Program-made: the position numbers and the translations under genes
Shown here: positions 1 to 64,000 of the stretch, piece by piece
Layout: every line of letters starts with the position of its first letter
Numbering within the stretch: position 1 is the first letter of the stretch
IMG/VR virus record: IMGVR_UViG_3300043411_001777
Location: 62,001-126,000 of that record
Strand: one strand, 5' to 3'
Length of the DNA: 64,000 bases
Notes under the pieces: model-generated
Told to the model about the DNA's origin: nothing
The model's input: only the letters and a program-made list of their open reading frames with translations
The model's database searches: none

Positions 1-117
1 CTTCATATCGGTAAACAGGATCTGTCCGCCCCCGCTAGGGGACCAAAAATCCCGTTCGTAGGCGAATTCTACACGAAGAGACGCGATCATGGCTTGAAGA
101 TGCAAGGGCAAGGACAT
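1..117 (-). CDS. hypothetical protein, runs off the window edge (MSLPLHLQAMIASLRVEFAYERDFWSP...)
   Basis: AAGGAGG SD before ATG at 117; frame open to position 1; hand translated. Confidence 0.6.
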   Translation of the reverse strand, partial: MSLPLHLQAMIASLRVEFAYERDFWSPSGGGQILFTDMK

Positions 118-137
118 AGGGCCTCCTTTGAGGCCTT

Positions 138-368
138 CTACCCAGAAGTTCGCCCGGTAAGCTTAACCGTATTGCACTTGGGGCAAGCCACGGCATGATG
201 ATTTGTAGTGTAGCCGTACTCATCCGTAGACGAAAACGCATTCAAGGAAAGGAATTCGGTGTCCCCTTGCAGGACGTCCCTCCCGAAATTCTTCAACTTG
301 CGCCATTCATACACGTAACCGCACACACAGGTTTCCGTGAAAGTCTGGGTCTCGATATCGTATTTCAT
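138..368 (-). CDS. small Cys-containing hypothetical protein (CVCG...CPKC, putative Zn ribbon)
   Basis: AGGAGG SD upstream of ATG 368; two Cys pairs. Confidence 0.7.
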   Translation of the reverse strand: MKYDIETQTFTETCVCGYVYEWRKLKNFGRDVLQGDTEFLSLNAFSSTDEYGYTTNHHAVACPKCNTVKLTGRTSG

Positions 369-461
369 TCAGCACCTCCTGACTAAGGAACCGAAGAGGC
401 CCCCAAATTTAGGCCCCTAACTTTGAAAACCTCGGCGGTAGCTTCTTTGGAGGCACTGAGT

Positions 462-623
462 ATGAACGTCGCATTTATTTCTGACCTAACGGACGATTTG
501 AACCCTGGGCAGTTCCAGTTGCTAATCTGTCACCTGTTTTCGGTGCAGAACCCCACGGCGATTCGGCTTCGGGCTGCAATTAAGGCTTGGCGAATGAGCG
601 CTGGCCTGGCCAAGGATTGTTGA
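462..623 (+). CDS. hypothetical protein (53 aa)
   Basis: GGAGG SD before ATG 462; abuts the next gene. Confidence 0.5.
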   Translation: MNVAFISDLTDDLNPGQFQLLICHLFSVQNPTAIRLRAAIKAWRMSAGLAKDC

Positions 624-624
624 A

Positions 625-987
625 ATGTCTTACGAAGGTTATGCTCAGGTGCTCTGCGACAACGGGCATCTATACGAGACCGGTGATGACTACATGCCTC
701 AGGAGGATTGCCCCCACTGTGGCCGACCCCCTTGTTGGGTCAACCCGGTGAACGATACGAATTGTGATGCGGTCGGGCGCATCCCCGAGGAGCTGTTCAA
801 GCTCCTCTTCTTGGACAAGAACACGGACCCACCGACCTTCTTCGTTCCTACGGAAGACGAGTGGAAGGCTATCATCCACATGCATAAGCATGATGGCGGC
901 ACCCCGCTCATTCCAATCCACCCCGAACTACTGAATAAGTTGCTCGCTCAACACGGGAAGTCGTTCAAGGGAACGCATTTCCGGTGA
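625..987 (+). CDS. hypothetical protein with Zn-ribbon-like Cys motifs
   Basis: CDNGH...CPHCG...C; operon packing. Confidence 0.7.
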   Translation: MSYEGYAQVLCDNGHLYETGDDYMPQEDCPHCGRPPCWVNPVNDTNCDAVGRIPEELFKLLFLDKNTDPPTFFVPTEDEWKAIIHMHKHDGGTPLIPIHPELLNKLLAQHGKSFKGTHFR

Positions 988-1008
988 GCCTTAGAAAGGA
1001 GAAATGAA

Positions 1009-1218
1009 GTGATTCAGCGTGACCAGCAGATTATTGACCATGTGGCTAAGATTCGTCCTGATATGCTGCCCGCCGTCAAGGCGATTGTTGAGAACCCCTA
1101 CGGTAATCAGCAATATCAGGCAATGCATGTTCTGATGATCTTCGGGTTCGAGGCCGGACGCCAGTTCCAGACCGAGAACCCGAATACCGAGCTGAACAAC
1201 CCGAATGTGTACCTGTGA
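1009..1218 (+). CDS. hypothetical protein
   Basis: AGGAG SD, GTG start, GTGA overlap with the next gene. Confidence 0.65.
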   Translation: MIQRDQQIIDHVAKIRPDMLPAVKAIVENPYGNQQYQAMHVLMIFGFEAGRQFQTENPNTELNNPNVYL

Positions 1219-1436
1219 GCCAAATCTTGAATCCTCAAGAAGAGGCGGCTTTGTGGGAAGACGTAGTTGCACTACGGACGCGGCTCAGGGTGTTTCAAAC
1301 AACGCTTGTTAGCCAGCGTATTAGCCCGAACCTCCAATTTCATTTGGGGGACGCGCTATACCAACTCAACGAGTTGGTGGCTGCCTGGAAGTGGCGTCTG
1401 GACGCAAACCCGGGAAAGGCTGATGTTTCAGGATGA
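1215..1436 (+). CDS. hypothetical protein
   Basis: 4-nt overlaps on both sides. Confidence 0.6.
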   Translation: MSQILNPQEEAALWEDVVALRTRLRVFQTTLVSQRISPNLQFHLGDALYQLNELVAAWKWRLDANPGKADVSG

Positions 1437-1618
1437 AACCCATCAGTTGGCTGCCTGACTACCAGAACATGACTGACGAGGAATTGCTGACTGCTCTTGA
1501 AGAGGAAAAAGCAGCCGTCAAAAGGCTGGAGAAGCTCTCCAAGTGCTCTTATGCACACCTCACTCAAGCACTAGAGTCTGCATTCCACGAGGAATTGGCA
1601 GCAAGGAAAAAGGTCTAA
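1433..1618 (+). CDS. hypothetical coiled-coil protein
   Basis: ATGA overlap upstream, TAATG overlap downstream. Confidence 0.6.
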   Translation: MKPISWLPDYQNMTDEELLTALEEEKAAVKRLEKLSKCSYAHLTQALESAFHEELAARKKV

Positions 1619-1878
1619 TGGCACACATTCAACTCGACGTTACTGGAATCCCTGGTGTGGGAAAGACCGCCATCATTCAGGTCATGACCGAAGCGCTAAT
1701 AGCTAAGGGCATTGACGTCCACTTCTGTGACAGCCCGATTGACCCGAGCCCAAGCCCATTCCCATCGGAGCGTATTCGGACCCCCGAAGAGCTTGATCGG
1801 GTGGTCCAGTCGATCATTTCCACCGGGACGGCGGTGTTTGTCGTGGAACGAACTACACACCCTCATGGTGTCAAGTGA
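1618..1878 (+). CDS. hypothetical protein with P-loop-like GIPGVGKT
   Basis: AAGGA SD and ATG at 1618; only 86 aa. Confidence 0.65.
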   Translation: MAHIQLDVTGIPGVGKTAIIQVMTEALIAKGIDVHFCDSPIDPSPSPFPSERIRTPEELDRVVQSIISTGTAVFVVERTTHPHGVK

Positions 1879-2072
1879 AAGCCTCAGTGTGGGCGGATAT
1901 TCGCCATAATCCAGATGGAACAATGTCTTGGGGCGTGGAATGCGACAACCCAGCCCTTACTATTGACGGGCACTTCTTAACCGTCATCCCGGGTGACGCC
2001 ACTGAGCAAACCCGTAAACAGGCCGAACACCTCGTCGAATCCCTCAAAACCTTTTCCATTGGAAAGCGCTAA
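1875..2072 (+). CDS. hypothetical protein
   Basis: GTGA overlap; operon packing. Confidence 0.6.
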   Translation: MKASVWADIRHNPDGTMSWGVECDNPALTIDGHFLTVIPGDATEQTRKQAEHLVESLKTFSIGKR

Positions 2073-2074
2073 CA

Positions 2075-2461
2075 ATGTTCACTGAGCTGCTCCGTGAAGC
2101 CGAGCTTCGCAAGGACTGCGCTAATCCACCCGAAGCGGCTTTTTATGAAGGTCGGATTACTGCATTTGAGGAAATGATTGCGCTCTTCAACCCTAAACCG
2201 ACAACAGAAGTCCAGCGGAAAGAAATGCTGGCCCAACTCCGGAAAGTTCACCAGGAACTAGGTAAGGCTATTCGGGAACTTCGGTTTCCTATTAACGTCC
2301 CTGACGACCCGGCTCAGCATGATGTGCACACCAGCCACTGTTGTTTCGTGCATCATTGCAAGTATGGGGATGACGATTGTCCAGTTGTCCTAGGGCAAAA
2401 GAAGCAGGAATACCCGTGTGAAACGTGTGGGTGGGAATCAGACGAAGGAATAGAATACTAA
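2075..2461 (+). CDS. hypothetical protein with C-terminal Cys/His cluster
   Basis: HTSHCCFVHHCKYGDDDCP...CETC. Confidence 0.7.
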   Translation: MFTELLREAELRKDCANPPEAAFYEGRITAFEEMIALFNPKPTTEVQRKEMLAQLRKVHQELGKAIRELRFPINVPDDPAQHDVHTSHCCFVHHCKYGDDDCPVVLGQKKQEYPCETCGWESDEGIEY

Positions 2462-2489
2462 CTCCTCATCCCGGTCGGGTATCTAAAAC

Positions 2490-2747
2490 ATGAAGACCTA
2501 CACCACAGTTTACAACTACGGGTTCGGACAGAAGGTGGAGACCATGGTTTTCGAGATCGACCGGTACGTTTGTACCGAAAACATCGAATACCTGTTGTTC
2601 TACACGGATTCCGATCCGACTCATCGTGTCCGTCTCCGCGATTTGGATGCGAACGAGAACGTGGGGATTTACTTCTTTCGCGGTGCACCCGAAAAGGCTC
2701 GCGCTAAGTTCGACGAAATCGTCAGCAACGTAAAGAGCTACGAATAG
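2490..2747 (+). CDS. hypothetical protein
   Basis: ORF in co-oriented cluster. Confidence 0.65.
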   Translation: MKTYTTVYNYGFGQKVETMVFEIDRYVCTENIEYLLFYTDSDPTHRVRLRDLDANENVGIYFFRGAPEKARAKFDEIVSNVKSYE

Positions 2748-2790
2748 GGTAGATTGTATCGCGCAATTCAGCGCGATACGGGAATGAGTC

Positions 2791-3174
2791 ATGGAACACT
2801 GCGAAGTAGTGGATATGCTAGGGGCGACGATTGTCAGCATCTCTGGCATGCAGGATGAAAGCGAAGCGGTCATCTTTACGGCCCAAGATGGTCGTAGCTG
2901 GCATATGTGGTATCAGCCGGATTGCTGTGCACGATGCTATATCGTGCAGATTGACGGCGACGTTCAGGACTTGATCGGGTCCCCGCTCCTCATGTCCGAA
3001 GAAATCAGCAACGAAGGCGCGTCAGCGCCCGAAGGCTACTACGAGTCTTACACCTGGACCTTCTACAAGTTTGCGACCATTAAGGGATATGTCACCCTGC
3101 GGTGGTTAGGAAGCAGCAACGGCTATTACAGCGAGTCAGTTTCATTCGCCCGTGTTGCTCCTGATATGAATTGA
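2791..3174 (+). CDS. conserved phage hypothetical protein
   Basis: QPDCC...DGDVQDLIGSPLLMSEE...TWTFYKFATIKGYVTLRWLGSSNGYYSE, a pattern I recognise from many phages. Confidence 0.8.
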   Translation: MEHCEVVDMLGATIVSISGMQDESEAVIFTAQDGRSWHMWYQPDCCARCYIVQIDGDVQDLIGSPLLMSEEISNEGASAPEGYYESYTWTFYKFATIKGYVTLRWLGSSNGYYSESVSFARVAPDMN

Positions 3175-3190
3175 AACCCTGGGAGGGTTC

Positions 3191-3493
3191 ATGAGCGTTC
3201 CTCTTTCGCATTGGTTTGCCGCGTGTGAAGACACGGGCTTAGAAGAGCCCAGTTGGTCGAATAACAGTTTCCCAGCCATATGGGAACGCGGAAAGACCGA
3301 TGGGGTTAATTGGGTTCTTGCCGTACACCTCTTCTGTGATGAAGCGCATGCTATGCTTCATCCGGACCCGGGTGCTTTCGATAATCCACAGGATGTCCCC
3401 AATACTATTCCTGTCGGAACGTACAAAACCCCCGCAGCGCTTCGTAAAGCGCTATGCAAGCTGGCAAAGCCCAAGCCCGGAGACGATTCGTGA
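3191..3493 (+). CDS. hypothetical protein
   Basis: GGGAGG SD; GTGA overlap downstream. Confidence 0.7.
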   Translation: MSVPLSHWFAACEDTGLEEPSWSNNSFPAIWERGKTDGVNWVLAVHLFCDEAHAMLHPDPGAFDNPQDVPNTIPVGTYKTPAALRKALCKLAKPKPGDDS

Positions 3494-4236
3494 ACAGAAT
3501 TCCTGTACAAGACCTACCTGTTCCGCGCCTTGAACTCTACTGGCGGCCCCTTACAAAGGATGGCGCCTTTGGCGACGGTTATGGGAATAACTGGGTTGTG
3601 GAATACAACCTCGTCAAAACCTTCTTTTCCAAGCAGGAAAAGACGCCCCTCGGGGCTACGAAAATCAGCCGACACCGCCACCCAGTAGATGCCGACGATG
3701 ACACCATCGATACCCCGATTCGGGATGGGTGCCATATCAAATATGATAGTTTCGAACTCAAGCTCCCCGCTTTCGCTCGATGTGAGGGGTTTGATTGGGC
3801 TGTCGCAATCGAGCCGCGAGAATACTTACCTTACCCCGAAGAGGAAACTACTCCCCTGGGGGAAATGGCAAATCCTCTGGAGGTTTGGGGTCTCGTGGCC
3901 GATATCAGCCGGCTAAAGGTTGCTTACAACGGAAGTAGCGAGCCTCTAGAGCTTGAAGTTTTGGAGAAAGCGCATTCTCTTCTGCGAGACCTCTGTCGGG
4001 CTATTGAGTCTCAGTGGGCGAGCAAGGGGCGGGTTGATCCCGATCTGCATATCGCCTATGTGGCTGCTAAGCGCTACGTTGACCCGGATTTCGAAAAGAG
4101 GGAGCTAGACAAGGAATCGCTCATGCGTAACAAGATCCGCGAAGCTTTCAGCCACAGTTCAGTGGGCTGGGATAAGGATTTGGAGGACGAGCTGCTTGTT
4201 ATCATGGCTAAGAATGCCGATACCAGCGGTACATAG
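3490..4236 (+). CDS. hypothetical phage protein
   Basis: GGAG SD, GTG 3490 overlapping the previous stop. Confidence 0.75.
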   Translation: MNRIPVQDLPVPRLELYWRPLTKDGAFGDGYGNNWVVEYNLVKTFFSKQEKTPLGATKISRHRHPVDADDDTIDTPIRDGCHIKYDSFELKLPAFARCEGFDWAVAIEPREYLPYPEEETTPLGEMANPLEVWGLVADISRLKVAYNGSSEPLELEVLEKAHSLLRDLCRAIESQWASKGRVDPDLHIAYVAAKRYVDPDFEKRELDKESLMRNKIREAFSHSSVGWDKDLEDELLVIMAKNADTSGT

Positions 4237-4239
4237 GGT

Positions 4240-4506
4240 ATGAACAGTGATCTGCTACTTACCCTCTCCCGCCTTTTTAGCCGCAGCCCGCGATGGGAGG
4301 CGTGTTTCTGGTCTATAGGGATGCAGAATATGGCAGCAAAGTTTGGCCTGCCGACCCTATTCAAGGAGGCCGCCTATGAAATCTTCATGGACGACTTCAA
4401 GCTAAGCTCAACTGATGTCGACCTAATCCGTCGCCATTGCAGGGCTCTTGCCAAGACTGGGGTTATTGACCACACCCTGACTTGGAATTTGGAAGTGCCG
4501 GGCTAA
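4240..4506 (+). CDS. hypothetical protein
   Basis: starts 3 nt after the previous stop. Confidence 0.6.
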   Translation: MNSDLLLTLSRLFSRSPRWEACFWSIGMQNMAAKFGLPTLFKEAAYEIFMDDFKLSSTDVDLIRRHCRALAKTGVIDHTLTWNLEVPG

Positions 4507-4571
4507 CTCTTAGCCCCCCTCCGGGTAATACCTTTGTGGGCCAAGAAAGGCCCCAGAGAAAAGGAGGGATC

Positions 4572-4817
4572 GTGTTCTACACGCTGACAGAGGACGAATA
4601 CCAGGCGCTACTCAACTCCGCGAAGGAGGCGAAAGCAGCAAATGCGAAGAAACTGCAAGCCTTCTGCACGCGCGTGGCCGACGAATTGCCTGTGATCTGG
4701 AGGTCGGAGGGCACGCCGAGGCCCTGGGGATGCATCCTAACTCAGGGCAGCGGGTACTGCGACTCGTGCCCCGCGAAGGATGTTTGCCCGCACCCCCGAA
4801 AGCACTGGAGCAAGTGA
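4572..4817 (+). CDS. hypothetical protein with C-terminal Cys cluster
   Basis: AGGAGG SD before GTG 4572; WGCILT...YCDSCPAKDVCP. Confidence 0.7.
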   Translation: MFYTLTEDEYQALLNSAKEAKAANAKKLQAFCTRVADELPVIWRSEGTPRPWGCILTQGSGYCDSCPAKDVCPHPRKHWSK

Positions 4818-5119
4818 TGAAGCGCGATCTGTCGAAGTTGATGGAAGGATTGGAGATCAAGGTGTCCCAGGGCCGCAATGGCAGGTGGTACGCTTACGTG
4901 GCCGCCCCCCATGCGTGGGGCAACGTCTTCGGTCAGTATGCTATGGAGGATCCAGGCAAGAACTGGTGGAAGGACGCCTCCGGTGACACCGAGGACGAGG
5001 CACGCGAGAAGGCTTGCCAGCTCGCTGGCGTCGCATTCGGCAACCGCCTGGCCCAGGCCCTGGCACCCATCGCAGTGCCCGCGAAGGTCATCCCCGCGCC
5101 GAGCCAGGTTACCCTGTAA
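4817..5119 (+). CDS. hypothetical protein, weak HicB-like pattern, GC-rich
   Basis: TGATG overlap; IKVSQGRNGRWYAYV...SGDTEDEAREKA. Confidence 0.65.
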   Translation: MKRDLSKLMEGLEIKVSQGRNGRWYAYVAAPHAWGNVFGQYAMEDPGKNWWKDASGDTEDEAREKACQLAGVAFGNRLAQALAPIAVPAKVIPAPSQVTL

Positions 5120-5322
5120 TGGCCTGCCACTACTGCAATCCAAAGGCAAGCTCTAAGCACGTCGAGTGCCCCGCCCATAAGCGGGACCGTCTCCGCTGGG
5201 AGCGAGAACAGGCCGAAGAGGAAGAAGACTACAAGCGCCATGCTTGGGCTTCCGAAGCGGGCCTCATCCCAGCCGTTTACGACACTATGAGCGGTGGCAG
5301 TTTCCTGATGCCTAACTCTTAG
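5119..5322 (+). CDS. hypothetical protein (CHYC...CPAH)
   Basis: TAATG overlap. Confidence 0.6.
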   Translation: MACHYCNPKASSKHVECPAHKRDRLRWEREQAEEEEDYKRHAWASEAGLIPAVYDTMSGGSFLMPNS

Positions 5323-5343
5323 GCCTGCAAGGGTAGTTAGATC

Positions 5344-7077
5344 GTGAACGAAGAAATCCCAGAGAACCTCCCCGCCATTGTTGACGTGATTCGTGCCGAA
5401 ACCGTCGCGGATACAAGCGAACCCGTCGCAATTGGCCAGTGGTTCTGGCGCCGGGCCAAGCCCGAACGCTATCTCGTCTGCGTTACCCATGTAGGTTCAA
5501 ACTTCGCTATGGTTGAAACCGTGGGAGGCCGAACCGAACGAATTCTATTGGAAGATTGGGAACGCCATTGTCGAAAGGCAAAGGCCCCTAATCGCTATAT
5601 CGACACCCAGGTTGGCTTCCACAAGGAACGAGTGCAAGAGCTTCTGTCCGAAGTGCAGGCCGTCACGGCCCGACTCGGACTTCAGCCTACTGAAGCGCTC
5701 GGCAATAGCACGTCCAGCACCAGCCTCGCAGTCGTGCATGGTGTGGGTGACGTCCAGGCCCACAAGCTCGAATTGATCGAGGCGAAGAGCAAGACACTCC
5801 CCGAGCTTTTCAAGGAAATCGAGGGCCAGCATGCCGCTATGGCCATGTGGATGAAAGCCTCACTCATCCCCATGAAGGCAATTGCAGCTCAGGCTAGGCA
5901 GGCAACGTCGAGCATTGACAGTCGGATCATGATGGTCGAGCTATACGCGGGCTTGACTGAGGAACTGACCCAGATCCTGGACGGGGAGCCCGCCCCAAAT
6001 GACACGCGCATCCACCTGTTTCAGCGCCAGCATTACATGGATGAGGAATGCCTGGCTCAATATGAAGCCGGGGGCATGGATTTCCGTGGCATCGGTGCTT
6101 TTGACAAGTGGCTTGCCCGCCCCCAAAACCTGAATCGTATCCTGCCTTTCCCACGCAGTATCGTTGCATTTCAGGTACGCCGAAAGGCTAAGGATTACGG
6201 CGAGGCCCGCTCACTGTCTGAAGCGATCCGCTTCTGGGAAATGGGAGAAGCCGACAAGCTGACGTTCCTGTATATCCGAAACGGAGATACCCTTCACCGA
6301 TTGAGCACGGCTGTTGAATTCGGCGAGAATCTTTTCCCGGACCATGAGAATGAGGAACTTCTGGGCGAGGGTCCGAAGTGGATCGTACAGAGTAGCTTTG
6401 GATTCGAGAGGGTCATTTCAGAGCGCGAGCATGACGCAGTCATGCTAAAGCGGGAAGAAGAAAACGCAAAATACAAGCGTGAGCTGGCGGCGTGGAAATC
6501 AGAGTCTGAAAAGACGCGCAGTCATTTTGAGCCATATAAACCATATGGGCGGGACACCCATGTTCCCCTCTCACGTGACAGCGTCTATTACGATGATGCT
6601 ATGCGGTCGATGGCGGAGAGTGCGGTTGCACACAACCGGATTGCCGTCGTAATCCAGGGGCTTCTGGACCGCTCGATTGCGCTCCACCCTCACCCTCCCT
6701 GGCAGCTTTGGACCCCGGAAGGTTTTACGGGCGCGCTGGAACTCGTTTTTGACGCGTCCCGGGGCATTGCTAATGGGGAGCCGCCGAACTTTGAGGCGTA
6801 CTTTGCCCGGCTTGGAGAGAGCATTAAGGCTGGCTCCATGGTGATTGGAGCGCAGGAGCTGTGGGAACGCGCAGAAGCTGAAAAGGAAAACGACCGGCGA
6901 CGGAGAAGTTATCGATACCGTTCGGACGAGTGTTACGAGAAGTCCAGTTTCCCTATGGGGGAAGCCCTCCAAAGAAGTACGGATGCAACAACGTTCACTG
7001 CGGTAATCCGTTCGCCTACGTCGAAAAGGACTGTCCAACTTCGTGCCCAAGGTGTGGCGCCAGTATGGGACGGCTAA
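5344..7077 (+). CDS. large hypothetical protein (577 aa); C-terminus possibly replaced
   Basis: long ORF with coiled-coil N-half; last ~49 codons overlap a Zn-finger ORF. Confidence 0.8.
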   Translation: MNEEIPENLPAIVDVIRAETVADTSEPVAIGQWFWRRAKPERYLVCVTHVGSNFAMVETVGGRTERILLEDWERHCRKAKAPNRYIDTQVGFHKERVQELLSEVQAVTARLGLQPTEALGNSTSSTSLAVVHGVGDVQAHKLELIEAKSKTLPELFKEIEGQHAAMAMWMKASLIPMKAIAAQARQATSSIDSRIMMVELYAGLTEELTQILDGEPAPNDTRIHLFQRQHYMDEECLAQYEAGGMDFRGIGAFDKWLARPQNLNRILPFPRSIVAFQVRRKAKDYGEARSLSEAIRFWEMGEADKLTFLYIRNGDTLHRLSTAVEFGENLFPDHENEELLGEGPKWIVQSSFGFERVISEREHDAVMLKREEENAKYKRELAAWKSESEKTRSHFEPYKPYGRDTHVPLSRDSVYYDDAMRSMAESAVAHNRIAVVIQGLLDRSIALHPHPPWQLWTPEGFTGALELVFDASRGIANGEPPNFEAYFARLGESIKAGSMVIGAQELWERAEAEKENDRRRRSYRYRSDECYEKSSFPMGEALQRSTDATTFTAVIRSPTSKRTVQLRAQGVAPVWDG

Positions 7078-7124
7078 CCGAATCCGAAATACTCTACTAT
7101 GTAGAGTTTGTTCCTGGAGACTAG
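6930..7124 (+). CDS. small Zn-ribbon protein (CNNVHC...CPRCG)
   Basis: GTG start; paired Cys motifs; stop lies 2 nt before the rtcB start. Confidence 0.55.
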   Translation: MLREVQFPYGGSPPKKYGCNNVHCGNPFAYVEKDCPTSCPRCGASMGRLTESEILYYVEFVPGD

Positions 7125-7126
7125 AA

Positions 7127-8353
7127 ATGCGTGTAATTCAGTCCAATGAGATGCGAGTCCCCGTCAAGATTTGGGACGGCGGCGGAAACGTTCCTTTCGA
7201 GGACGCCGTTATCGGGCAGATTTCCAATGCTGCCACCCTTCCCATCATCCACAACCATGTTGCGCTTATGCCCGACGGGCATTTTGGCATCGGAGCCGCG
7301 GTCGGATCAGTAATCCCCACCGTCAACGCCATCATCCCTGCGGCTGTAGGCGTGGACATTGGTTGCGGTATGGCTGCGGTTCAGACTTCCCTGAACGCCT
7401 CCCAGCTTCCAGACTCACTCGCTGCACTTCGCTCTGCGATTGAGCAGGCGGTTCCCCATGGCCGTTCCGACAACGGTGGGTCGAATGACGTGGGGTCCTT
7501 CCGGGGCAACTCCCTTCCTGCAACCCACGCAAAGGCATGGGCGGATGAACTGGCCGTGGGGTACGCAAGGATCGCATCGAAGTATCCCAAGCTCGGCTCT
7601 GGTAATTCGGCCAACCACCTCGGAACTCTCGGAACCGGTAATCATTTCACAGAGTTGTGCCTTGACGAGTCGGGCCAGGTTTGGGTGATGCTGCATTCGG
7701 GAAGCCGCGGGGTTGGTAACCGTTTCGGTATGCATTTCATCGCCTTGGCGAAGGAGGATATGATCAAGGCTGGCCTGACGGCGGTCGACAAGGATCTGTC
7801 CTACTTGACCGAGGGGACCCAGCATTTCAACGATTATGTTGAGGCCGTGGATTGGGCGCAGAAGTACGCCCGAATCAACCGCCAGCTCATGATGGGGGAG
7901 GTTATCCGCGTGATGCGTGATTTCCTCCCACCATTCACGCTGACCGAGATGGCGGTCAACTGCCACCACAACTATGTGGCGCGCGAGCACCACTTTGGAC
8001 AGGATGTCTGGCTCACCCGTAAGGGGGCTGTTTCTGCTGCACAAGGGCAGTTGGGCATCATCCCTGGATCGATGGGTGCCAAGAGCTTCATCGTTCGTGG
8101 GAAGGGCAACCCCGAGTCCTTCCATAGCTGTTCGCACGGTGCGGGTCGGTCTATGTCTCGGGGTGAGGCCAAGCGCCGTTTCTCACTTGAGGACCACGAG
8201 AAGGCCACTGTTGGGGTGGAGTGCCGAAAGGATGTCGGAGTCATTGATGAGACCCCGGCTGCGTACAAGTCGATTGACAACGTTATGGCGGCTCAGACGG
8301 ATCTCGTCGAGATTGTCTACACACTCAAGCAGGTTCTTTGTGTGAAGGGGTAA
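7127..8353 (+). CDS. rtcB: RtcB family RNA ligase
   Basis: MPDGHFGIG, GVDIGCG, GTLGTGNHFTE, LHSGSRG, HHNY, PGSMG, SHGAGR, DETPAAYK motifs; GGAGA SD before ATG 7127. Confidence 0.97.
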   Translation: MRVIQSNEMRVPVKIWDGGGNVPFEDAVIGQISNAATLPIIHNHVALMPDGHFGIGAAVGSVIPTVNAIIPAAVGVDIGCGMAAVQTSLNASQLPDSLAALRSAIEQAVPHGRSDNGGSNDVGSFRGNSLPATHAKAWADELAVGYARIASKYPKLGSGNSANHLGTLGTGNHFTELCLDESGQVWVMLHSGSRGVGNRFGMHFIALAKEDMIKAGLTAVDKDLSYLTEGTQHFNDYVEAVDWAQKYARINRQLMMGEVIRVMRDFLPPFTLTEMAVNCHHNYVAREHHFGQDVWLTRKGAVSAAQGQLGIIPGSMGAKSFIVRGKGNPESFHSCSHGAGRSMSRGEAKRRFSLEDHEKATVGVECRKDVGVIDETPAAYKSIDNVMAAQTDLVEIVYTLKQVLCVKG

Positions 8354-8356
8354 CCT

Positions 8357-8629
8357 ATGCGAACCATGAAGCCATTTACCCAACCGGCCACGACTAAAAT
8401 GGTCACAGACCGTGTGATTTGTGACGTGTGCAGGAAGGATATCCCGAATCCGGGTTGGTACGAAAAGCAGGAATGCCAGGTTTCTATGGAAACGGGGTCC
8501 ACATATCCCGAATGTGGAGACCTTGAAAAGGTCGAATTCGATATCTGTGTCCCGTGTTTCACGGAAAAGCTGATTCCTTGGTTCGCGGCCTTTAACGCCC
8601 CCCCTAGGGTTTTGGACACGAGTTACTGA
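8357..8629 (+). CDS. Zn-finger hypothetical protein (CDVC...ICVPC)
   Basis: paired Cys motifs; follows rtcB. Confidence 0.7.
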   Translation: MRTMKPFTQPATTKMVTDRVICDVCRKDIPNPGWYEKQECQVSMETGSTYPECGDLEKVEFDICVPCFTEKLIPWFAAFNAPPRVLDTSY

Positions 8630-8812
8630 TGATGACGGGAAGTTTGACCTCTACGACGTTTACGGTAATAGTCCCGAGACCTACATCCCGAACGTGGATG
8701 TTTCGCTCTCGTACAAGAAGCGCCTCCGCCTATTGAATGAGGCTGCTAAACCTTGGATCAAGCAAGTAATTCGGGAGCAGTTTCCAAACCTCCAATGGGA
8801 GTGGGATACATA

Positions 8813-9196
8813 ATGTGGGTGAAATTCTACGCGGATAGCGGCCGATATGCCTATGAAGAGAAATACTTCTGGGAAGACAACCCCGACCCTGAGGCACTAT
8901 CCTCCGAATTAGAGGATTGGGCCGATCGGGCGAGCAGGAACTGGGAACGGGTTTCGGCAGGCTATGATCTGCTGGAAGCTCTCCCGCCTGAGGTTCATGC
9001 GGATTTGCTTGAGGAGTTTACGCGACGTAAGGCATACGCCGAGAAGATGTTAGCGCATCTTGCTGAGGTTCCTCCACCACCCCGTAAATATGGGGCTAGA
9101 ATGCCACAGCCTCTACAAGAAACAGTTGGAGACCGCCCAACAGCCCAGGATTTGGCGCAGCTAGTGAAAGAGATGGTGGACGAGGATGACGAATGA
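8813..9196 (+). CDS. hypothetical protein
   Basis: ATG 8813 in TAATG after GGAG. Confidence 0.7.
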   Translation: MWVKFYADSGRYAYEEKYFWEDNPDPEALSSELEDWADRASRNWERVSAGYDLLEALPPEVHADLLEEFTRRKAYAEKMLAHLAEVPPPPRKYGARMPQPLQETVGDRPTAQDLAQLVKEMVDEDDE

Positions 9197-9365
9197 TCTC
9201 CTCTACGACGAGGTGCCGTTCGATCTACACGCGGCCCTCATCGAAGCATACTTCGACTACATAGCTGAGCTGTTCCGCAACAGATTCAGGCACCTCCAAC
9301 CCATTTCGGTTGAGGTTGACTTTGGCGACAAATGGGGTTGGACAAATGACGCAAACAACGGGTAA
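9186..9365 (+). CDS. hypothetical protein (59 aa, MTNDLLYDEVPF...)
   Basis: hand translated; fills the gap between neighbours. Confidence 0.5.
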   Translation: MTNDLLYDEVPFDLHAALIEAYFDYIAELFRNRFRHLQPISVEVDFGDKWGWTNDANNG

Positions 9366-9660
9366 TGTCGAAAACCCGGCTCTTCTTATCCAAAGCGCTT
9401 TCTTCCTTGCCAAAGCAAAGAAGACGCTCAAACGCTATTCTGAGTTAGATCAGATCGTTGAAGGCCCCCCGCAAGGGATTCTCAAGGCAGAGGCCGACTT
9501 CATAGAGGGCCAACGCGGCCTAAGGCACCTTTGCGGAAAGAACCTGCATTCCAAGCTCAAAGACCTTCCCGACGAGTTGCTTGAAACGTGGCTTTTGGCT
9601 GGGGAGGAACTCAGCAACGCCTGCGCCAAAATTAGAAACGACCGAAAGGGCAGCACATGA
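9346..9660 (+). CDS. hypothetical protein, paralog A
   Basis: shares LLE.W.LAGE....C..IRNDRK with the next gene. Confidence 0.7.
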   Translation: MTQTTGNVENPALLIQSAFFLAKAKKTLKRYSELDQIVEGPPQGILKAEADFIEGQRGLRHLCGKNLHSKLKDLPDELLETWLLAGEELSNACAKIRNDRKGST

Positions 9661-9965
9661 CCAATGATATCCCAAACGGGTATTTCCGACAGGATATGAC
9701 TGCTCCTAGCATTGGGGGCATAGACCCAGTTCTTCTTGCTCATTTCGCGTACTTCTTTGCTAGAGCAACAAAACGCCTCGCAACCGCCACTGTTCCCCAA
9801 GAACTTCAAGAAGCGGATTCCTCCGCAAGTTTCCACGGGCGAAGACTACGCTCAATCCTCGGAAAGCTTCCGAATGATGACTTACTTGAAAGATGGGCGC
9901 TAGCCGGCGAGCAGATTCACAAGATTTGCACCCAAATCAGAAACGACCGAAAGGACAACAAATGA
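9657..9965 (+). CDS. hypothetical protein, paralog B
   Basis: ATGA overlaps on both sides; paralog of the previous gene. Confidence 0.75.
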   Translation: MTNDIPNGYFRQDMTAPSIGGIDPVLLAHFAYFFARATKRLATATVPQELQEADSSASFHGRRLRSILGKLPNDDLLERWALAGEQIHKICTQIRNDRKDNK

Positions 9966-11095
9966 TCAGTTTCGCGGACATTGTAGTAGACCTCCGTTAC
10001 GGCGACTGTGGCAAAGGCGCCGTAGTTTACGAGCTTTGCAAGGACCCCCGTTACGACATCGTCCTCCGGTGGAATGGGGGGTCCAACGCTGGCCACACGA
10101 TTTACCACAATGGGGTGAAATTCGCCACCCACCTCATTCCCACTGGAATCTTCCACGGTAAGCTTTGTGTGATCGGGTCCGGTTGTGTGGTTAACCCGCG
10201 CAAGTTTTTTGAGGAGCTTGAGTCCCTTCGCAATATGGGCATTGAAACCGAGGGTAAGGTTTTCATTGCCAAGAACGCCCATATTGTGACCGAAGAGCAT
10301 ATTGCCTCCGAACAAGCCGAATCCAAAATCGGCACCACTAAACAGGGGATTGGCCCTGCCTACGCTGCAAAGCACGCCCGTACTGGCATTCGAGCAGAGT
10401 CCGTCCCCGAGCTGGCACCTTACCTCGTTGACCTCTATGAGCTGTTCTACAGCTCAACACCCTATGGAGTCCTAGCCGAAGGGGCACAGGGGTTCGACAT
10501 TGATATTGACTGGTGTGCAGAATACCCTTTTAGCAGCTCATCCATTGCGACCGTTGCAGGAGCTATTCAGAATGGCATTCCTTGGGACAAGGTTCGCAAG
10601 GTGTTCGGGGTGGCTAAGGCTTACGACACTTATGTGGGCTCCCGGGACTTTGAACCCAAGAACGCGATTTTCCAAAAGCTGCGCGAGCTGGGCTCTGAAT
10701 TTGGGGCTACTACAGGCCGTCCTCGCCAGTGCAATTGGTTGGACCTATATGGGTTGACCAAGGCGATCGAAGTGAACAGCGTTACAGACGTGGTCATTTC
10801 CAAGATGGATATCCTACGGGAGCTGAACAAACAGACTGACAACCAGAACTGGTGCTTTGCGCATAGCCGCGAATCCCTTCCTGGGGAGGATTCATTCGTG
10901 GCTTATCTCAGCGATCACCTTATGAAGCTGCAAAGCGTGAAACGCCTCCATTGGAGGAATTCGCCAACAGATTCAATGGGGAATGGGACGATGTTCTGTC
11001 GGGGCACAAGCCGAACTGACAAAACGCAATTAGAAATCATGCGTGACATTCTCCGTCAAGAGCAATTTAGGTACATTTCCAAGGAAGGGCTATGA
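9962..11095 (+). CDS. purA: adenylosuccinate synthetase, short form
   Basis: GDCGKG, GGSNAGHT, HLIPTG, GTTKQGIGPAY, EGAQG, EFGATTGRPRQ, SKMD. Confidence 0.92.
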   Translation: MISFADIVVDLRYGDCGKGAVVYELCKDPRYDIVLRWNGGSNAGHTIYHNGVKFATHLIPTGIFHGKLCVIGSGCVVNPRKFFEELESLRNMGIETEGKVFIAKNAHIVTEEHIASEQAESKIGTTKQGIGPAYAAKHARTGIRAESVPELAPYLVDLYELFYSSTPYGVLAEGAQGFDIDIDWCAEYPFSSSSIATVAGAIQNGIPWDKVRKVFGVAKAYDTYVGSRDFEPKNAIFQKLRELGSEFGATTGRPRQCNWLDLYGLTKAIEVNSVTDVVISKMDILRELNKQTDNQNWCFAHSRESLPGEDSFVAYLSDHLMKLQSVKRLHWRNSPTDSMGNGTMFCRGTSRTDKTQLEIMRDILRQEQFRYISKEGL

Positions 11096-11598
11096 CCTCA
11101 GTATTCCTGGATTCTGATGGTGTTTGCGCTGATTTTGACCGCGGATTCCCTGAAATCTTTGGCATTGACCACCGGTCAATCCCAGAAGAAGAGATGTGGC
11201 GGCTGGTTGCGGAACTCCCAACCTTTTTTGATGAGCTGCCTCTTATGCCAGATGCAGAAGAGCTGTTCAATGGGTTGCGGGACTACGATCCTATTATCCT
11301 AACCGCATGCCCTAAGGCTTGTTTTCAAGCGGCTGCAATCGCTAAGAAACGATGGGTTCGGCGGCACTTCGGGCTTCATGTAAGAGTGCTTCCGGTTTGG
11401 GGTGGGAAGAATAAACCCCTCTACATGCACCAGCCTGGGGATATCCTTATTGACGATTGGCAGGACAATATCACGGCTTGGAACGCTTTTGGCGGAACTG
11501 GCATCCTGCACTTGGATGCAGCTTCCTCGCTTGAGGTTGCACGTATGTCCTTAGCCTATGACACGGATAGGGCAGCCCGTCGACGGGTTCGGGAGTAA
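11092..11598 (+). CDS. HAD-family 5'(3')-deoxyribonucleotidase-like
   Basis: FLDSDGV motif I, ILTA motif II, K, LIDD motif IV. Confidence 0.88.
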   Translation: MTSVFLDSDGVCADFDRGFPEIFGIDHRSIPEEEMWRLVAELPTFFDELPLMPDAEELFNGLRDYDPIILTACPKACFQAAAIAKKRWVRRHFGLHVRVLPVWGGKNKPLYMHQPGDILIDDWQDNITAWNAFGGTGILHLDAASSLEVARMSLAYDTDRAARRRVRE

Positions 11599-11601
11599 GG
11601 T

Positions 11602-12354
11602 ATGGATTCAAAGTTTCGTGTTCTTCCTCCCGAGCACCTACTTTCTACGGGGCTTCTGTTCGAGATCAACAGAGCCGTCCTGCACAAGTTCGGACTGGCC
11701 CTCGCATACACCACGGACGACACTGATGCGTCCAAACCAGCCTATCTGTCTATCCTAAAAGTGGATGACCCCGAGGGGCTAATCTTCGGCGAAGACCTAC
11801 GTTCTTCGGGCTACCGCAAGTACAAGGACTTTCTTAACGAAGAAACCCCTAAGCTTGCGTGTCGTCTGGGTACCTTTGGTTGGCTAGATCAGCCTGGGAA
11901 TGTCGTGACTAAGATAGAGCAATTTACAGGGGAGTACCGTTGGTTGTCCAACTTCTTCGATGTCGAAGTGGTTTTGGATGGCGTGACGTACAGCTCCACT
12001 GAGCACGCTTACCAAGCGGCGAAGACTCTTGACCCGATTGAGCGGGAACGTGTCCGATTGGCCCCCACGCACGGGGCCTCCAAGCGGGAGGGGCGAAAGA
12101 TTACCCTCCGCCCCGGCTGGGACAGCATCAAAAACGATGTCATGTTGGACCTTCTTCGGCAGAAGTTCGCGCGTCCGGACTTGAGGCGGCTTCTCGACGA
12201 GACTGGGGAAACTCAGCTTGTTGAGGGCAATCACTGGCATGATGTGTGGTTTGGCGTGTGTAGCGGCAAGTGTCGTAGTCCTCATGCTAAGCCTGAGGGT
12301 GCCAATCATCTAGGCCGAATGCTCATGCAGGTCCGTGACGAGAACAGGAAATGA
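11602..12354 (+). CDS. NADAR (DUF1768/YbiA-like) protein with an extra N-terminal domain
   Basis: WLSNFF, STEHAYQAAK, KF..., LVEGNHWHDVWFG, GANHLGRMLMQVR. Confidence 0.9.
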   Translation: MDSKFRVLPPEHLLSTGLLFEINRAVLHKFGLALAYTTDDTDASKPAYLSILKVDDPEGLIFGEDLRSSGYRKYKDFLNEETPKLACRLGTFGWLDQPGNVVTKIEQFTGEYRWLSNFFDVEVVLDGVTYSSTEHAYQAAKTLDPIERERVRLAPTHGASKREGRKITLRPGWDSIKNDVMLDLLRQKFARPDLRRLLDETGETQLVEGNHWHDVWFGVCSGKCRSPHAKPEGANHLGRMLMQVRDENRK

Positions 12355-12644
12355 AACCGATTACACCCCAAGAGGTTGTCCGCAAGGTTAAACCTATCCC
12401 TCCCGAAATCATTGAGGCTTTCAATGATTTGATCAGGGAGAACATTTCCGGTAATTCGGCCAAAGTCCTGCTGCGACAAGCTATTTCACGGATAGCCCAG
12501 AAGACTGGGTTTAACGAACAAAAGATTCTTCGTTGTTGGTGGTTAGACAACGTGGAACCCATCTTTCGAGAAGCAGGTTGGGATGTGACATATCGGGACT
12601 CACACTACTACGAATCGTATTACCTTTTCACGGTGAAGAAGTGA
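12351..12644 (+). CDS. hypothetical protein, tandem copy 1
   Basis: MKPITPQEV...FTVKK. Confidence 0.8.
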   Translation: MKPITPQEVVRKVKPIPPEIIEAFNDLIRENISGNSAKVLLRQAISRIAQKTGFNEQKILRCWWLDNVEPIFREAGWDVTYRDSHYYESYYLFTVKK

Positions 12645-12949
12645 AACCAATTACACCCCAAGAAGTAGCTGACCGCAAGGTTAAGTCTATCCCACCCGAA
12701 GTCATTGAGGTTTTCAATGACTTGATTGCGGAGAACTTTTCCGGCAATTCCGCAACCGTCACGGTGACTCAAGCAGTCACCCGCATCAAAAAGAGGATGG
12801 GGAGGCGGACTAATGATGAACAAATCGTTGAACGGGGCTGGTTGGACATTGAGCCTATCTTTCGAGAAACGGGTTGGGATGTGGTATACGACCAGCCTGG
12901 GTACAACGAATCCTACGAGGCGAACTACACTTTCACGGTGAAGAAGTGA
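12641..12949 (+). CDS. hypothetical protein, tandem copy 2
   Basis: GTG 12641; MKPITPQEV...FTVKK. Confidence 0.8.
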   Translation: MKPITPQEVADRKVKSIPPEVIEVFNDLIAENFSGNSATVTVTQAVTRIKKRMGRRTNDEQIVERGWLDIEPIFRETGWDVVYDQPGYNESYEANYTFTVKK

Positions 12950-13413
12950 TGGCGTGGACCTCCAACCTCAAAATCCTCGAAATGAACCTGTTTGACGCCC
13001 CAAAAGGGGCTTTGCTGGTTCATGCCTGTAATTGCATGGGCCGATGGGGGAGCGGTATCGCCAAGGTCTTCGCAGAGAAAAAGTCGAAGGCTTACGTTGA
13101 ATACCAACACCTCTGTTCAAGGGGCGTAACCCCAGGTATGGCCGACATTCTTTCTGAGAATGTCGGCGTCCTCTTCACCTCCAAGGGCTACGCCAGCACC
13201 GTTGACAGTCCAGCTCAGATCCTGACAGCGACACGATTGGCCGTCAATGACCTTCTGGCCAAGTGTCGCTCGGAAGGGCTGTCGCTGGTGTACTCCAACA
13301 AGTTCAATTCCGGGCTGTTCAAGGTCCCCTGGGTGGACACTGAGAAAGTGCTGGCAGAGGTTCTGTCGGGTTACCCTGAAATCGAATGGGTGGTTTGTGA
13401 CTACACCGGCTAA
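12949..13413 (+). CDS. macrodomain protein (ADP-ribose processing, Poa1/DarG-like)
   Basis: NLFDAP, LVHACNCMGRWGSGIA, KFNSGLFKVPW. Confidence 0.88.
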   Translation: MAWTSNLKILEMNLFDAPKGALLVHACNCMGRWGSGIAKVFAEKKSKAYVEYQHLCSRGVTPGMADILSENVGVLFTSKGYASTVDSPAQILTATRLAVNDLLAKCRSEGLSLVYSNKFNSGLFKVPWVDTEKVLAEVLSGYPEIEWVVCDYTG

Positions 13414-13588
13414 CGATTTAACCGTTTTGCTTGGTAAAAACACGGCTGAGCTGCACCTTTGGTGTGCTCAGAACGAGATGAGCTTTCGGGTGTGGCGAGG
13501 CCTACTCGCGACCACGGTAGTGGCCAACCGAGTCAATGTCGTTTTGGACGACAACGGTCGTGTTACACAAGTTCTCGGAATTGGATGA
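13397..13588 (+). CDS. small protein, peptidase inhibitor I78-like C-terminus
   Basis: NRVNVVLDDNGRVTQV resembles the I78 RLNxxLDxxGRIxxV pattern. Confidence 0.45.
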   Translation: MTTPANDLTVLLGKNTAELHLWCAQNEMSFRVWRGLLATTVVANRVNVVLDDNGRVTQVLGIG

Positions 13589-13646
13589 TTTGACCCTAAG
13601 TAGAAATTACCTGTGGGTACTACCACTAGGTATCTAACAACGTGAG

Positions 13647-14177
13647 GTGCGGGTGGAATTAGAATTGCATGAGCCTTGGGTCCCTGATCTGGGGCAACTA
13701 CAGCTCCCTACTCTAAAAGGAGAGTTGTTCAGTGTACGTGACCTGTCACTGGCTGATTATGGGCTCGACGAACTGTTTAATGTAGCGCAAGAGGTTTGCT
13801 CCGCCTGTGAGGCGTGGACCCCTGGTAATACGAAAGCCAAAGTAGCCTTTATGAAGGCAGGCCGATCGCTTTTCCACCGATGGTCAAAGCGTTCCAAACG
13901 AAATCAGTTGCCTAGTATGTATGAGGGGTCTCTCACCCATTCTGGGGATGTATTCCTCGAATACGATGAATTTGGGTTACACTTAAACCCGTGGGGGCCG
14001 GCTTATGCTGACCAGCCTTCTGGTTTCGGTTCGCCCTACAAGGTTTGTGCACGTCGCTATGGGTCTAACGTAAACCTTTGGATGACACCGTTTTACCTGA
14101 CGTTAATTACGTACGACCAGCTACGGGCGCTGGCGTTGCAAACTCCCCAGAATGAGCTTCAAAATGAAGAAGAGTAA
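13647..14177 (+). CDS. hypothetical protein
   Basis: ORF after a short intergenic gap. Confidence 0.65.
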   Translation: MRVELELHEPWVPDLGQLQLPTLKGELFSVRDLSLADYGLDELFNVAQEVCSACEAWTPGNTKAKVAFMKAGRSLFHRWSKRSKRNQLPSMYEGSLTHSGDVFLEYDEFGLHLNPWGPAYADQPSGFGSPYKVCARRYGSNVNLWMTPFYLTLITYDQLRALALQTPQNELQNEEE

Positions 14178-14490
14178 TATCCACGCTCATCTCACGGAGG
14201 CAGGTATCACCCCTCCTTCGGAGATCGAATACCACGCGAAGGTGCGCGAGATCGCGTATTTCCTGGGGTGTACTGATGCTGAAACGGTGGCTCTGATTCG
14301 CGATGATCGCGATCGTCTGCTGGAAATTCATGATCTGGCCTCAACCTGGAATGAAATGTGGCGGTCGCAGACCTACTGCCCGAGTGATCGGGCTCAACTG
14401 CTGGTGATGCTTTCAGCCCCCATCATCAATCACGGTGCGGTGCTGGCGAAGTTCTCAGAGATCACGAATAGCGGGCTAACTTCCATCTAG
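14152..14490 (+). CDS. hypothetical protein
   Basis: co-oriented ORF. Confidence 0.65.
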   Translation: MSFKMKKSNIHAHLTEAGITPPSEIEYHAKVREIAYFLGCTDAETVALIRDDRDRLLEIHDLASTWNEMWRSQTYCPSDRAQLLVMLSAPIINHGAVLAKFSEITNSGLTSI

Positions 14491-14507
14491 ATCGTGGTTC
14501 TCTAACC

Positions 14508-14825
14508 ATGATGGGATATCAATCAGCGTTAGAGTGGCTTGGTGGTGCTGGGGCCTTTACCGTGATGACGGGTGGTAGGATCATGCGGGCTGGGGATAAT
14601 CTCCTCATCCTGAAGTTCCCACGTCCGGGAGCGGGAAAGCCTAACTACTGCGAAATCGAATACATGCCAGGCCCGGATCTCTACAAGATGACCTTCAAAT
14701 CGGTCCATGGGATCAATGCGAAGACTCTTGTGGAGGAAGACGGGATTTACGGAGATTCGGTCAAGGGCTTTTTCGAGAGCACTACGGGTCTTTACCTGAG
14801 TGTTCCGAAGATCCGTAGGGCGTAA
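14508..14825 (+). CDS. conserved hypothetical protein
   Basis: LGGAGAFTVMTGG...DLYKMTF pattern recognised from phage/plasmid proteins. Confidence 0.75.
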   Translation: MMGYQSALEWLGGAGAFTVMTGGRIMRAGDNLLILKFPRPGAGKPNYCEIEYMPGPDLYKMTFKSVHGINAKTLVEEDGIYGDSVKGFFESTTGLYLSVPKIRRA

Positions 14826-14837
14826 GGGAGAACTCTC

Positions 14838-15014
14838 GTGTATATCGAGGGCAAGACAATTGAGCGCGTTGTAAAGCGCTCTGAGCCGGATTTCGAGGTT
14901 CTAGAACTGCACTTCACTGATGGAACCTCGGTTGAAGTCGGTTCTCAGTATCGCGGGTCCGAGGGGTATTCACTACTGGAAACCTCTGATATCGATGAAA
15001 CTAAGGGTCTTTGA
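14838..15014 (+). CDS. hypothetical protein (58 aa, MYIEGKTIERV...)
   Basis: AAGGGAG SD before GTG; hand translated. Confidence 0.55.
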   Translation: MYIEGKTIERVVKRSEPDFEVLELHFTDGTSVEVGSQYRGSEGYSLLETSDIDETKGL

Positions 15015-15035
15015 CTGTAAGTTAAGGGGCATAAA

Positions 15036-16013
15036 ATGACGGTCGAATCTAGGACACTGATTCAGTGGCTCCAGGCGCATGGCTTTACGGAGGTGCCGAA
15101 GGCCGGGTCTAGTCACCATAAGTGGCAACACGAAAGCACAAAAGCTAAGGTCACGGCTATTCCAACGCAACGGGAAATGACCCCAAACACACTCACCCTC
15201 TGTTTGCGTGAAATCCAACGTGCGGGTTTCCGAAAGCAGGCAGTCCGAAAGGAATTATTCGCGATGCAAGCAGGCTCTGCAAAGTTGCAAGTTAGCACTA
15301 TCGACCTGAAGAAGCCAGTTGAGGCCCCAGTAGCTCAATCGGCTCCGTTGATTCAGGCGGAAACCTCGGCTCCGTCGGCTCCAGTAACCACGGCTAACGT
15401 GGCCTCACCCTCTCCTCTCCAGAGCCGTGTTGATGCTGTGCTCAGGCGTGCAGGCGAAGTCATTGGTCTACCGGCCTTCGCGAAATTCAAGACCACACCA
15501 GAGACGGTTGGGCTTTTGACGGCTCTCCTTGAGATCCTGACTCAGGTGGAGGATCTCTTTTTGGAGACCGCGTTGAAGGCTGAGGCTCCCAAAACGGAGC
15601 TTGCGCCCCTTCCCACATTTACTATGGTCCCCACCCCCTTTGCACTCCCTACCAAGCTCGTTCCCATTGGGATCCTCACGGAGGAACACCTTCGGGATGA
15701 GGCGCGGTCCCTTCAGCTCCCTAATGGGATGCCGCTGAATGAACTTCGTGAACAGGTTCGAGAGCTTCTTCTCACTGAAAAGTGGCTCCCTCTCGGGTCA
15801 ACTTTTCCGGGGTATGAGCTGTCAAATCACAAGCGAATCCGCTCCTATCGAGAGCGAGGATTTCCAACCACGCATCGCCGAAAGCTTGCTAAGATTCGGA
15901 TGCCCGTCGAAGGACGGATTACCCTTCGTGGTCCGGACAAGAAAACCACCAATATCCTGTTGACCAACATGGATGCCCTTTGGGCAGATTTGGAAAAGTC
16001 AGCGGCCCGGTAG
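15036..16013 (+). CDS. HicA-like N-terminal domain + Ala/Pro linker + NUMOD4-like C-terminal domain
   Basis: LIQWLQAHGFTEVPKAGSSHHKWQH...VTAIP...TL; EKWLPLGSTFPGYELSNHKRIRS. Confidence 0.8.
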   Translation: MTVESRTLIQWLQAHGFTEVPKAGSSHHKWQHESTKAKVTAIPTQREMTPNTLTLCLREIQRAGFRKQAVRKELFAMQAGSAKLQVSTIDLKKPVEAPVAQSAPLIQAETSAPSAPVTTANVASPSPLQSRVDAVLRRAGEVIGLPAFAKFKTTPETVGLLTALLEILTQVEDLFLETALKAEAPKTELAPLPTFTMVPTPFALPTKLVPIGILTEEHLRDEARSLQLPNGMPLNELREQVRELLLTEKWLPLGSTFPGYELSNHKRIRSYRERGFPTTHRRKLAKIRMPVEGRITLRGPDKKTTNILLTNMDALWADLEKSAAR

Positions 16014-16041
16014 TATAGTATAGTATAGAGAGGACCCCATC

Positions 16042-16569
16042 ATGGCCAAGAAAACTGCTCCCATTTCAACCGAACCCAAGCTCCTAAAGGAGCCCGCAAA
16101 GCCCCACGATCCGAGCACGGATCCGCTTCCCGAACGGACTTATCAAGAAACAACTCTTGGGGATAACTTGCTGTACCTTTCTGAGAGTGAGATGGGCCGG
16201 CTTTCTGCGGAAACCAAGCAGCTTCTGATCGAGGCACTCAATACCCATGAAATCGGTATTGAGTGCCTCGGGGAATCTTCCTATTCGTCCCCGTCCATCA
16301 CCTTCCGGAAAGTGGAAACGAAGGAGGTGCTCAACCCTTGGTATACTGGGGCTCTAAAAGAGCGCGAGCGGCGGATTGCGAAGTATCAGAAAGCCCTTTC
16401 TCTTTACAAAGAGAAACTAGCCGCTTGGGAAGCACAGGCACCCTTGCGGAAGAAGCTCGAAAAGGAAAAGAAGGAGAAGGCTGAGGCGGCAGCAAAGGCT
16501 GAGCGCCAGCGCAAGTACGAAAAGTCCAAGAAGGATTACCTTGCCTTGAAGAAGGAATTCGAGCAATGA
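16042..16569 (+). CDS. hypothetical Lys/Glu-rich protein
   Basis: GAGAGGA SD; coiled-coil C-terminus. Confidence 0.8.
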   Translation: MAKKTAPISTEPKLLKEPAKPHDPSTDPLPERTYQETTLGDNLLYLSESEMGRLSAETKQLLIEALNTHEIGIECLGESSYSSPSITFRKVETKEVLNPWYTGALKERERRIAKYQKALSLYKEKLAAWEAQAPLRKKLEKEKKEKAEAAAKAERQRKYEKSKKDYLALKKEFEQ

Positions 16570-17576
16570 CGGACCCCTACGATGAATGGTTCGCCAACAA
16601 TATGCACGTACTCCAAGAGTACGGTTCCGGATATATTGCAATCCACCACACAAAGGGTGTCCGTGCTTTTGGCGCGACTTCTGCGGAGTTTAAGCAGGCG
16701 TTAGAGAAACTGGACCCGAACGAGGGGCCCGACCTTCTTACCACTCACACAGACGTCTACTTGTCAAGCCCTCCTCTGCCCTTCTTTTCCGGGGCTCTCC
16801 CGACCTTTGAAGGCCCCCAAGCTCCTGAATTGGCAATTCCAGACGCAAAACAAACTCGTGACCTGAACATGAGCGAGCGCTGTGCTAGACTCGACCAGTT
16901 TATCGCAGAGGGGCGGCTCGTCCGTGGAAAGTGGGCCGAAACAATAGACGGCAAAGAGTACGCCTGCCTTCTCGCAGCCCTTTCGCCTGAAGCGGGGCGG
17001 TTTTTTAGCCGGGCATCTTGTCCCGCTGAAGTAATGCCCGCCTGGCTTGCTCACCTCACCGTTTGGATGAATGATGCGGGGACCGAAGAACAGTGGCCTA
17101 CGGTCATTAGACATTATGCGTCGCTAGCTAAACGCTGGCACGTTCTATCTCCAGAAGATTGGGACACCCTCGAAAATACCCTTAAGGTTGAGATACTTAA
17201 GCTATGCCTAGGGCATGCAGGCCCAGCTTCCGAATACGGAGAAAAAGCTATCTCGCTTTATGAGCGTAGGATGGCTAAGGAACAGATAGACCCAGAGGAA
17301 TGGCTGAACCTCCGCGTTGAAACGTCTTATTTCACGCGGAAGAATTCCGGCCCACCCTGGCGAGCGGCCTTTGCTGTTTATTATGCAACCCGCTTCGACG
17401 ACGGTTGTAGACTGAGCATCTACGGCGCAGGCAGTCTAGCTTCTATGGCGCGACACACTTGCGGGGATAATCTTCCCGTTGACACCCTCATCTTCATGAT
17501 CCTCGACGAACTCGAAAAAGCCATTTCCGGCAAGTCGTGCGGTCCCTACTGCTGCGGAGTATTTCCCGATGAGTAG
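16566..17576 (+). CDS. hypothetical protein (336 aa)
   Basis: ATGA overlap; long ORF. Confidence 0.75.
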   Translation: MTDPYDEWFANNMHVLQEYGSGYIAIHHTKGVRAFGATSAEFKQALEKLDPNEGPDLLTTHTDVYLSSPPLPFFSGALPTFEGPQAPELAIPDAKQTRDLNMSERCARLDQFIAEGRLVRGKWAETIDGKEYACLLAALSPEAGRFFSRASCPAEVMPAWLAHLTVWMNDAGTEEQWPTVIRHYASLAKRWHVLSPEDWDTLENTLKVEILKLCLGHAGPASEYGEKAISLYERRMAKEQIDPEEWLNLRVETSYFTRKNSGPPWRAAFAVYYATRFDDGCRLSIYGAGSLASMARHTCGDNLPVDTLIFMILDELEKAISGKSCGPYCCGVFPDE

Positions 17577-18291
17577 TGTCCTCCAATTCCATCTGCCACC
17601 AGACTCAACTCCAGAATTGCGGGCCGTGATGCGTGCAATCACGGATGGTGTGCCACTAATCCCTCCGCCTGGCTCCTCCGAAGAGGAAATTGCTAGGATG
17701 GAAGCCGGTGTCATCAAAGGTCGGGCAATGCTGGCCGAAAGCCTTAAAAAGATTGAGGCAACAGGCCCCAGTAAGACTGATCACATTGTGATCAGCGGCA
17801 CACGTCGGGGTCGACCCACACTCGGGTTCGCATGCATGAACTGTGGTCAGGAATACATTTTCGAGGGGGCCCAGAGCATGCCCATCGATGTATTTGCGGG
17901 TGCCAGTAAAGGCTTCACCAAGACGCACCGCAAGTGCAAACCGAGTGAGGCTGGTAGGGCTCGGTTCATTTACACCAACACTTGGGAGTGGTTCAATTCC
18001 TGGGATTGCGGGACTTCATCCTGCGTCATTTACTGTGTATTCAATAATACTTACCCAGATAAACTCGGGATTCCATCCGACTCTTCCGACCTGGGACGTT
18101 GTATCCGTCTTCTAGACGTTGCCCCTAACGAATGGCGCGAGAGCATGCATCGTGTTGCGGATAAATACCCGGAATGGCGGCCCTTAGTTGACAACTGGGC
18201 TGAGCTGGAAGCGCTCTATCGTGAAGAGGCACCGAACCACACCGGGCCGACACCGAAAACCAACACTCGACTAAAGGAGTTGGGATGCTAA
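17569..18291 (+). CDS. hypothetical protein with Cys/His motifs
   Basis: CMNCG...HRKC; conserved-looking PSDSSDLGRCIRLL. Confidence 0.75.
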   Translation: MSSVLQFHLPPDSTPELRAVMRAITDGVPLIPPPGSSEEEIARMEAGVIKGRAMLAESLKKIEATGPSKTDHIVISGTRRGRPTLGFACMNCGQEYIFEGAQSMPIDVFAGASKGFTKTHRKCKPSEAGRARFIYTNTWEWFNSWDCGTSSCVIYCVFNNTYPDKLGIPSDSSDLGRCIRLLDVAPNEWRESMHRVADKYPEWRPLVDNWAELEALYREEAPNHTGPTPKTNTRLKELGC

Positions 18292-18833
18292 GCCAACTGC
18301 AAGATATCATTAAGCACCAACTTCCGGGCCTGCTCGAATCCCACCACATTTGGGATAGCCTGTGCATTAACAAACGACTCCCCCGCACATACCGGGTGTG
18401 GACCCTACTCGGGGACCTGCGGCTGTGCCTTCACAAATTCGACCCCTGTGATACCCACGAGGCGTTCGACCACCCGCACCCATGGCCTGGGGCCTTCGTC
18501 ATCCTGGACGGGGCTTACAAGATGCGTGTGGGCTATTCCAAGGACCGCGAATCCGGGCCGGAACACGTCGCCGAATTCTACATGCCACGGTATTCGGGGT
18601 ACGAGATCACAAACCCACTAACGTGGCACGCTGTGATCCCTCAGGCCACCACATACACGGTAATGCTCAACTCCCCGCCTTTTGCGAGAGACGTGGCCCA
18701 TACTCAAGTGCGGATCCCCCAAGGGGAGGATCTCGACCGGATGACTCCGATGGAGCTTCAAGAGCATCTCGACAAGTTCAAGCTCTTTGCTTGTATGTAT
18801 GAGATGTTTGGGGTGGTTAAGTCAGATCCCTAG
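18285..18833 (+). CDS. cupin-like protein
   Basis: DHPHPW...ILDGAY...WHAV; AAGGAG SD. Confidence 0.65.
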   Translation: MLSQLQDIIKHQLPGLLESHHIWDSLCINKRLPRTYRVWTLLGDLRLCLHKFDPCDTHEAFDHPHPWPGAFVILDGAYKMRVGYSKDRESGPEHVAEFYMPRYSGYEITNPLTWHAVIPQATTYTVMLNSPPFARDVAHTQVRIPQGEDLDRMTPMELQEHLDKFKLFACMYEMFGVVKSDP

Positions 18834-18844
18834 TCAGATCCCTA
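18821..18844. repeat. 12-bp tandem direct repeat GTCAGATCCCTA x2 at a convergent junction
   Basis: read directly from the sequence. Confidence 0.9.
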
Positions 18845-19190
18845 ACCCAGAGAGAATCTTTTCGCCTGCATCGATTAGGTGTAGGCGAACGAAATCGAGA
18901 TAGGTAATCAGCTCCGAATAGGAGCTGACGGCAGCCTTTTTAACAACGGGCTTACCCAGAAGAGTGCATGAACATTGGCAAGTCCCCATCGGAACTCCGA
19001 AAAGGGACTTCGTGCTGATGTTGATTGACAACTGGAATTCCCAAAAGTTGAGGGTGTAGACTTCACACCCAATACCCACTTGGGTAGCCATTTTGGCTGT
19101 TGGGAACCTATCACGGATGATTTGTCGGGCTTCTTCAGGGAGCATGCCTGGTTCTACCCGATCAACTTTTGCTGCACTCCAGAAATCCAC
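18834..19190 (-). CDS. hypothetical protein
   Basis: ORF in the minus-strand block. Confidence 0.65.
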   Translation of the reverse strand: MDFWSAAKVDRVEPGMLPEEARQIIRDRFPTAKMATQVGIGCEVYTLNFWEFQLSINISTKSLFGVPMGTCQCSCTLLGKPVVKKAAVSSYSELITYLDFVRLHLIDAGEKILSGLGI

Positions 19191-19486
19191 TGAAACTCCG
19201 TTTCGAGCGCCTGAAGCCGCTCAATGATTGGCAATGAGGTACTGTTGCGCTTAAGAGCTGGGGTTAGGTCGTTTATCGCTTGAAGCATTTTCTTCACCCG
19301 AACCTGCTGATTGTGTTCCAGTTCAAAGAACCAATCGGCTGTGATTTCGGAAGTCTTACCCAAGAGACCCTTAGTCTGTTTGAGCTTTAGACTCCCCCTG
19401 AAAAAGCCCAAGTTTCTAAGGAGATGGGCGTTATCATGGTTCAGGTATGTCGAAATAGCCTTTTTCAAGGGTTGGGCTTTTCGCAT
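19154..19486 (-). CDS. paralog of the N-terminal domain of the adjacent zincin
   Basis: SEITADW...QQVRVKKMLQ...L..EFQW; GAGG SD. Confidence 0.75.
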   Translation of the reverse strand: MRKAQPLKKAISTYLNHDNAHLLRNLGFFRGSLKLKQTKGLLGKTSEITADWFFELEHNQQVRVKKMLQAINDLTPALKRNSTSLPIIERLQALETEFQWISGVQQKLIG

Positions 19487-19491
19487 CCAAG

Positions 19492-20574
19492 TTACCTCAG
19501 GTTTTCCATGATCTCTTGGATTTCCGGATGCAGAGGCCTGCCCAGCACAAAATGCTTAAATGCTTCCGCGAAGTTTTCCTTCACAGAAGTCCCCCCATAT
19601 GGGGTGACCGCGATGGGAGCCCGTAACACCTCTTTTGTGGGCAACGTGTCTGGCAAAAGCGGGATAATCTCCGCCACAAGAGTTGCGTCCAACGTTGGGT
19701 CTTTCACTGCGGCACGCACGAGCTTACCAAGCTCAACCCATGGGGGTGTTCGCTCAATAACATCCAAGATTTTCCCCATTAGGGGAGTTGAGGTGGCTTT
19801 GCCGCCTTTACGGACTGACTGTACAACACGCAATTGCTGCTCAGCTTCAGCACGCTTCATTTGCGGTGTGATCTCCAAAACCTTATACACAGGTTCAGTG
19901 GACAACTCCACAAACCGCCTGCGCGTTTCCAAGTCCTTCCAAAAGCGATAGTCATACCGATGACCAAACTCGTGAATAATCGTCCCCACATCCTCCGCAG
20001 ACCGAGTGGCCTTCAAACTCAAATAGACCACATCCTTATCGGGAAAGTAAGAGGCGTTGGTTCTGCCCCCAAGACTTTTGGTAATGAACACCTTACAGGA
20101 TAAGAGTGCGGCAGGAAAGCCCCGTAAGCTATTAGCTGCGGCCTCCAAACATTCCAGAGCTTTCGCAGCATTCGCTTTGCTAACGCCAGGCATAAGGTTG
20201 ACAATAAAAGGCCCGAATTCGAATTGGTCTGACTCCGTCTTCACCTTAGGTGCTAGCCACTTGAACTCAAGCACCAGATCGTTAAGGCGAGCAATTGTAT
20301 CGGGATAGGTTTCTTTCCGTTTTACGGCGTGGGTAAGGTTCCAAACCTCTTGGAGCATTTTCTTGACCCGCGTTCTTTGTTGGGGCCCCATTCCATGATA
20401 CCAATCAGCAGTGATTTGGGAGCTGTTTCCGAAGAAGCCTTCTGAGGTATAGATTTGAAGGAGCGCTTCCAAAGCAGTAAACGCCTTTAGCACAGGCCCG
20501 TTGATGCCCTCAGATTGATAATCTGGAATTGCATCAGCCAATTGCTGATACGGAGTTTTAGCTGTTTTTCGCAT
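19492..20574 (-). CDS. zincin-like metalloprotease
   Basis: HEFGH plus distal ENFAEAF; GAGG SD. Confidence 0.75.
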   Translation of the reverse strand: MRKTAKTPYQQLADAIPDYQSEGINGPVLKAFTALEALLQIYTSEGFFGNSSQITADWYHGMGPQQRTRVKKMLQEVWNLTHAVKRKETYPDTIARLNDLVLEFKWLAPKVKTESDQFEFGPFIVNLMPGVSKANAAKALECLEAAANSLRGFPAALLSCKVFITKSLGGRTNASYFPDKDVVYLSLKATRSAEDVGTIIHEFGHRYDYRFWKDLETRRRFVELSTEPVYKVLEITPQMKRAEAEQQLRVVQSVRKGGKATSTPLMGKILDVIERTPPWVELGKLVRAAVKDPTLDATLVAEIIPLLPDTLPTKEVLRAPIAVTPYGGTSVKENFAEAFKHFVLGRPLHPEIQEIMENLR

Positions 20575-20588
20575 ACAAATTACCTCAA

Positions 20589-21137
20589 TTAGGGGATCCG
20601 GTCGGCAATTTGCCCACCCTTCATCGTCCGCAACTCACCCGTACTGCTCGCAGACCAAGTCGTCTGATCTTCTAGCGTCCAGCCTAGCTGGAACACCCCG
20701 GATAGGTCCACAGGCTCGTCCATGAGCACAACGGGAGTGCTGGAAGGTCCGATTGCCCCGCCAGTAATCACATTCATTTGAAGATCAATCCTACCTGTTG
20801 CAATATCACCAATGGCGGTGATATTGAGAGACCCCTCAAAGTAAATCTGACCCGAATCTGCAAAATCGAATAAGGCCAACTCCGCCCCAGCGGTCAGCGC
20901 CGCTGAGGCCAAACCCGCACGTAACCGCAATCTACAGCCGTCACCAGGGTCCACGACCAACTTGATCCAGCCGGCAAAGCAAAGCCGGTTATCCACAACC
21001 GCGGGCATCCCCGTTAGCACACAGGTAAATGCGGTCTCCGCGCTCACGTTGGTAATGGTGGAGGAAGCCCCACCATCCAAATGGAACGGTATCGAGGCTA
21101 GTATGTATTCTAGAGAACCGCCGTTAAAGGTTGCCAT
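20589..21137 (-). CDS. hypothetical protein, possibly virion-associated
   Basis: GGGGGAG SD; Gly/Ala/Thr-rich, beta-type composition. Confidence 0.7.
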   Translation of the reverse strand: MATFNGGSLEYILASIPFHLDGGASSTITNVSAETAFTCVLTGMPAVVDNRLCFAGWIKLVVDPGDGCRLRLRAGLASAALTAGAELALFDFADSGQIYFEGSLNITAIGDIATGRIDLQMNVITGGAIGPSSTPVVLMDEPVDLSGVFQLGWTLEDQTTWSASSTGELRTMKGGQIADRIP

Positions 21138-21187
21138 TTTTAGGAACTCCCCCCTAAGCCTTCAAAAGGGATAAGAGGAATACCATG

Positions 21188-21607
21188 TTACGGCTGCTCT
21201 AAAGACACAGCCTGCCAATCAGGCCACACCGCACTCAACTCAGCAACGAGCGAACCCATAGCATCATAAGCCTCATCACTGTCATTGTCCATAAAGGAGG
21301 AGACAGAATGTGCCAGCTTTAACAACGTCTGAATACGTTTCTGCGCAGTTGGCCGGTCCGGCTTCGCTGACCGGACCCGATCAGCATTGATGATGAGCTG
21401 CTCACGCTCCTTAACCAACCGTTTTAACTGCACCTTCTTTTTGTCGACGGCGAACGTAGCACTGTTCCACCACGTGGAACCAGGCCTCCCCAAATCAGAG
21501 GCCCCTATCTTGGCGTCATTTAACTGACGGGTAATGTCGGCAATGATGCGCTCAAGTTCAGCAATTTCCGCGTCTTTCCGCTTCAACGCAGTAGGTAGAT
21601 CGGTCAT
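21188..21607 (-). CDS. hypothetical coiled-coil protein
   Basis: ORF in the minus-strand block. Confidence 0.7.
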   Translation of the reverse strand: MTDLPTALKRKDAEIAELERIIADITRQLNDAKIGASDLGRPGSTWWNSATFAVDKKKVQLKRLVKEREQLIINADRVRSAKPDRPTAQKRIQTLLKLAHSVSSFMDNDSDEAYDAMGSLVAELSAVWPDWQAVSLEQP

Positions 21608-21624
21608 GTTTAGGGGTAATCCGT

Positions 21625-22605
21625 TTAGAGTAGGTCGGAAACATCCGACTCAAGTATAGCGCCATCCGCTGATGATATGCAATAAGGAGAAAACCAAATC
21701 CGCTCCTTATGCCGGTTTTTCGCATTCCCCTCATCCGAGGACTGCCCATACGCTCGGGTGGCCGAGTAGCTAAAACAACGCCACGACGACGGCATTTCAT
21801 GCTCACCATCGTATCCGCACAACGCAATTCTTATTCGGGGGTCTTCCCCGTGCTCCAGAGCCCATTCCCGAACCTTAGCCGATAGGTCCGGTTCTTCGTG
21901 GGTGTATAGGCCCGCATAGGTGCCCTCATCCGAGTAAGGCGGGTCTAGGAACACCCCTACAGTCTTGCCTCTGTAGAGAGCCCCCGTAGTGACTACCCGA
22001 GACCAATCCCCACAGCACACCCTGACGTGCCGTAGCCGCTCCCTGAGCGAAAACAGATAGTCCCACACGTCCTGCGTAGGTCGGTTGATGCCAACGCCTG
22101 TAGTGACGAGATTGGGGAGCTTACGGCGAACCCCGGGCGTGCCTTCCGGAGCTGGGACTTTACGGCTGTCTAAGACTCGGCCATTATCAATGTACCAGGG
22201 GCCTTTTCCGCTGCACCAGGCCGCGCCGATCCATGAGGAGATTCCCCATACCCACAGCCCAGCAACCTGACTGTCAAAATAGAAGGGGTCAGCCTCTAGC
22301 TTTGCAATCCGTGCAGCCCCCTCGTTCACTAGCCAAAGGTGGGTGGCGATTAGATCCGTCTCATTGACGGGACGATCAGCCCAGACGGCAACCCCTTCCG
22401 GGTCATGTTGAATCGCCCGGAAGAAATTGCAAATGAAGCCGTTCAGGTCATTTACGGTTTCAATGCGTGGTTTGTGGGGTCGTGCCAACAAAACGGCACC
22501 CGACCCCACAAACGGTTCCGCATAATGGTCTACGTCACCGAGAGCCCTCCAAACTTCGGCCCCCACACGACTTTTACCACCGAAATAGGCAAATGGAGAG
22601 CGCAT
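21625..22605 (-). CDS. DNA adenine methyltransferase (Dam/D12 class)
   Basis: YFGGKS, EPFVGSGAV, VNDLN, FLDPPY. Confidence 0.93.
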   Translation of the reverse strand: MRSPFAYFGGKSRVGAEVWRALGDVDHYAEPFVGSGAVLLARPHKPRIETVNDLNGFICNFFRAIQHDPEGVAVWADRPVNETDLIATHLWLVNEGAARIAKLEADPFYFDSQVAGLWVWGISSWIGAAWCSGKGPWYIDNGRVLDSRKVPAPEGTPGVRRKLPNLVTTGVGINRPTQDVWDYLFSLRERLRHVRVCCGDWSRVVTTGALYRGKTVGVFLDPPYSDEGTYAGLYTHEEPDLSAKVREWALEHGEDPRIRIALCGYDGEHEMPSSWRCFSYSATRAYGQSSDEGNAKNRHKERIWFSPYCISSADGAILESDVSDLL

Positions 22606-22970
22606 TAGGGCCGAACGAGCTTCGTCACGTCTGAAATCTCACCCGTCATTTGACGGGAAAGGTCTTCCCAGGAAATGCCGTTCTCTTTCCAATTTTCACC
22701 CGTAACCCACCACTTAGAGCCTAGCTTAATCGCTACGTAACGGTAGGTCCGGCTTGAAAATTGGGGAGTACGACGCCAAAAAATGACGTCTTCATGCCGA
22801 TAGATATCTTCGCCGAGAGGTGAGGCACGCTTAGCGTGCTCCAACTCAACTTGAAGTCGATTTCTCTGCCGGAGAGATTTGGCACGGAATTCTTCTGCCC
22901 TTTTATTGAATTGCAAGGCCTCGATTTCCAAATCATGCAAAGCCTTGTTAAGTTGCTCAACCTTGGTCAT
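22605..22970 (-). CDS. hypothetical protein
   Basis: TAATG overlap with the methylase start. Confidence 0.7.
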   Translation of the reverse strand: MTKVEQLNKALHDLEIEALQFNKRAEEFRAKSLRQRNRLQVELEHAKRASPLGEDIYRHEDVIFWRRTPQFSSRTYRYVAIKLGSKWWVTGENWKENGISWEDLSRQMTGEISDVTKLVRP

Positions 22971-23874
22971 TTGGCACTTCCTTAAGGTACTTATTCCACT
23001 GCTTAAAGGGGATCATGAAGCCCGCCGCGTTCTTGTGCCCACCACCTCCAAATGAAGTGGCAATCTTGCTAACGTCGGCGCGGTCACAAGACCGCAAAGA
23101 CACCTGAGCCATAGGCTCTCCGTCCTTGTAGTGAAGATACCACACCACACCGAAAGGCGCGTCCAAGGCCAAGACGTTTCCGATTTCGGACTGGTAATGG
23201 GCAGAACATACAGCGGGAACCAACCAAGGACGCTTTCGCCAGAAAGCCCACCAGGGCTTATGCCCTAGTCGAATCATTCCCTTATGCTTCACGGAACGCT
23301 TAACCTGCTCCTGCTCTGCCTTATAAAGAGCCGTACCGATCAGCTTGGCATTTTCAAATGCCCCCAGTGCCTGCATCTCTTCGTATGCCGGGATCGAAAA
23401 ATCCAGGTTAACGAGAAACGAGTTGATTTCCTTTGAATCTGGGAGCTTCCACGTCCAAAGGTCGCGATCCTCGGCATAGGCAATGAACCAAGGGACCTCT
23501 TCACCAGGGAAGAAGTGCTCCCAGCACATCCCACAACCAGAATGATCCATATCGAACTTGCAATATGGCAAGTCCCCAAGCTTTTCCTGCGCCGAAATGT
23601 GGTGGTCCAGACAAATGAAGGACTGCGCCCTGGCGTTCCAGGTATCCATTGCTTCGCGGCCTAGGGTCACATCCGCCATAATGACGTGCTTGCCAACAGG
23701 GTCCGCTTTAGGGGTCACCCCTGGAATTGTCGGGACCAGCTCGATATTGGCGTCAGGCACCCCCATTTTCCGGAGGAAGAGAACGATGACCAAAGCTGAC
23801 ATCATCCCGTCAGTACAGTTCTTGTGGAACGAAATAAGGTAAAGGTCGTTAGGGTGCCAATTTCTATTTACCAC
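22957..23874 (-). CDS. DHH/DHHA1 phosphoesterase
   Basis: FHKNCTDG, ADV, LDHH, EDRDLW, SLRS, GGGGHKNAAGF; GTG 23874 follows AAGGA (alternative start 23934). Confidence 0.9.
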   Translation of the reverse strand: MVNRNWHPNDLYLISFHKNCTDGMMSALVIVLFLRKMGVPDANIELVPTIPGVTPKADPVGKHVIMADVTLGREAMDTWNARAQSFICLDHHISAQEKLGDLPYCKFDMDHSGCGMCWEHFFPGEEVPWFIAYAEDRDLWTWKLPDSKEINSFLVNLDFSIPAYEEMQALGAFENAKLIGTALYKAEQEQVKRSVKHKGMIRLGHKPWWAFWRKRPWLVPAVCSAHYQSEIGNVLALDAPFGVVWYLHYKDGEPMAQVSLRSCDRADVSKIATSFGGGGHKNAAGFMIPFKQWNKYLKEVPNDQG

Positions 23875-23884
23875 GGTCAAGTCC

Positions 23885-24202
23885 TTAAAAGGATGAGAGA
23901 AACACATTCCAGCCCAGTATTGGGGGAAACTCATTAGGGTTATGCTTTTTTCCTGTCTCTTTCCAGAGACAAATGACCTTCACCATAAGCTGTTTGCAGG
24001 GGTGGTTCCTGGTGTATTCCTTGATCAGGAAATCAAGGAACTCCGAGGTGGGCTTACTTTGTAAAGCGGGTCCGATAACCACACCCAAATTGTCCGAGCC
24101 CACTAATTGGTGGCCATCCCACCAACGGCAATCCGGGCTTATGGAGCCATAGATAACCTTTTCCCACCACCAATCCTGCAACCAAATGATCTCAGGTCCC
24201 AC
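23885..24202 (-). CDS. hypothetical Trp-rich protein
   Basis: ORF; its stop overlaps the SD of the DHH gene. Confidence 0.55.
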   Translation of the reverse strand: MGPEIIWLQDWWWEKVIYGSISPDCRWWDGHQLVGSDNLGVVIGPALQSKPTSEFLDFLIKEYTRNHPCKQLMVKVICLWKETGKKHNPNEFPPILGWNVFLSSF

Positions 24203-24494
24203 TGTTCCAATCCGGGCGTAAGTCTACCAGAGCCTGGAACTGCTGGCCCGAGCCGAGGCACAAAAACCATTGCCACTTGGGCAAAAGCAATAGCCCAACC
24301 TCGTCCTCCACTAAGAAGTGCTCCGGCAGGGGTACCACGAGCGTTCCTAGCGGAACTACAGGTGTGTAGCCTTGGTCTACTACCCGGAGGAAAGTTTTGG
24401 CGGCCGTCTTCACAAGAACGGCTATGTGGGCCGCTCTTTCCTTTAGTAGGGGAGACGGCTGGGAACGCTCTTCTTTGGTTAGAAACCACGACAT
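24192..24494 (-). CDS. hypothetical protein
   Basis: GAGG SD; first gene of a divergent unit. Confidence 0.6.
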   Translation of the reverse strand: MSWFLTKEERSQPSPLLKERAAHIAVLVKTAAKTFLRVVDQGYTPVVPLGTLVVPLPEHFLVEDEVGLLLLPKWQWFLCLGSGQQFQALVDLRPDWNSGT

Positions 24495-24514
24495 AAGCTC
24501 ACCTCAGCCGGATT

Positions 24515-24558
24515 CTACCCAAGTAGGGCTAAAGCCTGCCATACCTCGGGTAGCATAA
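24515..24558. promoter_or_regulatory. putative divergent promoter pair (GGGTAGAAT on -, GGGTAGCATAAT on +)
   Basis: both fit TAnnnT -10 elements and sit at the strand switch. Confidence 0.45.
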
Positions 24559-24563
24559 TTCCT

Positions 24564-25121
24564 ATGCGTGAAATAAGACGTGTCTTCACAACGAACATCC
24601 TCTGCTGGTCCGATGGAATTAGGCTGGAAGGGCAGAATATCGTATTTGGAAGCCTTTTCGGCCCAAGAAATGCAGTTCGGGCTATCTGGGCTTACCTTGT
24701 AATGAAGAAGTCCGCGGAAGTTACAATTGAGGGCCTCGACAATTACTTCAAGCTCGACACTTCCAAGTACCTCACCATCCAAGCCCCGCTTGATAAGCGC
24801 GGCGGCGGATTACACCTAACGATGCTTCAAAGCGAAGCCACTAATCAGCTCTCTGCTTGGAGCAAGAGTTTTTACCAGCTCGGGTCTGACACCTATCCCT
24901 GGCCTTTCGGGGAAACTCCGTGGGACAGCTTTTGGGGTAAGCTGACACGTATGTGTACCGTACCCTTGCGCCCGGCATGGAAAGACCAAATGTGGGAAAT
25001 CGGTCGCCAATCTGGACTGATTACCGAACTCGACGGTTTTGGGGTCCCCGTCTTTAGCGTGTCGACCGACAATTGGTTTAAGGTCGTGATGCATAACATC
25101 CAAGCTGGAGTGCTCGTATGA
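24564..25121 (+). CDS. hypothetical protein, partner upstream of the methylase-helicase
   Basis: GTATGA overlap with the next gene. Confidence 0.75.
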   Translation: MREIRRVFTTNILCWSDGIRLEGQNIVFGSLFGPRNAVRAIWAYLVMKKSAEVTIEGLDNYFKLDTSKYLTIQAPLDKRGGGLHLTMLQSEATNQLSAWSKSFYQLGSDTYPWPFGETPWDSFWGKLTRMCTVPLRPAWKDQMWEIGRQSGLITELDGFGVPVFSVSTDNWFKVVMHNIQAGVLV

Positions 25122-28100
25122 CGCGTCTCGCGGCCACCCTAAAAATGCTGTATTACCCCACCCAAGATCGAATCCTCGATCTTTTGGGTGAATACATAAC
25201 CTTCACTAAGCCCTATTGGGTGAAAGAGCAAAAGCTCTTCCTTTTGGACCCTTGTTGTGGTGACGGTGCTGCGCTGAGCTTTCTTGCAAGCATTTGGTCC
25301 TCTTCGATTCCTACTGAAACGTGGGGCATTGAACTCCACGAGGAACGAGCTAAGAAGGCCAAGCTGCTGCTTGATCATGCCTATCACGGCAGTATGCACC
25401 AAGCCCTAATTACGGGCAAGTTTCACTGTGTCCTCCTAAACCCACCTTACGACTCTGGAGGTGAAGGGGAGCGCCAGGAAGTTCAATTCCTGCAAGACGC
25501 AACCCCATGGCTTGCCCACAATGGGATGCTCATTCTCATCATCCCGAGAAAGATTCTCCGCTTAGACTCTTTCCGCCAGCATATGGGGGTTCACTACTCC
25601 TACGTAGACGTTTTCGACTACCCCTCTCCCGAAAAGGAGCAATTCAATCAGGTTGTTGTAATCGCACGTCGCGATACCCATGGCTATTACCAGCGGGGGG
25701 TTCCGAATATCGACGCACCCTTCTTCCCAGAGTTGGGGAGCAAGAATTTCAATTGGGAAACTCCCCGAATTGACGAACGCCCCAAAGTTCGGGTGGTGAA
25801 TTTCGATCCTGAGGAATGGGTCGATAAGCTCCCTGGCTATAGCACCCAGCAATGGCAGCGGGCAATGCTGGACCAATCGGCGCAAGCCCATACGCCTTTG
25901 ATGATGCCACGCCCAGGTCACCGGGCACTGCTGCTTGCGGCAGGGCAGCTAAACGGCTATGAGCTGCGGCCTGGGTTGCTTGTTAAGGGCAGTTCAGAAA
26001 AGACCAAGCTGGTCATCCCGCAAGGGGATGAAGTTCTAGAACGGGAGAAGATCGTTACTCGAATCTCCCAGCTCGATATCACCAATGGTGTATTTGACAC
26101 TTGGCTCGTTCACGAGCATCAGGATAAGACCGTTCAATGGTTCTTGGAATACGGCGACGATCTATCAAAGGCGATCATCGCAACCCACAAGCCCCTTTTC
26201 AACGGAGACACCACACCGTGGGCCCCTGAGCTGGCCAAATTGCGGGCTCCTGGAATCCTCCCCGGAAAGACAACCCCCGAGTTTTTCCAGCTTCAAGTTG
26301 AAGCCGCTTGCGCTATCGCTTTGAGGTGGCGAAAGCACAAAAACACTAATGTTTCCGGAGAAATGGGTGTCGGCAAGACCACCCTCGGAATTGTCGCCTC
26401 AGAAATTTCCAAGCACAAGAAAACGATTGTCGTTTGCCCTTCCCACCTCGTAAAGAAGTGGGTTCGGGAATGCGCGATCATTACGGGACAACCTGGGGTT
26501 GCATTTCTGGCAAAGAAGCTCTCCGATGTCGACCGGTTTTTCGCGCCCGGCGCTCCCGCTCGATTCCTGATTATTAGTAAAGAAACCGCTAAGTTGGGGG
26601 CCAAGTGGCGCCATGCTTTCCACGTTAAAACTTCCCTTCATCGGAAGTGGCGTTGGGACGGTCCCGAGAAAGTCCAGGAAAAGCTCACTTATGTGAGTGC
26701 ACACTGCCCTACCTGCGGAGAAACGCCGTTCTTTGCGGAGGAAACCGCAATCCAAGTCAGCCTAGAACAGGCTCTCCAGAACAAGACAAAGGGGAAATGT
26801 CAGGCTTTGACCCCCGTCAAGTATGGCGTCACCACGGCGGAGGGGGCCGCTGTAGCTCCCGTGTTCCCGATCCCGCCCAAAAAGGACGACGATGACCCTC
26901 GCCATCGCTGTTTCAGCTCGCTTTGGCAGAGTGAGCCTTTGTCTGCAAAGGGGACAAAGCGTTGGGCGTTGGCAAAGTACGTCAATACGCATTACCCCCG
27001 CCAATACAGTCTGATTACAGACGAAGCACACATTCTTGCGAAGTCGGATTCGGATCAGGCCCGTGCGGTCCAGCTACTGGAATCCCAAGCGGTAAAGACT
27101 CTTTCAATGACGGGGACGATCTACAGCGGCCGTGCTAGCGGGCTGTTCCATCTTCTCTATAAGACGGATGGGGCTTTCCGACTCCTGTACAAGTACGATG
27201 AGACTCAGCTCTTTGTTGAGCATCATGGGCTGTTTGAAAGGGTCTTCAAGGAAGAAGAATACACGTCAACGTACGGCTATAAGAAGGGGAAAGGAAGTGG
27301 CCGGTTGCGGGAGATTCCGGGAATGTCTCCTGGAATGATTCCGCTATTGCTCCCGTCAACGATCTTCCTAAAGCTCAAAGACCTAGACGTAGAGCTTCCT
27401 CCATATCGTGAAATCGTGGTCTCGCTCAACCATGATGGGGATGTGCTTCGACAGGCTCAACTGTTAAAGGATAACGCGCTCGCAGTGATGCGTAAGCATC
27501 CCGAGCTGTTGGGCCAATACCTAATGGCCTGTCTCGGTTATCCCGACGCCCCCGAGAACGAAGAGAACATCGTTCTTAGGGACGAGGATGGGTATGAGGA
27601 AGTCATCGCGCACGCGGATGCGATCCCCAAGGAATCCTATCCTAAGGACCGTTATGTTGTAAACACGGTCAAAAACGAAAAGGAAGCTGGCCGTAGGGTG
27701 CTGGTGTTCTTCTCCCAGACTCATAAGCGTGATGCCCGAATGCGGGTCCAGCGTTTGCTGGAGGCCGAAGGGCTAAAGGTCGTAGTGCTCGACAGTAACG
27801 TCACGCCCGAAAAGCGTGAAGAATGGGTAGCAGAGCAAGTCGAAAAGGGTTTCGATGTCATGTTGACCAATGGTCGGCTGGTCGAAACCGGCCTTGACCT
27901 TTTGTTTGCTCACACTATCATCCAATACGGTACAGAGTACAGCATCAATACGCTACGTCAAAGCATTCGGCGTAGTTGGCGTTTGGGGCAAACAAAGCCC
28001 GTACGTGTAATTTTCCTCATATATGCGGATACCTTGCAGGAAAACGCGAGTAATCTGATCGCACGTAAGATGCGTGCGGCAGAGCAAGTGGACGGTGACG

Positions 28101-28183
28101 AGGTCCAAGGTTTGGGCTCCACCGATGATACTGGCGCAAACTTCTTCGTGGAGTTGGCGCAAGATGTGTTCTCAAAAAACTAG
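25118..28183 (+). CDS. N6-adenine methyltransferase - SF2 (SNF2-like) helicase fusion (DUF6094-like N-terminus)
   Basis: MTRLAATLKMLYYPT, LDPCCGDG, LNPPY; GEMGVGKT, DEAH, TGT, QSIRRSWRLGQ. Confidence 0.9.
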   Translation: MTRLAATLKMLYYPTQDRILDLLGEYITFTKPYWVKEQKLFLLDPCCGDGAALSFLASIWSSSIPTETWGIELHEERAKKAKLLLDHAYHGSMHQALITGKFHCVLLNPPYDSGGEGERQEVQFLQDATPWLAHNGMLILIIPRKILRLDSFRQHMGVHYSYVDVFDYPSPEKEQFNQVVVIARRDTHGYYQRGVPNIDAPFFPELGSKNFNWETPRIDERPKVRVVNFDPEEWVDKLPGYSTQQWQRAMLDQSAQAHTPLMMPRPGHRALLLAAGQLNGYELRPGLLVKGSSEKTKLVIPQGDEVLEREKIVTRISQLDITNGVFDTWLVHEHQDKTVQWFLEYGDDLSKAIIATHKPLFNGDTTPWAPELAKLRAPGILPGKTTPEFFQLQVEAACAIALRWRKHKNTNVSGEMGVGKTTLGIVASEISKHKKTIVVCPSHLVKKWVRECAIITGQPGVAFLAKKLSDVDRFFAPGAPARFLIISKETAKLGAKWRHAFHVKTSLHRKWRWDGPEKVQEKLTYVSAHCPTCGETPFFAEETAIQVSLEQALQNKTKGKCQALTPVKYGVTTAEGAAVAPVFPIPPKKDDDDPRHRCFSSLWQSEPLSAKGTKRWALAKYVNTHYPRQYSLITDEAHILAKSDSDQARAVQLLESQAVKTLSMTGTIYSGRASGLFHLLYKTDGAFRLLYKYDETQLFVEHHGLFERVFKEEEYTSTYGYKKGKGSGRLREIPGMSPGMIPLLLPSTIFLKLKDLDVELPPYREIVVSLNHDGDVLRQAQLLKDNALAVMRKHPELLGQYLMACLGYPDAPENEENIVLRDEDGYEEVIAHADAIPKESYPKDRYVVNTVKNEKEAGRRVLVFFSQTHKRDARMRVQRLLEAEGLKVVVLDSNVTPEKREEWVAEQVEKGFDVMLTNGRLVETGLDLLFAHTIIQYGTEYSINTLRQSIRRSWRLGQTKPVRVIFLIYADTLQENASNLIARKMRAAEQVDGDEVQGLGSTDDTGANFFVELAQDVFSKN

Positions 28184-28186
28184 AGG

Positions 28187-28720
28187 TTGGTTCAAACTGT
28201 GATTGTTGTGTCAAAGCCCGTGCCGGCTGAAAATAAGCATCGTATCAACCGGGATATCCGGTTTCCCCAAATCCGTGTAATCGGAGCTGATGGCGAGCAA
28301 TTGGGGCTGATGTCCCCCGATGAGGCTCGCCAGAAGGCTCAGGCCGTAGGGCTTGATCTGGTAGAGGTGGCTGCGGATGCTCGCCCACCAGTCTGCAAGA
28401 TCATGGACTATGGGAAGTTCAAGTACGAATCGGGGAAGAAGATGAAGCCCCAGAAGTCTTCTAAGCTGAAGACGATTCAGATCGGAACGAAGATCAGCGA
28501 CCATGACTTGGGGATCAAGCTGGCCCATGCTCGTGCCTTCCTGGGGGAAGGCGACAAGGTGCGCTTCCTCATGCGCATGAAGGGCCGGGAGAATGCGTTT
28601 GCAGAGAAGCTGGCCTCTGAGCTGTACCAGAAGCTAACTGTGCTTGAGGATGCGGGGAAAATGGCTTCTAGGCCCTCGTTTGAAGGACGGGTAATCGTAT
28701 GCCAATTCGATCCGAAGTGA
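28187..28720 (+). CDS. infC: translation initiation factor IF-3
   Basis: RINRDIR...IRVIGADGEQLG...GLDLVEVA...PPVCKIMDYGKFKYE; GDKV...GRE; start uncertain (TTG 28187, GTG 28199, ATT 28202). Confidence 0.93.
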   Translation: MVQTVIVVSKPVPAENKHRINRDIRFPQIRVIGADGEQLGLMSPDEARQKAQAVGLDLVEVAADARPPVCKIMDYGKFKYESGKKMKPQKSSKLKTIQIGTKISDHDLGIKLAHARAFLGEGDKVRFLMRMKGRENAFAEKLASELYQKLTVLEDAGKMASRPSFEGRVIVCQFDPK

Positions 28721-29112
28721 AGAAGAAAAAGAAGAAGGTCCCTCAGCCTGTTAAGCCGCCTCCAAGGCTTGTCCCTAAGAATTCCCGCTCGGAATGGGTC
28801 GATCATAATTCGTGGAAGTGCCTTAACCACCTACCATCGATTAAGCTCCCCGCCAAGTGTGAATTCTGTTGGATTAAGGGTTGCTCACAGCGCCCCTCAG
28901 AAGAGTTTCGTCCTGCACTCGACCTTTCTATGGCCGTGCCGACTGTAGCTCAAGTGGTTGTAGCAGTAACCAACAAGGTTTGTGCTCGCCCCGGGTGTGG
29001 TGAACCAACAGCCCAGAAGAGCAAATACTGTTCGCGTAAGTGCACTACGAAGGTCGCTCACGACCGTGCTAAAGAGCGGGAACGTTCCATGAGGTCGGAC
29101 AAGCATGCCTGA
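28699..29112 (+). CDS. basic Cys-rich protein
   Basis: CEFC..., CARPGC...KYCSRKC. Confidence 0.7.
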   Translation: MPIRSEVKKKKKKVPQPVKPPPRLVPKNSRSEWVDHNSWKCLNHLPSIKLPAKCEFCWIKGCSQRPSEEFRPALDLSMAVPTVAQVVVAVTNKVCARPGCGEPTAQKSKYCSRKCTTKVAHDRAKERERSMRSDKHA

Positions 29113-29386
29113 GACGTACATGACATTGGTCAATCGGCCTTTTCTCCGCGAACTAATGCGAGGTTGGACAAACATGCCTGAGGGTCATTACGAGGACGAA
29201 CTGCAAGCCTTCTTGAGCCGTTGGCACATTGATGTCTGGCCAACCGGCCAACCCCCACAGCCCATACTCCCCGCCAATACCGGGACCATAGAAGAAAAGT
29301 TCTTGGCGGAACTAGATGCCCTCCTGGAAGGGGCCTATGGCCAAGGCTATTCTGACGCGCGAACCGATCTCGGGTGCGAGCCCTAA
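29105..29386 (+). CDS. hypothetical protein
   Basis: overlap with the previous gene. Confidence 0.65.
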   Translation: MPETYMTLVNRPFLRELMRGWTNMPEGHYEDELQAFLSRWHIDVWPTGQPPQPILPANTGTIEEKFLAELDALLEGAYGQGYSDARTDLGCEP

Positions 29387-29387
29387 C

Positions 29388-29714
29388 ATGGAATGCTGCA
29401 CTAAACAGGCAAACCATGAGGATTGGGATTGCGGGTGTACGTTTGGCTGCGGTTGCTGTGACATCACCAAGCGTTGTCGCGTGTGCCACAACGTGGTGGA
29501 CACGCACACCCGCGCCAAAGCCCGCCGAAAGCAAATGCTGTTGAGCGCCTCGACCGCTGCACAGAAAACCGGCTGGCTGCCCTCACAGCGCAACGAACTA
29601 GCTAAAGCAGTGCGGAATGCCGGGCTCGCACCCTCCCTATCCATGGCCATTGAGTATATAGCTGCGCATGGTGGCTATGAGGCTGTAGCCAAAGTCTTAG
29701 GAACAGAACCTTGA
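29388..29714 (+). CDS. Cys-rich hypothetical protein
   Basis: CC...CGCTFGCGCC...CRVCH. Confidence 0.6.
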   Translation: MECCTKQANHEDWDCGCTFGCGCCDITKRCRVCHNVVDTHTRAKARRKQMLLSASTAAQKTGWLPSQRNELAKAVRNAGLAPSLSMAIEYIAAHGGYEAVAKVLGTEP

Positions 29715-30040
29715 CTCTGCAAGAAACCGTAGCTGATGGCCGACAACTCTTCCAGGAAGTCTTGGACTTTCACGAAAATGAAGACTTCCAAACCAAATGG
29801 ATCGCCTGGAAACATTGGGCTTTCCGCTTGGAATTACCCCGTTCAGACACGTTGGACGGACTGGAAGCCCTCATGACAGCTCTTGCCATGCAAGATGCCG
29901 AGGACTGGTCCTTGGAGCAGCTAGAGGCTATTTATCGGGTACTAGCCCATTGGGCGAACAACCCCGAGCCCACACGGAAGAACTACGAAAACTGGTACGA
30001 CTACTTAGCCGACCGCGAAATCCACGTCCTTCCTTGGTGA
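29711..30040 (+). CDS. hypothetical protein
   Basis: TTGA overlap. Confidence 0.65.
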   Translation: MTLQETVADGRQLFQEVLDFHENEDFQTKWIAWKHWAFRLELPRSDTLDGLEALMTALAMQDAEDWSLEQLEAIYRVLAHWANNPEPTRKNYENWYDYLADREIHVLPW

Positions 30041-30065
30041 CCCGATAATCATTTGATGCCCCTGC

Positions 30066-30746
30066 TTGAATGAGGCAGGTATGCAAATGATTACCCAAGG
30101 CACCCAATTCCCTGGTTTTTCCAGGGGCAAAACCAAATTAGACGAAATCGTCCTCCACGAATCGGTCTCCCCTACAAGGGAAAAGTGCATTTCAGACCTT
30201 CTGGGTAAGAAGCTGTCTGTGCATTTCTCTGTAGACCGGGATGGTTCGGTACATCAGCACCTCGACCCCAAGTATGCTGGCGCACACGCGGAAGGCTTCA
30301 ATAAGCCTTCACTGCACAATGAGCGTTCAATCGCCATTGAAGTGATCAACCCCTATTACGGGAGCCGCGCCACTTTAGAGCACGAGGTGATCAAAGCTGT
30401 TTGGGCTCACAAGGGCAAATATATCCTCCCAACCCCAGAACAGCTCAACGCGACCTGGGATTTGGTTGAGTCACAATGCGCCCAAAACGCTGTCCCCTGC
30501 ATCTTTCCCGGGATGACCCTTTCAGGTCAGGTTGCCACCTTCAAATGGGGGCGCCTAATCAAGCACGAAATCCCCGGGGTTATGGCACACGCTCGGTGGG
30601 CACACGCGGACGCGCTCTTCGTAGAGCACTATTGTGCTATGCGGTCTTTGGGTTGGATGGCGGAGTTTGCCTACCAACTCACGGTTGACTCTGGTGCTTC
30701 GGGGAAGCGTAAGACGGACATCCCACTTTTGCAGGGGTCCGTATGA
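30066..30746 (+). CDS. N-acetylmuramoyl-L-alanine amidase (Amidase_2), putative endolysin
   Basis: IVLHES, SVHFSVDRDGSV, AHAEG, NERSIAIEVIN, MAH; start may be ATG 30081 or 30087. Confidence 0.85.
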   Translation: MNEAGMQMITQGTQFPGFSRGKTKLDEIVLHESVSPTREKCISDLLGKKLSVHFSVDRDGSVHQHLDPKYAGAHAEGFNKPSLHNERSIAIEVINPYYGSRATLEHEVIKAVWAHKGKYILPTPEQLNATWDLVESQCAQNAVPCIFPGMTLSGQVATFKWGRLIKHEIPGVMAHARWAHADALFVEHYCAMRSLGWMAEFAYQLTVDSGASGKRKTDIPLLQGSV

Positions 30747-31225
30747 GGGAACTAACAGTCCGGCAACAATTGGACGCTGAGGGTGTCCGTATTGTCCGCA
30801 AGGACAAGTCTTGGGTCATGCGTACTTTAGGGGCTGTGTTTAAGCTCTTCGGCTATGACTTTATGGCGCGAGCTTGGACAACAATTGGCCCCAAAACCAT
30901 TTACGCACCGACTTGGGTTCCGGAAGACATCAACACACGGGAAGACCTTACCCAATGGCAAATTGGGCTGCTTCACGAGCTTGTGCATATCAAGCAAGCC
31001 CGTAAATACCCGGTCATTTGGCAATTCACATACCTTTTCGTTTTCTTTCCCGTTTTACTGGCATGGTTTCGTTGGAGATGGGAGCGGGAGGCATACCTGA
31101 CCGTGAACATCAACAAGTTCGGGCAGAACTCGGACGAGATTGCGGACACGATTTGGCGAGTCTACCTCTTCCCATGGCCTAAAGGGGCCATGAAGAAGTG
31201 GTTCAATAAGCACAAGGTAAGGTAA
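30743..31225 (+). CDS. HExxH protein with a hydrophobic segment
   Basis: LHELVHIKQ...FTYLFVFFPVLLAWFRWRWEREAY. Confidence 0.75.
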   Translation: MRELTVRQQLDAEGVRIVRKDKSWVMRTLGAVFKLFGYDFMARAWTTIGPKTIYAPTWVPEDINTREDLTQWQIGLLHELVHIKQARKYPVIWQFTYLFVFFPVLLAWFRWRWEREAYLTVNINKFGQNSDEIADTIWRVYLFPWPKGAMKKWFNKHKVR

Positions 31226-31265
31226 TGCCAAGCATTGTTTACCTAAACCATCAAAAGGCAAGCTA

Positions 31266-32645
31266 ATGTCACGTAGCGTTTACCTTGAAGTAACCAACAC
31301 TAGCGGAAGCTCGTTAACCATTTCAGACGGTATTGGGTCCCTCTATACAGTATTGGGCAACTCCCCAACGACGGCATACCGGCAGCTAAATTCCGTAACG
31401 ATTGGGAATGGGCTTACGGTTCTATTTCTGTGGGACCACACAACCCCATGGAGCTTTGAACGCGGACATATACGCGGCCTCGCTGATGACGGGGACCTGT
31501 CTGTCTACGTCCGTAAAAACATCACCACACTAGGGACCCCATATGGGGTGTTCCGTGTAAACGTGCTTGGTGTCGGGGGCTCCACTGTTGTGGAGCCGTT
31601 TTGGCTCCCTGAGGATATGGTGGTTGAAAATATCACAGTATTCTCAGCGGCTGCGCCAAGCACGGCGGGGTCCCTCGACTTCACGATCAACATAGAAGGC
31701 GTTGACATTGCGATCGCAGACCTAACCGGATTATCGGCGGATGCTGTAACGGCGGTTCCTTTTGAAGGGGTGTCCCTGGAATTCTTGCGTAATCAGGTTG
31801 GGACTATCACCATTGATAGTGACAACATCGATCTTGGAACGCACACCTTCGTTGTTCAGATCCGATACACGGTATTGGAAAAGGACGAAGGGTTCTATCA
31901 AGGGATTAGCTACCTTAACTCACCCAATACTTCCGGAGCTTATGTTCAGACCGCAAATGCAAACGCAGCGGGCTTGATCATGTCCGGAACAACCCTCCCC
32001 AACTTTACTATTGCAGGCTGGTGGCGGCGTAGCACGGACGGGGATGAAACCGATGCACACCGGCTCTTGGACGTGCGGACGGCGGGCTCGGCCCTTTTAG
32101 ATGTTATGGCCAGAACTAGCGGCACCCCACGCATAGACTTCAACCTCCGCAATGATGCTGGAGTGCTTGCCGCAGGCGGGGCCATCAACGATCCAACCTT
32201 TGGTGGTGCCTACGCCGATATCTGGAGGCACCTAGCAATCACCTTTGACACCTCAGTTAATCGATTGCGCGTCTATCTGGACGGCGTAATGATGATCAAC
32301 TCCGTGCGGGCGGATGTAGATGCTTTCGCGGCGGCGACGTCCATTACGTTTGGCTCAAACGTGGGAGGGACCCTCTCCACCGCAGTACAACAGCGCAACA
32401 ATGCAGTTTGGGGACGGGCATTAACCGCCCAAGAAATTGAATCTCTCTTCAAGGGAGGTCCCTGGCACAACCTGCATGTTGCTCGGGGAGACTATACGGG
32501 CACATCGGGCGGTAATGACCCCGACCATTGGTGGCCGTTGGATACGGACTTTGGGACGGTAGGCACGGACCGAGGAAGTGCAGGTAACTGCAACCTCACC
32601 TTTGTAGGTGCTGCCTCTATCGGTCGTGTCACCTACGGAACCTAA
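31266..32645 (+). CDS. LamG/concanavalin-like domain protein, probably virion-associated
   Basis: FTIAGWW, WRHLAITFD...LRVYLDG, VWGRALTAQEI. Confidence 0.8.
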   Translation: MSRSVYLEVTNTSGSSLTISDGIGSLYTVLGNSPTTAYRQLNSVTIGNGLTVLFLWDHTTPWSFERGHIRGLADDGDLSVYVRKNITTLGTPYGVFRVNVLGVGGSTVVEPFWLPEDMVVENITVFSAAAPSTAGSLDFTINIEGVDIAIADLTGLSADAVTAVPFEGVSLEFLRNQVGTITIDSDNIDLGTHTFVVQIRYTVLEKDEGFYQGISYLNSPNTSGAYVQTANANAAGLIMSGTTLPNFTIAGWWRRSTDGDETDAHRLLDVRTAGSALLDVMARTSGTPRIDFNLRNDAGVLAAGGAINDPTFGGAYADIWRHLAITFDTSVNRLRVYLDGVMMINSVRADVDAFAAATSITFGSNVGGTLSTAVQQRNNAVWGRALTAQEIESLFKGGPWHNLHVARGDYTGTSGGNDPDHWWPLDTDFGTVGTDRGSAGNCNLTFVGAASIGRVTYGT

Positions 32646-33082
32646 TCCAGGTCTCGGATATCGTACAGAATATGTGTTCCATCATGGGTATACCCCACCA
32701 CACCCCCTACTGTGATATAGGGGGTGTGGTGATAGGGACCCTGTTCTAGCAACTTATTGCTGTAAACCGCACCCACGGCCGGATCATGGCTAAGTGTGAT
32801 ATGCGGATGGGCCTTTTCCACAAGTTTGCGGATTTCCGAATCCATATCAATGGATATTGCCTCAGCCCTTTCATCAACGCAATATGCGTCCACCCGAATG
32901 AGGACACGAGCCCCCATGTAGGGGGCGATTTCCTGCATGTGCTCGGCAGTCGGAGCCAACCGGATTGTCACATGGTGACAACGAACCTTTTCAAAGCGAG
33001 GCGGGAAAATTCGTTGAAGGATGGTGACTGACTGGGGTGGAAGAAACACCCCAGTGTATCCCTTGTACCGTTTTGGTTTCAA
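32642..33082 (-). CDS. 2H phosphoesterase (cyclic phosphodiesterase-like)
   Basis: two HxT motifs (HHVTI, PHITLS), YSNKLL; AGGAG SD before TTG. Confidence 0.8.
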   Translation of the reverse strand: MKPKRYKGYTGVFLPPQSVTILQRIFPPRFEKVRCHHVTIRLAPTAEHMQEIAPYMGARVLIRVDAYCVDERAEAISIDMDSEIRKLVEKAHPHITLSHDPAVGAVYSNKLLEQGPYHHTPYITVGGVVGYTHDGTHILYDIRDLD

Positions 33083-33127
33083 GCTTAGCTCCTAAGACAG
33101 GACTACCAAGCCTGACCTATCTAGGTA

Positions 33128-33655
33128 TTAGTGCGAAAGCATCGGATCGATGGTGACCATGGCCTCCAGCCCCTGGGGCTTAGGTGCCTCGACCGCAGGC
33201 TCGACGGCCGCAGGCTCGACAGAGAGCGTCTCATAAACGAGCTGCTTCAGCGTCTTGGTGTCGACGTTATCCGTCGGGATCCCCAGTGCCTTGGCCTCCA
33301 GGATCACCTGCTCCGGCGTGATGTGAGCCTTGGCAGCACCCGTCACCGGGAAGATGAACGGCTTACGTCCACGCTTAGCGTGGCCCTCGTTATCCGTGGG
33401 ATCCGCGGGAGCCGGAGCTGCTGCACGCGCAGCGAGACGGACTGCGGGCTTGGCGGGGGCGGCCACACGCTCAGACTCAGGCTCGGGTTCGGCTTCCCCC
33501 TTGATCTGCACGAGCGTGATCGCCTCCGTAAGATTGGTATCACCAATGAGGCCCATGACGGACAGCTCCTTGATGAAGGTGAGCACCCGGGCACGCTCCC
33601 CCTTGGAGAGGGTGGCGACTTCCTTGACAGAAATAGGCATGAATACGTTGATCAT
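33128..33655 (-). CDS. Ala/Pro/Glu-rich putative DNA-binding protein
   Basis: AAGGA SD; KRGRKP; helical EAKALGI...TLKQLV segment; strong C/G-ending codon bias. Confidence 0.75.
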   Translation of the reverse strand: MINVFMPISVKEVATLSKGERARVLTFIKELSVMGLIGDTNLTEAITLVQIKGEAEPEPESERVAAPAKPAVRLAARAAAPAPADPTDNEGHAKRGRKPFIFPVTGAAKAHITPEQVILEAKALGIPTDNVDTKTLKQLVYETLSVEPAAVEPAVEAPKPQGLEAMVTIDPMLSH

Positions 33656-33743
33656 TAGTAGTTTCCTTGGGAATTGTTGTTAGGGATACTCTCATCCCCA
33701 TTTTGGGCTACCCACTTCTGGGTAAAAGTTAGGCTCGAAAATT

Positions 33744-34283
33744 TCAGTTTTCGCCGATTACAAAGGTTCGGACCGGAAGCCCAGACCCAGAATCGAACAT
33801 ACAAGCGATCTCCACCGCCTTTGCTGCCACTTCTGCCGCAGAACATCCCTTCTGGAGGAAGGCCGCTGCGGCACCCAAAGCGAAATAGGCACCACTACCT
33901 ATTGCGGCAAGCCCAGAAACCTCACAAACGTGCCTGTTTGTGGAGCACTGGAAGACCCCATTCGCATTAACTACTAGTAGTTCCAGGTACTTAAGCTGAT
34001 TTTTCGACTTGCGGTCTCCTGCAAATTGATGGAATGCCGTCCAAAACGTCCACACCTCATGAGTAGAAGAGAGGGCTGGCTTGTTCAACCTCAGGTATTC
34101 CTCTAGGTAGTTAAAACTGACTGCATAGCCGGTCAGAGCAAGGTACGTCCCTTCGTACACTACAACCTTCCCCGTATTCTCCATCTCCTTAGTAGGAGGG
34201 CAAACGAGGTCTCCGCTCGTTATACGAGTATCCGTTGCTAGGACGATGAACCCATCCTTCTTAACAGCTACACAGGTTGTCAT
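33744..34283 (-). CDS. Ntn-hydrolase, HslV/proteasome-beta-like protease
   Basis: N-terminal (M)TTC, ATDTR (D17/R19), GKVV, IGSGA; GGAGG SD. Confidence 0.85.
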   Translation of the reverse strand: MTTCVAVKKDGFIVLATDTRITSGDLVCPPTKEMENTGKVVVYEGTYLALTGYAVSFNYLEEYLRLNKPALSSTHEVWTFWTAFHQFAGDRKSKNQLKYLELLVVNANGVFQCSTNRHVCEVSGLAAIGSGAYFALGAAAAFLQKGCSAAEVAAKAVEIACMFDSGSGLPVRTFVIGEN

Positions 34284-34355
34284 TCAAACCTCCCCCTCAA
34301 TTATACCGCTAACCGGGGAGGGTTCTCTGGTACTGTAGTTCTAGGAGAACAGCTA

Positions 34356-34673
34356 ATGTGGCGTCTTTTTTTGGATGATTTGCGAACCCCCCTTGACAGT
34401 TCCTGGAAGGTGGCCCGCTCAGTCTCGGACGCAAAGGCGCTCGTTTCCGAGAACGGAACCCCAGCACACATCGCATTTGACCATGATCTAGGAGAGGGGC
34501 CCTCTGGGTACGACTTCCTCAAATGGTTGGTTGAGCAAGAGATCAAGGACTTCGACTACTCGATTCACACGAGTAACCCCCCTGGACGTGCTAACCTACT
34601 CGGGCTTGCCCGCCCTTGGACGGAACGCGAGCCCGTCAACGGCCCCGCCTGGTCCGTTCCGGAGGATGCATGA
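34356..34673 (+). CDS. cyclic-phosphate-processing receiver-like protein
   Basis: LFLDDLR.P, FDHDLG, GYD, IHTSNP; AGGAG SD. Confidence 0.8.
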   Translation: MWRLFLDDLRTPLDSSWKVARSVSDAKALVSENGTPAHIAFDHDLGEGPSGYDFLKWLVEQEIKDFDYSIHTSNPPGRANLLGLARPWTEREPVNGPAWSVPEDA

Positions 34674-35296
34674 TCGAATTTCTATGTTGGTGGGTCTTTG
34701 GGGCCACTATATGGTTTTTCATGTCTTTGACGATTGACGGGTTGATCGTCAATCGTCGGGGCCGGCACTATGAAAAGTGGCTCGAAAAGGCGGAACTGTC
34801 GGAGCCCACTTTGCCACGATTCCTACGCTGGCTCCTTCTTTGGCCCTTGGGGCTCATCCTCAGTATCTATGCCTATTCAAAGGGCATGACGCTTGTGGAG
34901 CTTAACCACAAGCTCTTCGAGGCTAAAGAACAAGAACAGCTACAGATCAAGAACAACATCGGGACACCTATCCGCCCCCCGAAGTGGACGGCAATACATC
35001 TAAACGGCAAGACGTGCTACGTTCATTGGGTGACTTTCCCCATCGGGTCGTTTCTAACGCATCTGGCCGTTATTGAACGAAATGGGGTTTCAGTCTACCG
35101 AATAGGGGTGTTTCAAACCCCTAGAAAGGAAGTTAAAATCGTGAAAAAGCCGTTCCCCGATTACAAGATCGGGGACTTCAGCCGTGCAAAAGATTGGGTT
35201 GACGAGGACGCCGATTTCTTGGCCCTGTGCAACCCGTTGCGTTTTGAGCAGCTACAGAATTGGCACGCGACTAACGGCTTTCCTGAGTCTCGATAG
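34670..35296 (+). CDS. membrane protein (2 predicted TM segments)
   Basis: GGAGG SD; hydrophobic N-terminal segments. Confidence 0.7.
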   Translation: MIEFLCWWVFGATIWFFMSLTIDGLIVNRRGRHYEKWLEKAELSEPTLPRFLRWLLLWPLGLILSIYAYSKGMTLVELNHKLFEAKEQEQLQIKNNIGTPIRPPKWTAIHLNGKTCYVHWVTFPIGSFLTHLAVIERNGVSVYRIGVFQTPRKEVKIVKKPFPDYKIGDFSRAKDWVDEDADFLALCNPLRFEQLQNWHATNGFPESR

Positions 35297-35798
35297 TTTG
35301 AAGAATTCTCTCCTGCACAGGAGAGAGCTTCATGTTCCCCCTAAACGTAGGCAGGCCCGTATCTCGGTCAAGCCTTCGACTGGTGAGCCCAATGGCTCCA
35401 GGCTTCAGCATTTTAACCAGCTCGGGATTCACGTGGTGAATAGAGATATCCCAATCCAGGGTAAGTGACATTCCTGCATGAACGATGATTGGGTTAACTC
35501 CGTCAAGCGAAATAGCTTTCTTCTGTCGGTATAGCGAAATACCCCCAGTTGTCCGCAACTCCAAATCGAAGTATTTTACGGGACGTGGGTGGCTAGCCTT
35601 GAATTCCAGGTTGAACCGACAGGACAACCTCTTATCCCCAAGACGGATTTGAGGACGCGAAAGCGTCGCCCACCCATGAATAACCAATTCAATGTCGTCT
35701 CGTTCCACCAATCGGTGTAGGGCTTCTTGCTCGTCTTCAGTGAGAGGGACGTAGAGGCCATTAGGGTTTGCACCGCCAAAGATGTTCTTTTCTGTCAT
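35271..35798 (-). CDS. hypothetical protein
   Basis: AAGG SD before ATG 35798 (MTEKNIFGG...). Confidence 0.75.
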   Translation of the reverse strand: MTEKNIFGGANPNGLYVPLTEDEQEALHRLVERDDIELVIHGWATLSRPQIRLGDKRLSCRFNLEFKASHPRPVKYFDLELRTTGGISLYRQKKAISLDGVNPIIVHAGMSLTLDWDISIHHVNPELVKMLKPGAIGLTSRRLDRDTGLPTFRGNMKLSPVQERILQTIETQESR

Positions 35799-35802
35799 TG
35801 CC

Positions 35803-36324
35803 TTAAACCTTCTGGCTCTTGTTAAGGATCCCAACAACCTTCTTCGTGTTCCAGCGGCCTTTAGGCAACTTGATTTGCAGACTATCTGCCAAGGCCTCCA
35901 GCTCTGCACGAGTCATCGTAATGTTGGCTACAGCACCTTCAGCATCTTCGATGTCATCGTCGTCATCGTCGTCACGATCGGGAATTGTCTCAATCGTTTC
36001 ATCCTGAACGAGAGCCTCTAACTCGCGATCCTCAGCTTCGTAATCGATGGGCGACTCTTCGTAGGCCTGAGGCTCAAATGTAACATCCTCAATGAGGGGA
36101 TCTACGGTGGGGTCTACAGGTGGCTCTGCTTGAGCCACCACAACATCAAACTCCTTTGGAGCTACAACCTCTGGGGCATCCTGTTCGATGCGGGGGGGGC
36201 CAACAGCGGGCCCCCAACCTGGGCCATGCTCGGGTCCGGTATCGATTCGTGGGCTATCCCCAGGGATCGATAGCTTTCCCTTGTTCATTTGATGCATTCT
36301 GGCACTGGGTGGGCGATATGTCAT
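35803..36324 (-). CDS. acidic low-complexity protein with a basic helical C-terminus
   Basis: GAGGAG SD before ATG 36324; poly-Asp; MTRAELEALADSLQI. Confidence 0.75.
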   Translation of the reverse strand: MTYRPPSARMHQMNKGKLSIPGDSPRIDTGPEHGPGWGPAVGPPRIEQDAPEVVAPKEFDVVVAQAEPPVDPTVDPLIEDVTFEPQAYEESPIDYEAEDRELEALVQDETIETIPDRDDDDDDDIEDAEGAVANITMTRAELEALADSLQIKLPKGRWNTKKVVGILNKSQKV

Positions 36325-36325
36325 C

Positions 36326-36643
36326 TCAGAATCTCCTCTGACCTTTACCTGCGAATCGTATAGCGGAAACACCCTTCCGATTCCATGTTGATTGAAACTC
36401 ATCATTACGGCGAGACTCATCCCGTCCAGTAACTAAAGCACGTATCCGCGCCAAACGTGTTTGTTCAGCCGTGGACATATTAGGGAAGAGCCGCTCGAAA
36501 GAACTTAAGGCATCCGGAATCCGGTTAAGCCAATCAAGAATGGTGGTGTCATCAATCATAGCTGGATTCTCTGGGAAATCCTCTGGGGGAGTTAAGCCCC
36601 TCAGAAGATTTTGACCCGAATTGTTGATCCACCATTCTGACAT
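36326..36643 (-). CDS. hypothetical protein
   Basis: GGAG SD. Confidence 0.6.
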   Translation of the reverse strand: MSEWWINNSGQNLLRGLTPPEDFPENPAMIDDTTILDWLNRIPDALSSFERLFPNMSTAEQTRLARIRALVTGRDESRRNDEFQSTWNRKGVSAIRFAGKGQRRF

Positions 36644-36693
36644 TATGACTCCGCCTTCTGGGGCCGTTCTAAATGCTGAACGGCATAGACAGA

Positions 36694-37056
36694 TTATTCC
36701 AGGACTTGGTCCAAGTCCACCTTATTCGCCATAGCTGCAAGCGCCGCCAGTTTGCCGGTCTTGAGAATCGGCTCCGGAGCCTTGAAAGGCACCGCCTCCG
36801 GATTGTCTTTCAAGGGCACAACGGCCGCATCGAAAAAGCAAACCTCTGAGGTTTGGACCGCCTCTGAGGTTTGGACCGCCTCTGAGGTTTGGACCGCCTC
36901 TGAGGTTTGGACCGCCTCTGAGGTAACCACTACAGGGTCGCACAAGTATTCCGTCGTCATTTTCGCAACCTGCTGATCGGAAATCTCCTCTCCGAAAAGG
37001 TCATCCAAAGGAATAACGGGGCCCACTGCTTCTGCATATCGTTTCATACTGCTCAC
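36694..37056 (-). CDS. hypothetical protein with (TSEAVQ)4 repeat
   Basis: GTGA overlap; in-frame 18-bp repeats. Confidence 0.7.
   Translation of the reverse strand: MSSMKRYAEAVGPVIPLDDLFGEEISDQQVAKMTTEYLCDPVVVTSEAVQTSEAVQTSEAVQTSEAVQTSEVCFFDAAVVPLKDNPEAVPFKAPEPILKTGKLAALAAMANKVDLDQVLE
36843..36924. repeat. coding tandem repeat CCTCTGAGGTTTGGACCG x4.5
   Basis: perfect 18-bp units, no spacers. Confidence 0.95.
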
Positions 37057-37250
37057 TTATCGTAACTGTCTTTGTACCAGCCACCACCCTTCAGTTGAAA
37101 GCTGTTCGTGCTGATAAGCCGTTCCAATTCCCCTCGGCACAACTCTTCCAAAAGTTGGGCGGGACACTCTGGCGCTGGTGTATCCCACCGAGCCATCCTA
37201 AACTCGTGAGCAGCACCACACTTCTTACACCGATATTCGTAAATTGGCAT
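37053..37250 (-). CDS. FmdB-family zinc-ribbon protein
   Basis: MPIYEYRCKKCG...CP...LIS..SFQLKGGGWY. Confidence 0.9.
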   Translation of the reverse strand: MPIYEYRCKKCGAAHEFRMARWDTPAPECPAQLLEELCRGELERLISTNSFQLKGGGWYKDSYDK

Positions 37251-38011
37251 CAGATCACACTCAGTACACCGCTCCAGCCCACCTGGCGCGTGTCATAACT
37301 GTCTACCGTGTAGACCTGCAACCGATACGGCAGTTCCTCAGAAACTAACTGCTTTTGCAGCTTTGCTGCAATGGCACGTCCTGCCACATCATAAATCGAA
37401 AACTCCGGATTCCAATTCCGGAAGTTATCCACCGATACAGTCCACGAAGACGAAGCCACCACTTTGGGAGCCTCACCACGAACAACCACAAAAGGAAGCT
37501 GTGTTGCTACTGCCTCCCACAACAGATCCGTAGCCGACCGACGCCCCTGAGTTGTGGACATCGCCACAAAGGCCGCTTCTTGCCTCTCAGAAAGAGTTTC
37601 AGGCATCGAAGGCTCACCTACGTCCTGAGCGGCAGGAAAGCTCCCAGCCCTATAATTCGGGTGCTCACGCTCTCCTGGATTCTCTTCCTGATAGGCACGG
37701 ATGGCTTCTAGCATATCCTGGGATGCCTTTCGCAACTGTGCCCCAACCGCAACAGGGTTCAGGCTATTCGTTCGCACAGGGACCGCAGGATGAACTCCAG
37801 GAGGTAGTGGAGTTGTCCGGAACTCTGGAATATCCCCGTCAAATTGACGACGCTCTATCAAATCCCCTTCTCTAAGCAAGTTTGCCCCCCGCTCCTTACG
37901 GATGAGAGCGAAAACTTGCTTAGCAAGCTCTGGGGAGCGGCTCAGCTTTTGAGCCAGCAACACAGGATTATCCAGCAATAATCGAATCTCAAGTGGTAAT
38001 TCGGCAATCAT
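37250..38011 (-). CDS. hypothetical protein
   Basis: ATGA and TGATG overlaps. Confidence 0.75.
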   Translation of the reverse strand: MIAELPLEIRLLLDNPVLLAQKLSRSPELAKQVFALIRKERGANLLREGDLIERRQFDGDIPEFRTTPLPPGVHPAVPVRTNSLNPVAVGAQLRKASQDMLEAIRAYQEENPGEREHPNYRAGSFPAAQDVGEPSMPETLSERQEAAFVAMSTTQGRRSATDLLWEAVATQLPFVVVRGEAPKVVASSSWTVSVDNFRNWNPEFSIYDVAGRAIAAKLQKQLVSEELPYRLQVYTVDSYDTRQVGWSGVLSVI

Positions 38012-38487
38012 TTCTTAATGTTCCCTTCTCGATCAAGTTTGATGCGTGCTCCGGGGGCAACCCTCTTTTCAGGTTTCGCATCCCAAGCATCTCCGGGAGC
38101 CCGCACTTCCCTAGGAGGGGCTGCCCCGTCACCCACATACAACCCACTTTTGGGCAGAATGGCATTCTTCCCTGAAACCAAAGGTGGGGGCACAGGCCTC
38201 GGAGCTGTCGGAGTTGTCCAGATTTCCAGCGGGGCCGTGTGTTCTAACCCTACGAAATCTGGAAGGTTGGCCCATTTCGAATGTTCCTTCTGAGACACTT
38301 GCGGGGTGTTGAAAAACCGGTCCTCCTGGCTATTGACCCGTTTGCTAAACGGGTCGCCTCCCCATTTAGAACGCTCACAAGCCGTGTTTCGACAGAACTT
38401 GCAAAAGGCAGCTTCCAAATCCTGCTCTGTGGATTTAGGCTCAACCTTGCGCATATCCTCTAAACACCCCCCTCCAAAGTCCTTCAT
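38008..38487 (-). CDS. hypothetical protein (CKFCRNTAC)
   Basis: AAGGAG SD; ATGA overlap. Confidence 0.75.
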   Translation of the reverse strand: MKDFGGGCLEDMRKVEPKSTEQDLEAAFCKFCRNTACERSKWGGDPFSKRVNSQEDRFFNTPQVSQKEHSKWANLPDFVGLEHTAPLEIWTTPTAPRPVPPPLVSGKNAILPKSGLYVGDGAAPPREVRAPGDAWDAKPEKRVAPGARIKLDREGNIKK

Positions 38488-38822
38488 TTCAAAGACTCCT
38501 TACTTCGAGCTGGGGGTGTAGTGTTTGGAACCTGACCAATCGGAGTTGGTGACTTTCCGGCCAAAGTTACCATATGGGGTCTCCCATGAACGATTGCCAG
38601 TTTACGAACATGGGGGCAATCAAGACACTTGAGGGGGTGCATCTCTCTCAGACCACACACCTTCAAGTACACCAAATACTGCTGATACTCTGCTGGTGAC
38701 ACACTGTCTCGAACCTTCTCCGGGTCATCATTCAAAAATGAACACGGTGGGGGGAAGTTCTTCCAGTGGAAGCAAAGCAACAGTTCTTCTTTGCCCTTCA
38801 TGGTGTGTTTTATAGGCCGCAT
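38484..38822 (-). CDS. hypothetical protein (Cys motifs)
   Basis: directly follows the polymerase. Confidence 0.65.
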   Translation of the reverse strand: MRPIKHTMKGKEELLLCFHWKNFPPPCSFLNDDPEKVRDSVSPAEYQQYLVYLKVCGLREMHPLKCLDCPHVRKLAIVHGRPHMVTLAGKSPTPIGQVPNTTPPARSKESLK

Positions 38823-38827
38823 GGGAT

Positions 38828-41800
38828 TTAGGCCCCTTCTGCTTTAAGTGCTTGGAGAATCGAAGGGTGGAACTTCCAACCTGGGTTCCACCCTTCAAGG
38901 ACAGCACCCGTAGAGTCTAATAACCGTAGCTCGCACGTTCCCGCCACATTCTTATGCCACCGATGAAGAAGATCACTCAAATGCTGAGCATTGGAGGGAG
39001 ACAGACTAATACGCAGCTTATATTCCAGAATACTAGAATCGGCCTGGGGCGGACTGGACTGAGGCTGACTGGGCTGCGCAGTAGCTCCCTCTATCACAGG
39101 GGCCATTACGCCCAGAGGGGCCTTTAGCATTTCTTCTGTCCACTGGATATGCTCCCCATACGGAGACTGCGCAAAGGCCTCCAAAGTCTGGAGTTTGAAT
39201 AGTGGTGCCAATGCCTCCGGGAAACGGGGAAGCTGCTCCCAATTCAGGCCCGCTTTAGCAGCCGCGTCAGGGTTCTTGATCTTCTTGTTTCCGACGTAAC
39301 GAACCTCACCAGAACGCATGGAATCCAAATTCCAAGGAACCGACCAATCCTTACCGATTTCAACGTCCGAAGTGAGCGGGACGGGCCACTTCCGACCTTT
39401 AATGAAGTCGTTATTGATCATGATGAGACGGATGGTCTCAATCGCCTCTTCAAGGATTGAGCCGTGGATCCGGAAGACCAATTCGTCGTGCATGGTGATG
39501 AACATCTTGACCTTGTCCAACCACCCCTTCTTCTTCACCATTCGGTAAATAAGAGCCATTGCGATTTTGGTAATGTCCGCCGAAAGACCCTGCACGGGTC
39601 CGTTAATCGAGTTTCGTTCGGATTTGGAGCGAAAGAACCCGTCGGGGCTATTGATATCCGGAAGGCTCAGTTTCCGACCGAAAGCGGTAAACACAAAGCC
39701 ATTCTTGTGGGCGAAACTCTTCTGTGCCTCCCACCACCGAGCGAGGCCAGGATATTGCTTATCGAAGGTCGTCTTAATGCGATAGCCTTCGTTCTTATCG
39801 CCACCAACTGCACGCTGTGCAGCGCTCCCTCCGCCGCCATAAACCATAGCAAAATTAAGCTGTTTGGCCTTCTGACGCAGGAACTTCCAATCCGGCTTTT
39901 GCGCGGAGTTTTCGCCATACACCGACAATGCCGTCAGCGTGTGGAGGTCACCGATCTTATCGGAGCCGCACTTCGGACAACGAGGCGGAGGTGTCTTAGG
40001 CGTACCCTGGGTGAAATCACATTCGAATTTGAACTCGCAAGCACTGCAACGGAAATACTCAGCCAGCCATTTAGGCTCGCGGGACAGATTCGTGACAATG
40101 CGAAGCTCGACGCCCGAGTAATCGCAATTGAAGCTGAACAAATGTCCAGCTAGCGCGAAATTATGACTTCCATCGACGGTAGCGCAAAACACTTTTTCCA
40201 CACGATCAGTCGGCTCCACGGACTTAACAACCCAATAAGCCCTTTCTGAGCCCGTCCCGCCGCAATCTGGGCACTCGTCCTGCCAGACGTTGCCTTCCCC
40301 GTCGCACCGGTCTATTCCGACCCCGAGCCCGCCGCACCCGTGGCACTGGCCACCACCTTCCTCCGGGCCAACGTATATCGAGCGCATTCTAGCCCCCGGC
40401 CTTAACTCCCGGGTGGTAACTTCTACGTAGGTTTTACCTGAGTAATCCCAAACCGACCATCTATGCTCGGCAGTTGCCGATACAACTTTCTCGGACCCTC
40501 TTTGGGTAAAGATGATCTTTTGTAGGGGTTGCACCCCAAAACACCAAATTGGTGCGTCTACCCAAGTTCCGACCCCATTCTTATTTGTCAATAAACGTTG
40601 CGTGGTTCCAGCCAAACCCCCAATCTGTTTGATTCCATCTGCCGTAATAATCTCGGTCTCAGCCGCAAAGCAATTATGAACCACCAAACCGTTAGCTTGG
40701 AAGTTGTTCCCGTCAGGAACGGTCAGATCCCAAACCGCGGCCTCACCGTCGGAGCACACCGATTCCAACTCATCTGTAAACGTCCGACCCCACGACTTGT
40801 CCTTTGGAAGCCGGTTTCCAGTGAGCATCAGAAGCTTCTCTTGATTTCGGGCCTCCGAAAAACCAATCCGATCGGTGAACCGGATGATGTCTGCACTGTC
40901 CTCAATCCTCAGATGGTCATTCGAGCGGACAGAACGAACACCTTGCTTTAGAAGCAGAACCTGCAACTCCTGAGCAACAGGCCCACCTATCAGCAAGTCA
41001 ATGTGGTCAGTAACCTTGGCGTCCAACTCGAAAACACCGCGAAGGAATGAGGCTTGAACCCCAACCGAAGAAAGCCAAACTTCCTCGGGAATGGAATTCG
41101 GTACGTCCCCCCACTTTTTAGTGAAGTCCTGCACCCAACGAGCAAATTGATTCCCCCAGAATCGGAACTCACCGTCTCCTAGGTACTTCTCCTTGAAGCT
41201 CACCCCGAATAGAAACTGGGACCAATCATTGGTGGTCCTCATGTAATCAACACCGCCCAACGAACCGAACTTGAAGCCCACAGAAACAGGGAGCTTGCCC
41301 TTGGACTCCACAAAGCCGGACCCGAACACGCGCCCAAGAAACTCAGCAACCAACTCGTCAAAGTGAGCCGGCACCCTTGCGGCCGTACGGCTCTGTCCAA
41401 GCGATTCTGCGAGCGGAGGCAGGGCGACATAGGGCTGGGCCGTGTACGCGTCTACAGCCGCAAGAACACACCGATCTCCGGGCCGTAGCTTGCCAGCCTC
41501 AACCCACGTCCTCCCCGTGTCGCGCTCAACACGCATAAGATGGTCGGACGTGACCCGTAGTTCATAGCCAGAGCGGGTCCGGACCCGAACCACGGGCTTA
41601 GTGCCATTATAGGTGACCGCACTTACCGGCTTCCAGCCATTTTCGGTCAGAACCAAATCCCCAATGGCCACATCACGAATCCGAAGGTCCCCTCGGGACG
41701 TTGGGATTCGTGCATTTTCATCCACGCAAGCAACTACGAACTCATCCTCTTCCGCTACGATTGTCTCACGCAATCGTGTCATACATTCTGGCCGGGAGGT

Positions 41801-43243
41801 GTCATAGGATGCGGGAATGGCCTGGAGGTTAAGCGCGGGGATACCCTGTTTCCCGGAGCCCTCGCCTGCCGGGGTGGCAAACCGACCCGTGTCAACCTTA
41901 TGTCCGTTGAAGCTGATCTTCATGGATCCGTCGATCGGGTCCGCGTCCTCAGCCATAGGATACAAATAGGTTGACAGTGCCTTTTGCACTTCCCGGAATT
42001 TCTTCACCTTCCCCATGAAAGGGAATTGCTCACTGGCTTCCGTGACTACACGGTCCAATTCGTCTTTGGAGGTCTTAACCTGCTCAGACTTTTCTGTATA
42101 ACGTAGCCCGGGAACCTCTAGCTCCTCAAAAAGGTGCCCCAACTGTTGGGGGGAGGAGATATCGTAAACGTAGGGGTAAGTGACTTCCCCTTTCGGGGTG
42201 GCTTTTGTGATGAGAATGGACGGGTCAACATCCCGTACGGACTTAGCCTTAGCTAAGTCAATCCAACTCGATATCCGCTTCGTTGCATCTTGTGGGTCAA
42301 ACAGCTCAAACAGCTTGCGATAGAAACTAGGGGTACAGTCTCGCCCCAGAAGCTCTGTAGCTCCGGCATACACTTCTTGGATTGCAGCAAGCCATTCAAC
42401 ATGGCCGAGCCTGATTAGCTCCTGGGTCTTATTCAGATCACGAAGAATTCGGCACCGCTCCATCCACCGTGTGGAGGTAACACAGGACTTCTCAATGGCG
42501 TAGATAGCGGCTTGGTCAGCCTGCACTTTCGGCAGGAACTTCTCACATAGCAGGTAAGTGAAAATACCGTCACCGCCGCCATACCAAAGGACAGCCTCAT
42601 CCCTTGGGTCAAGCAAGGCAAAATTAAGGTCTTTCGTCCCTTCGGGGAACAGCTCGTCAAGTTCGATCTGATCGAACCCCAACTCCTTGAAAGTTAGCTT
42701 CTTGAGCTTCTTTTCCTTCTGGTGGGCGTCCGTTAGATACACCAGAATCAAGGAATCTTCCCACGACTTGTGGGAGTCGAAATTCCAATCCAGGCCCGGG
42801 ATGCCTGTAAACTCCAAGAACTCCTGGTCAAACTTGCCATAATGGAACAGGGCAACATGACTGCCTTCCATAAAAGCGGCCATTAGCCTGCCAAATTCCT
42901 TCGTCCAAAGGCTTTGGGGGATATTGGCAGAAGCAATCTCTTCGTCCACCTTCCCTAGCTTCTCGTCGATACCGTGAGAAATTGGAAGGTAGTAGCCATT
43001 GACCCCGTCGGGAGAGAGGCAGATACCTACAATTCGGTCGACGGTCTTCCCGTTGAAAACCCGGTTATCTAGGCCGGTGGTTTCAAGGTCAACGGCAATG
43101 CGTTTGGTAGGGGACGCAAGACACGTATCAATAGCCGCCGTAATGTTGTCTGGCGTAACAAGGTGGAATTTGAAGTTGCTTAACCAATCCCGCTTACGGA
43201 CTTGGATTTTGGAGTTTTCCTCAAGGAAGTCAAAAAAGCTCAT
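38828..43243 (-). CDS. polA: family A DNA polymerase with 3'-5' exonuclease, two inteins and a Zn-ribbon insertion
   Basis: VDLETTG (ExoI), KFD, VDTGRF, LQAIP, CDYSGVELR (motif A), KAKQLNFAMVYG (B), MHDEL (C); AGGAG SD before ATG 43243. Confidence 0.96.
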   Translation of the reverse strand: MSFFDFLEENSKIQVRKRDWLSNFKFHLVTPDNITAAIDTCLASPTKRIAVDLETTGLDNRVFNGKTVDRIVGICLSPDGVNGYYLPISHGIDEKLGKVDEEIASANIPQSLWTKEFGRLMAAFMEGSHVALFHYGKFDQEFLEFTGIPGLDWNFDSHKSWEDSLILVYLTDAHQKEKKLKKLTFKELGFDQIELDELFPEGTKDLNFALLDPRDEAVLWYGGGDGIFTYLLCEKFLPKVQADQAAIYAIEKSCVTSTRWMERCRILRDLNKTQELIRLGHVEWLAAIQEVYAGATELLGRDCTPSFYRKLFELFDPQDATKRISSWIDLAKAKSVRDVDPSILITKATPKGEVTYPYVYDISSPQQLGHLFEELEVPGLRYTEKSEQVKTSKDELDRVVTEASEQFPFMGKVKKFREVQKALSTYLYPMAEDADPIDGSMKISFNGHKVDTGRFATPAGEGSGKQGIPALNLQAIPASYDTSRPECMTRLRETIVAEEDEFVVACVDENARIPTSRGDLRIRDVAIGDLVLTENGWKPVSAVTYNGTKPVVRVRTRSGYELRVTSDHLMRVERDTGRTWVEAGKLRPGDRCVLAAVDAYTAQPYVALPPLAESLGQSRTAARVPAHFDELVAEFLGRVFGSGFVESKGKLPVSVGFKFGSLGGVDYMRTTNDWSQFLFGVSFKEKYLGDGEFRFWGNQFARWVQDFTKKWGDVPNSIPEEVWLSSVGVQASFLRGVFELDAKVTDHIDLLIGGPVAQELQVLLLKQGVRSVRSNDHLRIEDSADIIRFTDRIGFSEARNQEKLLMLTGNRLPKDKSWGRTFTDELESVCSDGEAAVWDLTVPDGNNFQANGLVVHNCFAAETEIITADGIKQIGGLAGTTQRLLTNKNGVGTWVDAPIWCFGVQPLQKIIFTQRGSEKVVSATAEHRWSVWDYSGKTYVEVTTRELRPGARMRSIYVGPEEGGGQCHGCGGLGVGIDRCDGEGNVWQDECPDCGGTGSERAYWVVKSVEPTDRVEKVFCATVDGSHNFALAGHLFSFNCDYSGVELRIVTNLSREPKWLAEYFRCSACEFKFECDFTQGTPKTPPPRCPKCGSDKIGDLHTLTALSVYGENSAQKPDWKFLRQKAKQLNFAMVYGGGGSAAQRAVGGDKNEGYRIKTTFDKQYPGLARWWEAQKSFAHKNGFVFTAFGRKLSLPDINSPDGFFRSKSERNSINGPVQGLSADITKIAMALIYRMVKKKGWLDKVKMFITMHDELVFRIHGSILEEAIETIRLIMINNDFIKGRKWPVPLTSDVEIGKDWSVPWNLDSMRSGEVRYVGNKKIKNPDAAAKAGLNWEQLPRFPEALAPLFKLQTLEAFAQSPYGEHIQWTEEMLKAPLGVMAPVIEGATAQPSQPQSSPPQADSSILEYKLRISLSPSNAQHLSDLLHRWHKNVAGTCELRLLDSTGAVLEGWNPGWKFHPSILQALKAEGA
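40127..40672 (-). mobile_element. intein 2 (182-aa mini-intein) containing a CxxCxGxG zinc finger
   Basis: CFAAETEIITADG...ATAEHRW...VFCATVDGSHNF...FSFN followed by CDYSG. Confidence 0.92.
40673..41728 (-). mobile_element. intein 1 (352 aa) with a LAGLIDADG-like endonuclease region
   Basis: CVDENARI...VTSDH (block B)...EFLGRVFGSG / FLRGVFELDA...VWDLTV...NGLVVHN followed by C. Confidence 0.95.
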
Positions 43244-43688
43244 CAGGTCTCCTAGACAGGGAAAATTCCCCCCCGTCCGCAACTAGAACATACCGATTCT
43301 CACGCCACGCGAGGATCACCTGATTGGCGGCCCACAGGAATTCCTCTTCTAGCGGTGCCTGGTAACAAAGAGGCACTTTCTTATGCGGATAGCAGCTATT
43401 GTCTGCCAACACACACCTTTTGATCAACCCACAATGCATCCCGGTGACTTTAGCCAAACGATATTTGGGCTCGGGACCTATTTCGCGAAATAAGGGCAAA
43501 GAATCCCCATGCAGCGCTTTCGACAGAGATTCTCCGCTCACAATAGGGATCAGAGGTCGGAGAATGGTGTCTCTAAGACAATCCAATTTTCCCCAAGCAT
43601 TCTCACCTATAGGAGTGGGCCGCAATATCAAAACGGGGGTGCACGTATGCGGGTGCAACACCTGAAAACGTCTAAGCCCGTCACTCAC
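43230..43688 (-). CDS. hypothetical protein
   Basis: overlaps both neighbours in the replication module. Confidence 0.7.
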   Translation of the reverse strand: MSDGLRRFQVLHPHTCTPVLILRPTPIGENAWGKLDCLRDTILRPLIPIVSGESLSKALHGDSLPLFREIGPEPKYRLAKVTGMHCGLIKRCVLADNSCYPHKKVPLCYQAPLEEEFLWAANQVILAWRENRYVLVADGGEFSLSRRPDELF

Positions 43689-44268
43689 TTGCTACCCACC
43701 CGACCTTGTTCATCACTTTCAGCCGCAATCCCGCCAAACGTTCAGCCGCCGCTTCCGGGGTAAATTCCTGCTCATGTAGTAGGAAATGAATTCGATCCAC
43801 TTCCTCCCACAGCAAAAACGAGGCCTCCATTTTCAGGATCCGGTCCTCGGTTATGCCTTTAAGGAGTGACATTAGACGCTGCCTCTCCTGCTCATAGGGA
43901 GAGACTTTTTTCTCTACGGGTGTAGTTGTGGGGTTCCAGTCTTCCTGGATTGGAACCTTGATATGGTACTTACGCTCAAGGAGCGTGAGCGCTTCGATGA
44001 AGGTCTTGCGCTCCTTTTCTTGGACAGTCTCGATTACATCGCGACCTTTCACACACGCGAAGCAATACCAAGTGTTACTCTCCGGATAGACACGCGCGGA
44101 GGGCTTTGTGTCTCGCCCGTCACCGTGCAAATCACACTGGAACTGCTGTTCACGATGCCCAGCGTCAGACCGAACCCGGTACCCGTAAGCCTCTAGGATC
44201 TCAAGTATAGATACGGCTTCTTTTACGGCCGCGATGCGGTGTTTTAGGTGGTCGGACATATGAGCCAA
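43681..44268 (-). CDS. CHC2 zinc-finger (primase Zn-binding domain) protein with no recognisable TOPRIM
   Basis: FQCDLHG...KPSARVY...WYCFAC...DVI. Confidence 0.85.
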   Translation of the reverse strand: MAHMSDHLKHRIAAVKEAVSILEILEAYGYRVRSDAGHREQQFQCDLHGDGRDTKPSARVYPESNTWYCFACVKGRDVIETVQEKERKTFIEALTLLERKYHIKVPIQEDWNPTTTPVEKKVSPYEQERQRLMSLLKGITEDRILKMEASFLLWEEVDRIHFLLHEQEFTPEAAAERLAGLRLKVMNKVGWVASE

Positions 44269-44367
44269 ATATGGAAATGACTACGGCTTGTGCAATCAGC
44301 AGCACGATGAAACCCACAATACCCGGAATTACCACACCCATGCCCTTTTACAAGGTGTCCACTATAG

Positions 44368-45882
44368 TCACTCCAGGGCCATCAACTCTCCGTCAATAAC
44401 GTCGCCAACAGAGCGCTTCCCTTCTCCCGTCAAGATAAGGTCATAGCACGTAAGGAAACGGCGCCAAGGCATTTCAGTCCGGATAAGGAAAGTCTCGAAA
44501 GGCTCACTATCACGGGTTTTCAAGCACTGCATTTGCAGCCGATTTCGGGCTCTCAAATCGTCATCGATCCAACCCGCGGTCACCACGTCAGACGACTTTT
44601 CACACTCGTTGGCATAAGCGAGGTCCGTTAGCTGATAACTAGCTTGCCCGCCCTTCTCCAACCGCTTCATTGCGGTCTTGAACCCCTCGCGGTTGATCTG
44701 GAACAGAGCCACTAGAGCCATACCAGCACCACGGTTGAAGCCCAGCGCGATCTTCTTGAGGTCACGCATAACCTCATTGGTGGATTCCGTCGTGGAATTG
44801 TACTTGGTACGGCTCGCCATAAGACCCGCGTGATCAATGAAGATCGTTCGGAACGGGTCCTGCGAGTAAAGCAGCTCTGCCTGAGCCTTCAAGTCCGTGG
44901 ACGTGAAATCCATCTTATCCGGGTCAGCCACCCGAATATGGATTTTGCCATATCCATTTGCCGGATCGTCGAAGTCCGGCACCACGTACTTTAGGAGGAA
45001 CTCCTTCTCAGCCTCCGAAAGAAGAGCATCGCGGATGAGCTTGTATTCCAACCCCCCATTGGGGTTGTCTAGCCCCAATGCCTGCCGGATCTCCTTAAAC
45101 TTCTCGTGGGAAGAGTGGATGGCAAAGAGGATGCGCCTAATCTGATTGTAGGGCATCTCCAAAGAGAAAATGAGCGATGAGTATTTGTACCAGACTGCTT
45201 GGTTATACGCCCAGTTAACCATCAGGGTACTCTTAAAATGTCCTGTAAAGGCGGCATGAGTCCACAGCTCATATTTCTTCGCCCCACCTAGAACACTATC
45301 CATCTGCTCAATACCCGTGTGCTGCCCAACACCTGCTAACGGGTCTGCCTCAATCCTCAGATACTCCTCTGTAAAGTCAACGCCGTCACCCGTTATCTCA
45401 CCGCTTAACTTGCTACTAAGCGTTGGGGTGATTACGTCATGACTAGACTCAGCTACAAATTTGGCAGAGGCTACAGGTCCTTGCAAAAACTGCTCGACAC
45501 CCCGTTTCTTAACCGTTATGCCCGTATTGGCAATTTGCTGGGCCGTTGATAGGATCTCTGCCCATTTGCGCTTACGGGCTTGTTCCGCCAACGTCTCAAT
45601 ACGAGCAACGAAATCCCCATGATACTTAGGGGTTAAAGCCGCTAAAGTAGCAAGGTGGTCCTTGACATCGGTCTTGTTGTTTGAGTCAAAGTAGTTGACA
45701 ATAGTGGAGTATTCGGGCACATGGTTGTGTGCCCCAACGAACTTCTCCACGTAGCTGAAAATCTCTTGGTTGTGTGAGTCGAACTGCAACCCGCTCTGTG
45801 AGAGCATGAGGAAGTTCCTCAACATCAACTCTTGAGAGTCCGTCGGGCCAACCTGAAAGACACTCCGCAGCAACATTCTCAT
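44368..45882 (-). CDS. dnaB: DnaB-like replicative helicase
   Basis: AAFTGHFKST, IFSLEM, IFIDH, LFQINR, ECEKSSDVV, KTRD. Confidence 0.88.
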   Translation of the reverse strand: MRMLLRSVFQVGPTDSQELMLRNFLMLSQSGLQFDSHNQEIFSYVEKFVGAHNHVPEYSTIVNYFDSNNKTDVKDHLATLAALTPKYHGDFVARIETLAEQARKRKWAEILSTAQQIANTGITVKKRGVEQFLQGPVASAKFVAESSHDVITPTLSSKLSGEITGDGVDFTEEYLRIEADPLAGVGQHTGIEQMDSVLGGAKKYELWTHAAFTGHFKSTLMVNWAYNQAVWYKYSSLIFSLEMPYNQIRRILFAIHSSHEKFKEIRQALGLDNPNGGLEYKLIRDALLSEAEKEFLLKYVVPDFDDPANGYGKIHIRVADPDKMDFTSTDLKAQAELLYSQDPFRTIFIDHAGLMASRTKYNSTTESTNEVMRDLKKIALGFNRGAGMALVALFQINREGFKTAMKRLEKGGQASYQLTDLAYANECEKSSDVVTAGWIDDDLRARNRLQMQCLKTRDSEPFETFLIRTEMPWRRFLTCYDLILTGEGKRSVGDVIDGELMALE

Positions 45883-46700
45883 TTGAAGCCCTTCTTCTTG
45901 AACTTAGACTTCTTATCCCCGAAAAGCTCAGAATCGGAGAAAAGCGAAACCGCGGGCTTCGGTGTGGCAGTGGGCCTGTATTCCGGAGTAGGAGGTCTGA
46001 ACTCTACTGGTGCACGGCCATCTTCAGGAAAAGACAATTCAACGGGTCCGGACTGGGCCGCCTTACTCCCAATCTTAACGTGCTCCATTTCCCCTAAGAT
46101 GTCTCCCACACGGTAGTCCCAAAAGAGGTGGCCCTCATTAAGGGGGTTCTGAGGTGAGTCTACAATCCAAGTAGGCTTGTCCATTTGCTCCCGAAGGTGT
46201 AGCGCCTCTATAAGGCAATCCGCAGAACATCGGTTGGGGGCAGCTTTAACCCCTGTCAGTATCACCAGCAAGTCGCTGAACGCGACCAGATCGGATAGGC
46301 TATTGGCCACAGGCATACCCCCTTCTTGACGCTGGGAGGACACATCGGGGTCCAAGGGGGTGGCCTTGCCTAGCCACGCATCCAAGAGGTCTACGTCGGT
46401 AATCCGCTGGAAATAGAACATCGGACCTGAGCGGATCGCTACATGCCTCATATGGCGCTTGAAATCCGAATAGGCTCCAGTCACCCACAGGTTCTCGGTC
46501 TCCTTCCCTAAGAGGGGAGAGCTTTTGATCGGGCTAGACTTTACGAGTCCTTTCCAACGGCGCTCGACGTTAGCCAGAACGTCTTTAGCCAAGCGGCATT
46601 TACATACCTGTACTGCGACTTCGATTCCGGTCTTAATCACCGGAACAACACCCCGACCCTTACATTGGGGGCAGTTTACGTCCCCATCAAAATGCGTCAT
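45879..46700 (-). CDS. DnaC/IstB-like helicase-loader-like protein, degenerate AAA+
   Basis: N-terminal CPQCKGRG...CKC; DLLVI; REQMDKPTWI; no GKT; adjacent to dnaB. Confidence 0.6.
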   Translation of the reverse strand: MTHFDGDVNCPQCKGRGVVPVIKTGIEVAVQVCKCRLAKDVLANVERRWKGLVKSSPIKSSPLLGKETENLWVTGAYSDFKRHMRHVAIRSGPMFYFQRITDVDLLDAWLGKATPLDPDVSSQRQEGGMPVANSLSDLVAFSDLLVILTGVKAAPNRCSADCLIEALHLREQMDKPTWIVDSPQNPLNEGHLFWDYRVGDILGEMEHVKIGSKAAQSGPVELSFPEDGRAPVEFRPPTPEYRPTATPKPAVSLFSDSELFGDKKSKFKKKGFK

Positions 46701-48283
46701 TTAAGCGCGTCCTCCCGCAAGGATGAAAACAGATCGTCTAGAACAGAGGACTCTTGCATAAGCGCCGGATCGGCAAGGTCCGTATCGCCCTTGATCCGTT
46801 TCCCCAGCACCTCTTCTACCAGCTTCATCTTCTTGGACAGAATCTCCATTACCCGATGGTCAATAGTTTTGGCGCGACCGGACCGAGAAAGGATATGGAT
46901 CGCATACACCCGATCGTGCTCTGACCCAATTCGGATCATCCGACCAAGGATTTGCAAGTAATCTCCCGCCGAGAACGGGGCATCATAGAAAACAAGAGCT
47001 TTGGCGGCTTGCAGGTTGATCGCATCGGAAGCCGCCATCGTAATGAGAATTACGTTGACCCCCGAATTCGGGTTCTGGAAGGTCTCCATCGCCTTTAGAC
47101 GATCTTCGGTCTTTGTCTCAGCCCCGGTAATACGGACGCATTTGATCTTCTTAGACGCAAGCACCTTTTCAAGGTGGTCGACGTATTTACGGAAGCGCGT
47201 AAATACAATCACCTTCTCCCCCGCCAGCTCGCCCGGCTCCTCCCCCTCACTCAGCAAATCAAGGAGGGCTTCTTCTTTTCCGGAATCGCCCTCGGCCTCC
47301 ACCAGACACGGGTGGTTCACTACCTGTTGGCAGTAGGTCACAGCGGTTAGCTTCGTAACCTCTTTGTCAACACCACCCACCTCTAGAAGGCCGTTTAGAG
47401 CATCGGCATAGAGCTTTTCTTGCTCATCGGTCAACTGGACTTCAATGGTTTTCTGCTCTAGAACTGGGAGATCCGCGGCTACTTCAAACTTGGCCCGCCC
47501 TAAGAAATAGGGTTCGATGATCTCTCGGAATTGCTTAATGCAACCTGGAGGATACCCAACCACAACCGGAATCTTGCGACCCCCACCGATGGGCTGCATC
47601 TTCGTGATGCAGAAGTTCTGGAGGAACTTCGTCTTAGCGGGCAAAAGTCCGGGGACTATGATCTTGTAGATCGCCCAACCTTCCATCAGAGCGTTCTTTA
47701 TGATAGTGGCAGATAGCCCCCAAACATGACTAGCTTTTTGGGCGAGAAAATGGACAACCTGATGAACTCTGGATTTGTCATTCTTAAAGGCACTACATTC
47801 ATCGGCAACCAACACCCCATTTTCCCAATCTTGCATGGGGGTGAAATCCTGAACAGCGGCGCGATACCCCATAATCAAGACCGCTGGGCCTTCATGCGCC
47901 CGAAAAGCATCCCGAGTCTTTGTTCGCTGCGCAGGGGTTCCCTTACAGAAGAAGGGCGTTATCCCCTCAGTGAACTTGTGGAATTCGCTGACCCACTGCC
48001 CGGTAGCGGATTTTGTTGTCAGGAGCACCACCTTTTTGGTGGGGTCCTTTTCCCAAATCGAGCATAAAGCGGCGATAGTCATCAAGCTCTTGCCCGTGCC
48101 TGTATCGTCTCCAAGAACGAACCTAGGACACACTGCTAGATGCAGAATAGCCTGGACCTGATAGTAACGCAGCTTCAGTTCCCGACTTTGTCCAAAGTGG
48201 TCGAAGTGCGTTCTTAGGTATTTGATCGGCTTAAGGGCTAGGTCTTTAGACTCTCGGATTTGCTTCAAACGGGCGCTTAGCAT
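46697..48283 (-). CDS. SNF2-family SF2 helicase
   Basis: GDDTGTGKS, ADECS, LSAT, VIVFT, AINLQAA, QILGRMIRIG. Confidence 0.92.
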   Translation of the reverse strand: MLSARLKQIRESKDLALKPIKYLRTHFDHFGQSRELKLRYYQVQAILHLAVCPRFVLGDDTGTGKSLMTIAALCSIWEKDPTKKVVLLTTKSATGQWVSEFHKFTEGITPFFCKGTPAQRTKTRDAFRAHEGPAVLIMGYRAAVQDFTPMQDWENGVLVADECSAFKNDKSRVHQVVHFLAQKASHVWGLSATIIKNALMEGWAIYKIIVPGLLPAKTKFLQNFCITKMQPIGGGRKIPVVVGYPPGCIKQFREIIEPYFLGRAKFEVAADLPVLEQKTIEVQLTDEQEKLYADALNGLLEVGGVDKEVTKLTAVTYCQQVVNHPCLVEAEGDSGKEEALLDLLSEGEEPGELAGEKVIVFTRFRKYVDHLEKVLASKKIKCVRITGAETKTEDRLKAMETFQNPNSGVNVILITMAASDAINLQAAKALVFYDAPFSAGDYLQILGRMIRIGSEHDRVYAIHILSRSGRAKTIDHRVMEILSKKMKLVEEVLGKRIKGDTDLADPALMQESSVLDDLFSSLREDALK

Positions 48284-48301
48284 GCACCCTACTACCCGAA
48301 A

Positions 48302-48898
48302 TTACAGCCTCCACAACCCTAGGTAAACCAACAAATCTCCAAGGAAATGACCATTGGAGATATGCTCGGGCCGAAAGCGGAACCAATCCTGTACTTCCAG
48401 CTCGAAGTCGTCGCGATCCATTCCCAATTTGGTGGCGTGTGTGTTTAACGAATGGGCGTAACCTTTAACCGCCTCTACCGTAAAGGTTCTACCCACCCAC
48501 AGCGCCCCGATTTTAAGGGTTCGTGTTAACGCCTCCGTATCGGAAACCAAGCTGGCCGTATGGGTACGGGCAGGGAGCGTGCCCCACCCATTCATGAGAG
48601 ATACAAGGATCTGAAGGTTTTTCATCTCCCGAGGCGTGGCTGTAAAGGGCAACTTTCGAGGTTTAGTCACCAGAACTCGGAACACACCCCCCAATTCTTC
48701 TTTGGGGATACCCTGCTGTAGGGCGTGAAGGCGCAGCACTTGAGGCACGTCATAGGCAAGAGGCTGAATGGTGGAGGCTTCCCACTCTTTAGCAGCCTCT
48801 AAGGAGAGCTTGCGGATGGCGTTAAGTTGAAACGTATCCGCGTCTTTTCCGGTTTGACGTTCATATAACGCGTTAGCCAAGTCTGGTGGAAGTGCCAT
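48302..48898 (-). CDS. hypothetical protein
   Basis: GAGGGA SD before ATG 48898 (MALPPDL...). Confidence 0.7.
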   Translation of the reverse strand: MALPPDLANALYERQTGKDADTFQLNAIRKLSLEAAKEWEASTIQPLAYDVPQVLRLHALQQGIPKEELGGVFRVLVTKPRKLPFTATPREMKNLQILVSLMNGWGTLPARTHTASLVSDTEALTRTLKIGALWVGRTFTVEAVKGYAHSLNTHATKLGMDRDDFELEVQDWFRFRPEHISNGHFLGDLLVYLGLWRL

Positions 48899-48930
48899 TA
48901 AGTCCCTCTGCATACACTGGCTGATAACCA

Positions 48931-48964
48931 AAGAAAAAGGCCGGAGGATTCCCCCGGCCTTTTC
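48931..48964 (-). terminator. intrinsic terminator
   Basis: minus strand GGCCGG-GGGAATCCT-CCGGCC followed by TTTTTCTTT, just after the 48984 stop. Confidence 0.8.
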
Positions 48965-48983
48965 GACTACCCAAAGAAGGGTA

Positions 48984-49505
48984 TTAGACGACTTCTTCCT
49001 TTTTTGCAGGAAGAATGTGCTTGAACACCGCGGACCACAAGAGCGCAGCCGCAGCGCTCGCAATGAACCCAGTCCATAGCGCCGTGAGGATAGACACCCC
49101 AGCCGCCGCCGACAAGGAGAAGGCAAGAACACAACCCAGGGCCAGGTTCACCCATGGGAGAGCATTGGGGGGGACACGCTTATCGAGCCCAAAACGGCGA
49201 AAACCGTACATGAGGATAAGTAACGAGAACCCGATTACAGCTACCCACTTACCTCCCTTTGCGGCGGCTACGAGGTCCCCAATGAGACCGAGGGCCTCTG
49301 CATCCGTAGTGGGCTCCGTAACCACAGGAGCTGGGGCTGCTACGTCTGTAGCCTCCACAACGTCTGTAGCCTCAACCACATCAGTGGCCACTGCCTCAGT
49401 AGAGTCAACCGCCTCGACGGTATCCTCAACAACATCCTCAGCCATGGCAATGGCTGGGGTGAACAAGCAAAACGCAACAAGAACACCAACAAAAACCTTA
49501 GTCAT
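48984..49505 (-). CDS. signal-peptide and multi-TM membrane protein (holin-like candidate)
   Basis: hydrophobic N-terminus ending AIA-MA, ATDVVE repeats, three TM segments, basic/acidic tail. Confidence 0.7.
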   Translation of the reverse strand: MTKVFVGVLVAFCLFTPAIAMAEDVVEDTVEAVDSTEAVATDVVEATDVVEATDVAAPAPVVTEPTTDAEALGLIGDLVAAAKGGKWVAVIGFSLLILMYGFRRFGLDKRVPPNALPWVNLALGCVLAFSLSAAAGVSILTALWTGFIASAAAALLWSAVFKHILPAKKEEVV

Positions 49506-49553
49506 ACTTTCATCCTTCCCGCGTCATGCGGAGCTACACCTTACCCACCAAGA

Positions 49554-52500
49554 TTACGAATCTGTATCCAGCACCGTACCAGTTCGTACGGTCTCAGGAT
49601 AATTGATCAAATCAATTGCAGCCGGATTACGTACCCGACGTGAATTGGTTTTGATCATTGGCCGACCATTTATTCGGAAGCGATCTGCTGCTGCATACCC
49701 CTCCCCGTATCCTGTAGGAGATATAGTCCCGTTAATGGTCAACCCGTTAAGAGCCGTATCCTCATTCCCAAATACAGCATTTGTCAGGATAACCATTTGC
49801 AGCTCATCTCCGTCAGAAACCTTAAACGGCCCCGACAAAGCCTCTTCGTAGAAGTTGCGGACAAGCAATGCCTTGCAGGCCAAAAGACCGCCCTTTAGAA
49901 CAGGACGAGAGGCGGCAGGGAAGGACCCGGAAACCCAATCCACGGGACCCCCTGGAGTTGTCCCCGACAACACAAAGGCCGACCCACCACCCCGGTGGAG
50001 ACGGAATTTCTTGGTTTTCAGCGGATTATCCGTTTCATGGTAGCCCTCGAAATCCGTGGTGCAAATGAACCCGTCACTCATAGCGATTAGCTCACCGGCT
50101 GCACCAGTAAATCGGGTGGCCTCGTCCCCTTCCCCTGTTAGGGGGAGTAGCGACTGCACGGGGCTGATGTTGGAGACCATAGACCGAAGCGCCGAAGTCT
50201 TATCCCCCAGAGGATTCTCGCACAAGAAATCGCTATCCTGAACCAGGGCCCCCAACGGCAAACGCTCTGTCAGACCTGTGAGCTTTAGCTGTGTGGTTCC
50301 GTTGCCAGCATTTAACGGGAGGTCTACACCACCAGACAGATATACAAAGGTCCGGGTGGCACCGACAACCTCAGCGTTGTTAGGTGCCGAAGATAGCTGC
50401 CATACATCCTCAACAGGACCACAAGGAATTTCAGAAACCATCCCGTTGAACTTCGTGAAGTCCTCCGGACCAATCTCAACCCCAATCCCATTGCCCTCCG
50501 CACCAGTAGGAACTGCCTGGAGAATAAGGTCACTTGACCCACGCGAATGGATCGCCGTAACCGTTTCTTTCAAGAGCGGGTGAGCATTGATACAAGCTGC
50601 CATATTTGCCAACGTGACAGACGGATCTGGTCGCGTAGTAATGGCAGTGAGCGTGAGGTCCACCGTGCCGGGTGTGATTGTCCAATTAGCAATCGCCGGG
50701 GGCGAAAACACTACAATTTTAGCAGTTGCAAAAGCACCTGGGGCAACAGCCACACCTGTATGGTTATCGCACCACACGCGAACGGTGTTTAGCAGACATT
50801 CTGCTCGGAACACAAATCCGGCTGGTGGGGTGCTTGGAATTGCCACCAACGCAGCCATGGAGGTTGTTACCCCGGTTACTGTAACATCATACGAATCGGT
50901 GAACCCATCCGCGATCACATCTGGGAAATCAATAGCGGCCGTAAAAACACTAGCCCCATCAAACTCCCCATCAGGCAGCACTTCGAAAGCTGTCGGGTTG
51001 GCATTGTAGATGAGCGTCACAGTGACTTCATCATCATCCGTTACCTCAGCATAGAAAGTAGCGGTTCCCTTATCGTTTTCAAACTTGTCCGTTACGAACA
51101 CTTCTGTCCGGATATCCCCATCCGCAGAGGCACGACGAACACCTGGGAATGCAATCACAGCCGAATCACGCGGAGCCAGCATGGTCACAGGATCAAATGC
51201 CTGTGAAACCTCCAACTGTAGCATTTCAACCTTAGAGGTCTGATCTACAATGAAGACACCGTTTTCGCTTACCCCTTCTGCAAGAAGGTCAGACTCCCAT
51301 AGAGCCGCAGTTCCGTACAGAGGAACCGTCTCACCATTCAGCTTATGGATGGTCACCGGATAGTAGTTTCCGTTGATGTTTTCGACGATTAGCTCGTCCG
51401 CATCCAAAAGTGTTAGCTTTGCACTGGCCCGAGAAGGGTTCGTCTTCTGGCCCTCGGAGAACGCCCGTGGCAGGACCCGCCAATTTGGTGCATCCACGGC
51501 AGACGGACGGCGGACCGCAGCATTAGCGCTGTTTTCGGTGTACCCGATATCCAGCGGAGTGCCGGGATAGAGAGATCCACCGATCTTGCCAGTTCCCAGC
51601 GTGGTGCTGAAATCTAAGGACGCCAGCACCTGGAACGCACGGGTGTTAGCCGTTTGCGGCACGAAACCAGAGGAGTCATACTGCTGAACAGGCGTTGCCA
51701 ACGCAAACTGGTCACTGATCGAAATATGGCCGTAACGGACCGTATAGTCAGTCATAGCCCGAGTTGCCCCATTACGAGTGCCGAACGGATCCCCCTGATA
51801 TACCGGGCGGTTATAGCAGACGTACAGGTCCTCATTCAGTGCGGCTGCACTGGGAAGAACCATCCCGACGCCTTCCAGCTCAGTATTGGCGCCGTCAACA
51901 ACGGTTGCCCCGGCCCCCGTGTGACGGCGCGCAAGAACGAAGTTGTTCTTGTTGATCCATCCCTTGGAGAAAACGAAAACAACAGCCTCAACCACGTACT
52001 CAAAGTCCTCAAACTCATCCCCAGCCACATAACCAGGAATCCGAGTTAGGTCCAAAACATTGGACGGGATGATATACGTGTGGTCATGGTCCTGAGTCGT
52101 CAAGTCCTTAGCCCCGTCTTGGAAAATGAACAGGGTCTGTCTGTCCGCATCCTGACGTAGCAAATTGGTTGCCGGGTCGGCTTCCACTTCCCAACGATTT
52201 GAAAGGAAGGTACGACCACCCTTAGCCTCGTAATCAGCCCGCTCGAAAACGCCTTGAAGACGCGCGATACCGATATGGGGTGGGAGCTGAATTCCCCTTA
52301 GACCACGGCCAAGGTCGGAGGAATTTACCGCTGCAAGCCGGTCGATAATGTCCTGTGCATAGGGATCTGCATCATTGATGTCCGCAGGAACCTTTCGCGC
52401 ACCGTAAAAGGGTTTGTTGAGCACAGTCCCGATAGTTGTGGAGCTGTCCCCGTAATCAGACCCAACCTCATTAGTAACAAAGAAAAGCGGCTTAACCGAA

Positions 52501-55500
52501 GTCCCCGCAGTGACGTTGTCCTCCCCACCAATGATGTTGAACACTGGCGAGGTAAGCGTGAGGTTGTCTAGGAACAGGTGGTTGATGCCCGGCAGGAACG
52601 TCGCCGCTCCCGTATCGTCATCAAAGTACGGGATATCCTGCCGACCAAACCGAGGCATGTATTCCTGAGGAATTGGGTAGCCCATCTTCTGCCCAGCGGT
52701 AGCCAAATTCAACGAATCTTTCGTTGTAGCATCCGGATATGTCATATCCCCGATTAGCGTCTTGCTCCCAGTCATAGGGGCAAGGCCTGTAAACGTCATC
52801 GCCTTTAGCGTCATTGACTGAGCGCGGAAAGGCCGGAACAGAAGGGTCTTTGACCCCTTGTCAATAAAGGCTTCAGCTTCGCGGTCCTGCTCGGTAAAAC
52901 CGACCACAGCCCCACCGTAAGCGACGTCCGCGGGGGCAATGAACCCACGTGCTGGGAGCCGGTTCCATGTTTGGATGTGGGCCGAATCAAACATGATTTC
53001 ATCGTCCGGCATGCCCGAGGCCGCTTCAAACGTAGGATCTAGAACCCCAGGGGCCTGTCTAAGATAGGACGCCCCAGGGCTACGAAGCGCAATCCGGGAA
53101 ATGCCATCCGCCACCCGAGCTTCTGCCCCACGCCCCGGGAAGTATTGGAGTGTGAGGCTGAGAAGCATCTTATCGGCAAAGATGCTTGAGACCGCTACGC
53201 GGTAACTAGCATCCGCCTCATTCATGTTGTATGTGGCCCACGGATAATCCGTAGCATCCGCATCCGTCACACCCGAACCGTAAAGAGCCCCGCCCACGTC
53301 TGTTAGAACAATGGCAAGGTCACCGATACGGGAAGCGTAATCCGAAATGTCGTCGGCATCATGTTCTTGAGAACGGAACTCGACCGTAACCGAGTTTCCT
53401 GTGCCCGTGTCAAACGGGCCTGTATACGGAGCTACCGAAAGGGGCTGCACCACAATGCTCGTAGCGTTGCTGGCATTTACATGCGTATACCCCGCAGTCC
53501 CACAGCCCAGCACCTTAAAAGCTCCGTTGTTGTAGTTGCTGTCAGCATCCCCCCACAACAGAACATAAACCCCGGATGAATTACCCGTGCGATCCAGGCC
53601 GTTGTTGGTCAACATCCCGTAAAGGGTCTTACGGCCGTTCTTGAGAGGCTCCCCTAGGTTACCAGGCTCATTCTCAAACTGCCCATTAGCATCCAAAGAG
53701 AAATAGGTGTCCTCTACATCGAAATCAATCCCAAGGTCGATTTCATAAACGCCATCGGTCGTTACCAAGTTGGTAGCTGCAAGCCCTTCCACGCGAAGTG
53801 TATCATTTAGCAAACCACCAAGCACGAGAAACGGGTGCTCGAAATTAGCTCCGCGCCAAGGGTACATCGGACCGGAATGGTTCTCCGGATTCAAAACATC
53901 AACAGGGGGCGCCTCCAAACCTCGTGATCCCTGGAAACGTAGCGTAATCGGCGTTTGGTTACCGGTCTCATCCGTTGGGGTATGCGTTTTCCAGGCCTCA
54001 GCCGGAGTCAAGAATCGAACAGCACGCGTTGCACCATCACGGAACGTCCCGCGAGCACCCCCATTACCATCCGCCCCACCAATGAACAATTGGATGTGAG
54101 ACCCGTTAACCCAGCTATCAGCAGGAATTCCTGAGGTGTTTTGGAAACCAATCGGCTTGAACCCAGGAGCTACATCCCACTCAACCAAAGTGTCAAACTG
54201 AGAGGAGTCCCCAAACCCAACCCCCCCATCAATCTTTGTGGCCTCGTGGTCCAAAAGAAGGGTTACGTTAGGCTGAATCACCGCCGCATCCGACCAGATG
54301 GTCCGAACCCCGTCCGGACCATCCAAAGCCTCGGTCATATTTGGAACGGCTGTCCCTCCGTCCGCCAGCAAATAGCCCACTTCGCTTACAACAGGGCCCT
54401 GGCTATTGCCAGACCCTGAGGTCTTCCATGCCGTGCGAAGGTTACCTGAGAGCAACGCTTGCACGTTGTGCTCTAGAATACGCTTGTAGTCCCATTCCCC
54501 TTGAGTAACTGCACGCCTCAAATCCAACACGTCCCGCTCAGCGATTTGATCCGCGAACAGCCCATCCGGGTGAGACGTGAAGAACTTCACCACAGAACCC
54601 GCGGGATGACCCACAGCCGCCGTACCATAACGACCACGACCGGAGATTGTGAAAGTACCGCCCCCCGCGTTTACCGCAGACAGACCAACAATCTCATCGT
54701 CAATCATGAGGAAGGTGTTAGCCAACACCAAATCCCCATCCTCTAGACCCGAGCCGTTTAGTCCTGTAACGGTCACGGCCACAGCATCCGTCGTGTGTGT
54801 AATAGCCGCAGTAAGGGTGCCAGTTAGCAGCTCCCGAGCACCGTCAAGCGGGTCGGGGAGGCCCGCCGCACTGGGGTTACGATCAAATGCACCGTTGTGG
54901 TTTGGGTTACCCACAGCAACAGCCGTGAAAGCAGCGGTGTTGCGGCGGAATATCGCTGCAACAGGAATCGCGTAGGTATAGCCATCAATCGTGCCCAGCT
55001 CATTGTCCGGGTCACCATCTCCAGCACGCCAGAGCCCAGCGTCGCCGAGAACAGCACGCATATTGCTAAAGGTGAGGCCAGCGATCGGGTCTGCGGCCGT
55101 TCCCTGTCCGAGAACATCAGGGTCATCTAGACCATCTGGGTATACATCCAAAGCTACACCAGAGCTAGCGGTATTTCCCTGCCCAAAGGTGCGAAGACGG
55201 TACTGCACTTGAACCCGAGCGGCCGTCTCCTGGCCGATGTCCGAATCTTCCAGGTCGTCTGTAATGTTCGTCCCGCCATACAGCACATTTCCGTGCTTCC
55301 AAAGCGTCGAGGCACTCGGCTTATTCGCCGTGGAGGGGTTTGGGCGGATAAGGGCTGCCCAGGCCTCTAGGAACACAAGATCGATGCGGTAGGTGCTTGA
55401 GGGAGGCGGGTACAGCTTTACGACGTTCTCGTACTCACCTTCAGCCTCAACCCGTGTGCCCGTGACTGGGATGATCCAGCCATTGACATTCGCAACAACA

Positions 55501-55793
55501 ACCCCTTGCTCTTCCTCATCCTCTAGAGATCCAACCACATCCTTAGTGGGCCCAAGGACAAAGTAGTTGCTCCAATTCTCATCGAACTGGAAATCGTCCG
55601 TAGCCCGAGTCGGGTCCATAAAGAACCCAGAGGGCATTGCCGCCTGCACACCAGCCCTAAAGCGCTCCCAATCAGCTTGGCCGATAAGGTTGAGGTCCGC
55701 ATCTAGCGGAGGCTTACCCGCCTGCAAAACGACCAAGCCAAAGGATCTGGCCGTTGCACTTAGAGTGCGCGAAACTTTGTCGCCAAGATTCAT
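49554..55793 (-). CDS. very large virion structural protein (2079 aa)
   Basis: length, G/T/D/A-rich composition, position next to baseplate-like genes. Confidence 0.75.
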   Translation of the reverse strand: MNLGDKVSRTLSATARSFGLVVLQAGKPPLDADLNLIGQADWERFRAGVQAAMPSGFFMDPTRATDDFQFDENWSNYFVLGPTKDVVGSLEDEEEQGVVVANVNGWIIPVTGTRVEAEGEYENVVKLYPPPSSTYRIDLVFLEAWAALIRPNPSTANKPSASTLWKHGNVLYGGTNITDDLEDSDIGQETAARVQVQYRLRTFGQGNTASSGVALDVYPDGLDDPDVLGQGTAADPIAGLTFSNMRAVLGDAGLWRAGDGDPDNELGTIDGYTYAIPVAAIFRRNTAAFTAVAVGNPNHNGAFDRNPSAAGLPDPLDGARELLTGTLTAAITHTTDAVAVTVTGLNGSGLEDGDLVLANTFLMIDDEIVGLSAVNAGGGTFTISGRGRYGTAAVGHPAGSVVKFFTSHPDGLFADQIAERDVLDLRRAVTQGEWDYKRILEHNVQALLSGNLRTAWKTSGSGNSQGPVVSEVGYLLADGGTAVPNMTEALDGPDGVRTIWSDAAVIQPNVTLLLDHEATKIDGGVGFGDSSQFDTLVEWDVAPGFKPIGFQNTSGIPADSWVNGSHIQLFIGGADGNGGARGTFRDGATRAVRFLTPAEAWKTHTPTDETGNQTPITLRFQGSRGLEAPPVDVLNPENHSGPMYPWRGANFEHPFLVLGGLLNDTLRVEGLAATNLVTTDGVYEIDLGIDFDVEDTYFSLDANGQFENEPGNLGEPLKNGRKTLYGMLTNNGLDRTGNSSGVYVLLWGDADSNYNNGAFKVLGCGTAGYTHVNASNATSIVVQPLSVAPYTGPFDTGTGNSVTVEFRSQEHDADDISDYASRIGDLAIVLTDVGGALYGSGVTDADATDYPWATYNMNEADASYRVAVSSIFADKMLLSLTLQYFPGRGAEARVADGISRIALRSPGASYLRQAPGVLDPTFEAASGMPDDEIMFDSAHIQTWNRLPARGFIAPADVAYGGAVVGFTEQDREAEAFIDKGSKTLLFRPFRAQSMTLKAMTFTGLAPMTGSKTLIGDMTYPDATTKDSLNLATAGQKMGYPIPQEYMPRFGRQDIPYFDDDTGAATFLPGINHLFLDNLTLTSPVFNIIGGEDNVTAGTSVKPLFFVTNEVGSDYGDSSTTIGTVLNKPFYGARKVPADINDADPYAQDIIDRLAAVNSSDLGRGLRGIQLPPHIGIARLQGVFERADYEAKGGRTFLSNRWEVEADPATNLLRQDADRQTLFIFQDGAKDLTTQDHDHTYIIPSNVLDLTRIPGYVAGDEFEDFEYVVEAVVFVFSKGWINKNNFVLARRHTGAGATVVDGANTELEGVGMVLPSAAALNEDLYVCYNRPVYQGDPFGTRNGATRAMTDYTVRYGHISISDQFALATPVQQYDSSGFVPQTANTRAFQVLASLDFSTTLGTGKIGGSLYPGTPLDIGYTENSANAAVRRPSAVDAPNWRVLPRAFSEGQKTNPSRASAKLTLLDADELIVENINGNYYPVTIHKLNGETVPLYGTAALWESDLLAEGVSENGVFIVDQTSKVEMLQLEVSQAFDPVTMLAPRDSAVIAFPGVRRASADGDIRTEVFVTDKFENDKGTATFYAEVTDDDEVTVTLIYNANPTAFEVLPDGEFDGASVFTAAIDFPDVIADGFTDSYDVTVTGVTTSMAALVAIPSTPPAGFVFRAECLLNTVRVWCDNHTGVAVAPGAFATAKIVVFSPPAIANWTITPGTVDLTLTAITTRPDPSVTLANMAACINAHPLLKETVTAIHSRGSSDLILQAVPTGAEGNGIGVEIGPEDFTKFNGMVSEIPCGPVEDVWQLSSAPNNAEVVGATRTFVYLSGGVDLPLNAGNGTTQLKLTGLTERLPLGALVQDSDFLCENPLGDKTSALRSMVSNISPVQSLLPLTGEGDEATRFTGAAGELIAMSDGFICTTDFEGYHETDNPLKTKKFRLHRGGGSAFVLSGTTPGGPVDWVSGSFPAASRPVLKGGLLACKALLVRNFYEEALSGPFKVSDGDELQMVILTNAVFGNEDTALNGLTINGTISPTGYGEGYAAADRFRINGRPMIKTNSRRVRNPAAIDLINYPETVRTGTVLDTDS

Positions 55794-55869
55794 GTAGTGT
55801 CCTTAGGGATTTAGCGGGCTCTATTAGCCCACTACCCAAGCTGGTATTATAGCCACTTCACTGCTGAAC

Positions 55870-56499
55870 TCAGTGCGTAAGCCGCCAGGTGATCGACATA
55901 ACGAAATTGTTCGGCTTGTTTATCACTGGGAATGTCAAGTAATTGACCAGGATGTCATATGAGGACACATCAATAGTGTCGTCATAATCCCCAGGGCCGT
56001 TCGTATTCGGGTTCAGAACTAGCGGGTTAGAAGAAATTGGGCAGATAATGCCCATTTCATTTAACGCTCCAACGGCTTCTGACGCCGCAAAGGTTGTCAC
56101 ATAATCGACAATGTTGGTCGGATAAGCTACTGCATTCCCAAGAGAATCCCGGTATTGGGTACTTGCAAAAGCCTTACGGGCCAGCTCACTTTCAAGTGCC
56201 CGCTGCTCATTAGTTGCAGCTCCTAAAGAGCCTGTCCCAACCGCCAACATTGCGGGACCGTTGTGTAATCCAACGTTTGGTACAGTTGAGTTTTTCCACA
56301 ATCGGGCCGTCATGATCCCGGCATCCAAGGTCACAACGTTGAGTTTATCCAGCACAACTTCCGATTGACCCGTAGGATCAATCAGTTCTATGAGAACACG
56401 CCCAACTAAAGACGGGGCCCTGTCCAAAAACAACCCCTGCGCGCTCATGCCCCAGGCATCCCTCGGAGCCTTAATGTGTTCTTTTCTCATATCACCCAA
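55870..56499 (-). CDS. baseplate/tail-associated protein
   Basis: AVGTGS...ALESELARK...FAASEAVGALNEMG pattern typical of tail fibre/baseplate N-termini. Confidence 0.7.
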   Translation of the reverse strand: MGDMRKEHIKAPRDAWGMSAQGLFLDRAPSLVGRVLIELIDPTGQSEVVLDKLNVVTLDAGIMTARLWKNSTVPNVGLHNGPAMLAVGTGSLGAATNEQRALESELARKAFASTQYRDSLGNAVAYPTNIVDYVTTFAASEAVGALNEMGIICPISSNPLVLNPNTNGPGDYDDTIDVSSYDILVNYLTFPVINKPNNFVMSITWRLTH

Positions 56500-59400
56500 C
56501 TAGGTTATGTGTTGCTTGGACCACATCAAACTCATCCGTAAGGATGACTTCAACATCTCCGTTGGACAGGTCCCACCCGTCCATGATACCCGACTCCGTG
56601 AAGAGATCCCCAGAAAACTCAATAACTAGGCCAGCAGATTCCTGCAAAGGCACTCCGTCACAGGCAATAGCCAACAGATTGTTATCCCCGTCGTTATCTA
56701 TCGTGAAGTGCTCGGCCTCTTCCAGATAGGTGCCTTCCGGGTCTGTATACGTCAAGAAGTCACGAGCTAAAGCCCCACCCGTGGAATCCTCCCCCTTCAC
56801 GGCTTTTCCGACTTGGCTTAACACAAAGGGAGGTGTCCCTTCGTTCAACAGAGTTGCCGAATCCCAAAAGGGCTCTGCCCTCAAATAAGTTTCCGTCGGG
56901 ACGGACGCGGAGTAAACCACTGTCACCAGTGGGTTCGCAAACTCTTCCTCAAACTTAAGGGTCAGAATTTGAGAGCGGGCGTCAAAGTCCCAGCTTTCCT
57001 GAGTCCAAATGGTACTGCCGTCAACCACTTTGAAAACCGATTTGGCATATACCTGTGTCGGTCTTAGGTTAACGGAATTACCCCCAGTGACTTCTAGAAT
57101 GACAGACTCGGGGGTGGTATCCTTACCCAGCTCTCCGCTATGAATGACATTGAACCGGTTGAGCACCATAGGGTGCGAGAGACTACGGCTATCCGAAGGG
57201 TGGTTGAAAATGCGGTAACGCACATAATCCCACAACTGCTCGGTAATAGCCTCAGCGTTCAAAGACCCAAAGGAAATCTTTCCCACCAACGAGGTGGCTC
57301 GCGGCAATTGCTTGTATTCGACGTTGATCCAACCTGCGCTAGGCTCCACGGTTTCCGTCAAGAACCCCGAACCCGCAGAGCCACTCTCCGCTACATAGTA
57401 AGGGGGTGCTGCCAAATCCGGCCTAATGACCGTCACACCCCATTCCGGGTCACGCAAGACGCGAACCTCAGTGGTGGCGGTCCAATCCATTTCCTCGATC
57501 GCAGGGCCTACCTGAGCCGAATTCAACGCAGAGGAACTATCGGATCTCGGCAACTCCCAAGAGTCAATATCCCACTCATCCGTCCCACGCAATACGCCCA
57601 AGGTCCGTTTAGCAGACGCCGAAGGGATAGCTACAGCAGTCACCGCCCGCCATAGAATGGTTGCGGTGTCCTCAGCATCCCCTGGCAAATCTGGAAAGAC
57701 GCCCCAAGCGAAACTGGTGTTGTTTCCCGCAACAACAAAATCCGTGTAATCCTGAGTAAGGAGCTGCACCTCACCATCAATGGTTAGGGTAACGGAACCT
57801 TCCGCAATAGCCGTGACTCGATAGATATGCTCAACCCCGTCATTCCAATCGAAGGTATAAGCAACTACAGCCGCCCCATCGGAAACCAAATAGACATAAG
57901 GCACCTCTGCAACAACCGCCAACCTAACAATAACCTCACGCTCCGAAGCCGATCCGAAATTGCCTCCGAAGGAGATTGGAGGGCTTCCCACCAAATTGAC
58001 AACCGTAATGGCAGCTTCAAAGATTCGAGAACCCGAATCAAAACCCGCCATTTCGGTTAGGTCTAACTCAGAAGAGTAGTACCCATAACCATTATTGGTT
58101 TCTGGATTAAGGGACCAACCAGTCTGAAAAAAGGCTTGATTGCGAACTTCTGTCAGAACGACCTGTGTGTCTATATCCCAGCCTTGCTCCTCAGGTGTTG
58201 AAAACCCGATGAAGGAAAGCTGTGCGGGCTTCAAAAGCCGACGATAGGGTGCCGAATACCCCTCTGCATAAAGCAAAGTAGCTAAGAGAATCTTACGCTT
58301 GCCATCGTCAATTAGCAGGGAAGCATCCCCAACGCCTCGGGAACCACTTGTGACACTGAGGTCTGCCTGCAAATCAAGGATAGCCTTGGACGTGAGAAAC
58401 GGCTCATACCTGGAGTAGGTGGCATAAACCCCACTGTGCGCCCCCAAATCTTTGAGGGTCAACACGCTACTGGCTACTGCCCCGCTATTAGACACGCCTT
58501 CTCGGAACCACGGCTCTTCGTTGTCTTCGGGGAGGGCTGTCATTTCGGTCTGAACGAGCACACCCTCTTTCAGCTCCGTTCCCAGGTACGGGACAACCCC
58601 CGCGCGATAAAAGCTCCAAGTAGTCTGGTTCGTCGCAGTACGGCTGAAAGACCCGAAGAAGGTTGCCCCTGTTCCTGTAAGAGGGAGCACCAGAGGTAAT
58701 TCCGAAGGAGGTGGGATCCGTACGCTTGAAGCACTAAGGCTTAGTGATCCCCGAGTATCCCCACTCACCGTGAGTGTGCAAGACGACTCTGCGGTATCGA
58801 CTTCCAAACGATAGGTAAACAGCGTCCGCCAATCTGTCTCAAAATAGACTGTGGGGTACTGCCCCCCAAAAGCTTTATAGCTAGCTGGGAAAACTTCCTC
58901 AATCACAATCGTGGTGTTGACGGCACCTCGGCTAAGGGAGCTTATCGTGTAAGTCCCGGCCTGAACCCCGTCCAAGATTTGGAATCGATCATTCTCTTGA
59001 AAGTCTAGCGGGATACTGGCATTTGGGATCTCAAACGAGGAAGCCGTCTTAATGGTTATCTGGCTGTTTGGTCCGATATTCCAAGAGGCCGTGAGGTCCG
59101 GACGTTCCGGGTTACTCAGCACCCCAACATGACGGACACCATTGATTTCCAAACAGCCGACAAAAAAGAGCTTGCGGTTTGTGTGGCAGCCGAAGCCAAC
59201 CCCAGTAAACACACCATCTAAGGTGTAGGCGTCAATCGTAAACCGGGATACGAAATATCCGGTGAAGGCATACGTGCTGTCAATCGACTGTGAGTAAACG
59301 GCACAACTGTTGCTGTCTTCCTCATATGGAGAGGACGATTCATCTAGCAGGTTGTAGGTCCCATCCGTGTTTGGACCACCCGTGTCTGTTCCGGACAACG

Positions 59401-61171
59401 CCCAACCTTCCTCCGTAGGGACTTGCAAACCCTCCCAGGACACAGGGGCTGCACTCAGGGTTCGCCTGAATGGGTCCACAGCATTCCGCATTGGACGGTT
59501 AAATAGGAGCGTGGTAGGGCTATTTAACGCCGAGGTGTAGGCTCGCTCAAACCCCATATAGCGATGGGCGATATACTTGGGGTTGGGGCGGGTAAGCGGT
59601 CCAAGGACCGTTGCCATGGGGAAACGCCCAGAAGACCCAATGAAGTATTGGTTCAGCACCAGCCCAAGGGTGTTCAACGAAGCGAACTCCATAATTGGGG
59701 AATGCATCCACCGATAGTCAATCTCAACATCAACCGTACCCGGAGCCTGATATGGAATCGGAGTCTCCAAAAGGATGGACCCGTTCCAGGGATTGACTGC
59801 CCGAACAGCAACCTCAGTCCCATTAAGCCGCACAGTAACATCGTTAGGAGTCGCAGGCGTCGCGTCTCCCCAATCCTTGACCAATGGGCCGTGGGTAGTC
59901 AGGAGTACGTTATTTGCGTAACCGTCATCTCCCACAAAAGCATCGGTAACGCCATGCAGGAAGTTGAGCGCCGCAGAGTAAACAGTGCTACTGGAAGAAA
60001 CTGACAATCCACTAATGATGAAGCTATTCGTTGCAATAGCGGCCAACACTACGGCTACCCCAGGGCCTCCTACAGTTGCAGAAACACCCAACAGGTCCGC
60101 GAAAGGGGCAGAGATCCATGGGTGGTCGTTGACCAGAACTGTCCAAATCTCAACATCTGGGTTCCGAACTAACGAAAGGGTACCTCCATCAGACCAATCT
60201 GCGTTCACAGTGGTGGTAAAAGCCCCGGAGACTAGACGCAATTGGTAAGTGCCGGCTGCGTATCGCAGAATAACACTCAAACCATGTCCAGCTCCCGTTG
60301 CTGCATCTGCAAAGACAAACTGCAAGGGTTCAATCGTTCCCGCAATCAATGCCCCCGGATGGACTTCAAACTGGAGATCCGCACGCACCGCAGACGTTGT
60401 TGTTATCTTGCCTGAGGTGTCCCAGAAAGCGTAACCATATTCCGAAACCCCAAGACTCTCCATCACAAGAGCGCCCGAATCTATCACAGAAGACCCAGCA
60501 CCCGCGTTGATGGGTATCGCCAGCAGCTCGTCAGTTTCTAACGGCAGAGTGCTGCCATCATATGTAATTGCCGACGCTGGACTAACTGTTACATCATAGG
60601 TAAGTGACGTCTGGTCACTTACTGTGACCAACACCTTATTATCATCCCCATCGTACGGGTGTGTAATAGACTCTACGACGAGAGATATTGGGTAATCAAT
60701 ACGATCAACAATTTCGTAATCCGAAACTGACCCCGGATCTGACAAATCCGTACTGAACTCCAAAACCACTTCTGTGGGGGAAATGGCCTCAGCCGTAAAT
60801 GTAAAATCCTCACCTCGACACAAGAGGGAAACGGAATCCACCAACGGATTTCCAACAAGGTCTACAGGACCGTTAGGAATCAACGTATAGGTCCCACCCA
60901 ACGTTGTGCCCGTGTGTGTGATCACAATCACCGTGGCCCCACCATCCTGAGTTTCTTCTTCTTCGATATCCGTAATGGATACCGCAACTCCGGTAACCTC
61001 TGCAATACTCCAAGAGGCTAAGTCAAGCACACTCGCTTGCTGCATTGGCTCATTAAAGGTGACCTGTATCTGATACCCGTTGATGCTCAACGGGATCATT
61101 GAGGGGTAATCAGTCTCTACGTCACCAAAAGACGCCTGCCCATATGGACTATGTCCGTAGCCGTTTGCCAT
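56492..61171 (-). CDS. large virion protein (1559 aa), Ig-like N-terminus
   Basis: IQVTFNEPM...DLVGNPL Ig-like pattern; structural cluster. Confidence 0.75.
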   Translation of the reverse strand: MANGYGHSPYGQASFGDVETDYPSMIPLSINGYQIQVTFNEPMQQASVLDLASWSIAEVTGVAVSITDIEEEETQDGGATVIVITHTGTTLGGTYTLIPNGPVDLVGNPLVDSVSLLCRGEDFTFTAEAISPTEVVLEFSTDLSDPGSVSDYEIVDRIDYPISLVVESITHPYDGDDNKVLVTVSDQTSLTYDVTVSPASAITYDGSTLPLETDELLAIPINAGAGSSVIDSGALVMESLGVSEYGYAFWDTSGKITTTSAVRADLQFEVHPGALIAGTIEPLQFVFADAATGAGHGLSVILRYAAGTYQLRLVSGAFTTTVNADWSDGGTLSLVRNPDVEIWTVLVNDHPWISAPFADLLGVSATVGGPGVAVVLAAIATNSFIISGLSVSSSSTVYSAALNFLHGVTDAFVGDDGYANNVLLTTHGPLVKDWGDATPATPNDVTVRLNGTEVAVRAVNPWNGSILLETPIPYQAPGTVDVEIDYRWMHSPIMEFASLNTLGLVLNQYFIGSSGRFPMATVLGPLTRPNPKYIAHRYMGFERAYTSALNSPTTLLFNRPMRNAVDPFRRTLSAAPVSWEGLQVPTEEGWALSGTDTGGPNTDGTYNLLDESSSPYEEDSNSCAVYSQSIDSTYAFTGYFVSRFTIDAYTLDGVFTGVGFGCHTNRKLFFVGCLEINGVRHVGVLSNPERPDLTASWNIGPNSQITIKTASSFEIPNASIPLDFQENDRFQILDGVQAGTYTISSLSRGAVNTTIVIEEVFPASYKAFGGQYPTVYFETDWRTLFTYRLEVDTAESSCTLTVSGDTRGSLSLSASSVRIPPPSELPLVLPLTGTGATFFGSFSRTATNQTTWSFYRAGVVPYLGTELKEGVLVQTEMTALPEDNEEPWFREGVSNSGAVASSVLTLKDLGAHSGVYATYSRYEPFLTSKAILDLQADLSVTSGSRGVGDASLLIDDGKRKILLATLLYAEGYSAPYRRLLKPAQLSFIGFSTPEEQGWDIDTQVVLTEVRNQAFFQTGWSLNPETNNGYGYYSSELDLTEMAGFDSGSRIFEAAITVVNLVGSPPISFGGNFGSASEREVIVRLAVVAEVPYVYLVSDGAAVVAYTFDWNDGVEHIYRVTAIAEGSVTLTIDGEVQLLTQDYTDFVVAGNNTSFAWGVFPDLPGDAEDTATILWRAVTAVAIPSASAKRTLGVLRGTDEWDIDSWELPRSDSSSALNSAQVGPAIEEMDWTATTEVRVLRDPEWGVTVIRPDLAAPPYYVAESGSAGSGFLTETVEPSAGWINVEYKQLPRATSLVGKISFGSLNAEAITEQLWDYVRYRIFNHPSDSRSLSHPMVLNRFNVIHSGELGKDTTPESVILEVTGGNSVNLRPTQVYAKSVFKVVDGSTIWTQESWDFDARSQILTLKFEEEFANPLVTVVYSASVPTETYLRAEPFWDSATLLNEGTPPFVLSQVGKAVKGEDSTGGALARDFLTYTDPEGTYLEEAEHFTIDNDGDNNLLAIACDGVPLQESAGLVIEFSGDLFTESGIMDGWDLSNGDVEVILTDEFDVVQATHNLVG

Positions 61172-63138
61172 TAAAAGGTGTACCAGTTAGTGCCGTCGAA
61201 AAACAAATTGACACTACCGTAGTTCGTAGAGATTACCGCAGAGGCACCCCCATCAATAAGCGACCCATCCGAGGTCGTGATGGTGATTGGGTACGAAGCA
61301 GCCGTGCCGGAAATGTCCTTCACCGTTATTTGAGTGCTGATGGTGATACCCCCGCCAGCCCCGGTGGGCGGAGTTGCAGGCAACTCGACCGAAAAAGGAG
61401 CCGCAGCCGGGTCCACCCCAATAATCTCCCTTCCAAAAGGAACCACATAAGGGGTGGCCCCAGGAGCAACAAAGGCCCGGGTTCCAATTCGTGTGCTCAA
61501 TTCGTCGATAGCATCCTGGACATTGTAAACGGATCCAACCAGCCCCGGGCTAGTCGTTAACCGCTTATTCATGGGGACTGTATTCACCCAATTAGGGTTG
61601 TCCGTCCAAACAGAGTAAGCTACGCTAACCGGATGGCCTGTAGACGAAAAGGTTGTAGGATTCCCAGTCGGGAACGTAATCGGGCCACATGCAGTATGAG
61701 TCAAATACACATTGACATCACCGGATGTACACGTCGTGTCTAATTCAAGCCCATCCAAATTAGAATGTTCGGCCGTAACCGTCAAATTGTCAGTTACGGT
61801 TGAAGCTCCACCATGAGCATTTAGAAGAACCGTACCGCATTTCGAAAACCGCAAGGTTAAGTCAACAGGGCCTTGAATCCCATCGCCAAAAGTCTCAATT
61901 CGGGTGTACTCCAAAATCACAACACAGGTGTCGAGATCAGCATTTGGATTTGCCAAAATACCATTGACCCCTGTTATGTGGCAACGGACCAGGCTCAGTT
62001 GGGAAGGAGCATCAAACTCAACAACCCACGAGGTGGGGTCAACAGCGTCTACCGCACAGCTAAAAAAGCAACTGTCCATTAAGGCGTTCACATTAGCATC
62101 AGCCCTAACCACCCGAAAAGCTGGAGCAGTTGCATCCAAAAACTTCTGGAGAAAAGCACAATTGGTGGCATGAAACACACCCCCAGTCAAATCAAACGTG
62201 GGGTAAGCGACGTCCACAATGCATTCAAATTGGAGGTTCTCCACACAGACAATATCCGTTGCTCCTCCGTTAAAAACGTGAGAGCTTCCGGCCGTTCGGA
62301 GTTGAACTCCGGTCGGGTTTCCTGGGAAAAAGACCCCACCTACCTCAAAACCTCTGTAACCCAAACCTACAAGGTTTACGAAGGGCTCTAACGTAAGGCT
62401 CTCTGCGTACAGGCCCGGCTGAATTAGGATTGTCCAGGGGTTCGTGGAACTTGGGGCAGGCTCACCCCGAGACACTGCATCTGCCGCATAATCAATGGCA
62501 TCCTGCACCGAAGAGAAATCTCCGTGTGCAACAGCCGCCATCGTAATGGCTGAGGTTGCCATGCTGCCAGGCAACTCAAACTCATTAGCTAAGGTGTTGG
62601 GAGTCTCCGTATTATCCCGACCCCTATTGGCATCCACGAAGAGCGTACGGCCGCTAGTGGCAGTTCTGCGAAGCAGGGCAAGCATGCGCTGCATGTTCTT
62701 ATTCTGGATACCCGCCCAACCCTTCGTGCTGATATCCACTGGGATATTCTCGGACGGATCCCGCTGCTCTGTGGGTGAGATAAGCTCCAACTGAGCAAAA
62801 TCAGTCTGGCACCGTAACGCTACGTACTGAACGTCTTCCGTTCCCAGCCCAGAATCTATCAACAGCCGAACAAGATAGGTCCCTTCATTGTCCACTACAA
62901 AATTAGCAGTTTGTGAGTTAGCATTATCAGGTGCCAAAAACACAGCGGCTGAGGCCGTCCCGTCTGGACGGTCAGGAATGAATGAAAGGGACCAAAGGTA
63001 TGTAGCCGCCACATTGATAGAGGTAAGGGCTACTTCATACCCAACCAGCAAATCGCTACGGCTTGCATTATCCACCGTTGGTGGGACCACAGGGCCCCCC
63101 AAACTAGAATGTAGCACTGATCGAATGTTAGCAGTCAC
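61171..63138 (-). CDS. tail fibre/spike-like protein (PKD-like N-terminus, beta-helix-like middle)
   Basis: YLWSL...GTYLVRLLI; FSSVQDAID...ILIQPGLYAE; C-terminal TVKDISG...LFFDGTNW; AAGGAG SD. Confidence 0.7.
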   Translation of the reverse strand: MTANIRSVLHSSLGGPVVPPTVDNASRSDLLVGYEVALTSINVAATYLWSLSFIPDRPDGTASAAVFLAPDNANSQTANFVVDNEGTYLVRLLIDSGLGTEDVQYVALRCQTDFAQLELISPTEQRDPSENIPVDISTKGWAGIQNKNMQRMLALLRRTATSGRTLFVDANRGRDNTETPNTLANEFELPGSMATSAITMAAVAHGDFSSVQDAIDYAADAVSRGEPAPSSTNPWTILIQPGLYAESLTLEPFVNLVGLGYRGFEVGGVFFPGNPTGVQLRTAGSSHVFNGGATDIVCVENLQFECIVDVAYPTFDLTGGVFHATNCAFLQKFLDATAPAFRVVRADANVNALMDSCFFSCAVDAVDPTSWVVEFDAPSQLSLVRCHITGVNGILANPNADLDTCVVILEYTRIETFGDGIQGPVDLTLRFSKCGTVLLNAHGGASTVTDNLTVTAEHSNLDGLELDTTCTSGDVNVYLTHTACGPITFPTGNPTTFSSTGHPVSVAYSVWTDNPNWVNTVPMNKRLTTSPGLVGSVYNVQDAIDELSTRIGTRAFVAPGATPYVVPFGREIIGVDPAAAPFSVELPATPPTGAGGGITISTQITVKDISGTAASYPITITTSDGSLIDGGASAVISTNYGSVNLFFDGTNWYTF

Positions 63139-63156
63139 CGATACTCCTTTCCCCTA

Positions 63157-63999
63157 TCAAGGACTATAGAAGAAATGGGAGACGTCCTCTCCCTCAACCA
63201 ATCGAGGGGTCTTTACTCCAAGCCGGTCCACCCCCACAGTATAGGACTGTCCGGTAAGAACTCGTGGCATTCGCTTGTACAAGCGAAGAAGACTGGGAGC
63301 AATTTGGACTTCCGTGTAAGTCCCAACAGGGACCACAAAACCCAATTTCCCCCCATCATTACCAGATAGGGCGTCAATTCGATAAGAACCGAGGTTGGGG
63401 CCTTCCGAAAACGTTAAAACCTCACCCTCAACTACCGATGCGAAATCCTGATCCGGATCGGTTACCGAATAACCACTGACAGTCGCAAGCCCCTCAAGAC
63501 CTGAGCTAGTGGTATATCGCCTGGGTGTGCTGTCATCAAAAACAAAGCCCAACACTTCCCGAACTCGATAGGTATTGGCATTCAGTCCAGCGTGGATTAC
63601 CAGCTCTGCACCCGGCAGGATATGCTCAAAGGACCTTGAGGTGTCCGAAAACAGAGTGCGATCCACCCATGTCGTACCCCCCTCTCCAGAAAGAGACTTA
63701 ACCCCTCCGCAATACTTTCGGTAATCCTCATAGTTGTAGGAGGATCCCGTCGCAAAGAACTCATCCTCAGGAACGGGGATAGTTTCGAGGAAGAGGTGTC
63801 GGTAGCTGTAAAGCACGTGAGCAGGCTTAAGTGCGCGAAGAACAATTCTGGCATTTTCCTGCAACAAGGCAGGGTTTTCGGGAAACTCTGTGCCCTCATC
63901 TTGAGAAACAAGGATTTCAAGTGAGAACTGGCTTCCCAAAGGTGCATTACTTCGCCGATCTCGATAGGTTATCGGCGTCTCAAGCACCGAGATATCCGC
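63157..63999 (-). CDS. baseplate wedge-like protein, 5' end outside the window
   Basis: RALKPAH motif; frame stays open to the window edge. Confidence 0.65.
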   Translation of the reverse strand, partial: ADISVLETPITYRDRRSNAPLGSQFSLEILVSQDEGTEFPENPALLQENARIVLRALKPAHVLYSYRHLFLETIPVPEDEFFATGSSYNYEDYRKYCGGVKSLSGEGGTTWVDRTLFSDTSRSFEHILPGAELVIHAGLNANTYRVREVLGFVFDDSTPRRYTTSSGLEGLATVSGYSVTDPDQDFASVVEGEVLTFSEGPNLGSYRIDALSGNDGGKLGFVVPVGTYTEVQIAPSLLRLYKRMPRVLTGQSYTVGVDRLGVKTPRLVEGEDVSHFFYSP

Positions 64000-64000
64000 G

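What the first reader, a model, noticed from the sequence alone, without database searches (positions are those of the whole stretch)
11602..13413. NADAR and macrodomain side by side: possible cover against both DarTG types
Seen: a NADAR protein and a macrodomain protein separated only by a duplicated small gene. Established: NADAR (DarG1-type) enzymes remove guanine ADP-ribosylation made by DarT1, macrodomains (DarG2-type) remove thymidine ADP-ribosylation made by DarT2, and DarTG is an anti-phage system. Inference: a counter-defence cassette against DNA ADP-ribosylation. The extra ~100-aa N-terminal domain on the NADAR (LLFEINRAVLHKFGLAL) may target it.
Basis: partly seen in the sequence, partly recalled or inferred. 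Interest (0 to 1): 0.62.

Follow-up and report, generated by a model that had tools for sequence, protein, structure and literature searches.

The report
Phage ADP-ribose eraser gene cassette
A very large phage carries four tightly linked genes, two of which remove or process ADP-ribose; one resembles a proven phage counter to bacterial DNA ADP-ribosylation, while the other looks like a phosphatase that counters NAD+ destruction rather than a second DNA-repair enzyme.

Summary
Window 11602-13413 (+) holds four genes whose stop and start codons overlap. They encode a 250-aa NADAR protein with an extra 104-aa N-terminal domain, two tandem paralogs of a ~100-aa protein (65% identical), and a 154-aa macrodomain.

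- **NADAR.** The domain is 46-48% identical to AdfN of phage Bas32, a NADAR shown experimentally to neutralise DarT1. It keeps the catalytic Glu, Lys and Glu, so anti-DarT1-type activity is plausible.
- **Macrodomain.** It is not DarG2-like overall. Its best solved relative, over its full length, is yeast Poa1p, an ADP-ribose-1''-phosphate phosphatase. In 19 of 37 phage loci a homolog lies within 8 kb of a Namat-like NARP1 gene. This is the setting of the published phage phosphatase Adpp, which counters RES-type NAD+ breakdown.
- **Missing partners.** No NARP1 genes, DarT or PARP were found in the 206-kb fragment, which is about 39% of the genome.
- **N-terminal domain.** It belongs to a widespread phage small-protein family of unknown function. 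Among the 150 best family representatives, only this protein fuses it to a NADAR.
- **Small proteins.** They are phage-specific, mostly acidic, and have a winged-helix-like fold.

Verdict: a new variant of known phage ADP-ribose counter-defences, of moderate interest.

The parts
11602..12354 (+). Gene for a 250-aa two-domain protein: an N-terminal DUF7415-like domain fused to a NADAR ADP-ribosyl N-glycohydrolase domain
   Evidence: ORF. Pfam NADAR at E 3.6e-20 and PHROG 1017 at E 1.9e-37. RBS-like GGGAG lies before the ATG at 11602.
11602..11913 (+). N-terminal domain (residues 1-104): member of a widespread phage small-protein family of unknown function
   Evidence: 324 representatives at E<=1e-3, mostly stand-alone proteins of ~100 aa. 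Family members give sub-threshold Pfam DUF7415 hits; PHROG 3954 hits residues 14-42. A family HMM scores 98 bits over residues 5-100. pI is 5.6. Among the 150 best representatives, only this protein also carries a NADAR domain.
11914..12351 (+). NADAR catalytic domain (residues 105-250), of the AdfN-Bas32 / YbiA type
   Evidence: 48% identity at E 1e-28 to the NADAR of phage IrisVonRoten (Bas32). E134, K141, E208 and D214 are invariant in alignment A3. E. coli YbiA (2b3w) matches at E 5.2e-14. TIGR02464 scores 73.9 bits against a cut-off of 73.7.
12351..12644 (+). Small protein 1 (97 aa): the diverged tandem paralog, basic (pI 9.1), with an altered conserved PGYNE motif
   Evidence: Its start overlaps the NADAR stop (ATGA).
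12641..12949 (+). Small protein 2 (102 aa, GTG start): typical member of a phage-specific, mostly acidic, winged-helix-like family
   Evidence: 26 homologs at 38-54% identity, aligned as A1. AlphaFold2 gives pLDDT 91.6. The best fold matches are all winged-helix domains, but only at Z 5.4-6.9 and Foldseek E>=0.03. Three viral ESM Atlas clusters match at TM 0.82-0.91.
12949..13413 (+). Macrodomain protein (154 aa) of the Poa1p/Adpp type (predicted ADP-ribose-1''-phosphate phosphatase)
   Evidence: Pfam Macro. Poa1p (6lfq) matches at 1.3e-11 and DarG at 1.1e-3. The family profile A2 matches Poa1p at 2.5e-30 over its full length. Its start overlaps the stop of small protein 2 (TGATG).
9962..11598 (+). 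Upstream co-oriented genes: an adenylosuccinate-synthetase homolog (9962-11095) and an NT5C-like 5'(3')-deoxyribonucleotidase (11092-11598)
   Evidence: Pfam and PHROGs and NCBIfam. The two genes overlap by ATGA, and the second ends 3 nt before the NADAR start.

Best explanation
This is a co-expressed ADP-ribose 'eraser' cassette in the accessory region of a very large phage. Its two enzymes most likely counter two different NAD+-consuming host defences. They probably do not counter the two DarTG types.

1. **NADAR.** The domain is an N-glycohydrolase of the same kind as AdfN of phage Bas32. It is predicted to cut ADP-ribose off the N2 amino group of guanine in DNA or RNA. This would undo DarT1-like modification of replicating phage DNA.
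2. **Macrodomain.** It is a Poa1p/Adpp-type enzyme predicted to dephosphorylate ADP-ribose-1''-phosphate. That compound is the product of RES-type NAD+ phosphorolysis (aRES).
3. **Shared product.** Both reactions release free ADP-ribose. In related phages this is the substrate of the adjacent NARP1 enzymes (Adps, Namat) that rebuild NAD+.
4. **Accessory parts.** The N-terminal domain on the NADAR and the two winged-helix-like small proteins have unknown roles. My guess is binding or targeting.

**Shown:** the domain identities, the conserved catalytic residues, the kinship to AdfN-Bas32 and to Poa1p, the gene coupling, and the NARP1 linkage of the macrodomain family.

**Inferred:** the substrates, the in vivo targets, and any role of the accessory parts.
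For: **NADAR**
- It is 46-48% identical to the Bas32 NADAR, and E134, K141, E208 and D214 are invariant.
- AdfN-Bas32 neutralises DarT1 and rescues three phages on DarTG1 hosts, but does not rescue on DarTG2 (PMC11825919).
- All four E. coli and phage T4 NADAR subtypes tested hydrolyse guanine-ADPr in vitro and none hydrolyses thymine-ADPr (PMC11125620). NADARs also act on guanosine-ADPr in RNA (PMC11833690).

**Macrodomain**
- Poa1p is the best solved match over the full length.
- The motifs shared with Poa1p are invariant in the family: the HxCN stretch, GxGIA, TS, and NSGxF-VPW.
- A Namat-like gene lies within 8 kb in 19 of 37 homolog loci, and within 550 bp in 13 of them. Earlier counts found Namat-like neighbours in 17 of 35 loci within 8 kb and in 16 of 37 within 3.5 kb on the same strand.
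- Adps-like neighbours occur in 13-15 loci. Their identities were confirmed by Pfam as NAPRTase/NAMPT_N and Pribosyltran/Pribosyl_synth.
- The published Adpp is a Poa1p-like macrodomain in NARP1 operons. It converts ADPR-1''P to ADPR and overcomes aRES.

**The pairing recurs**
- A NADAR sits directly beside a homolog of this macrodomain in L093, L096 and L106, each time with a Namat-like gene nearby.

**Coupling**
- Overlapping stop and start codons link all four genes.
Against: - No Namat/NAMPT, Adps or NMNAT was found in the 206-kb fragment. An Adpp here therefore has no visible NARP1 partner, although only about 39% of the genome is held.
- In the tree, the window's macrodomain pairs with L094. 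In that locus the notable neighbours are a WGR-PARP and a DNA ligase, not NARP1. This sub-lineage may therefore erase a different ADP-ribose adduct.
- The NADARs beside macrodomain homologs in L093, L096 and L106 belong to a different NADAR subgroup, only 25-28% identical.
- E. coli YbiA and T4 gp30.3 are active in vitro but fail to rescue cells from DarT1 on their own. In vivo function therefore cannot be read from sequence alone.
- The NADAR reaches the riboflavin-intermediate N-glycosidase model TIGR02464, just above its cut-off.
- Homology to Vibrio phage Gary Adpp itself was not tested. tblastn of the macrodomain against cultured phages found only 6 records.
Confidence: 0.5

Rival explanations
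1. The NADAR reverses DarT1 guanine ADP-ribosylation and the macrodomain reverses DarT2 thymine ADP-ribosylation, so the cassette covers both DarTG types.
For: The NADAR half is as in the best explanation. The macrodomain lies in the TARG1/DarG/Poa1p branch: PADLOC DarG at E 1.2e-5, NCBIfam DarG at 1.4e-3, and PDB DarG at 1.1e-3. N28 aligns with DarG N22, and K79 aligns with K78 of phiKZ AdfM, which corresponds to DarG K80. Phage macrodomains that counter DarTG2 exist (AdfM, PMC13309987).
Against: DarG similarity is confined to the first ~60 residues, whereas Poa1p matches end to end with far better scores. Identity to AdfM is only 23%. The Lys column is variable in the family, with Lys in 7 of 37 members, and 5 of those 7 are NARP1-linked. 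About half of the family has NARP1 genes within 8 kb.
Confidence: 0.12
2. A purely metabolic ADPR-salvage module. Both enzymes act only on soluble ADP-ribose derivatives: N-linked conjugates or immune signals for the NADAR, and ADPR-1''P or O-acetyl-ADPR for the macrodomain. They would supply ADPR for NAD+ rebuilding or destroy signals, with no role on DNA.
For: NARP1-NADAR-macrodomain arrays occur in L093 and L106. There is precedent for NARP1 accessory enzymes that liberate ADPR, namely Adpp and RyDEP. [quoted passage not shown] Homologs of the small protein sit between NMNAT-Nudix and NAMPT in Ruegeria phages, and near NAPRTase/NadE, SIR2 or PARP genes elsewhere.
Against: The closest characterised relative of this NADAR acts against DNA ADP-ribosylation in vivo. 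The NARP1-linked NADARs are a different subgroup. No NAD+ salvage genes are seen in this fragment.
Confidence: 0.2
3. Nucleotide or riboflavin metabolite damage control. The NADAR would act as a YbiA-type N-glycosidase on reactive ribosylamino-pyrimidine intermediates or damaged nucleotides, as part of the adjacent purine and nucleotide metabolism genes.
For: TIGR02464 (riboflavin-intermediate N-glycosidase) scores 73.9 bits against a cut-off of 73.7. The third catalytic residue is the YbiA-type Glu (PMC11543638). The neighbours are a PurA-like gene and an NT5C-like gene. In L152 a NADAR and a small-protein homolog lie beside an IMPDH/GMP-reductase-like gene. The Thalassavirus NADAR lies beside ribonucleotide reductase genes.
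Against: The score is at the threshold only. The same clade includes AdfN-Bas32, which has proven anti-DarT1 function. This model does not explain the coupled macrodomain.
Confidence: 0.08
4. RNA repair side-product clearance. The Poa1p-like macrodomain would remove ADPR-1''P made during tRNA repair, working with the RtcB ligase encoded 3 kb upstream.
For: RtcB lies at 7043-8353 (E 1.8e-124). Poa1p's native role is in tRNA splicing. RNA ligases lie near homologs of the macrodomain and of the small protein.
Against: RtcB joins 3'-phosphate or 2',3'-cyclic-phosphate ends directly. By established knowledge of that pathway it leaves no 2'-phosphate, so no KptA/Tpt1 reaction and no ADPR-1''P by-product are expected. 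No KptA/Tpt1 was found in the fragment.
Confidence: 0.05

Closest known systems
AdfN (anti-DarT factor NADAR), specifically AdfN of phage Bas32/IrisVonRoten (Johannesman et al. 2025, PMC11825919)
   Same: Both are orphan phage NADARs. The domains are 46-48% identical. The catalytic Glu and Lys and the YbiA-type Glu are conserved. No DarT gene was found in the contig.
   Different: The window protein carries a 104-aa N-terminal domain that is absent from Bas32 AdfN and from all 80 closest viral NADARs. It is translationally coupled to a macrodomain. Its activity is untested.
Adpp, the NARP1-associated ADPR-1''-phosphate phosphatase (Osterman et al., bioRxiv 10.64898/2026.01.28.702374), and yeast Poa1p (PDB 6LFQ)
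   Same: Both are single-domain macrodomain proteins of ~150 aa. Poa1p is the best structural-database relative. About half of the family members have Adps and Namat genes within 8 kb.
   Different: No NARP1 genes are seen in this 206-kb fragment. The window protein forms a separate long branch with L094, whose neighbour is a PARP. Direct comparison with Vibrio phage Gary Adpp was not made.
DarG2 macrodomain and phage AdfM (phiKZ gp104; PMC13309987)
   Same: All have the macro fold. The Asn of the active site is conserved, and a Lys aligns with the catalytic Lys.
   Different: Identity is only 23%. DarG similarity is limited to the N-terminal third. The Lys is not conserved in the family. There is no DarT-binding domain.
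DarG1 (BC4488-subfamily NADAR antitoxin of DarTG1; PMC11543638)
   Same: Both have the NADAR fold and the catalytic Glu and Lys. Both have an N-terminal addition to the YbiA core.
   Different: The third catalytic residue is Glu here, not Asp. The N-terminal addition is an independent, slightly acidic domain family, not the short basic beta-beta-alpha extension of DarG1. No DarT gene lies nearby.
Phage NADAR-Macro gene neighbourhoods and fusions (Iyer, Burroughs and Aravind 2022, PMC9503650)
   Same: NADAR and Macro genes co-occur in large phages. They were proposed to divide labour on ADP-ribose derivatives.
   Different: This particular architecture is not described there: a DUF7415-like domain fused to NADAR, followed by two winged-helix-like small genes and a Poa1p-type macrodomain.

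Membership tests
NADAR superfamily / phage AdfN | NADAR (YbiA-like) domain above the curated threshold | tested here: met
   PF08719 scores 73.3 bits against a cut-off of 35.1. YbiA (2b3w) matches at E 5.2e-14.
NADAR superfamily / phage AdfN | Catalytic Glu and Lys seven residues apart (E88/K95 in E. coli C7 NADAR; E36/K43 in T4 AdfN) | tested here: met
   E134 and K141 are invariant in A3, which includes Bas32 AdfN. The residue roles come from PMC11543638 and PMC11825919.
NADAR superfamily / phage AdfN | Close kinship to an AdfN with demonstrated anti-DarTG1 activity | tested here: met
   48% identity at E 1e-28 to the NADAR ORF of IrisVonRoten (Bas32). Identity is 46% in A3.
NADAR superfamily / phage AdfN | Hydrolysis of guanine-N2-ADP-ribose and rescue from DarT1 | not testable with these tools
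   This needs enzyme assays and toxicity or plaque assays.
DarG1 (DarT1-associated BC4488 NADAR antitoxin) | Asp at the third catalytic position (D171 in E. coli C7) | tested here: not met
   The window protein has the YbiA-type Glu (E208) (classification).
DarG1 (DarT1-associated BC4488 NADAR antitoxin) | Encoded next to a DarT1 toxin gene | tested here: not met
   PF14487 finds nothing in the 206-kb contig. The control genomes were also silent, so sensitivity is unproven. None of the neighbouring ORFs scanned hit a DarT model.
DarG1 (DarT1-associated BC4488 NADAR antitoxin) | Short basic N-terminal extension forming a putative ssDNA groove | tested here: not met
   The extension is a 104-aa independent domain with pI 5.6 and 13 K+R against 15 D+E.
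DarG2 / AdfM macrodomain | The macrodomain is closest to DarG macrodomains | tested here: not met
   Poa1p matches at 1.3e-11 against DarG at 1.1e-3 for the protein. For the family profile, Poa1p matches at 2.5e-30 over the full length, against 1.4e-11 for DarG over ~60 residues.
DarG2 / AdfM macrodomain | Active-site Asn and Lys (N22/K80 in T. aquaticus DarG; N23/K78 in phiKZ AdfM) | tested here: inconclusive
   N28 is invariant. K79 aligns with AdfM K78. However, the column holds Lys in only 7 of 37 family members, 5 of which are NARP1-linked.
DarG2 / AdfM macrodomain | Removal of thymine-linked ADP-ribose from ssDNA | not testable with these tools
   This needs an enzyme assay.
Adpp / Poa1p-type ADPR-1''-phosphate phosphatase | Full-length similarity to Poa1p with shared motifs | tested here: met
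   Family-invariant residues are H25, N28, G34, G36, I37, A38, T77, S78, N120, S121 and G122.
Adpp / Poa1p-type ADPR-1''-phosphate phosphatase | Gene embedded in or beside a NARP1 (Adps + Namat) operon | tested here: not met
   For this genome fragment, no Namat or Adps was found. For the family it is met: a Namat-like gene lies within 8 kb in 19 of 37 loci.
Adpp / Poa1p-type ADPR-1''-phosphate phosphatase | Direct homology to the characterised Adpp of Vibrio phage Gary (KNV71_gp137) | not tested
   That sequence was not fetched. tblastn against cultured phages at E<=1e-3 returned only Myxococcus phage Mx1 and Sinorhizobium phages.
Adpp / Poa1p-type ADPR-1''-phosphate phosphatase | Conversion of ADPR-1''P to ADPR | not testable with these tools
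   This needs an LC-MS assay.

The most novel reading that the evidence does not exclude
The accessory parts may be functional and new. In this reading, the DUF7415-like N-terminal domain and the winged-helix-like small proteins are binding modules that aim the erasers at a host defence protein or at replicating phage DNA.

The NADAR fusion would then be a convergent, DarG2-like 'binder plus hydrolase' antitoxin mimic. The small-protein family would be a new class of NAD+/ADP-ribose-network counter-defence factor.

The small-protein family is mostly acidic and recurs near NAMPT/NMNAT, NAPRT/NadE, SIR2, PARP and NADAR genes.
Probability: 0.12. Interest if true: 0.65.

Novelty: new variant of a known kind. 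Interest (0 to 1): 0.42.

Why it matters
Phage enzymes that erase ADP-ribose or rebuild NAD+ are a fast-growing class of counter-defence. AdfN, AdfM, Adpp, RyDEP and NARP1-3 have all been described since 2024.

This cassette links an AdfN-type NADAR and an Adpp-type macrodomain in one translationally coupled unit. That suggests some large phages bundle answers to mechanistically different NAD+-consuming defences.

It also flags two uncharacterised and widespread phage protein families as candidates for accessory roles. They are the DUF7415-like domain, with 324 representative clusters, and the winged-helix-like small protein.

It refines how such pairs should be annotated. A macrodomain beside a NADAR should not be assumed to be DarG2-like.

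Tried and rejected
- **DNA similarity.** blastn of 9800-14200 against cultured phages found no match.
- **Single-sequence locus search.** The macrodomain alone found nothing in viral contigs. The profile A2 was needed.
- **NADAR structure.** I submitted the full protein to AlphaFold2 as a single sequence instead of with an alignment. The fold of the N-terminal domain is therefore unknown.
- **ESM Atlas.** Look-ups for the N-terminal domain and for a stand-alone homolog gave only low-TM rows. Cluster names were uninformative.
- **Small-protein fold.** Foldseek against PDB gave nothing at E<=0.001. VIA-align gave only generic winged-helix resemblance at Z<7. I call the fold winged-helix-like, no more.
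- **Small-protein neighbours.** No neighbour family recurs beyond single lineages of about 5 loci. I therefore rejected the idea that it is an obligate partner of the NADAR or the macrodomain, and did not run complex prediction. No binding is claimed.
- **Lys79 as a marker.** I tested whether Lys79 marks a DarG-like subtype that avoids NARP1. It does not.
- **Promoter and terminator scan.** Counts were at chance level, so operon boundaries cannot be set this way.
- **Own-genome searches.** NAMPT/Namat, NMNAT, KptA, PARP and DarT were all negative. For PARP and DarT the control genomes were also silent. PARP absence was re-checked by phmmer with the L094 PARP.
- **AdfN accession.** The supplement of the AdfN paper is not held. 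Bas32 was identified through the BASEL paper and the record MZ501075.
- **PurZ and a Z-genome.** This is not supported. Bacterial PurA models score higher than the PurZ model, which gives 101.8 bits against a cut-off of 300.
Full report
**Setting.** The window is bases 62001-126000 of a 206,089-bp IMG/VR viral contig that CheckV rates about 39% complete. It is therefore a piece of a very large phage. The region of interest lies in a run of + strand genes:
- an RtcB RNA ligase at 7043-8353;
- an adenylosuccinate-synthetase homolog at 9962-11095;
- an NT5C-like deoxyribonucleotidase at 11092-11598;
- the four genes of the finding.

Replication genes lie further downstream. They include a family A polymerase with an intein, a DnaB-like helicase and SNF2 helicases.

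**Observation.** The ORF map and the DNA show four genes.
- A 250-aa NADAR protein is encoded at 11602-12354.
- A 97-aa protein is encoded at 12351-12644.
- A 102-aa paralog with a GTG start is encoded at 12641-12949.
- A 154-aa macrodomain protein is encoded at 12949-13413.

Every junction overlaps (ATGA, GTGA, TGATG), which is the usual sign of translational coupling. Pfam calls NADAR at E 3.6e-20 and Macro at E 7.2e-07, both above their gathering scores. The two small proteins are 65% identical in protein and 68.6% in DNA, so the duplication is real but not recent. The first copy has lost the family's most conserved motif (PGYNE) and has become basic, with pI 9.1 against 5.2. These are the only NADAR, macrodomain and small-protein genes in the contig.

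**The NADAR.** Residues 105-250 form the catalytic domain.
- The only solved relative found by sequence is E. coli YbiA (E 5.2e-14). NCBIfam's riboflavin-intermediate N-glycosidase model is reached only at the cut-off (73.9 against 73.7 bits).
- The domain is common in phages. There are 308 confirmed stretches in IMG/VR and 459 cultured phage records, among them many T5-like phages.
- Bas32 of the BASEL collection is phage IrisVonRoten, record MZ501075. Its NADAR matches the window's domain at E 1e-28 and 48% identity.
- That protein, AdfN-Bas32, neutralises DarT1 in E. coli. It restores plating of three DarTG1-sensitive phages but has no effect on DarTG2 (PMC11825919).
- In alignment A3, E134 and K141 are invariant. 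They are the equivalents of E88/K95 in E. coli C7 NADAR and of E36/K43 in T4 AdfN. E208 and D214 are also invariant.
- E208 is the YbiA-subfamily glutamate. DarT1-linked NADARs have Asp there and T4-like NADARs have His (PMC11543638).

So the enzyme is an orphan, YbiA-type NADAR of the same clade as a validated AdfN. All NADAR subtypes tested so far cut guanine-ADPr and not thymine-ADPr in vitro. In vivo rescue varies, however: YbiA and T4 gp30.3 fail on their own (PMC11125620). Function here is probable, not certain.

**The N-terminal domain.** Residues 1-104 matched none of the 80 closest viral NADAR loci.
- An exhaustive HMMER search found 324 representative proteins at E<=1e-3. Most are stand-alone proteins of ~100 aa. 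Some are fused to unrelated C-termini, and one 1459-aa protein has 12 matched stretches.
- Family members give only sub-threshold hits to Pfam DUF7415.
- Two examples sit in arrays of small unannotated phage genes.
- The family consensus has two strongly conserved motifs, FEINR-VLHP-GLAL and DDPEG.
- Among the 150 best representatives, only the window's own protein also has a NADAR domain.
- The domain is slightly acidic (pI 5.6). It therefore does not resemble the basic putative ssDNA-binding extension of DarG1 NADARs.
- Its fold and role remain unknown, because my single-sequence fold failed.

**The macrodomain.** The best solved relative is yeast Poa1p, an ADP-ribose-1''-phosphate phosphatase.
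- Poa1p matches at E 1.3e-11. M. tuberculosis DarG follows at 1.1e-3 and TARG1 at about 0.6.
- With a profile of 18 homologs (A2), Poa1p matches end to end at 2.5e-30. DarG matches only over the first ~60 residues (1.4e-11), and TARG1 matches at about 6e-11.
- The family shares with Poa1p the HxCN, GxGIA, TS and NSGxF-VPW motifs.

Genomic context then decided the matter.
- Two assemblies carrying 45-48% identical homologs have the gene directly after a NAMPT-like gene and a PRPP-synthetase-like gene. One of them also has a NADAR in between.
- Across 37 loci, 19 have the NAMPT-like (Namat) gene within 8 kb, 13 of them within 550 bp.
- 13-15 loci also have the Adps-like gene, and Pfam confirmed both neighbour families.
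- This is the NARP1 NAD+-reconstitution operon. A recent preprint shows that Poa1p-like macrodomains in NARP1 operons (Adpp) convert ADPR-1''P to ADPR. ADPR-1''P is the product of RES-domain NAD+ phosphorolysis by the aRES defence, and the conversion lets NARP1 overcome aRES.

*DarG/AdfM-type catalysis.* In an alignment with phiKZ AdfM, N28 matches the catalytic Asn and K79 aligns with AdfM K78. But that column holds Lys in only 7 of 37 family members, and 5 of those 7 are NARP1-linked. The Lys is therefore not a family requirement and says little.

*Tree.* The window's macrodomain groups only with L094 (support 93/90), on long branches inside an unresolved set of largely NARP1-linked clades. 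In L094 the neighbours are a DNA ligase and a WGR-PARP_reg-PARP protein. This hints that the sub-lineage might erase other ADP-ribose adducts.

*Own genome.* The fragment holds no Namat, Adps, NMNAT, KptA, PARP or DarT. About 60% of the genome is missing.

**The small proteins.**
- 26 homologs were found by the word-indexed search and 44 loci in IMG/VR.
- AlphaFold2 with the family alignment gives pLDDT 91.6.
- The nearest folds are all winged-helix domains, but only at Z 5.4-6.9 and Foldseek E>=0.03.
- The ESM Atlas holds three viral clusters of the same fold.
- The family is mostly acidic, with median pI 5.2.
- Neighbourhoods are not conserved.
- A noticeable minority lie near NAD+/ADP-ribose genes:
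  - between NMNAT-Nudix and NAMPT in Ruegeria phages;
  - after NAPRTase and NadE;
  - near SIR2;
  - near PARP genes in L143, L144 and L156;
  - directly after a NADAR in L152.

I have no proper background rate for this, so it is a lead and not a finding.

**Synthesis.** The cassette is best read as a coupled pair of ADP-ribose-processing enzymes with accessory proteins. The NADAR most likely reverses base-linked (guanine N2) ADP-ribosylation, as AdfN does. The macrodomain most likely dephosphorylates ADPR-1''P, as Adpp does. Both reactions yield free ADPR.

The metabolic-only, riboflavin and nucleotide, and RNA-repair readings are less likely, for the reasons given under rivals.

Phage NADAR-Macro co-occurrence and fusions were already catalogued (PMC9503650). 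AdfN, AdfM and Adpp are all published. What is new here is the arrangement: the apparently unique N-terminal fusion, the duplicated winged-helix-like genes, and an Adpp-type macrodomain coupled to an AdfN-type NADAR without a visible NARP1.

Noticed in passing
window 7043-8353 (+): A full-length RtcB RNA ligase (Pfam E 1.8e-124) lies 3 kb upstream of the cassette. No KptA/Tpt1 was found in the contig.
   Followed up: partly
window 9893/9962-11095 (+): An adenylosuccinate-synthetase homolog. PHROG 1211 labels it as the PurZ-type enzyme, but NCBIfam's PurZ model gives only 101.8 bits (cut-off 300) while bacterial PurA models give ~250 bits, themselves below cut-off. The best phage match is a 735-kb uncultured megaphage at 41.6% identity. 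PurA versus PurZ is unresolved, and there is no evidence here for a Z-genome.
   Followed up: partly
window 9310-9660 and 9657-9965 (+): Two adjacent ORFs (116 and 102 aa) end in very similar C-terminal stretches (the translations share a motif ending IRNDRK). They look like another tandem duplication just upstream.
   Followed up: no
window 15036-16013 (+): A 325-aa protein whose first ~55 residues match the HicA toxin family (Pfam E 2.5e-07; PHROG 353 'toxin'). The long C-terminal part has no match.
   Followed up: no
window 38828-43282 (-): A family A DNA polymerase of 1484 aa is interrupted by an intein (Intein_splicing, E 3e-17).
   Followed up: no
window 25118-28183 (+) and 21625-22605 (-): A 1021-aa fusion of a DUF6094-type methyltransferase with an SNF2-like helicase, and a D12-class adenine methyltransferase.
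   Followed up: no
L094:9217-10482 (viral contig IMGVR_UViG_3300020046_005482): A phage-encoded WGR + PARP_reg + PARP catalytic-domain protein lies 1 kb downstream of the closest homolog (48%) of the window's macrodomain, with an ATP-dependent DNA ligase upstream. PARP-like genes also occur in L143, L144 and L156, near homologs of the small protein.
   Followed up: partly
L093:1814-5462 and L106:5759-8414: Arrays of a Namat-like gene, then a NADAR, then a Poa1p-like macrodomain (L093 also has an Adps-like gene upstream, and L106 has one about 2 kb away). This is a NARP1 operon with two candidate ADPR-liberating accessory enzymes. The NADAR there is a different subgroup, with a VEASPYD-IWGIG motif. 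I found no paper describing a NADAR as a NARP1 accessory.
   Followed up: partly
P0047 (1459 aa, JGI metagenome): A protein with 12 matched stretches of the same domain that forms the N-terminus of the window's NADAR. This suggests a repeatable binding module.
   Followed up: no
L152:7269-10217: A NADAR, then a small-protein homolog, then a YqeY-like protein, then an IMPDH/GMP-reductase-like gene. This is a second case of a NADAR and the small protein beside purine-metabolism genes.
   Followed up: partly

What the first reader, a model, noticed from the sequence alone, without database searches (positions are those of the whole stretch)
15036..16013. Orphan HicA-like RNase domain fused to a NUMOD4-like DNA-binding domain
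Seen: residues 1-65 match the HicA pattern (L...GF......GSSH..W.H......VT.IP....M...TL) with the His retained (codon 15114). A long Ala/Pro linker follows, then EKWLPLGSTFPGYELSNHKRIRS...GRITLRG (~15777-15960), resembling NUMOD4 (eeWkpI.gyegYevSnlGrvrS) but with no HNH domain. No adjacent hicB. Established: HicA proteins are mRNA interferases; NUMOD4 is a DNA-binding module of phage homing nucleases. Inference: a DNA-tethered RNase for host shut-off or phage exclusion, or a HicA mimic that titrates host HicB. I do not recognise this architecture.
Basis: partly seen in the sequence, partly recalled or inferred. Interest (0 to 1): 0.7.

Follow-up and report, generated by a model that had tools for sequence, protein, structure and literature searches.

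The report
Phage HicA RNase with NUMOD4-like tail
A huge freshwater phage encodes a 325-residue protein that starts with a genuine HicA-type RNA-cutting toxin domain (catalytic histidine intact, no antitoxin found) and ends in a basic segment weakly resembling the NUMOD4 DNA-binding motif of homing endonucleases. This domain combination has not been described before, and its function is untested.

Summary
The ORF (window 15036-16013, +, 325 aa) is real. A second assembler reproduces it at 39x depth. In low-abundance relatives from wastewater and estuary samples, 9 of 10 SNPs inside it are synonymous.

Residues 1-65 are a true HicA domain. Pfam scores it above the gathering threshold, the model's best structural matches are solved HicA toxins, and the G-S-x-H-x-K motif is kept, with H27 aligned to E. 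coli His23.

Residues 247-271 carry the N-terminal motif half of NUMOD4. This call is convergent but sub-threshold:
- Pfam gives 12.9 bits against a 23.4-bit cut-off.
- An unbiased small profile is not significant genome-wide.
- Weak tblastn hits land on the NUMOD4 domains of five HNH-endonuclease lineages.
- A structure search in the ESM Atlas points the same way.

No HNH and no HicB were detected in the 206 kb record, which is about 39% of the genome. The flanking ORFs are not HicB-like. The protein has no relatives in any collection searched, and the nearest known huge phage lacks it. None of the 14 published HicA contexts matches this architecture.

Best reading: an antitoxin-less phage HicA RNase tethered to a nucleic-acid-binding module. 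A single-chain autoinhibited toxin-antitoxin-like protein and an inert decoy remain open. New variant of a known kind; moderate interest.

The parts
15024..15029 (+). Shine-Dalgarno-like AAGGGG, 7-12 nt before the ATG
   Evidence: Read from the sequence. A G-rich equivalent is present in the diverged upstream sequence of a wastewater relative (loose end of run X7).
15036..16013 (+). Whole gene: 325-aa HicA / spacer / NUMOD4-like protein (P0001)
   Evidence: ORF list. An independent Logan contig is identical at depth 39. 9 of 10 SNPs in relatives are synonymous.
15036..15230 (+). HicA domain, residues 1-65 (alpha-beta-beta-beta-alpha, dsRBD-like), pI 9.6
   Evidence: PF07927 at 31.1/35.1 bits, above the gathering score of 27. 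phrog_353 at 6.5e-10. AF2 secondary structure H5-14, E17-20, E27-32, E38-43, H50-62. Top Foldseek hits are 1whz, 6g26, 5yrz_B, 4c26, 6hpb_A and 4p78_C, TM by target 0.54-0.76.
15105..15122 (+). Catalytic motif G24-S25-S26-H27-H28-K29; the His27 codon is 15114-15116
   Evidence: Aligned with E. coli HicA G20-S21-N22-H23-L24-K25 and LBR48 toxin GSSHLK. This single conserved His, with the nearby Gly and Ser, is the experimentally essential site (PMC6159526 and PMC11594946).
15231..15410 (+). Basic helix (residues 66-78), then Ala/Pro/Ser/Thr-rich linker 1 (residues 79-125, 55% APST)
   Evidence: Composition. AF2 pLDDT 30-40, no secondary structure. SNPs at codons 74, 90 and 98 are all synonymous.
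15411..15578 (+). Predicted three-helix segment, residues 126-181 (low confidence), acidic (pI 5.1)
   Evidence: AF2 helices 127-143, 146-150, 155-181 at pLDDT below 50. No Pfam hit at E<=10. No similarity to E. coli or LBR48 HicB. SNPs at codons 138, 139, 145 and 150 are synonymous.
15579..15680 (+). Pro-rich linker 2, residues 182-215
   Evidence: Composition. SNPs: codons 190 and 204 synonymous, I213N non-synonymous.
15681..15773 (+). Acidic helical segment, residues 216-246, preceding the NUMOD4-like motif
   Evidence: AF2 helices 216-225 and 234-246.
15774..15965 (+). NUMOD4-like basic segment, residues 247-310 (pI 11.3, 15 K+R). The recognisable motif is residues 247-271 (15774-15848).
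   Evidence: PF07463 at 12.9 bits over 15777-15878, the only match in the record, and 12.6 bits by hmmscan. BLASTP to the KingTut gp52 NUMOD4, 30% over 79 columns. hhalign 94% against seven true NUMOD4 domains, a biased set. 1 of 5000 shuffles reaches the score with an unbiased profile. Atlas structural hits to NUMOD4/HNH clusters, TM about 0.5. Y260, S263, R267, R269 and G259 are kept; the Gly of 'GRVRS' is Lys266.
15966..16010 (+). C-terminal amphipathic helix, residues 311-325
   Evidence: AF2 helix 312-324.
16011..16028 (+). Stop codon embedded in a TAGTA x3 (+TAG) tandem repeat that is length-polymorphic between samples
   Evidence: Sequence. A 5-nt deletion at 16011 occurs in runs X4 and X5, and the stop codon is preserved.

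Best explanation
The gene encodes an antitoxin-less HicA-family endoribonuclease made by a huge (about 500 kb) lytic-type phage, carrying a nucleic-acid-binding tail.

Shown:
- The N-terminal 65 residues are a complete HicA dsRBD-like domain.
- The one catalytic histidine (H27) and its Gly/Ser/Lys neighbours are intact.
- The reading frame through the roughly 180-residue spacer is under purifying selection.
- The C-terminal roughly 65 residues are very basic and carry the N-terminal motif half of NUMOD4. NUMOD4 is a module otherwise found on HNH homing endonucleases, where it is taken to be a DNA-binding, specificity-conferring element.

Inferred:
- During infection the HicA domain cleaves RNA in a metal-independent, translation-independent way, as characterised HicA toxins do.
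- The NUMOD4-like tail, on its long flexible leash, binds DNA or another structured nucleic acid. That would concentrate or restrict the RNase near particular templates, for example nascent transcripts on host or competitor DNA. The result would be host shut-off or exclusion of rival elements.
- No antitoxin is needed, because the phage does not have to keep the cell alive.
For: - HicA membership: PF07927 above the gathering score, phrog_353, fold match to six solved HicA toxins, and the catalytic motif aligned to E. coli His23, with literature on the single essential His.
- A real, selected gene: identical in a second assembly, and 9 of 10 SNPs are synonymous across samples from other studies.
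- The tail: NUMOD4 is the only hit of that family in the record and lies in this ORF. Weak tblastn hits fall on true NUMOD4 domains of five endonuclease lineages. Also hhalign at 94%, the shuffle test at 1 of 5000, Atlas structural neighbours and pI 11.3.
- No partner: no HicB and no HNH in 206 kb. The flanking ORFs are not HicB-like by Pfam, PHROG, PADLOC, Atlas or BLAST.
- Setting: it lies in a plus-strand block of accessory, RNA- and nucleotide-handling genes (RtcB ligase, PurA-like, NT5C, Macro).
Against: - No activity, binding or expression data exist.
- NUMOD4 fails Pfam's threshold, and an unbiased profile is not significant genome-wide. Only half of the domain is recognisable. NUMOD4's DNA binding is itself largely inferred from its association with homing endonucleases.
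- The HicA domain is divergent (31 bits). It has Gln44 where many HicAs have a second His.
- Only about 39% of the phage genome is available, so a distant hicB cannot be excluded.
- The protein is a singleton with no relatives, so there is no comparative support for the fusion as a functional unit.
- The complex prediction gave no answer.
Confidence: 0.4

Rival explanations
1. Single-chain, cis-inhibited toxin-antitoxin-like protein. The spacer and/or tail folds back on the HicA active site, acting as a built-in antitoxin. The DNA-binding tail provides autoregulation or sensing, and the RNase is released only on a trigger such as a competing phage or a host defence signal. This is analogous to the class 11 HicA-HicB-DBD fusions, or to CapRel-type fused toxin-antitoxins.
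For: - The layout (N-terminal HicA, middle segment, C-terminal DNA-binding-type module) parallels class 11 of Gerdes 2024.
- The middle segment is under purifying selection, so it is not a mere junk linker.
- It contains predicted helices and is acidic (pI 4.8-5.1), opposite to the basic HicA domain.
- No separate antitoxin is found.
Against: - The middle segment has no Pfam hit even at E<=10.
- It has no similarity to HicB proteins.
- It is predicted helical or disordered rather than the beta-rich partial RNase H fold of HicB, although at low confidence.
- The tail is not an HTH or RHH.
- A lytic huge phage has no obvious need to restrain a toxin.
Confidence: 0.2
2. Catalytically irrelevant HicA fold. 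The domain serves as a dsRNA-binding module, or as a decoy that sequesters a host HicB antitoxin or regulator. That would be either counter-defence or deliberate activation of a host toxin. The tail provides localisation.
For: - HicA has a dsRBD fold.
- Phages are known to acquire antitoxins or mimics against TA-based defence (review PMC11594946).
- The domain is divergent, and the commonly conserved second His is replaced by Gln44.
- A 17-bp perfect RNA hairpin lies 217 nt downstream.
Against: - The complete G-S-x-H-x-K catalytic motif is retained. A pure binder or decoy would be free to lose it.
- The host and any host HicB are unknown.
- Nothing links the hairpin to this protein.
Confidence: 0.15
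3. Accidental or decaying fusion without a selected function as a unit. For example, a hicA gene was joined by deletion to the N-terminal remnant of a NUMOD4-HNH homing endonuclease that lost its nuclease. Alternatively, the tail is not NUMOD4 at all, just a basic extension.
For: - The protein is a singleton with no relatives and is absent from the nearest huge phage.
- Only the first half of NUMOD4 is recognisable and it is below threshold.
- Homing-endonuclease genes decay frequently (general knowledge).
Against: - The ORF is intact for 978 nt.
- 9 of 10 SNPs in related phages from other sites are synonymous (binomial P about 3e-5 to 5e-4), including throughout the spacer.
- The C-terminal fragments are 99-100% identical in other samples.
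- In true NUMOD4 endonucleases the motif is N-terminal to the HNH domain. A simple truncation would not place it at the C-terminus after a 180-residue spacer.
Confidence: 0.1

Closest known systems
HicA toxins of type II HicAB toxin-antitoxin systems (E. coli HicA; solved structures 6HPB, 1WHZ, 6G26, 5YRZ, 4P78, 4C26)
   Same: Same Pfam family above threshold, same alpha-beta-beta-beta-alpha dsRBD-like fold, and the same G-S-x-H-x-K catalytic motif with the essential His.
   Different: Five times longer, because of a 260-residue C-terminal extension. No hicB is adjacent or anywhere in the available 206 kb. It is phage-borne, in an accessory block of a huge phage. Gln replaces the common second His.
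Class 11 fused HicA-HicB-DBD proteins, class 6 HicA with a C-terminal 'Shared Domain', and class 14 SMC-HicA (Gerdes 2024, PMC10865869)
   Same: A multidomain HicA encoded as a single gene. As in class 11, HicA is N-terminal and a DNA-binding-type module is C-terminal. As in class 6, a proline-rich flexible linker leads to an extra C-terminal part.
   Different: No recognisable RNase-H-like HicB domain in the middle. The terminal module is NUMOD4-like, not HTH, RHH or the Shared Domain. No sequence relative of residues 80-325 exists among 1.84 billion representatives. None of the 14 classes contains NUMOD4.
NUMOD4-HNH_3 homing endonucleases of phages (I-HmuI group; e.g. mycobacteriophage KingTut gp52, Brujita gp46, Gordonia phage SpeedDemon gp100)
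   Same: Shares the E-W-x-P...G-Y-E-x-S-x-x-x-R-[IV]-R-S motif (30% identity to gp52 over its whole NUMOD4). It is basic, and its predicted structural neighbours are NUMOD4 clusters.
   Different: Below Pfam's NUMOD4 threshold, with an 11-residue insertion and Lys in place of the invariant Gly. The motif is C-terminal rather than N-terminal. No HNH or other DNase domain is present; an RNase domain takes that place instead.
Stand-alone phage endoribonucleases used for host or early mRNA turnover (e.g. T4 RegB; from general knowledge, not tested here)
   Same: A phage-encoded RNase with no antitoxin, which is the functional analogy for the proposed host shut-off role.
   Different: Unrelated fold and family. 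No appended DNA-binding-type module.

Membership tests
HicA toxin family (PF07927) | Profile match at or above the curated threshold | tested here: met
   31.1 bits (whole protein) and 35.1 bits (residues 1-75) against a gathering score of 27. 34.4 bits in the six-frame genome search. phrog_353 'toxin' at 6.5e-10.
HicA toxin family (PF07927) | [quoted passage not shown] | tested here: met
   AF2 single-sequence model at pLDDT 60-78 over residues 1-80 with the right element order. The top Foldseek PDB hits are HicA structures, TM by target 0.54-0.76.
HicA toxin family (PF07927) | Single conserved catalytic His with neighbouring Gly and Ser | tested here: met
   G24, S25, H27 and K29 are invariant in the alignment with E. 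coli HicA (His23) and the LBR48 toxin. The site is defined experimentally in PMC6159526 and PMC11594946.
HicA toxin family (PF07927) | RNase activity and growth inhibition | not testable with these tools
   Needs expression and cleavage assays with an H27A control.
HicAB type II toxin-antitoxin module | Cognate hicB gene adjacent (either order) or fused | tested here: not met
   No PF15919 or PF05534 match in the 206 kb record. The flanking ORFs (58 aa and 175 aa) have no HicB signal in Pfam, PHROG, PADLOC, Atlas or BLAST against a 58-aa phage HicB. The middle of the protein shows no HicB signal. Caveats: about 61% of the genome is unseen, and the complex prediction gave no answer.
NUMOD4 (PF07463) | Profile match at or above the curated threshold | tested here: not met
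   12.9 bits and 12.6 bits against a cut-off of 23.4. Only model positions 1-27 of 49 are matched.
NUMOD4 (PF07463) | Conserved motif residues (W-x-P, G-x-Y, S, G-R-V-R-S) | tested here: inconclusive
   W249, P251, G259, Y260, S263, R267, R269 and S270 are kept. The invariant Gly before R-V-R-S is Lys266. The second half is interrupted by an insertion of about 11 residues. A biased profile gives 23.7 bits and hhalign 94%. An unbiased profile gives 6.9 bits genome-wide (not significant), but only 1 of 5000 shuffles reaches the real score.
NUMOD4 (PF07463) | Fold equivalent to NUMOD4 domains | tested here: inconclusive
   The Atlas (ESM) model of residues 245-320 has NUMOD4/HNH clusters as structural neighbours, TM 0.47-0.58. 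AF2 models of the tail are low confidence, and Foldseek on them gave noise.
NUMOD4 (PF07463) | Association with a homing-endonuclease DNase domain (HNH_3, GIY-YIG) | tested here: not met
   No HNH_3 or HNH match in the ORF or anywhere in the record.
NUMOD4 (PF07463) | DNA binding | not testable with these tools
   Needs EMSA or SELEX with residues 236-325. The strongly basic composition (pI 11.3) is the only indication.
Class 11 fused HicA-HicB-DBD (Gerdes 2024) | N-terminal HicA, middle partial RNase-H HicB domain, C-terminal HTH or RHH | tested here: not met
   The HicA end is met. The middle has no HicB signal by Pfam at E<=10 or by BLAST and is predicted helical or disordered, though at low confidence. 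The C-terminal module is NUMOD4-like, not HTH or RHH.

The most novel reading that the evidence does not exclude
A fifteenth, previously undescribed HicA context. A sequence-reading module borrowed from homing endonucleases aims a HicA RNase at particular DNA loci, so that nascent transcripts of chosen genes (host, rival phage or the phage's own) are cut co-transcriptionally. This would be a locus-addressed RNase used by a huge phage, with no antitoxin.
Probability: 0.2. Interest if true: 0.7.

Novelty: new variant of a known kind. Interest (0 to 1): 0.45.

Why it matters
HicA has been treated almost entirely as the toxin half of a bacterial two-gene module. The published survey of its contexts lists 14 arrangements, none with a homing-endonuclease DNA-binding motif and none as a solitary phage effector.

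If this protein is an active RNase steered by a NUMOD4-like tail, three things would follow:
- Phages would be shown to re-use toxin-antitoxin RNases as offensive, antitoxin-free weapons.
- NUMOD modules would be shown to be portable beyond DNases.
- There would be a natural example of a nucleic-acid-addressed RNase.

The weight of the finding is limited. It is a singleton in one uncultured phage lineage, and the NUMOD4 call is sub-threshold.

Tried and rejected
- Relatives of the whole protein, of residues 1-80 and of residues 80-325 were sought in the 5.8-billion-protein word index, by exhaustive HMMER over 1.84 billion representatives, in INPHARED phages, IMG/VR, JGI metagenome contigs and GTDB genomes. 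Only the protein itself was found. No family alignment, covariation or orthologue comparison was therefore possible.
- Relatives of the two downstream neighbours were sought in IMG/VR for a synteny comparison. None were found.
- The nearest huge phage, LR745208.1, has no HicA, NUMOD4 or P0001 counterpart.
- Full-length AF2 without an alignment resolved only the HicA domain. The tail folded alone reached pLDDT 49.6, and its Foldseek search gave noise.
I did not pursue it by other means.
- The Gordonia phage DUF6353 hits and two E. coli phage hits for the tail were rejected as chance: a different family, or antisense to annotated genes.
- I noticed by eye a resemblance between residues 140-180 and the HicB 'PxLPGC...G.T.EEA' signature. 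No Pfam or BLAST support was found, and I dropped it.
- Complex prediction of HicA(1-80) with both flanking ORFs returned 'no answer' (score 0.01). It is not used as evidence either way.
- Promoter and terminator scans were at shuffle level.
- PADLOC gave no defence-system hit.
- The hairpin arm at 16230-16270 is not repeated elsewhere in the record.
Full report
WHAT IS THERE

The window is bases 62001-126000 of a 206,089-bp IMG/VR virus record that CheckV rates 39% complete. The record encodes its own giant DNA polymerase, DnaB, several helicases, and tail and baseplate giants. Its helicase is 56% identical to that of LR745208.1, a 485-kb uncultured 'huge phage'. The source is therefore a phage of roughly 500 kb.

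The finding's ORF exists exactly as described: 15036..16013, plus strand, ATG start, 325 aa, with AAGGGG 7-12 nt upstream. It sits in a run of co-directional, mostly unannotatable small genes. That run also contains an RtcB RNA ligase, an adenylosuccinate-synthetase homologue, an NT5C-type nucleotidase and a Macro-domain protein.

IS THE GENE REAL?

Yes.
- A freshwater metagenome run, possibly the source sample, was assembled independently by Logan. It gives a 69,956-nt contig covering 14400-16700 with no difference, at depth 39.
- Seven further runs from wastewater, estuary and aquatic samples in four other studies hold 151-249-nt low-depth pieces of the gene at 95-100% identity.
- Of the ten SNPs those pieces show inside the ORF, nine are synonymous (codons 74, 90, 98, 138, 139, 145, 150, 190, 204) and one is not (I213N). 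About 25-34% would be expected to be synonymous by chance, giving a binomial P of 3e-5 to 5e-4.
- All ten SNPs lie in the spacer between the two recognisable ends. The spacer is therefore translated in this frame and is under purifying selection. The fusion is not an assembly artefact or a recent frameshift.

THE N-TERMINAL DOMAIN IS HicA

- Pfam HicA_toxin matches residues 6-54/57 at 31.1 bits (whole protein) and 35.1 bits (domain alone), against a gathering score of 27. PHROG 353 ('toxin') matches at 6.5e-10.
- The single-sequence AF2 model has pLDDT 60-78 over residues 1-80. It shows the alpha-beta-beta-beta-alpha order of the HicA dsRBD-like fold.
- Its best Foldseek matches in the PDB are the solved HicA toxins 1whz, 6g26_E/F, 5yrz_B, 4c26, 6hpb_A and 4p78_C, with TM by target 0.54-0.76.
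- In an alignment with E. coli HicA and the Lactobacillus phage LBR48 toxin, G24, S25, H27 and K29 are invariant.
- The literature identifies exactly this histidine, with the adjacent Gly and Ser, as the only conserved and experimentally essential active-site element: His23 in E. coli, His24 in Burkholderia and Sinorhizobium, His36 in S. pneumoniae (PMC6159526, PMC11594946).
- One difference: the His that many HicAs have before helix 2 ('P-x-H') is Gln44 here.
- The domain is divergent. No protein shares enough 5-mers with it to be found by the word index. The best phage tblastn hit is LBR48 at 29% identity, E 5.

THE C-TERMINAL SEGMENT IS PROBABLY NUMOD4-LIKE, BUT BELOW THRESHOLD

Evidence for:
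- The Pfam NUMOD4 model finds a single match in the whole 206-kb record. It lies at window 15777-15878, in this ORF (12.9 bits, E 0.03 for the genome).
- A permissive tblastn of residues 225-325 against 50,697 phage records returns a chance-looking Gordonia DUF6353 group, two hits antisense to annotated genes, and five separate lineages of genes annotated as HNH (homing) endonuclease.
- In KingTut gp52, SpeedDemon gp100, Kalah2 gp105, Rathayibacter NCPPB3778_52 and Brujita gp46, Pfam places a bona fide NUMOD4 domain (40-100 bits) exactly under the match.
- The pairwise alignment with gp52 covers its entire NUMOD4 domain at 30% identity.
- A profile of those seven domains singles out this ORF among 3,999 six-frame segments: 23.7 bits, against 6.9 for the next best. 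hhalign gives 94% probability.
- The ESM Atlas model of residues about 245-320 has NUMOD4/HNH clusters as 7 of its 10 listed structural neighbours, TM 0.47-0.58.
- The segment is very basic: pI 11.3, with 15 K+R in 64 residues.

Evidence against, or limiting:
- The Pfam score is half the gathering score. Only model positions 1-27 of 49 are matched.
- The seven-domain profile is biased, because its members were chosen for similarity to the query.
- A profile built from five NUMOD4 domains that the query never hit scores the ORF at only 6.9 bits in the genome-wide scan (E 1.6, rank 2). Even so, only 1 of 5,000 shuffles of the 90-residue tail reaches the real score.
- The invariant Gly of 'GRVRS' is Lys266, and an insertion of about 11 residues interrupts the second half.
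- AF2 models of the tail are low confidence, and their Foldseek search is noise.

I put the NUMOD4 relationship at roughly 70%. By Pfam's criterion the segment is not a member of the family.

THE SPACER

- Residues 66-78 form a basic helix.
- Residues 79-125 and 182-215 are 50-55% Ala/Pro/Ser/Thr.
- Residues 126-181 and 216-246 are acidic and predicted helical, at low confidence.
- The spacer has no Pfam match even at E<=10.
- It has no similarity to E. coli HicB or the 58-aa LBR48 HicB.
- Residues 80-325 have no relative among 1.84 billion representative proteins.

WHAT IS ABSENT

- No HicB (PF15919, PF05534) and no HNH (PF13392, PF01844) is found anywhere in the 206 kb.
- There are two flanking ORFs. 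The upstream one is 58 aa and acidic (pI 4.4), with a 21-nt gap. The downstream one is 175 aa, with a 28-nt gap. Neither has HicB-like features in Pfam, PHROG, PADLOC, the Atlas or BLAST.
- A three-chain complex prediction returned 'no answer' and is not counted either way.
- There are no paralogues of any part of the protein in the record.
- The related 485-kb phage has no counterpart.

COMPARISON WITH WHAT IS KNOWN

Makarova et al. 2009 found that HicA pairs strictly with HicB, apart from a few fusions. Gerdes 2024 catalogued 14 HicA contexts:
- eight bicistronic hicAB or hicBA types;
- two types next to viperin genes;
- three HicA-HicB fusions, including class 11 (HicA, then an RNase-H-like HicB, then HTH or RHH);
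- one SMC-HicA fusion.

Within the bicistronic types, class 6 HicAs carry a three-helix 'Shared Domain' on a proline-rich leash. The paper mentions neither NUMOD nor endonucleases. The only paper in the library containing both 'NUMOD4' and 'HicA' is a phage genome description.

The present protein therefore works like a HicA and is a member of that family. It is not a HicAB module, since no HicB was found. It is not a class 11 fusion, since it has no HicB-like middle domain and no HTH or RHH. Its tail resembles NUMOD4 but is not certifiably a member of that family.

MECHANISM

Shown: an intact HicA catalytic domain, a selected spacer, and a basic tail with the NUMOD4 motif.

Inferred: RNA cleavage through His27, as in characterised HicAs. 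The tail would bind nucleic acid and so localise or gate the RNase, for use in host takeover or inter-element conflict.

Confidence by reading:
- Tethered, antitoxin-free RNase: 0.4.
- Cis-inhibited single-chain toxin-antitoxin-like protein: 0.2.
- Binder or decoy: 0.15.
- Functionless fusion: 0.1.

The synonymous-SNP excess argues against the functionless fusion. The retained catalytic motif argues against the decoy.

VERDICT

This is a new variant of a known kind: a new domain context for HicA, found as a singleton in one uncultured huge-phage lineage. Interest is moderate (0.45).

Noticed in passing
window 9893-11095 and 11092-11598: An adenylosuccinate-synthetase (PurA) homologue (PF00709, 2.1e-77) is immediately followed by an NT5C-type 5'-nucleotidase. 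In phages a PurA homologue can be PurZ, the enzyme of 2-aminoadenine ('Z-genome') DNA synthesis. Whether this one is PurZ was not tested.
   Followed up: no
window 7043-8353: An RtcB-type RNA ligase (phrog_1075, 4.5e-144) lies in the same plus-strand block. RtcB seals 2',3'-cyclic-phosphate/5'-OH RNA breaks of the kind metal-independent RNase toxins are generally thought to leave. The phage may therefore carry both an RNA cutter and an RNA repair enzyme.
   Followed up: no
window 12874-13413: A Macro-domain protein (PF01661, 7e-7) lies 1.6 kb upstream. It could be an ADP-ribose-removing counter-defence or RNA-repair accessory.
   Followed up: no
window 16230-16270: This is the best short-range inverted repeat in the whole 64-kb window: 19-nt arms, 18 of 19 complementary. 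As RNA it forms a 17-bp perfect stem (dG -31.4, z -7.5). It lies inside the coding region of the downstream ORF175, 217 nt after the HicA gene's stop. The arm sequence is unique in the 206-kb record. Nothing links it to the HicA (dsRBD-fold) / NUMOD4-like protein, but it is an obvious first substrate to try.
   Followed up: partly
window 16011-16028: The stop codon of the gene is the first unit of a TAGTA x3 tandem repeat. One unit is missing in estuary and wastewater relatives, and the stop codon is preserved.
   Followed up: yes
window 14912-15035, upstream of the ATG: In one wastewater relative (run X7) the sequence just upstream of the start codon is recognisably related but much more diverged than the gene itself. 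The 124 nt before the ATG do not align at 80% identity. The upstream neighbour may therefore differ between relatives.
   Followed up: no
window 38828-43282, 49554-55793, 56492-61171 (minus strand): There are giant ORFs of 1484, 2079 and 1559 aa. The first contains a DNA-polymerase region plus helicase-like parts, and the second a tail-protein region. Together with the 56% identical helicase in LR745208.1 (485 kb), they mark this as a member of the 'huge phage' group.
   Followed up: partly
window 21625-22605 and 22957-23934 (minus strand): A D12-class N6-adenine DNA methyltransferase and a DHH/DHHA1 phosphoesterase sit in the adjacent divergent block.
   Followed up: no

What the first reader, a model, noticed from the sequence alone, without database searches (positions are those of the whole stretch)
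40127..41728. Two inteins back-to-back at one site in the DNA polymerase
Seen: the extein ...EEDEFVVA is followed by intein 1 (CVDEN...VVHN, 41728-40673). Intein 2 (CFAAE...FSFN, 40672-40127) follows with no extein residue between them, and then comes CDYSGVELR (motif A). Removing both restores VVA-CDYSGVELR, a normal PolA motif A. Established: an intein needs a Cys/Ser/Thr at +1. Here the +1 nucleophile of intein 1 is Cys1 of intein 2. Inference: this is a stacked pair that must both splice, either in a fixed order or in either order since both junctions offer Cys, before the polymerase works. Standard homing would replace an occupant rather than stack next to it, so an unusual recombination event is implied. 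I do not know of many described cases.
Basis: partly seen in the sequence, partly recalled or inferred. Interest (0 to 1): 0.92.

Follow-up and report, generated by a model that had tools for sequence, protein, structure and literature searches.

The report
Two stacked inteins in phage polymerase
A jumbo-phage DNA polymerase gene carries two unrelated self-splicing protein elements (inteins) inserted head-to-tail at the same peptide bond, so one cysteine must serve both; I found no description of this arrangement, and it makes the order of splicing and the way inteins invade occupied sites testable.

Summary
The family A polymerase gene (38828-43243, minus strand) is interrupted just before motif A by 534 codons. 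These are two complete inteins with no extein residue between them.

Intein 1 (41728-40673, 352 aa) is the ortholog of an intein at this same site in 16 related phage polymerases. Its LAGLIDADG homing endonuclease has decayed. Intein 2 (40672-40127, 182 aa) is a mini-intein from a different, very large family found in primases, ribonucleotide reductases and phage proteins. The AlphaFold2 model is a confident HINT fold. A DnaJ-type zinc module sits where the endonuclease normally is.

Removing both restores the motif A seen in about 100 intein-free homologs. Two assemblies give the identical gene. Extein catalytic motifs are intact, so both inteins presumably splice. Cys1 of intein 2 is also the +1 nucleophile of intein 1.

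Pattern scans and the literature search found no other pair of unrelated stacked inteins. One phage lysin carries four back-to-back inteins, but those arose by duplication in place.

Splicing order, mechanism and origin remain inferences. I rate this a new variant of a known kind.

The parts
38828..43243 (-). Family A DNA polymerase gene (1471 codons from the ATG plus stop; the ORF extends to a TTG at 43282). It encodes a 164.4 kDa precursor and a predicted 105.6 kDa mature enzyme.
   Evidence: ORF list; Pfam DNA_pol_A 1.3e-57 and NCBIfam DNA polymerase I; identical protein P0001 on two contigs; masses.
41729..43243 (-). N-extein (505 aa): 3'-5' exonuclease region and the N-terminal part of the polymerase domain, ending ...EEDEFVVA.
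   Evidence: Aligns with residues 14-519 of the spliced reference in all homologs.
40673..41728 (-). Intein 1 (352 aa, 39.2 kDa), a canonical class 1 signature: Cys1 (41726-41728), block B VTSDH (41540-41554), block F VWDLTV with Asp at F:4 (40700-40735), block G NGLVVHN (40673-40693).
   Evidence: Pfam Intein_splicing 48.3 bits (cut-off 35.8); TIGR01445 and TIGR01443 above cut-off. End-to-end orthology with the site-a inteins of 16 homologs. Sequence matches to solved inteins 4o1r and Pho RadA.
41012..41350 (-). Decayed LAGLIDADG endonuclease core of intein 1. Motif 1 reads GSG where orthologs read GDG (41312-41350). Motif 2 reads FELDA where orthologs read FDADG (41012-41050). About 70 residues are deleted relative to orthologs, including most of the C-terminal segment.
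   Evidence: Alignment with 16 orthologs. No LAGLIDADG_3 hit in intein 1, while every ortholog has one precomputed.
40670..40672 (-). Shared cysteine codon (TGC): residue 1 of intein 2 and at the same time the +1 residue of intein 1.
   Evidence: Junction ...GTT CAT AAT | TGC TTT GCG... read directly.
40127..40672 (-). Intein 2 (182 aa, 19.7 kDa), a mini-intein. It has Cys1, block B ATAEHRW (T67, H70, W72; 40457-40477), block F VFCATV with Cys163 at F:4 (40175-40192), and the end HLFSFN (Ser180, Phe181, Asn182; 40127-40144).
   Evidence: 963 representatives at E<=1e-3 with coincident boundaries. Family invariants are C1, T6, T10, G13, G46, T67, H70, W72, L90, V161, C163, F172, L174 and N182. 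The AF2 model has pLDDT above 95 for residues 1-100 and 145-182. All of the top 50 Foldseek PDB hits are HINT-fold proteins (mostly inteins, plus BIL and hedgehog domains), probability 1.00, target-normalised TM 0.7-0.8 for the best-ranked mini-inteins.
40250..40345 (-). Two CXXCXGXG motifs (CHGCGGLG, CPDCGGTG), a DnaJ-type zinc-knuckle pair. They lie in the loop where relatives carry the LAGLIDADG endonuclease.
   Evidence: Weak Pfam DnaJ_CXXCXGXG match. Position shown in alignment A2. Absent from the inteins of all 260-odd relatives in hand. Low AF2 confidence because the alignment has no coverage there.
38831..40126 (-). C-extein (432 aa). It starts with Cys+1 (40124-40126) and motif A DYSGVELR (40100-40123), and contains motif B (RQKAKQLNFAMVYGG) and motif C (HDE).
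   Evidence: Translation; Pfam DNA_pol_A stretch 1049-1314.
39950..40054 (-). CxxC...CxxC zinc ribbon inside the extein between motifs A and B. It is a clade marker of this polymerase family, not part of either intein.
   Evidence: Weak Pfam Zn_ribbon_8 and TIGR02605 matches; present in 116 of 117 homologs.

Best explanation
The polymerase gene of this roughly 206 kb phage carries two genuine, unrelated inteins stacked head-to-tail at the single peptide bond Ala|Cys in front of the catalytic Asp of motif A. Intein 1 is the site-specific resident of this polymerase clade, and its homing endonuclease has decayed. Intein 2 is a mini member of a promiscuous intein family. That family has Cys1, Trp at B:12, Cys at F:4, Thr at G:5 and a Gly-Asn end. 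Its endonuclease slot holds a small zinc module instead. The precursor (164 kDa) must lose both inteins to yield an active 106 kDa polymerase. The Asn352-Cys bond between the inteins is the C-terminal scissile bond of intein 1 and also the N-terminal scissile bond of intein 2. The thiol of that Cys is both the +1 acceptor of intein 1 and the residue-1 nucleophile of intein 2. The two reactions therefore compete for one residue and should run one after the other. Either order gives an ordinary single-intein precursor. If intein 2 goes first, intein 1 regains its native flanks VVA|...|CDY. If intein 1 goes first, intein 2 gets Ala at -1, a residue that also occurs in its family. The most likely origin is that intein 2 was inserted secondarily at the downstream Asn|Cys junction of the resident intein 1. 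Shown here: architecture, family membership, fold, boundaries, intact catalytic residues, endonuclease decay, rarity. Inferred: that both splice, the order, and the origin.
For: Coordinates and frame are confirmed. Intein 1 is orthologous, end to end, to the site-a intein of 16 homologs. The extein tree puts the query at the base of an 18-tip clade in which 14 carry that intein, against 3 of 102 outside it. Cys at +1 occurs in 17/17 intein-bearing alleles and 3/102 empty ones, p = 7e-18. Intein 2 belongs to a family with 963 representatives, and its boundaries coincide with theirs. All 14 family-invariant residues are present. The HINT fold is supported by AF2 and Foldseek. The two inteins are not paralogs. 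Extein motifs A, B, C and Exo I are intact, and 182 + 352 codons are free of stops. The same 6416 nt come from a JGI contig and a Logan contig, and the gene lies inside both contigs. No repeat at the junctions could mislead an assembler. GC3 of both inteins falls within the genome's range. Asn at -1 is the commonest flank among the family's distinct insertion sites (27 of 114), and Cys at +1 occurs in 262 of 265. Zero-spacer stacking exists elsewhere: P0163 carries four inteins, and that exact protein is on five contigs.
Against: No experiment shows splicing. Intein 2 departs from its family at two nearly invariant positions next to the scissile Asn (Thr180 to Ser, Gly181 to Phe). It scores below Pfam's gathering cut-off (25 vs 35.8 bits). 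Only one genome carries the pair, and the two contigs may derive from the same library. No allele with intein 1 only or intein 2 only at high extein identity was found, so the order of arrival is not documented. The ML tree does not tie intein 2 to any donor site. I could not obtain a trustworthy model of the two domains sharing one peptide bond, so steric feasibility with both folded is untested.
Confidence: 0.8

Rival explanations
1. Assembly chimera: the population holds two alleles, one with intein 1 and one with intein 2, and the assembler threaded them in series.
For: Only one genome shows the pair. The gene's protein cluster has a single member.
Against: A graph bubble between two alleles cannot produce a series join without repeating extein sequence, and none is repeated. 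The junctions share only AAT|TGC. The whole gene has no repeat longer than 24 nt at 79% identity. The join is in frame and exact at both intein boundaries. Two assemblies made with different pipelines are identical over 6416 nt. No single-intein allele of this gene exists among 5.8 billion clustered proteins.
Confidence: 0.03
2. One of the two elements no longer splices. Then the gene is a decaying pseudogene, or the insert stays in the protein, or cleavage products are made instead of ligated polymerase.
For: Intein 2 has Ser-Phe where its family has Thr-Gly before the terminal Asn. Both endonucleases are lost or decayed, so neither element is young. Each intein faces non-native flanks while the other is still in place.
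Against: Every residue invariant in each family is kept: C1, T/H of block B, Asp or Cys at F:4, terminal Asn, Cys+1. The 4.4 kb frame is open, and all polymerase and exonuclease motifs are intact. No second replicative polymerase was seen in the 64 kb window. The penultimate residue is variable in phage inteins, and mutating Thr G:5 has been reported to have a minimal effect (PMC5050341, PMC5222942).
Confidence: 0.08
3. The pair behaves as one composite intein. The thioester made at the N-terminus of intein 1 is captured by the C-extein Cys next to intein 2, and the two inteins leave together as a 58.9 kDa piece.
For: With no spacer, the two active sites must lie face to face around the shared Asn-Cys bond. 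That would bring all four reactive groups close together (inference from HINT geometry).
Against: Each HINT domain has its own complete set of catalytic blocks. The two families evolved to act alone. No precedent was found.
Confidence: 0.04
4. Alternative origin: intein 2 was there first, or both single-intein alleles existed. The stack then arose when intein 1 was placed upstream by illegitimate recombination between co-infecting phages, using microhomology at TGC or AAT|TGC, rather than by intein 2 invading the junction of a resident intein 1.
For: Both junctions carry the same AAT|TGC hexamer. Neither intein has a working endonuclease today. The tree does not identify a donor for intein 2.
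Against: Intein 1 is the clade's long-term resident: 14 of 18 tips in the query's clade. Intein 2 occurs in no other polymerase of the family. An intein 1-type endonuclease would find only 5 of 15 downstream bases of its target in an intein 2-occupied allele (sequence comparison).
Confidence: 0.3

Closest known systems
[quoted passage not shown]
   Same: More than one intein in one essential replication protein, and all must splice. Neighbouring inteins affect each other's homing.
   Different: In those cases the inteins sit at different peptide bonds with extein sequence between them, and each has its own extein +1 nucleophile. Here there is one bond, no spacer and one shared Cys.
Four-intein zero-spacer array in a phage CHAP/lysozyme protein (P0163; L030:6124-9672), found here
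   Same: Back-to-back inteins with no extein residue between them. Each upstream intein uses the Cys1 of the next as its +1. The downstream partner belongs to the same large family as intein 2.
   Different: The four copies are monophyletic (support 0.988) and about 34% identical, so they arose by duplication in place. All keep a LAGLIDADG domain. The window's pair joins two unrelated lineages.
Class 3 inteins (mycobacteriophage Bethlehem DnaB, Msm DnaB-1, Mch DnaB-1; PMC2807308, PMC5222942, PMC7664689)
   Same: The intein 2 family has Trp at B:12, Cys at F:4 and Thr at G:5, the class 3 triad. Mch and Msm DnaB-1 structures are among the Foldseek hits.
   Different: Cys1 is invariant in the intein 2 family, whereas class 3 inteins lack or do not need an N-terminal nucleophile. 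The +1 residue is Cys, which PMC5222942 reports for only one class 3 intein. The query has Ser at G:5. There is no detectable sequence match to class 3 structures.
Cyanobacterial DnaE/DnaB-type class 1 mini-inteins (Npu DnaE 4kl5, Ssp DnaB 6frg)
   Same: They are the best structural and profile matches to intein 2. The block order is the same, and the N-terminal motif C[LF]xxxTEI.T is similar.
   Different: They have Asp at F:4 and Phe at B:12 where the intein 2 family has Cys and Trp. They end in Ser-Asn or His-Asn, and they carry no zinc module.
Twintrons: introns inserted into or next to other introns and removed in a fixed order (from my own knowledge of Euglena chloroplast group II/III twintrons; not checked here)
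   Same: One selfish splicing element lands on another. Host gene expression requires sequential removal.
   Different: That is RNA-level splicing. Here two protein-level autocatalytic domains share a scissile bond and a nucleophile.
Engineered two-intein schemes (tandem trans-splicing for three-segment ligation, PMC12707363)
   Same: Two orthogonal inteins act on one polypeptide assembly.
   Different: Those are designed and separated by an extein segment, and each intein has its own flanking residues.

Membership tests
Intein (HINT splicing domain), intein 1 | N-terminal Cys/Ser/Thr at position 1 | tested here: met
   Cys at 41726-41728. It aligns with Cys1 of 16 orthologs.
Intein (HINT splicing domain), intein 1 | Block B Thr-x-x-His, block F, and block G ending His-Asn | tested here: met
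   VTSDH, VWDLTV and NGLVVHN. Pfam Intein_splicing is above the gathering score, as are TIGR01445 and TIGR01443.
Intein (HINT splicing domain), intein 1 | Cys/Ser/Thr at +1 | tested here: met
   The +1 residue is Cys, and it is residue 1 of intein 2 rather than an extein residue.
Intein (HINT splicing domain), intein 1 | Insertion at a conserved site of a host protein, with intein-free alleles that are colinear across the site | tested here: met
   About 100 intein-free homologs are continuous across VA-[I/C]-D[YF].
LAGLIDADG homing endonuclease (within intein 1) | Two LAGLIDADG motifs, each ending in a catalytic acidic residue, plus an intact DNA-binding scaffold | tested here: not met
   Motif 1 is GSG instead of GDG and motif 2 is FELDA instead of FDADG. 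About 70 residues are deleted. There is no PF14528 hit.
Intein (HINT splicing domain), intein 2 | Cys1, block B Thr/His, terminal Asn, Cys+1 | tested here: met
   C1, T67, H70 and N182, followed by Cys of CDYSG. All are invariant in a 91-sequence family alignment.
Intein (HINT splicing domain), intein 2 | HINT fold | tested here: met
   AF2 mean pLDDT 84 (above 95 outside the zinc loop), pTM 0.78. Top 50 Foldseek PDB hits are all inteins, BIL or hedgehog HINT domains.
Intein (HINT splicing domain), intein 2 | Curated profile score (Pfam Intein_splicing gathering cut-off) | tested here: not met
   25.0 bits against a 35.8-bit cut-off; TIGR01445 and TIGR01443 are also below cut-off. This reflects poor coverage of this family by the curated models: only 5 of 10 clear family members match at E<=0.01.
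Intein (HINT splicing domain), intein 2 | Penultimate His (block G:6) | tested here: not met
   It is Phe in the query and Gly in at least 90% of the family. A non-His penultimate residue is documented in active phage inteins (PMC5050341).
Both inteins | Demonstrated protein splicing (excised intein plus ligated exteins) | not testable with these tools
   This needs expression and western blot or mass spectrometry.
Class 3 intein, intein 2 and its family | Trp B:12, Cys F:4, Thr G:5 triad | tested here: inconclusive
   W72 and C163 are invariant. G:5 is Thr in at least 90% of the family but Ser in the query. Numbering was checked against the H-x-W spacing and the Cys-to-Asn distance given in PMC5222942.
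Class 3 intein, intein 2 and its family | No requirement for an N-terminal nucleophile (residue 1 usually not Cys/Ser/Thr) | tested here: not met
   Cys1 is invariant in all 91 aligned members. Whether it is used cannot be told from sequence.
Bacterial intein-like (BIL) domain, considered for intein 2 | No +1 nucleophile; located in variable, non-conserved host proteins; mainly cleavage products | tested here: not met
   Cys+1 occurs in 262 of 265 family members. Hosts are conserved replication enzymes such as DnaG and RNR.

The most novel reading that the evidence does not exclude
Resident inteins create landing sites for other inteins. Every intein that uses a Cys +1 presents an Asn|Cys junction at its 3' end. 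The intein 2 family (Cys1 plus the Trp/Cys/Thr triad, found at more than 100 distinct flank contexts in the sample, most often Asn at -1) is predisposed to home into such junctions. The result is 'twinteins', in which one Cys is the acceptor for one intein and the initiator for the next. If intein 2 starts with its block F Cys163, as class 3 inteins do, the shared Cys1 is left free for intein 1. The pair would then be a naturally ordered two-step splicing device, possibly gated by zinc or redox state through the CXXCXGXG module.
Probability: 0.2. Interest if true: 0.85.

Novelty: new variant of a known kind. Interest (0 to 1): 0.72.

Why it matters
Homing theory treats an occupied site as immune, because the endonuclease target is destroyed. 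Textbook splicing chemistry assumes that the flanks of an intein are extein. Here the flank of each intein is the catalytic end of another intein. Occupied sites can therefore be re-invaded or extended, and a single cysteine has to take part in two splicing reactions.

This gives a natural test bed for three questions. How tolerant are inteins of structured flanks? Is splicing order imposed kinetically? Do inteins that combine Cys1 with the class 3 triad use the class 1 or the class 3 route?

For protein engineers, a natural zero-spacer pair of orthogonal inteins is a ready template for sequential or logic-gated splicing. For genome annotators, the case shows that a long insert in a conserved enzyme should be checked for more than one intein.

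Tried and rejected
1. AF2 model of the whole pair. Three MAFFT alignments (A3, A4, A5) aligned single inteins across the pair, N lobe to intein 1 and C lobe to intein 2 (checked). They would have pushed the model towards a false composite, so I did not submit them. The geometry of the shared bond is therefore untested.

2. More stacked inteins by DNA pattern. I searched for the back-translated junctions T-G-N|C-[FL]-[AS]-[AG]-[DE]-T...T and H-N|C-... in viral, metagenome and genome collections. All hits were single inteins at extein sites ending in TEN, THN or HN.

3. Donor site for intein 2. The relatives closest by identity (55-59% over the HINT lobes) sit at an HFxN|CD[FY]F site of proteins with weak or faint precomputed MJ0330_N matches. 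That site resembles VHN|CDYS. DNA identity is 9-10 of 15 downstream but only 3-4 of 15 upstream. Two ML trees do not place intein 2 inside that group. It remains a lead only.

4. Relatives of the P0163 lysin, looked for as an allelic series: none in IMG/VR.

5. Short-protein search with intein 2 alone: only 2 hits.

6. GenBank phages. There was no DNA match to the gene and no tblastn match to intein 2. The N-extein has one distant relative, the huge phage LR745208.1.

7. An 18-nt inverted repeat at the start of intein 1 (41674-41712) is not more stable than shuffles, z = -0.85.

8. Tandem duplication as the origin of the window's pair is rejected, because the two inteins share only block B similarity.

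9. Filing intein 2 as a class 3 intein or as a BIL domain is rejected (see the membership tests).
Full report
**1. What is in the sequence.**
The minus strand holds one open frame, 38828..43282 (1484 codons from a TTG). The database version, P0001, starts at the ATG at 43243 and has 1471 residues. Pfam and NCBIfam identify a family A DNA polymerase whose polymerase domain is split.

- The N-extein ends ...EEDEFVVA at 41729.
- CVDEN...VVHN fills 41728-40673 (352 aa).
- CFAAE...FSFN fills 40672-40127 (182 aa).
- CDYSGVELR follows from 40126.

At the DNA level the three junctions read GTTGCT|TGCGTG, CATAAT|TGCTTT and TTCAAT|TGCGAT.

**2. Context.**
The neighbours are a DnaG-type zinc-finger protein, a DnaB-like helicase and an SNF2 helicase. 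Further off are RtcB, a PurA-like enzyme, an amidase and several very large ORFs with no family match. The contig is 206,089 bp.

The only GenBank phage with a related N-extein is an uncultured 485 kb huge phage. Homologs lie on contigs of up to 536 kb. This is the replication module of a jumbo phage.

**3. The empty site.**
A search of 5.8 billion clustered proteins found 511 homologs, of which the best 120 were listed. About 100 of these have no insert at this position and read [IV]VA-I-D[YF][AS]G[VE]ELR.

Sixteen homologs carry one insert of about 422 aa at exactly this bond: VA|CV[AE]EG...VVHN|CD[FY]SGVELR. The residue before the motif A Asp is Cys in 17 of 17 intein-bearing alleles. In intein-free alleles it is Cys in 3 of 102 and Ile in 81 (p = 7e-18). 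Removing both elements from the window's gene therefore restores a normal motif A with the intein-associated Cys.

The family has two further intein sites, near spliced residues 606 and 698. One homolog has all three occupied.

**4. Intein 1.**
It scores above the curated cut-offs for Intein_splicing and for the intein N- and C-terminal models. It matches solved inteins by sequence. It aligns from Cys1 to His-Asn with all 16 site-a inteins at 28-35% identity, E down to 3e-46.

In an extein tree with the inserts removed, the query is the basal sister of a clade whose other 17 members include 13 with this intein. Only 3 of the other 102 sequences carry it. Intein 1 is therefore the long-term resident of this polymerase lineage.

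Its endonuclease is decayed:
- Orthologs read ...GDG... and ...FDADG... at the two LAGLIDADG motifs; the query reads GSG and FELDA.
- About 70 residues are missing, including most of the C-terminal segment.
- Pfam finds no LAGLIDADG domain in it, although every ortholog has one on record.

**5. Intein 2.**
Curated models only brush it (25 bits). An exhaustive phmmer search against 1.84 billion representatives gave 963 hits at E<=1e-3 and 503 at <=1e-10.

In each hit the match begins at a Cys that follows unrelated host sequence. It ends at Asn followed by Cys, usually with a 150-200 residue LAGLIDADG domain between the two lobes. Hosts include actinobacterial DnaG primases, class II ribonucleotide reductases and phage proteins.

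A 91-sequence alignment gives these invariants: C1, T6, T10, G13, G46, T67, H70, W72, L90, V161, C163, F172, L174, N182. The query has all of them. It differs at two positions conserved in at least 90% of members: T180 is Ser and G181 is Phe.

AlphaFold2 with this alignment gives pLDDT above 95 for residues 1-100 and 145-182. All of the top 50 Foldseek hits in the PDB are HINT-fold proteins: mostly inteins, plus BIL and hedgehog domains. They include Ssp and Npu DnaB, Npu DnaE, Mtu RecA and the class 3 Mch and Msm DnaB-1 inteins. Probability is 1.00, and target-normalised TM is 0.7-0.8 for the best-ranked mini-inteins.

No solved structure is detectable from the single sequence. A family profile reaches Npu DnaE only at E 5e-4. 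That alignment places the family's Cys163 on the Asp of block F position 4.

The endonuclease slot holds two CXXCXGXG motifs, a DnaJ-type zinc knuckle. This module is not found in any of the 260-odd relatives in hand.

**6. The two inteins are not copies.**
Intein 1 and intein 2 share only a 50-residue block B similarity (E 0.004). The pair cannot be a tandem duplication.

**7. Is it an artefact?**
- The exact protein is encoded on two contigs: JGI Ga0451708_0000008 (206 kb) and a Logan assembly of SRR35185575 (58 kb). The gene lies well inside both, and the 6416 nt compared are identical. I cannot tell whether the two assemblies used the same library.
- No extein sequence is repeated between the inteins.
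- The junctions share only AAT|TGC.
- The gene contains no repeat that could bridge alleles.
- GC3 of both inteins (0.60 and 0.54) lies inside the genome's 5-95% range of 0.46-0.66.

A chimera is very unlikely. Read mapping remains the formal test.

**8. How it most likely works.**
*Shown.* Both elements keep every family-invariant catalytic residue. The frame is open for 4.4 kb. The extein keeps Exo I and motifs A, B and C.

*Inferred.* Both must be excised for the polymerase to work. The Asn352-Cys bond is at once the bond that intein 1 breaks by Asn cyclisation and the bond that intein 2 converts to a thioester. The Cys thiol is at once intein 1's +1 acceptor and intein 2's first nucleophile. 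While that thiol carries the N-extein (intein 1's branched intermediate) it cannot start intein 2. While it holds the intein 1 carbonyl as a thioester it cannot accept the N-extein. The reactions are therefore mutually exclusive at any instant and should run in series.

Both orders end in an ordinary single-intein precursor:
- If intein 2 leaves first, intein 1 sees its native VVA|...|CDY flanks. During that step intein 2 sees Asn at -1, the commonest flank among its family's distinct sites (27 of 114).
- If intein 1 leaves first, for instance while intein 2 is still being translated, intein 2 then sees Ala at -1, which also occurs in its family.

**9. A possible twist.**
The intein 2 family carries Trp at B:12, Cys at F:4 and Thr at G:5. 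This is the triad that defines class 3 inteins, in which the block F Cys makes the first attack (PMC2807308, PMC5222942, PMC7664689). Yet the family also keeps an invariant Cys1 and a Cys +1.

If Cys163 is the initiator, Cys1 would be free for intein 1. Changing the shared Cys to Ala would then leave an intein 2-first route open. This is testable, but sequence alone cannot decide it, so I do not file intein 2 as class 3.

**10. Origin.**
Standard homing needs an empty target, so a non-standard event is required.

I favour secondary insertion of intein 2 at the 3' junction of the resident intein 1, for three reasons:
- Intein 1 is the clade's resident.
- Intein 2 occurs in no other polymerase of the family.
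- Intein 2's family is promiscuous: 114 distinct (-1, +1 to +3) flank combinations in my sample, with Asn the most frequent -1 residue and Cys at +1 in 262 of 265. Any intein followed by a Cys +1 offers such an Asn|Cys junction.

The relatives closest by identity sit at HFxN|CD[FY]F, which resembles VHN|CDYS. However, DNA similarity is confined to about 11 nt, and the tree does not confirm that relationship.

The alternative is microhomology-mediated recombination between two single-intein alleles. It cannot be excluded. Both endonucleases are now gone or dead, so the arrangement is not recent.

**11. Rarity and precedent.**
No other stack was found in any of the following:
- 120 polymerase homologs;
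- about 265 intein 2 relatives, apart from P0163 below;
- six back-translated junction scans of IMG/VR, JGI/ENA metagenome contigs and GTDB genomes (checked).

Four full-text searches of the held open-access library found no description of natural back-to-back inteins. The nearest paper concerns inteins at separate neighbouring sites (PMC10643990). Subscription journals are not covered.

One protein from the intein 2 search is a true second case. P0163 is a phage CHAP/lysozyme protein with four zero-spacer inteins at its catalytic Cys. That exact protein is on five contigs. Its four copies are monophyletic (support 0.988) and about 34% identical, which points to old duplication in place. It shows that stacked inteins are viable. 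The window's pair remains the only heterologous stack seen.

**12. Verdict.**
This is a new architectural variant of a known kind of element. It is of real interest to intein and homing-endonuclease specialists and is directly testable with a small set of mutants.

Noticed in passing
L030:6124-9672 (protein P0163, Logan ERR3199666, 62.5 kb phage-like contig): Four back-to-back inteins with no extein residue between them, at residues 42-349, 350-662, 663-918 and 919-1224 (the last ends in Gln). They are inserted at the catalytic Cys of a CHAP/lysozyme protein. The copies are monophyletic and about 34% identical. The exact protein is on five contigs.
   Followed up: partly
window 40127-40672 and about 963 database representatives: The intein 2 family combines an invariant Cys1 with the class 3 triad (Trp B:12, Cys F:4, Thr G:5), a Gly-Asn end and Cys +1. 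It has no solved relative detectable by single-sequence search. It may be a mechanistically distinct or intermediate intein group.
   Followed up: partly
window 40250-40345: Two CXXCXGXG motifs (a DnaJ-type zinc knuckle, internally repeated 72 nt apart) occupy the endonuclease slot of intein 2. None of the 260-odd relatives in hand has them.
   Followed up: partly
window 39950-40054: A CxxC...CxxC zinc ribbon lies between motifs A and B of the polymerase. It is conserved in 116 of 117 homologs and so marks this huge-phage PolA clade.
   Followed up: partly
homologs P0042, P0043, P0075, P0097 and others: The polymerase family has two more intein sites: K|C...HN|S near spliced residue 606 and QG|C...HN|TS near 698. 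P0075 (2194 aa) has all three sites occupied.
   Followed up: partly
homologs P0067, P0103, P0105: These are intein-free alleles that nevertheless have Cys before the motif A Asp. They are likely footprints of precise intein loss.
   Followed up: no
homolog P0043: A second site-a intein has decayed LAGLIDADG motifs, an independent case of endonuclease decay.
   Followed up: no
window 9893-11095: An adenylosuccinate synthetase-like gene in a phage. PurA models score 253 bits and the PurZ (aminoadenine pathway) model 101 bits; all are below their cut-offs.
   Followed up: partly
window 7043-8353: An RtcB RNA ligase. Its best NCBIfam model is an 'intein-containing RtcB' family, but only the extein part matches, so this copy has no intein.
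   Followed up: partly
window 11602-12354 and 15036-16013: A NADAR-domain protein with a weak match to an anti-phage NADAR model, and a 325-aa ORF with an N-terminal HicA-toxin-like domain.
   Followed up: no
window 49554-55793 and 56492-61171: ORFs of 2079 and 1559 residues on the minus strand with no Pfam match at E<=1e-3.
   Followed up: no
L033 (LR745208.1 284841-293433): The polymerase region of the 485 kb relative has no ORF of 300 aa or more under the standard bacterial code. The gene may use an alternative code or be interrupted there.
   Followed up: no
L036 (contig of P0002): The gene order DnaG zinc-finger protein, 152-aa ORF, polymerase is the same as at window 43230-44268. This is a syntenic relative carrying intein 1 only, but at just about 46-51% extein identity.
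   Followed up: no
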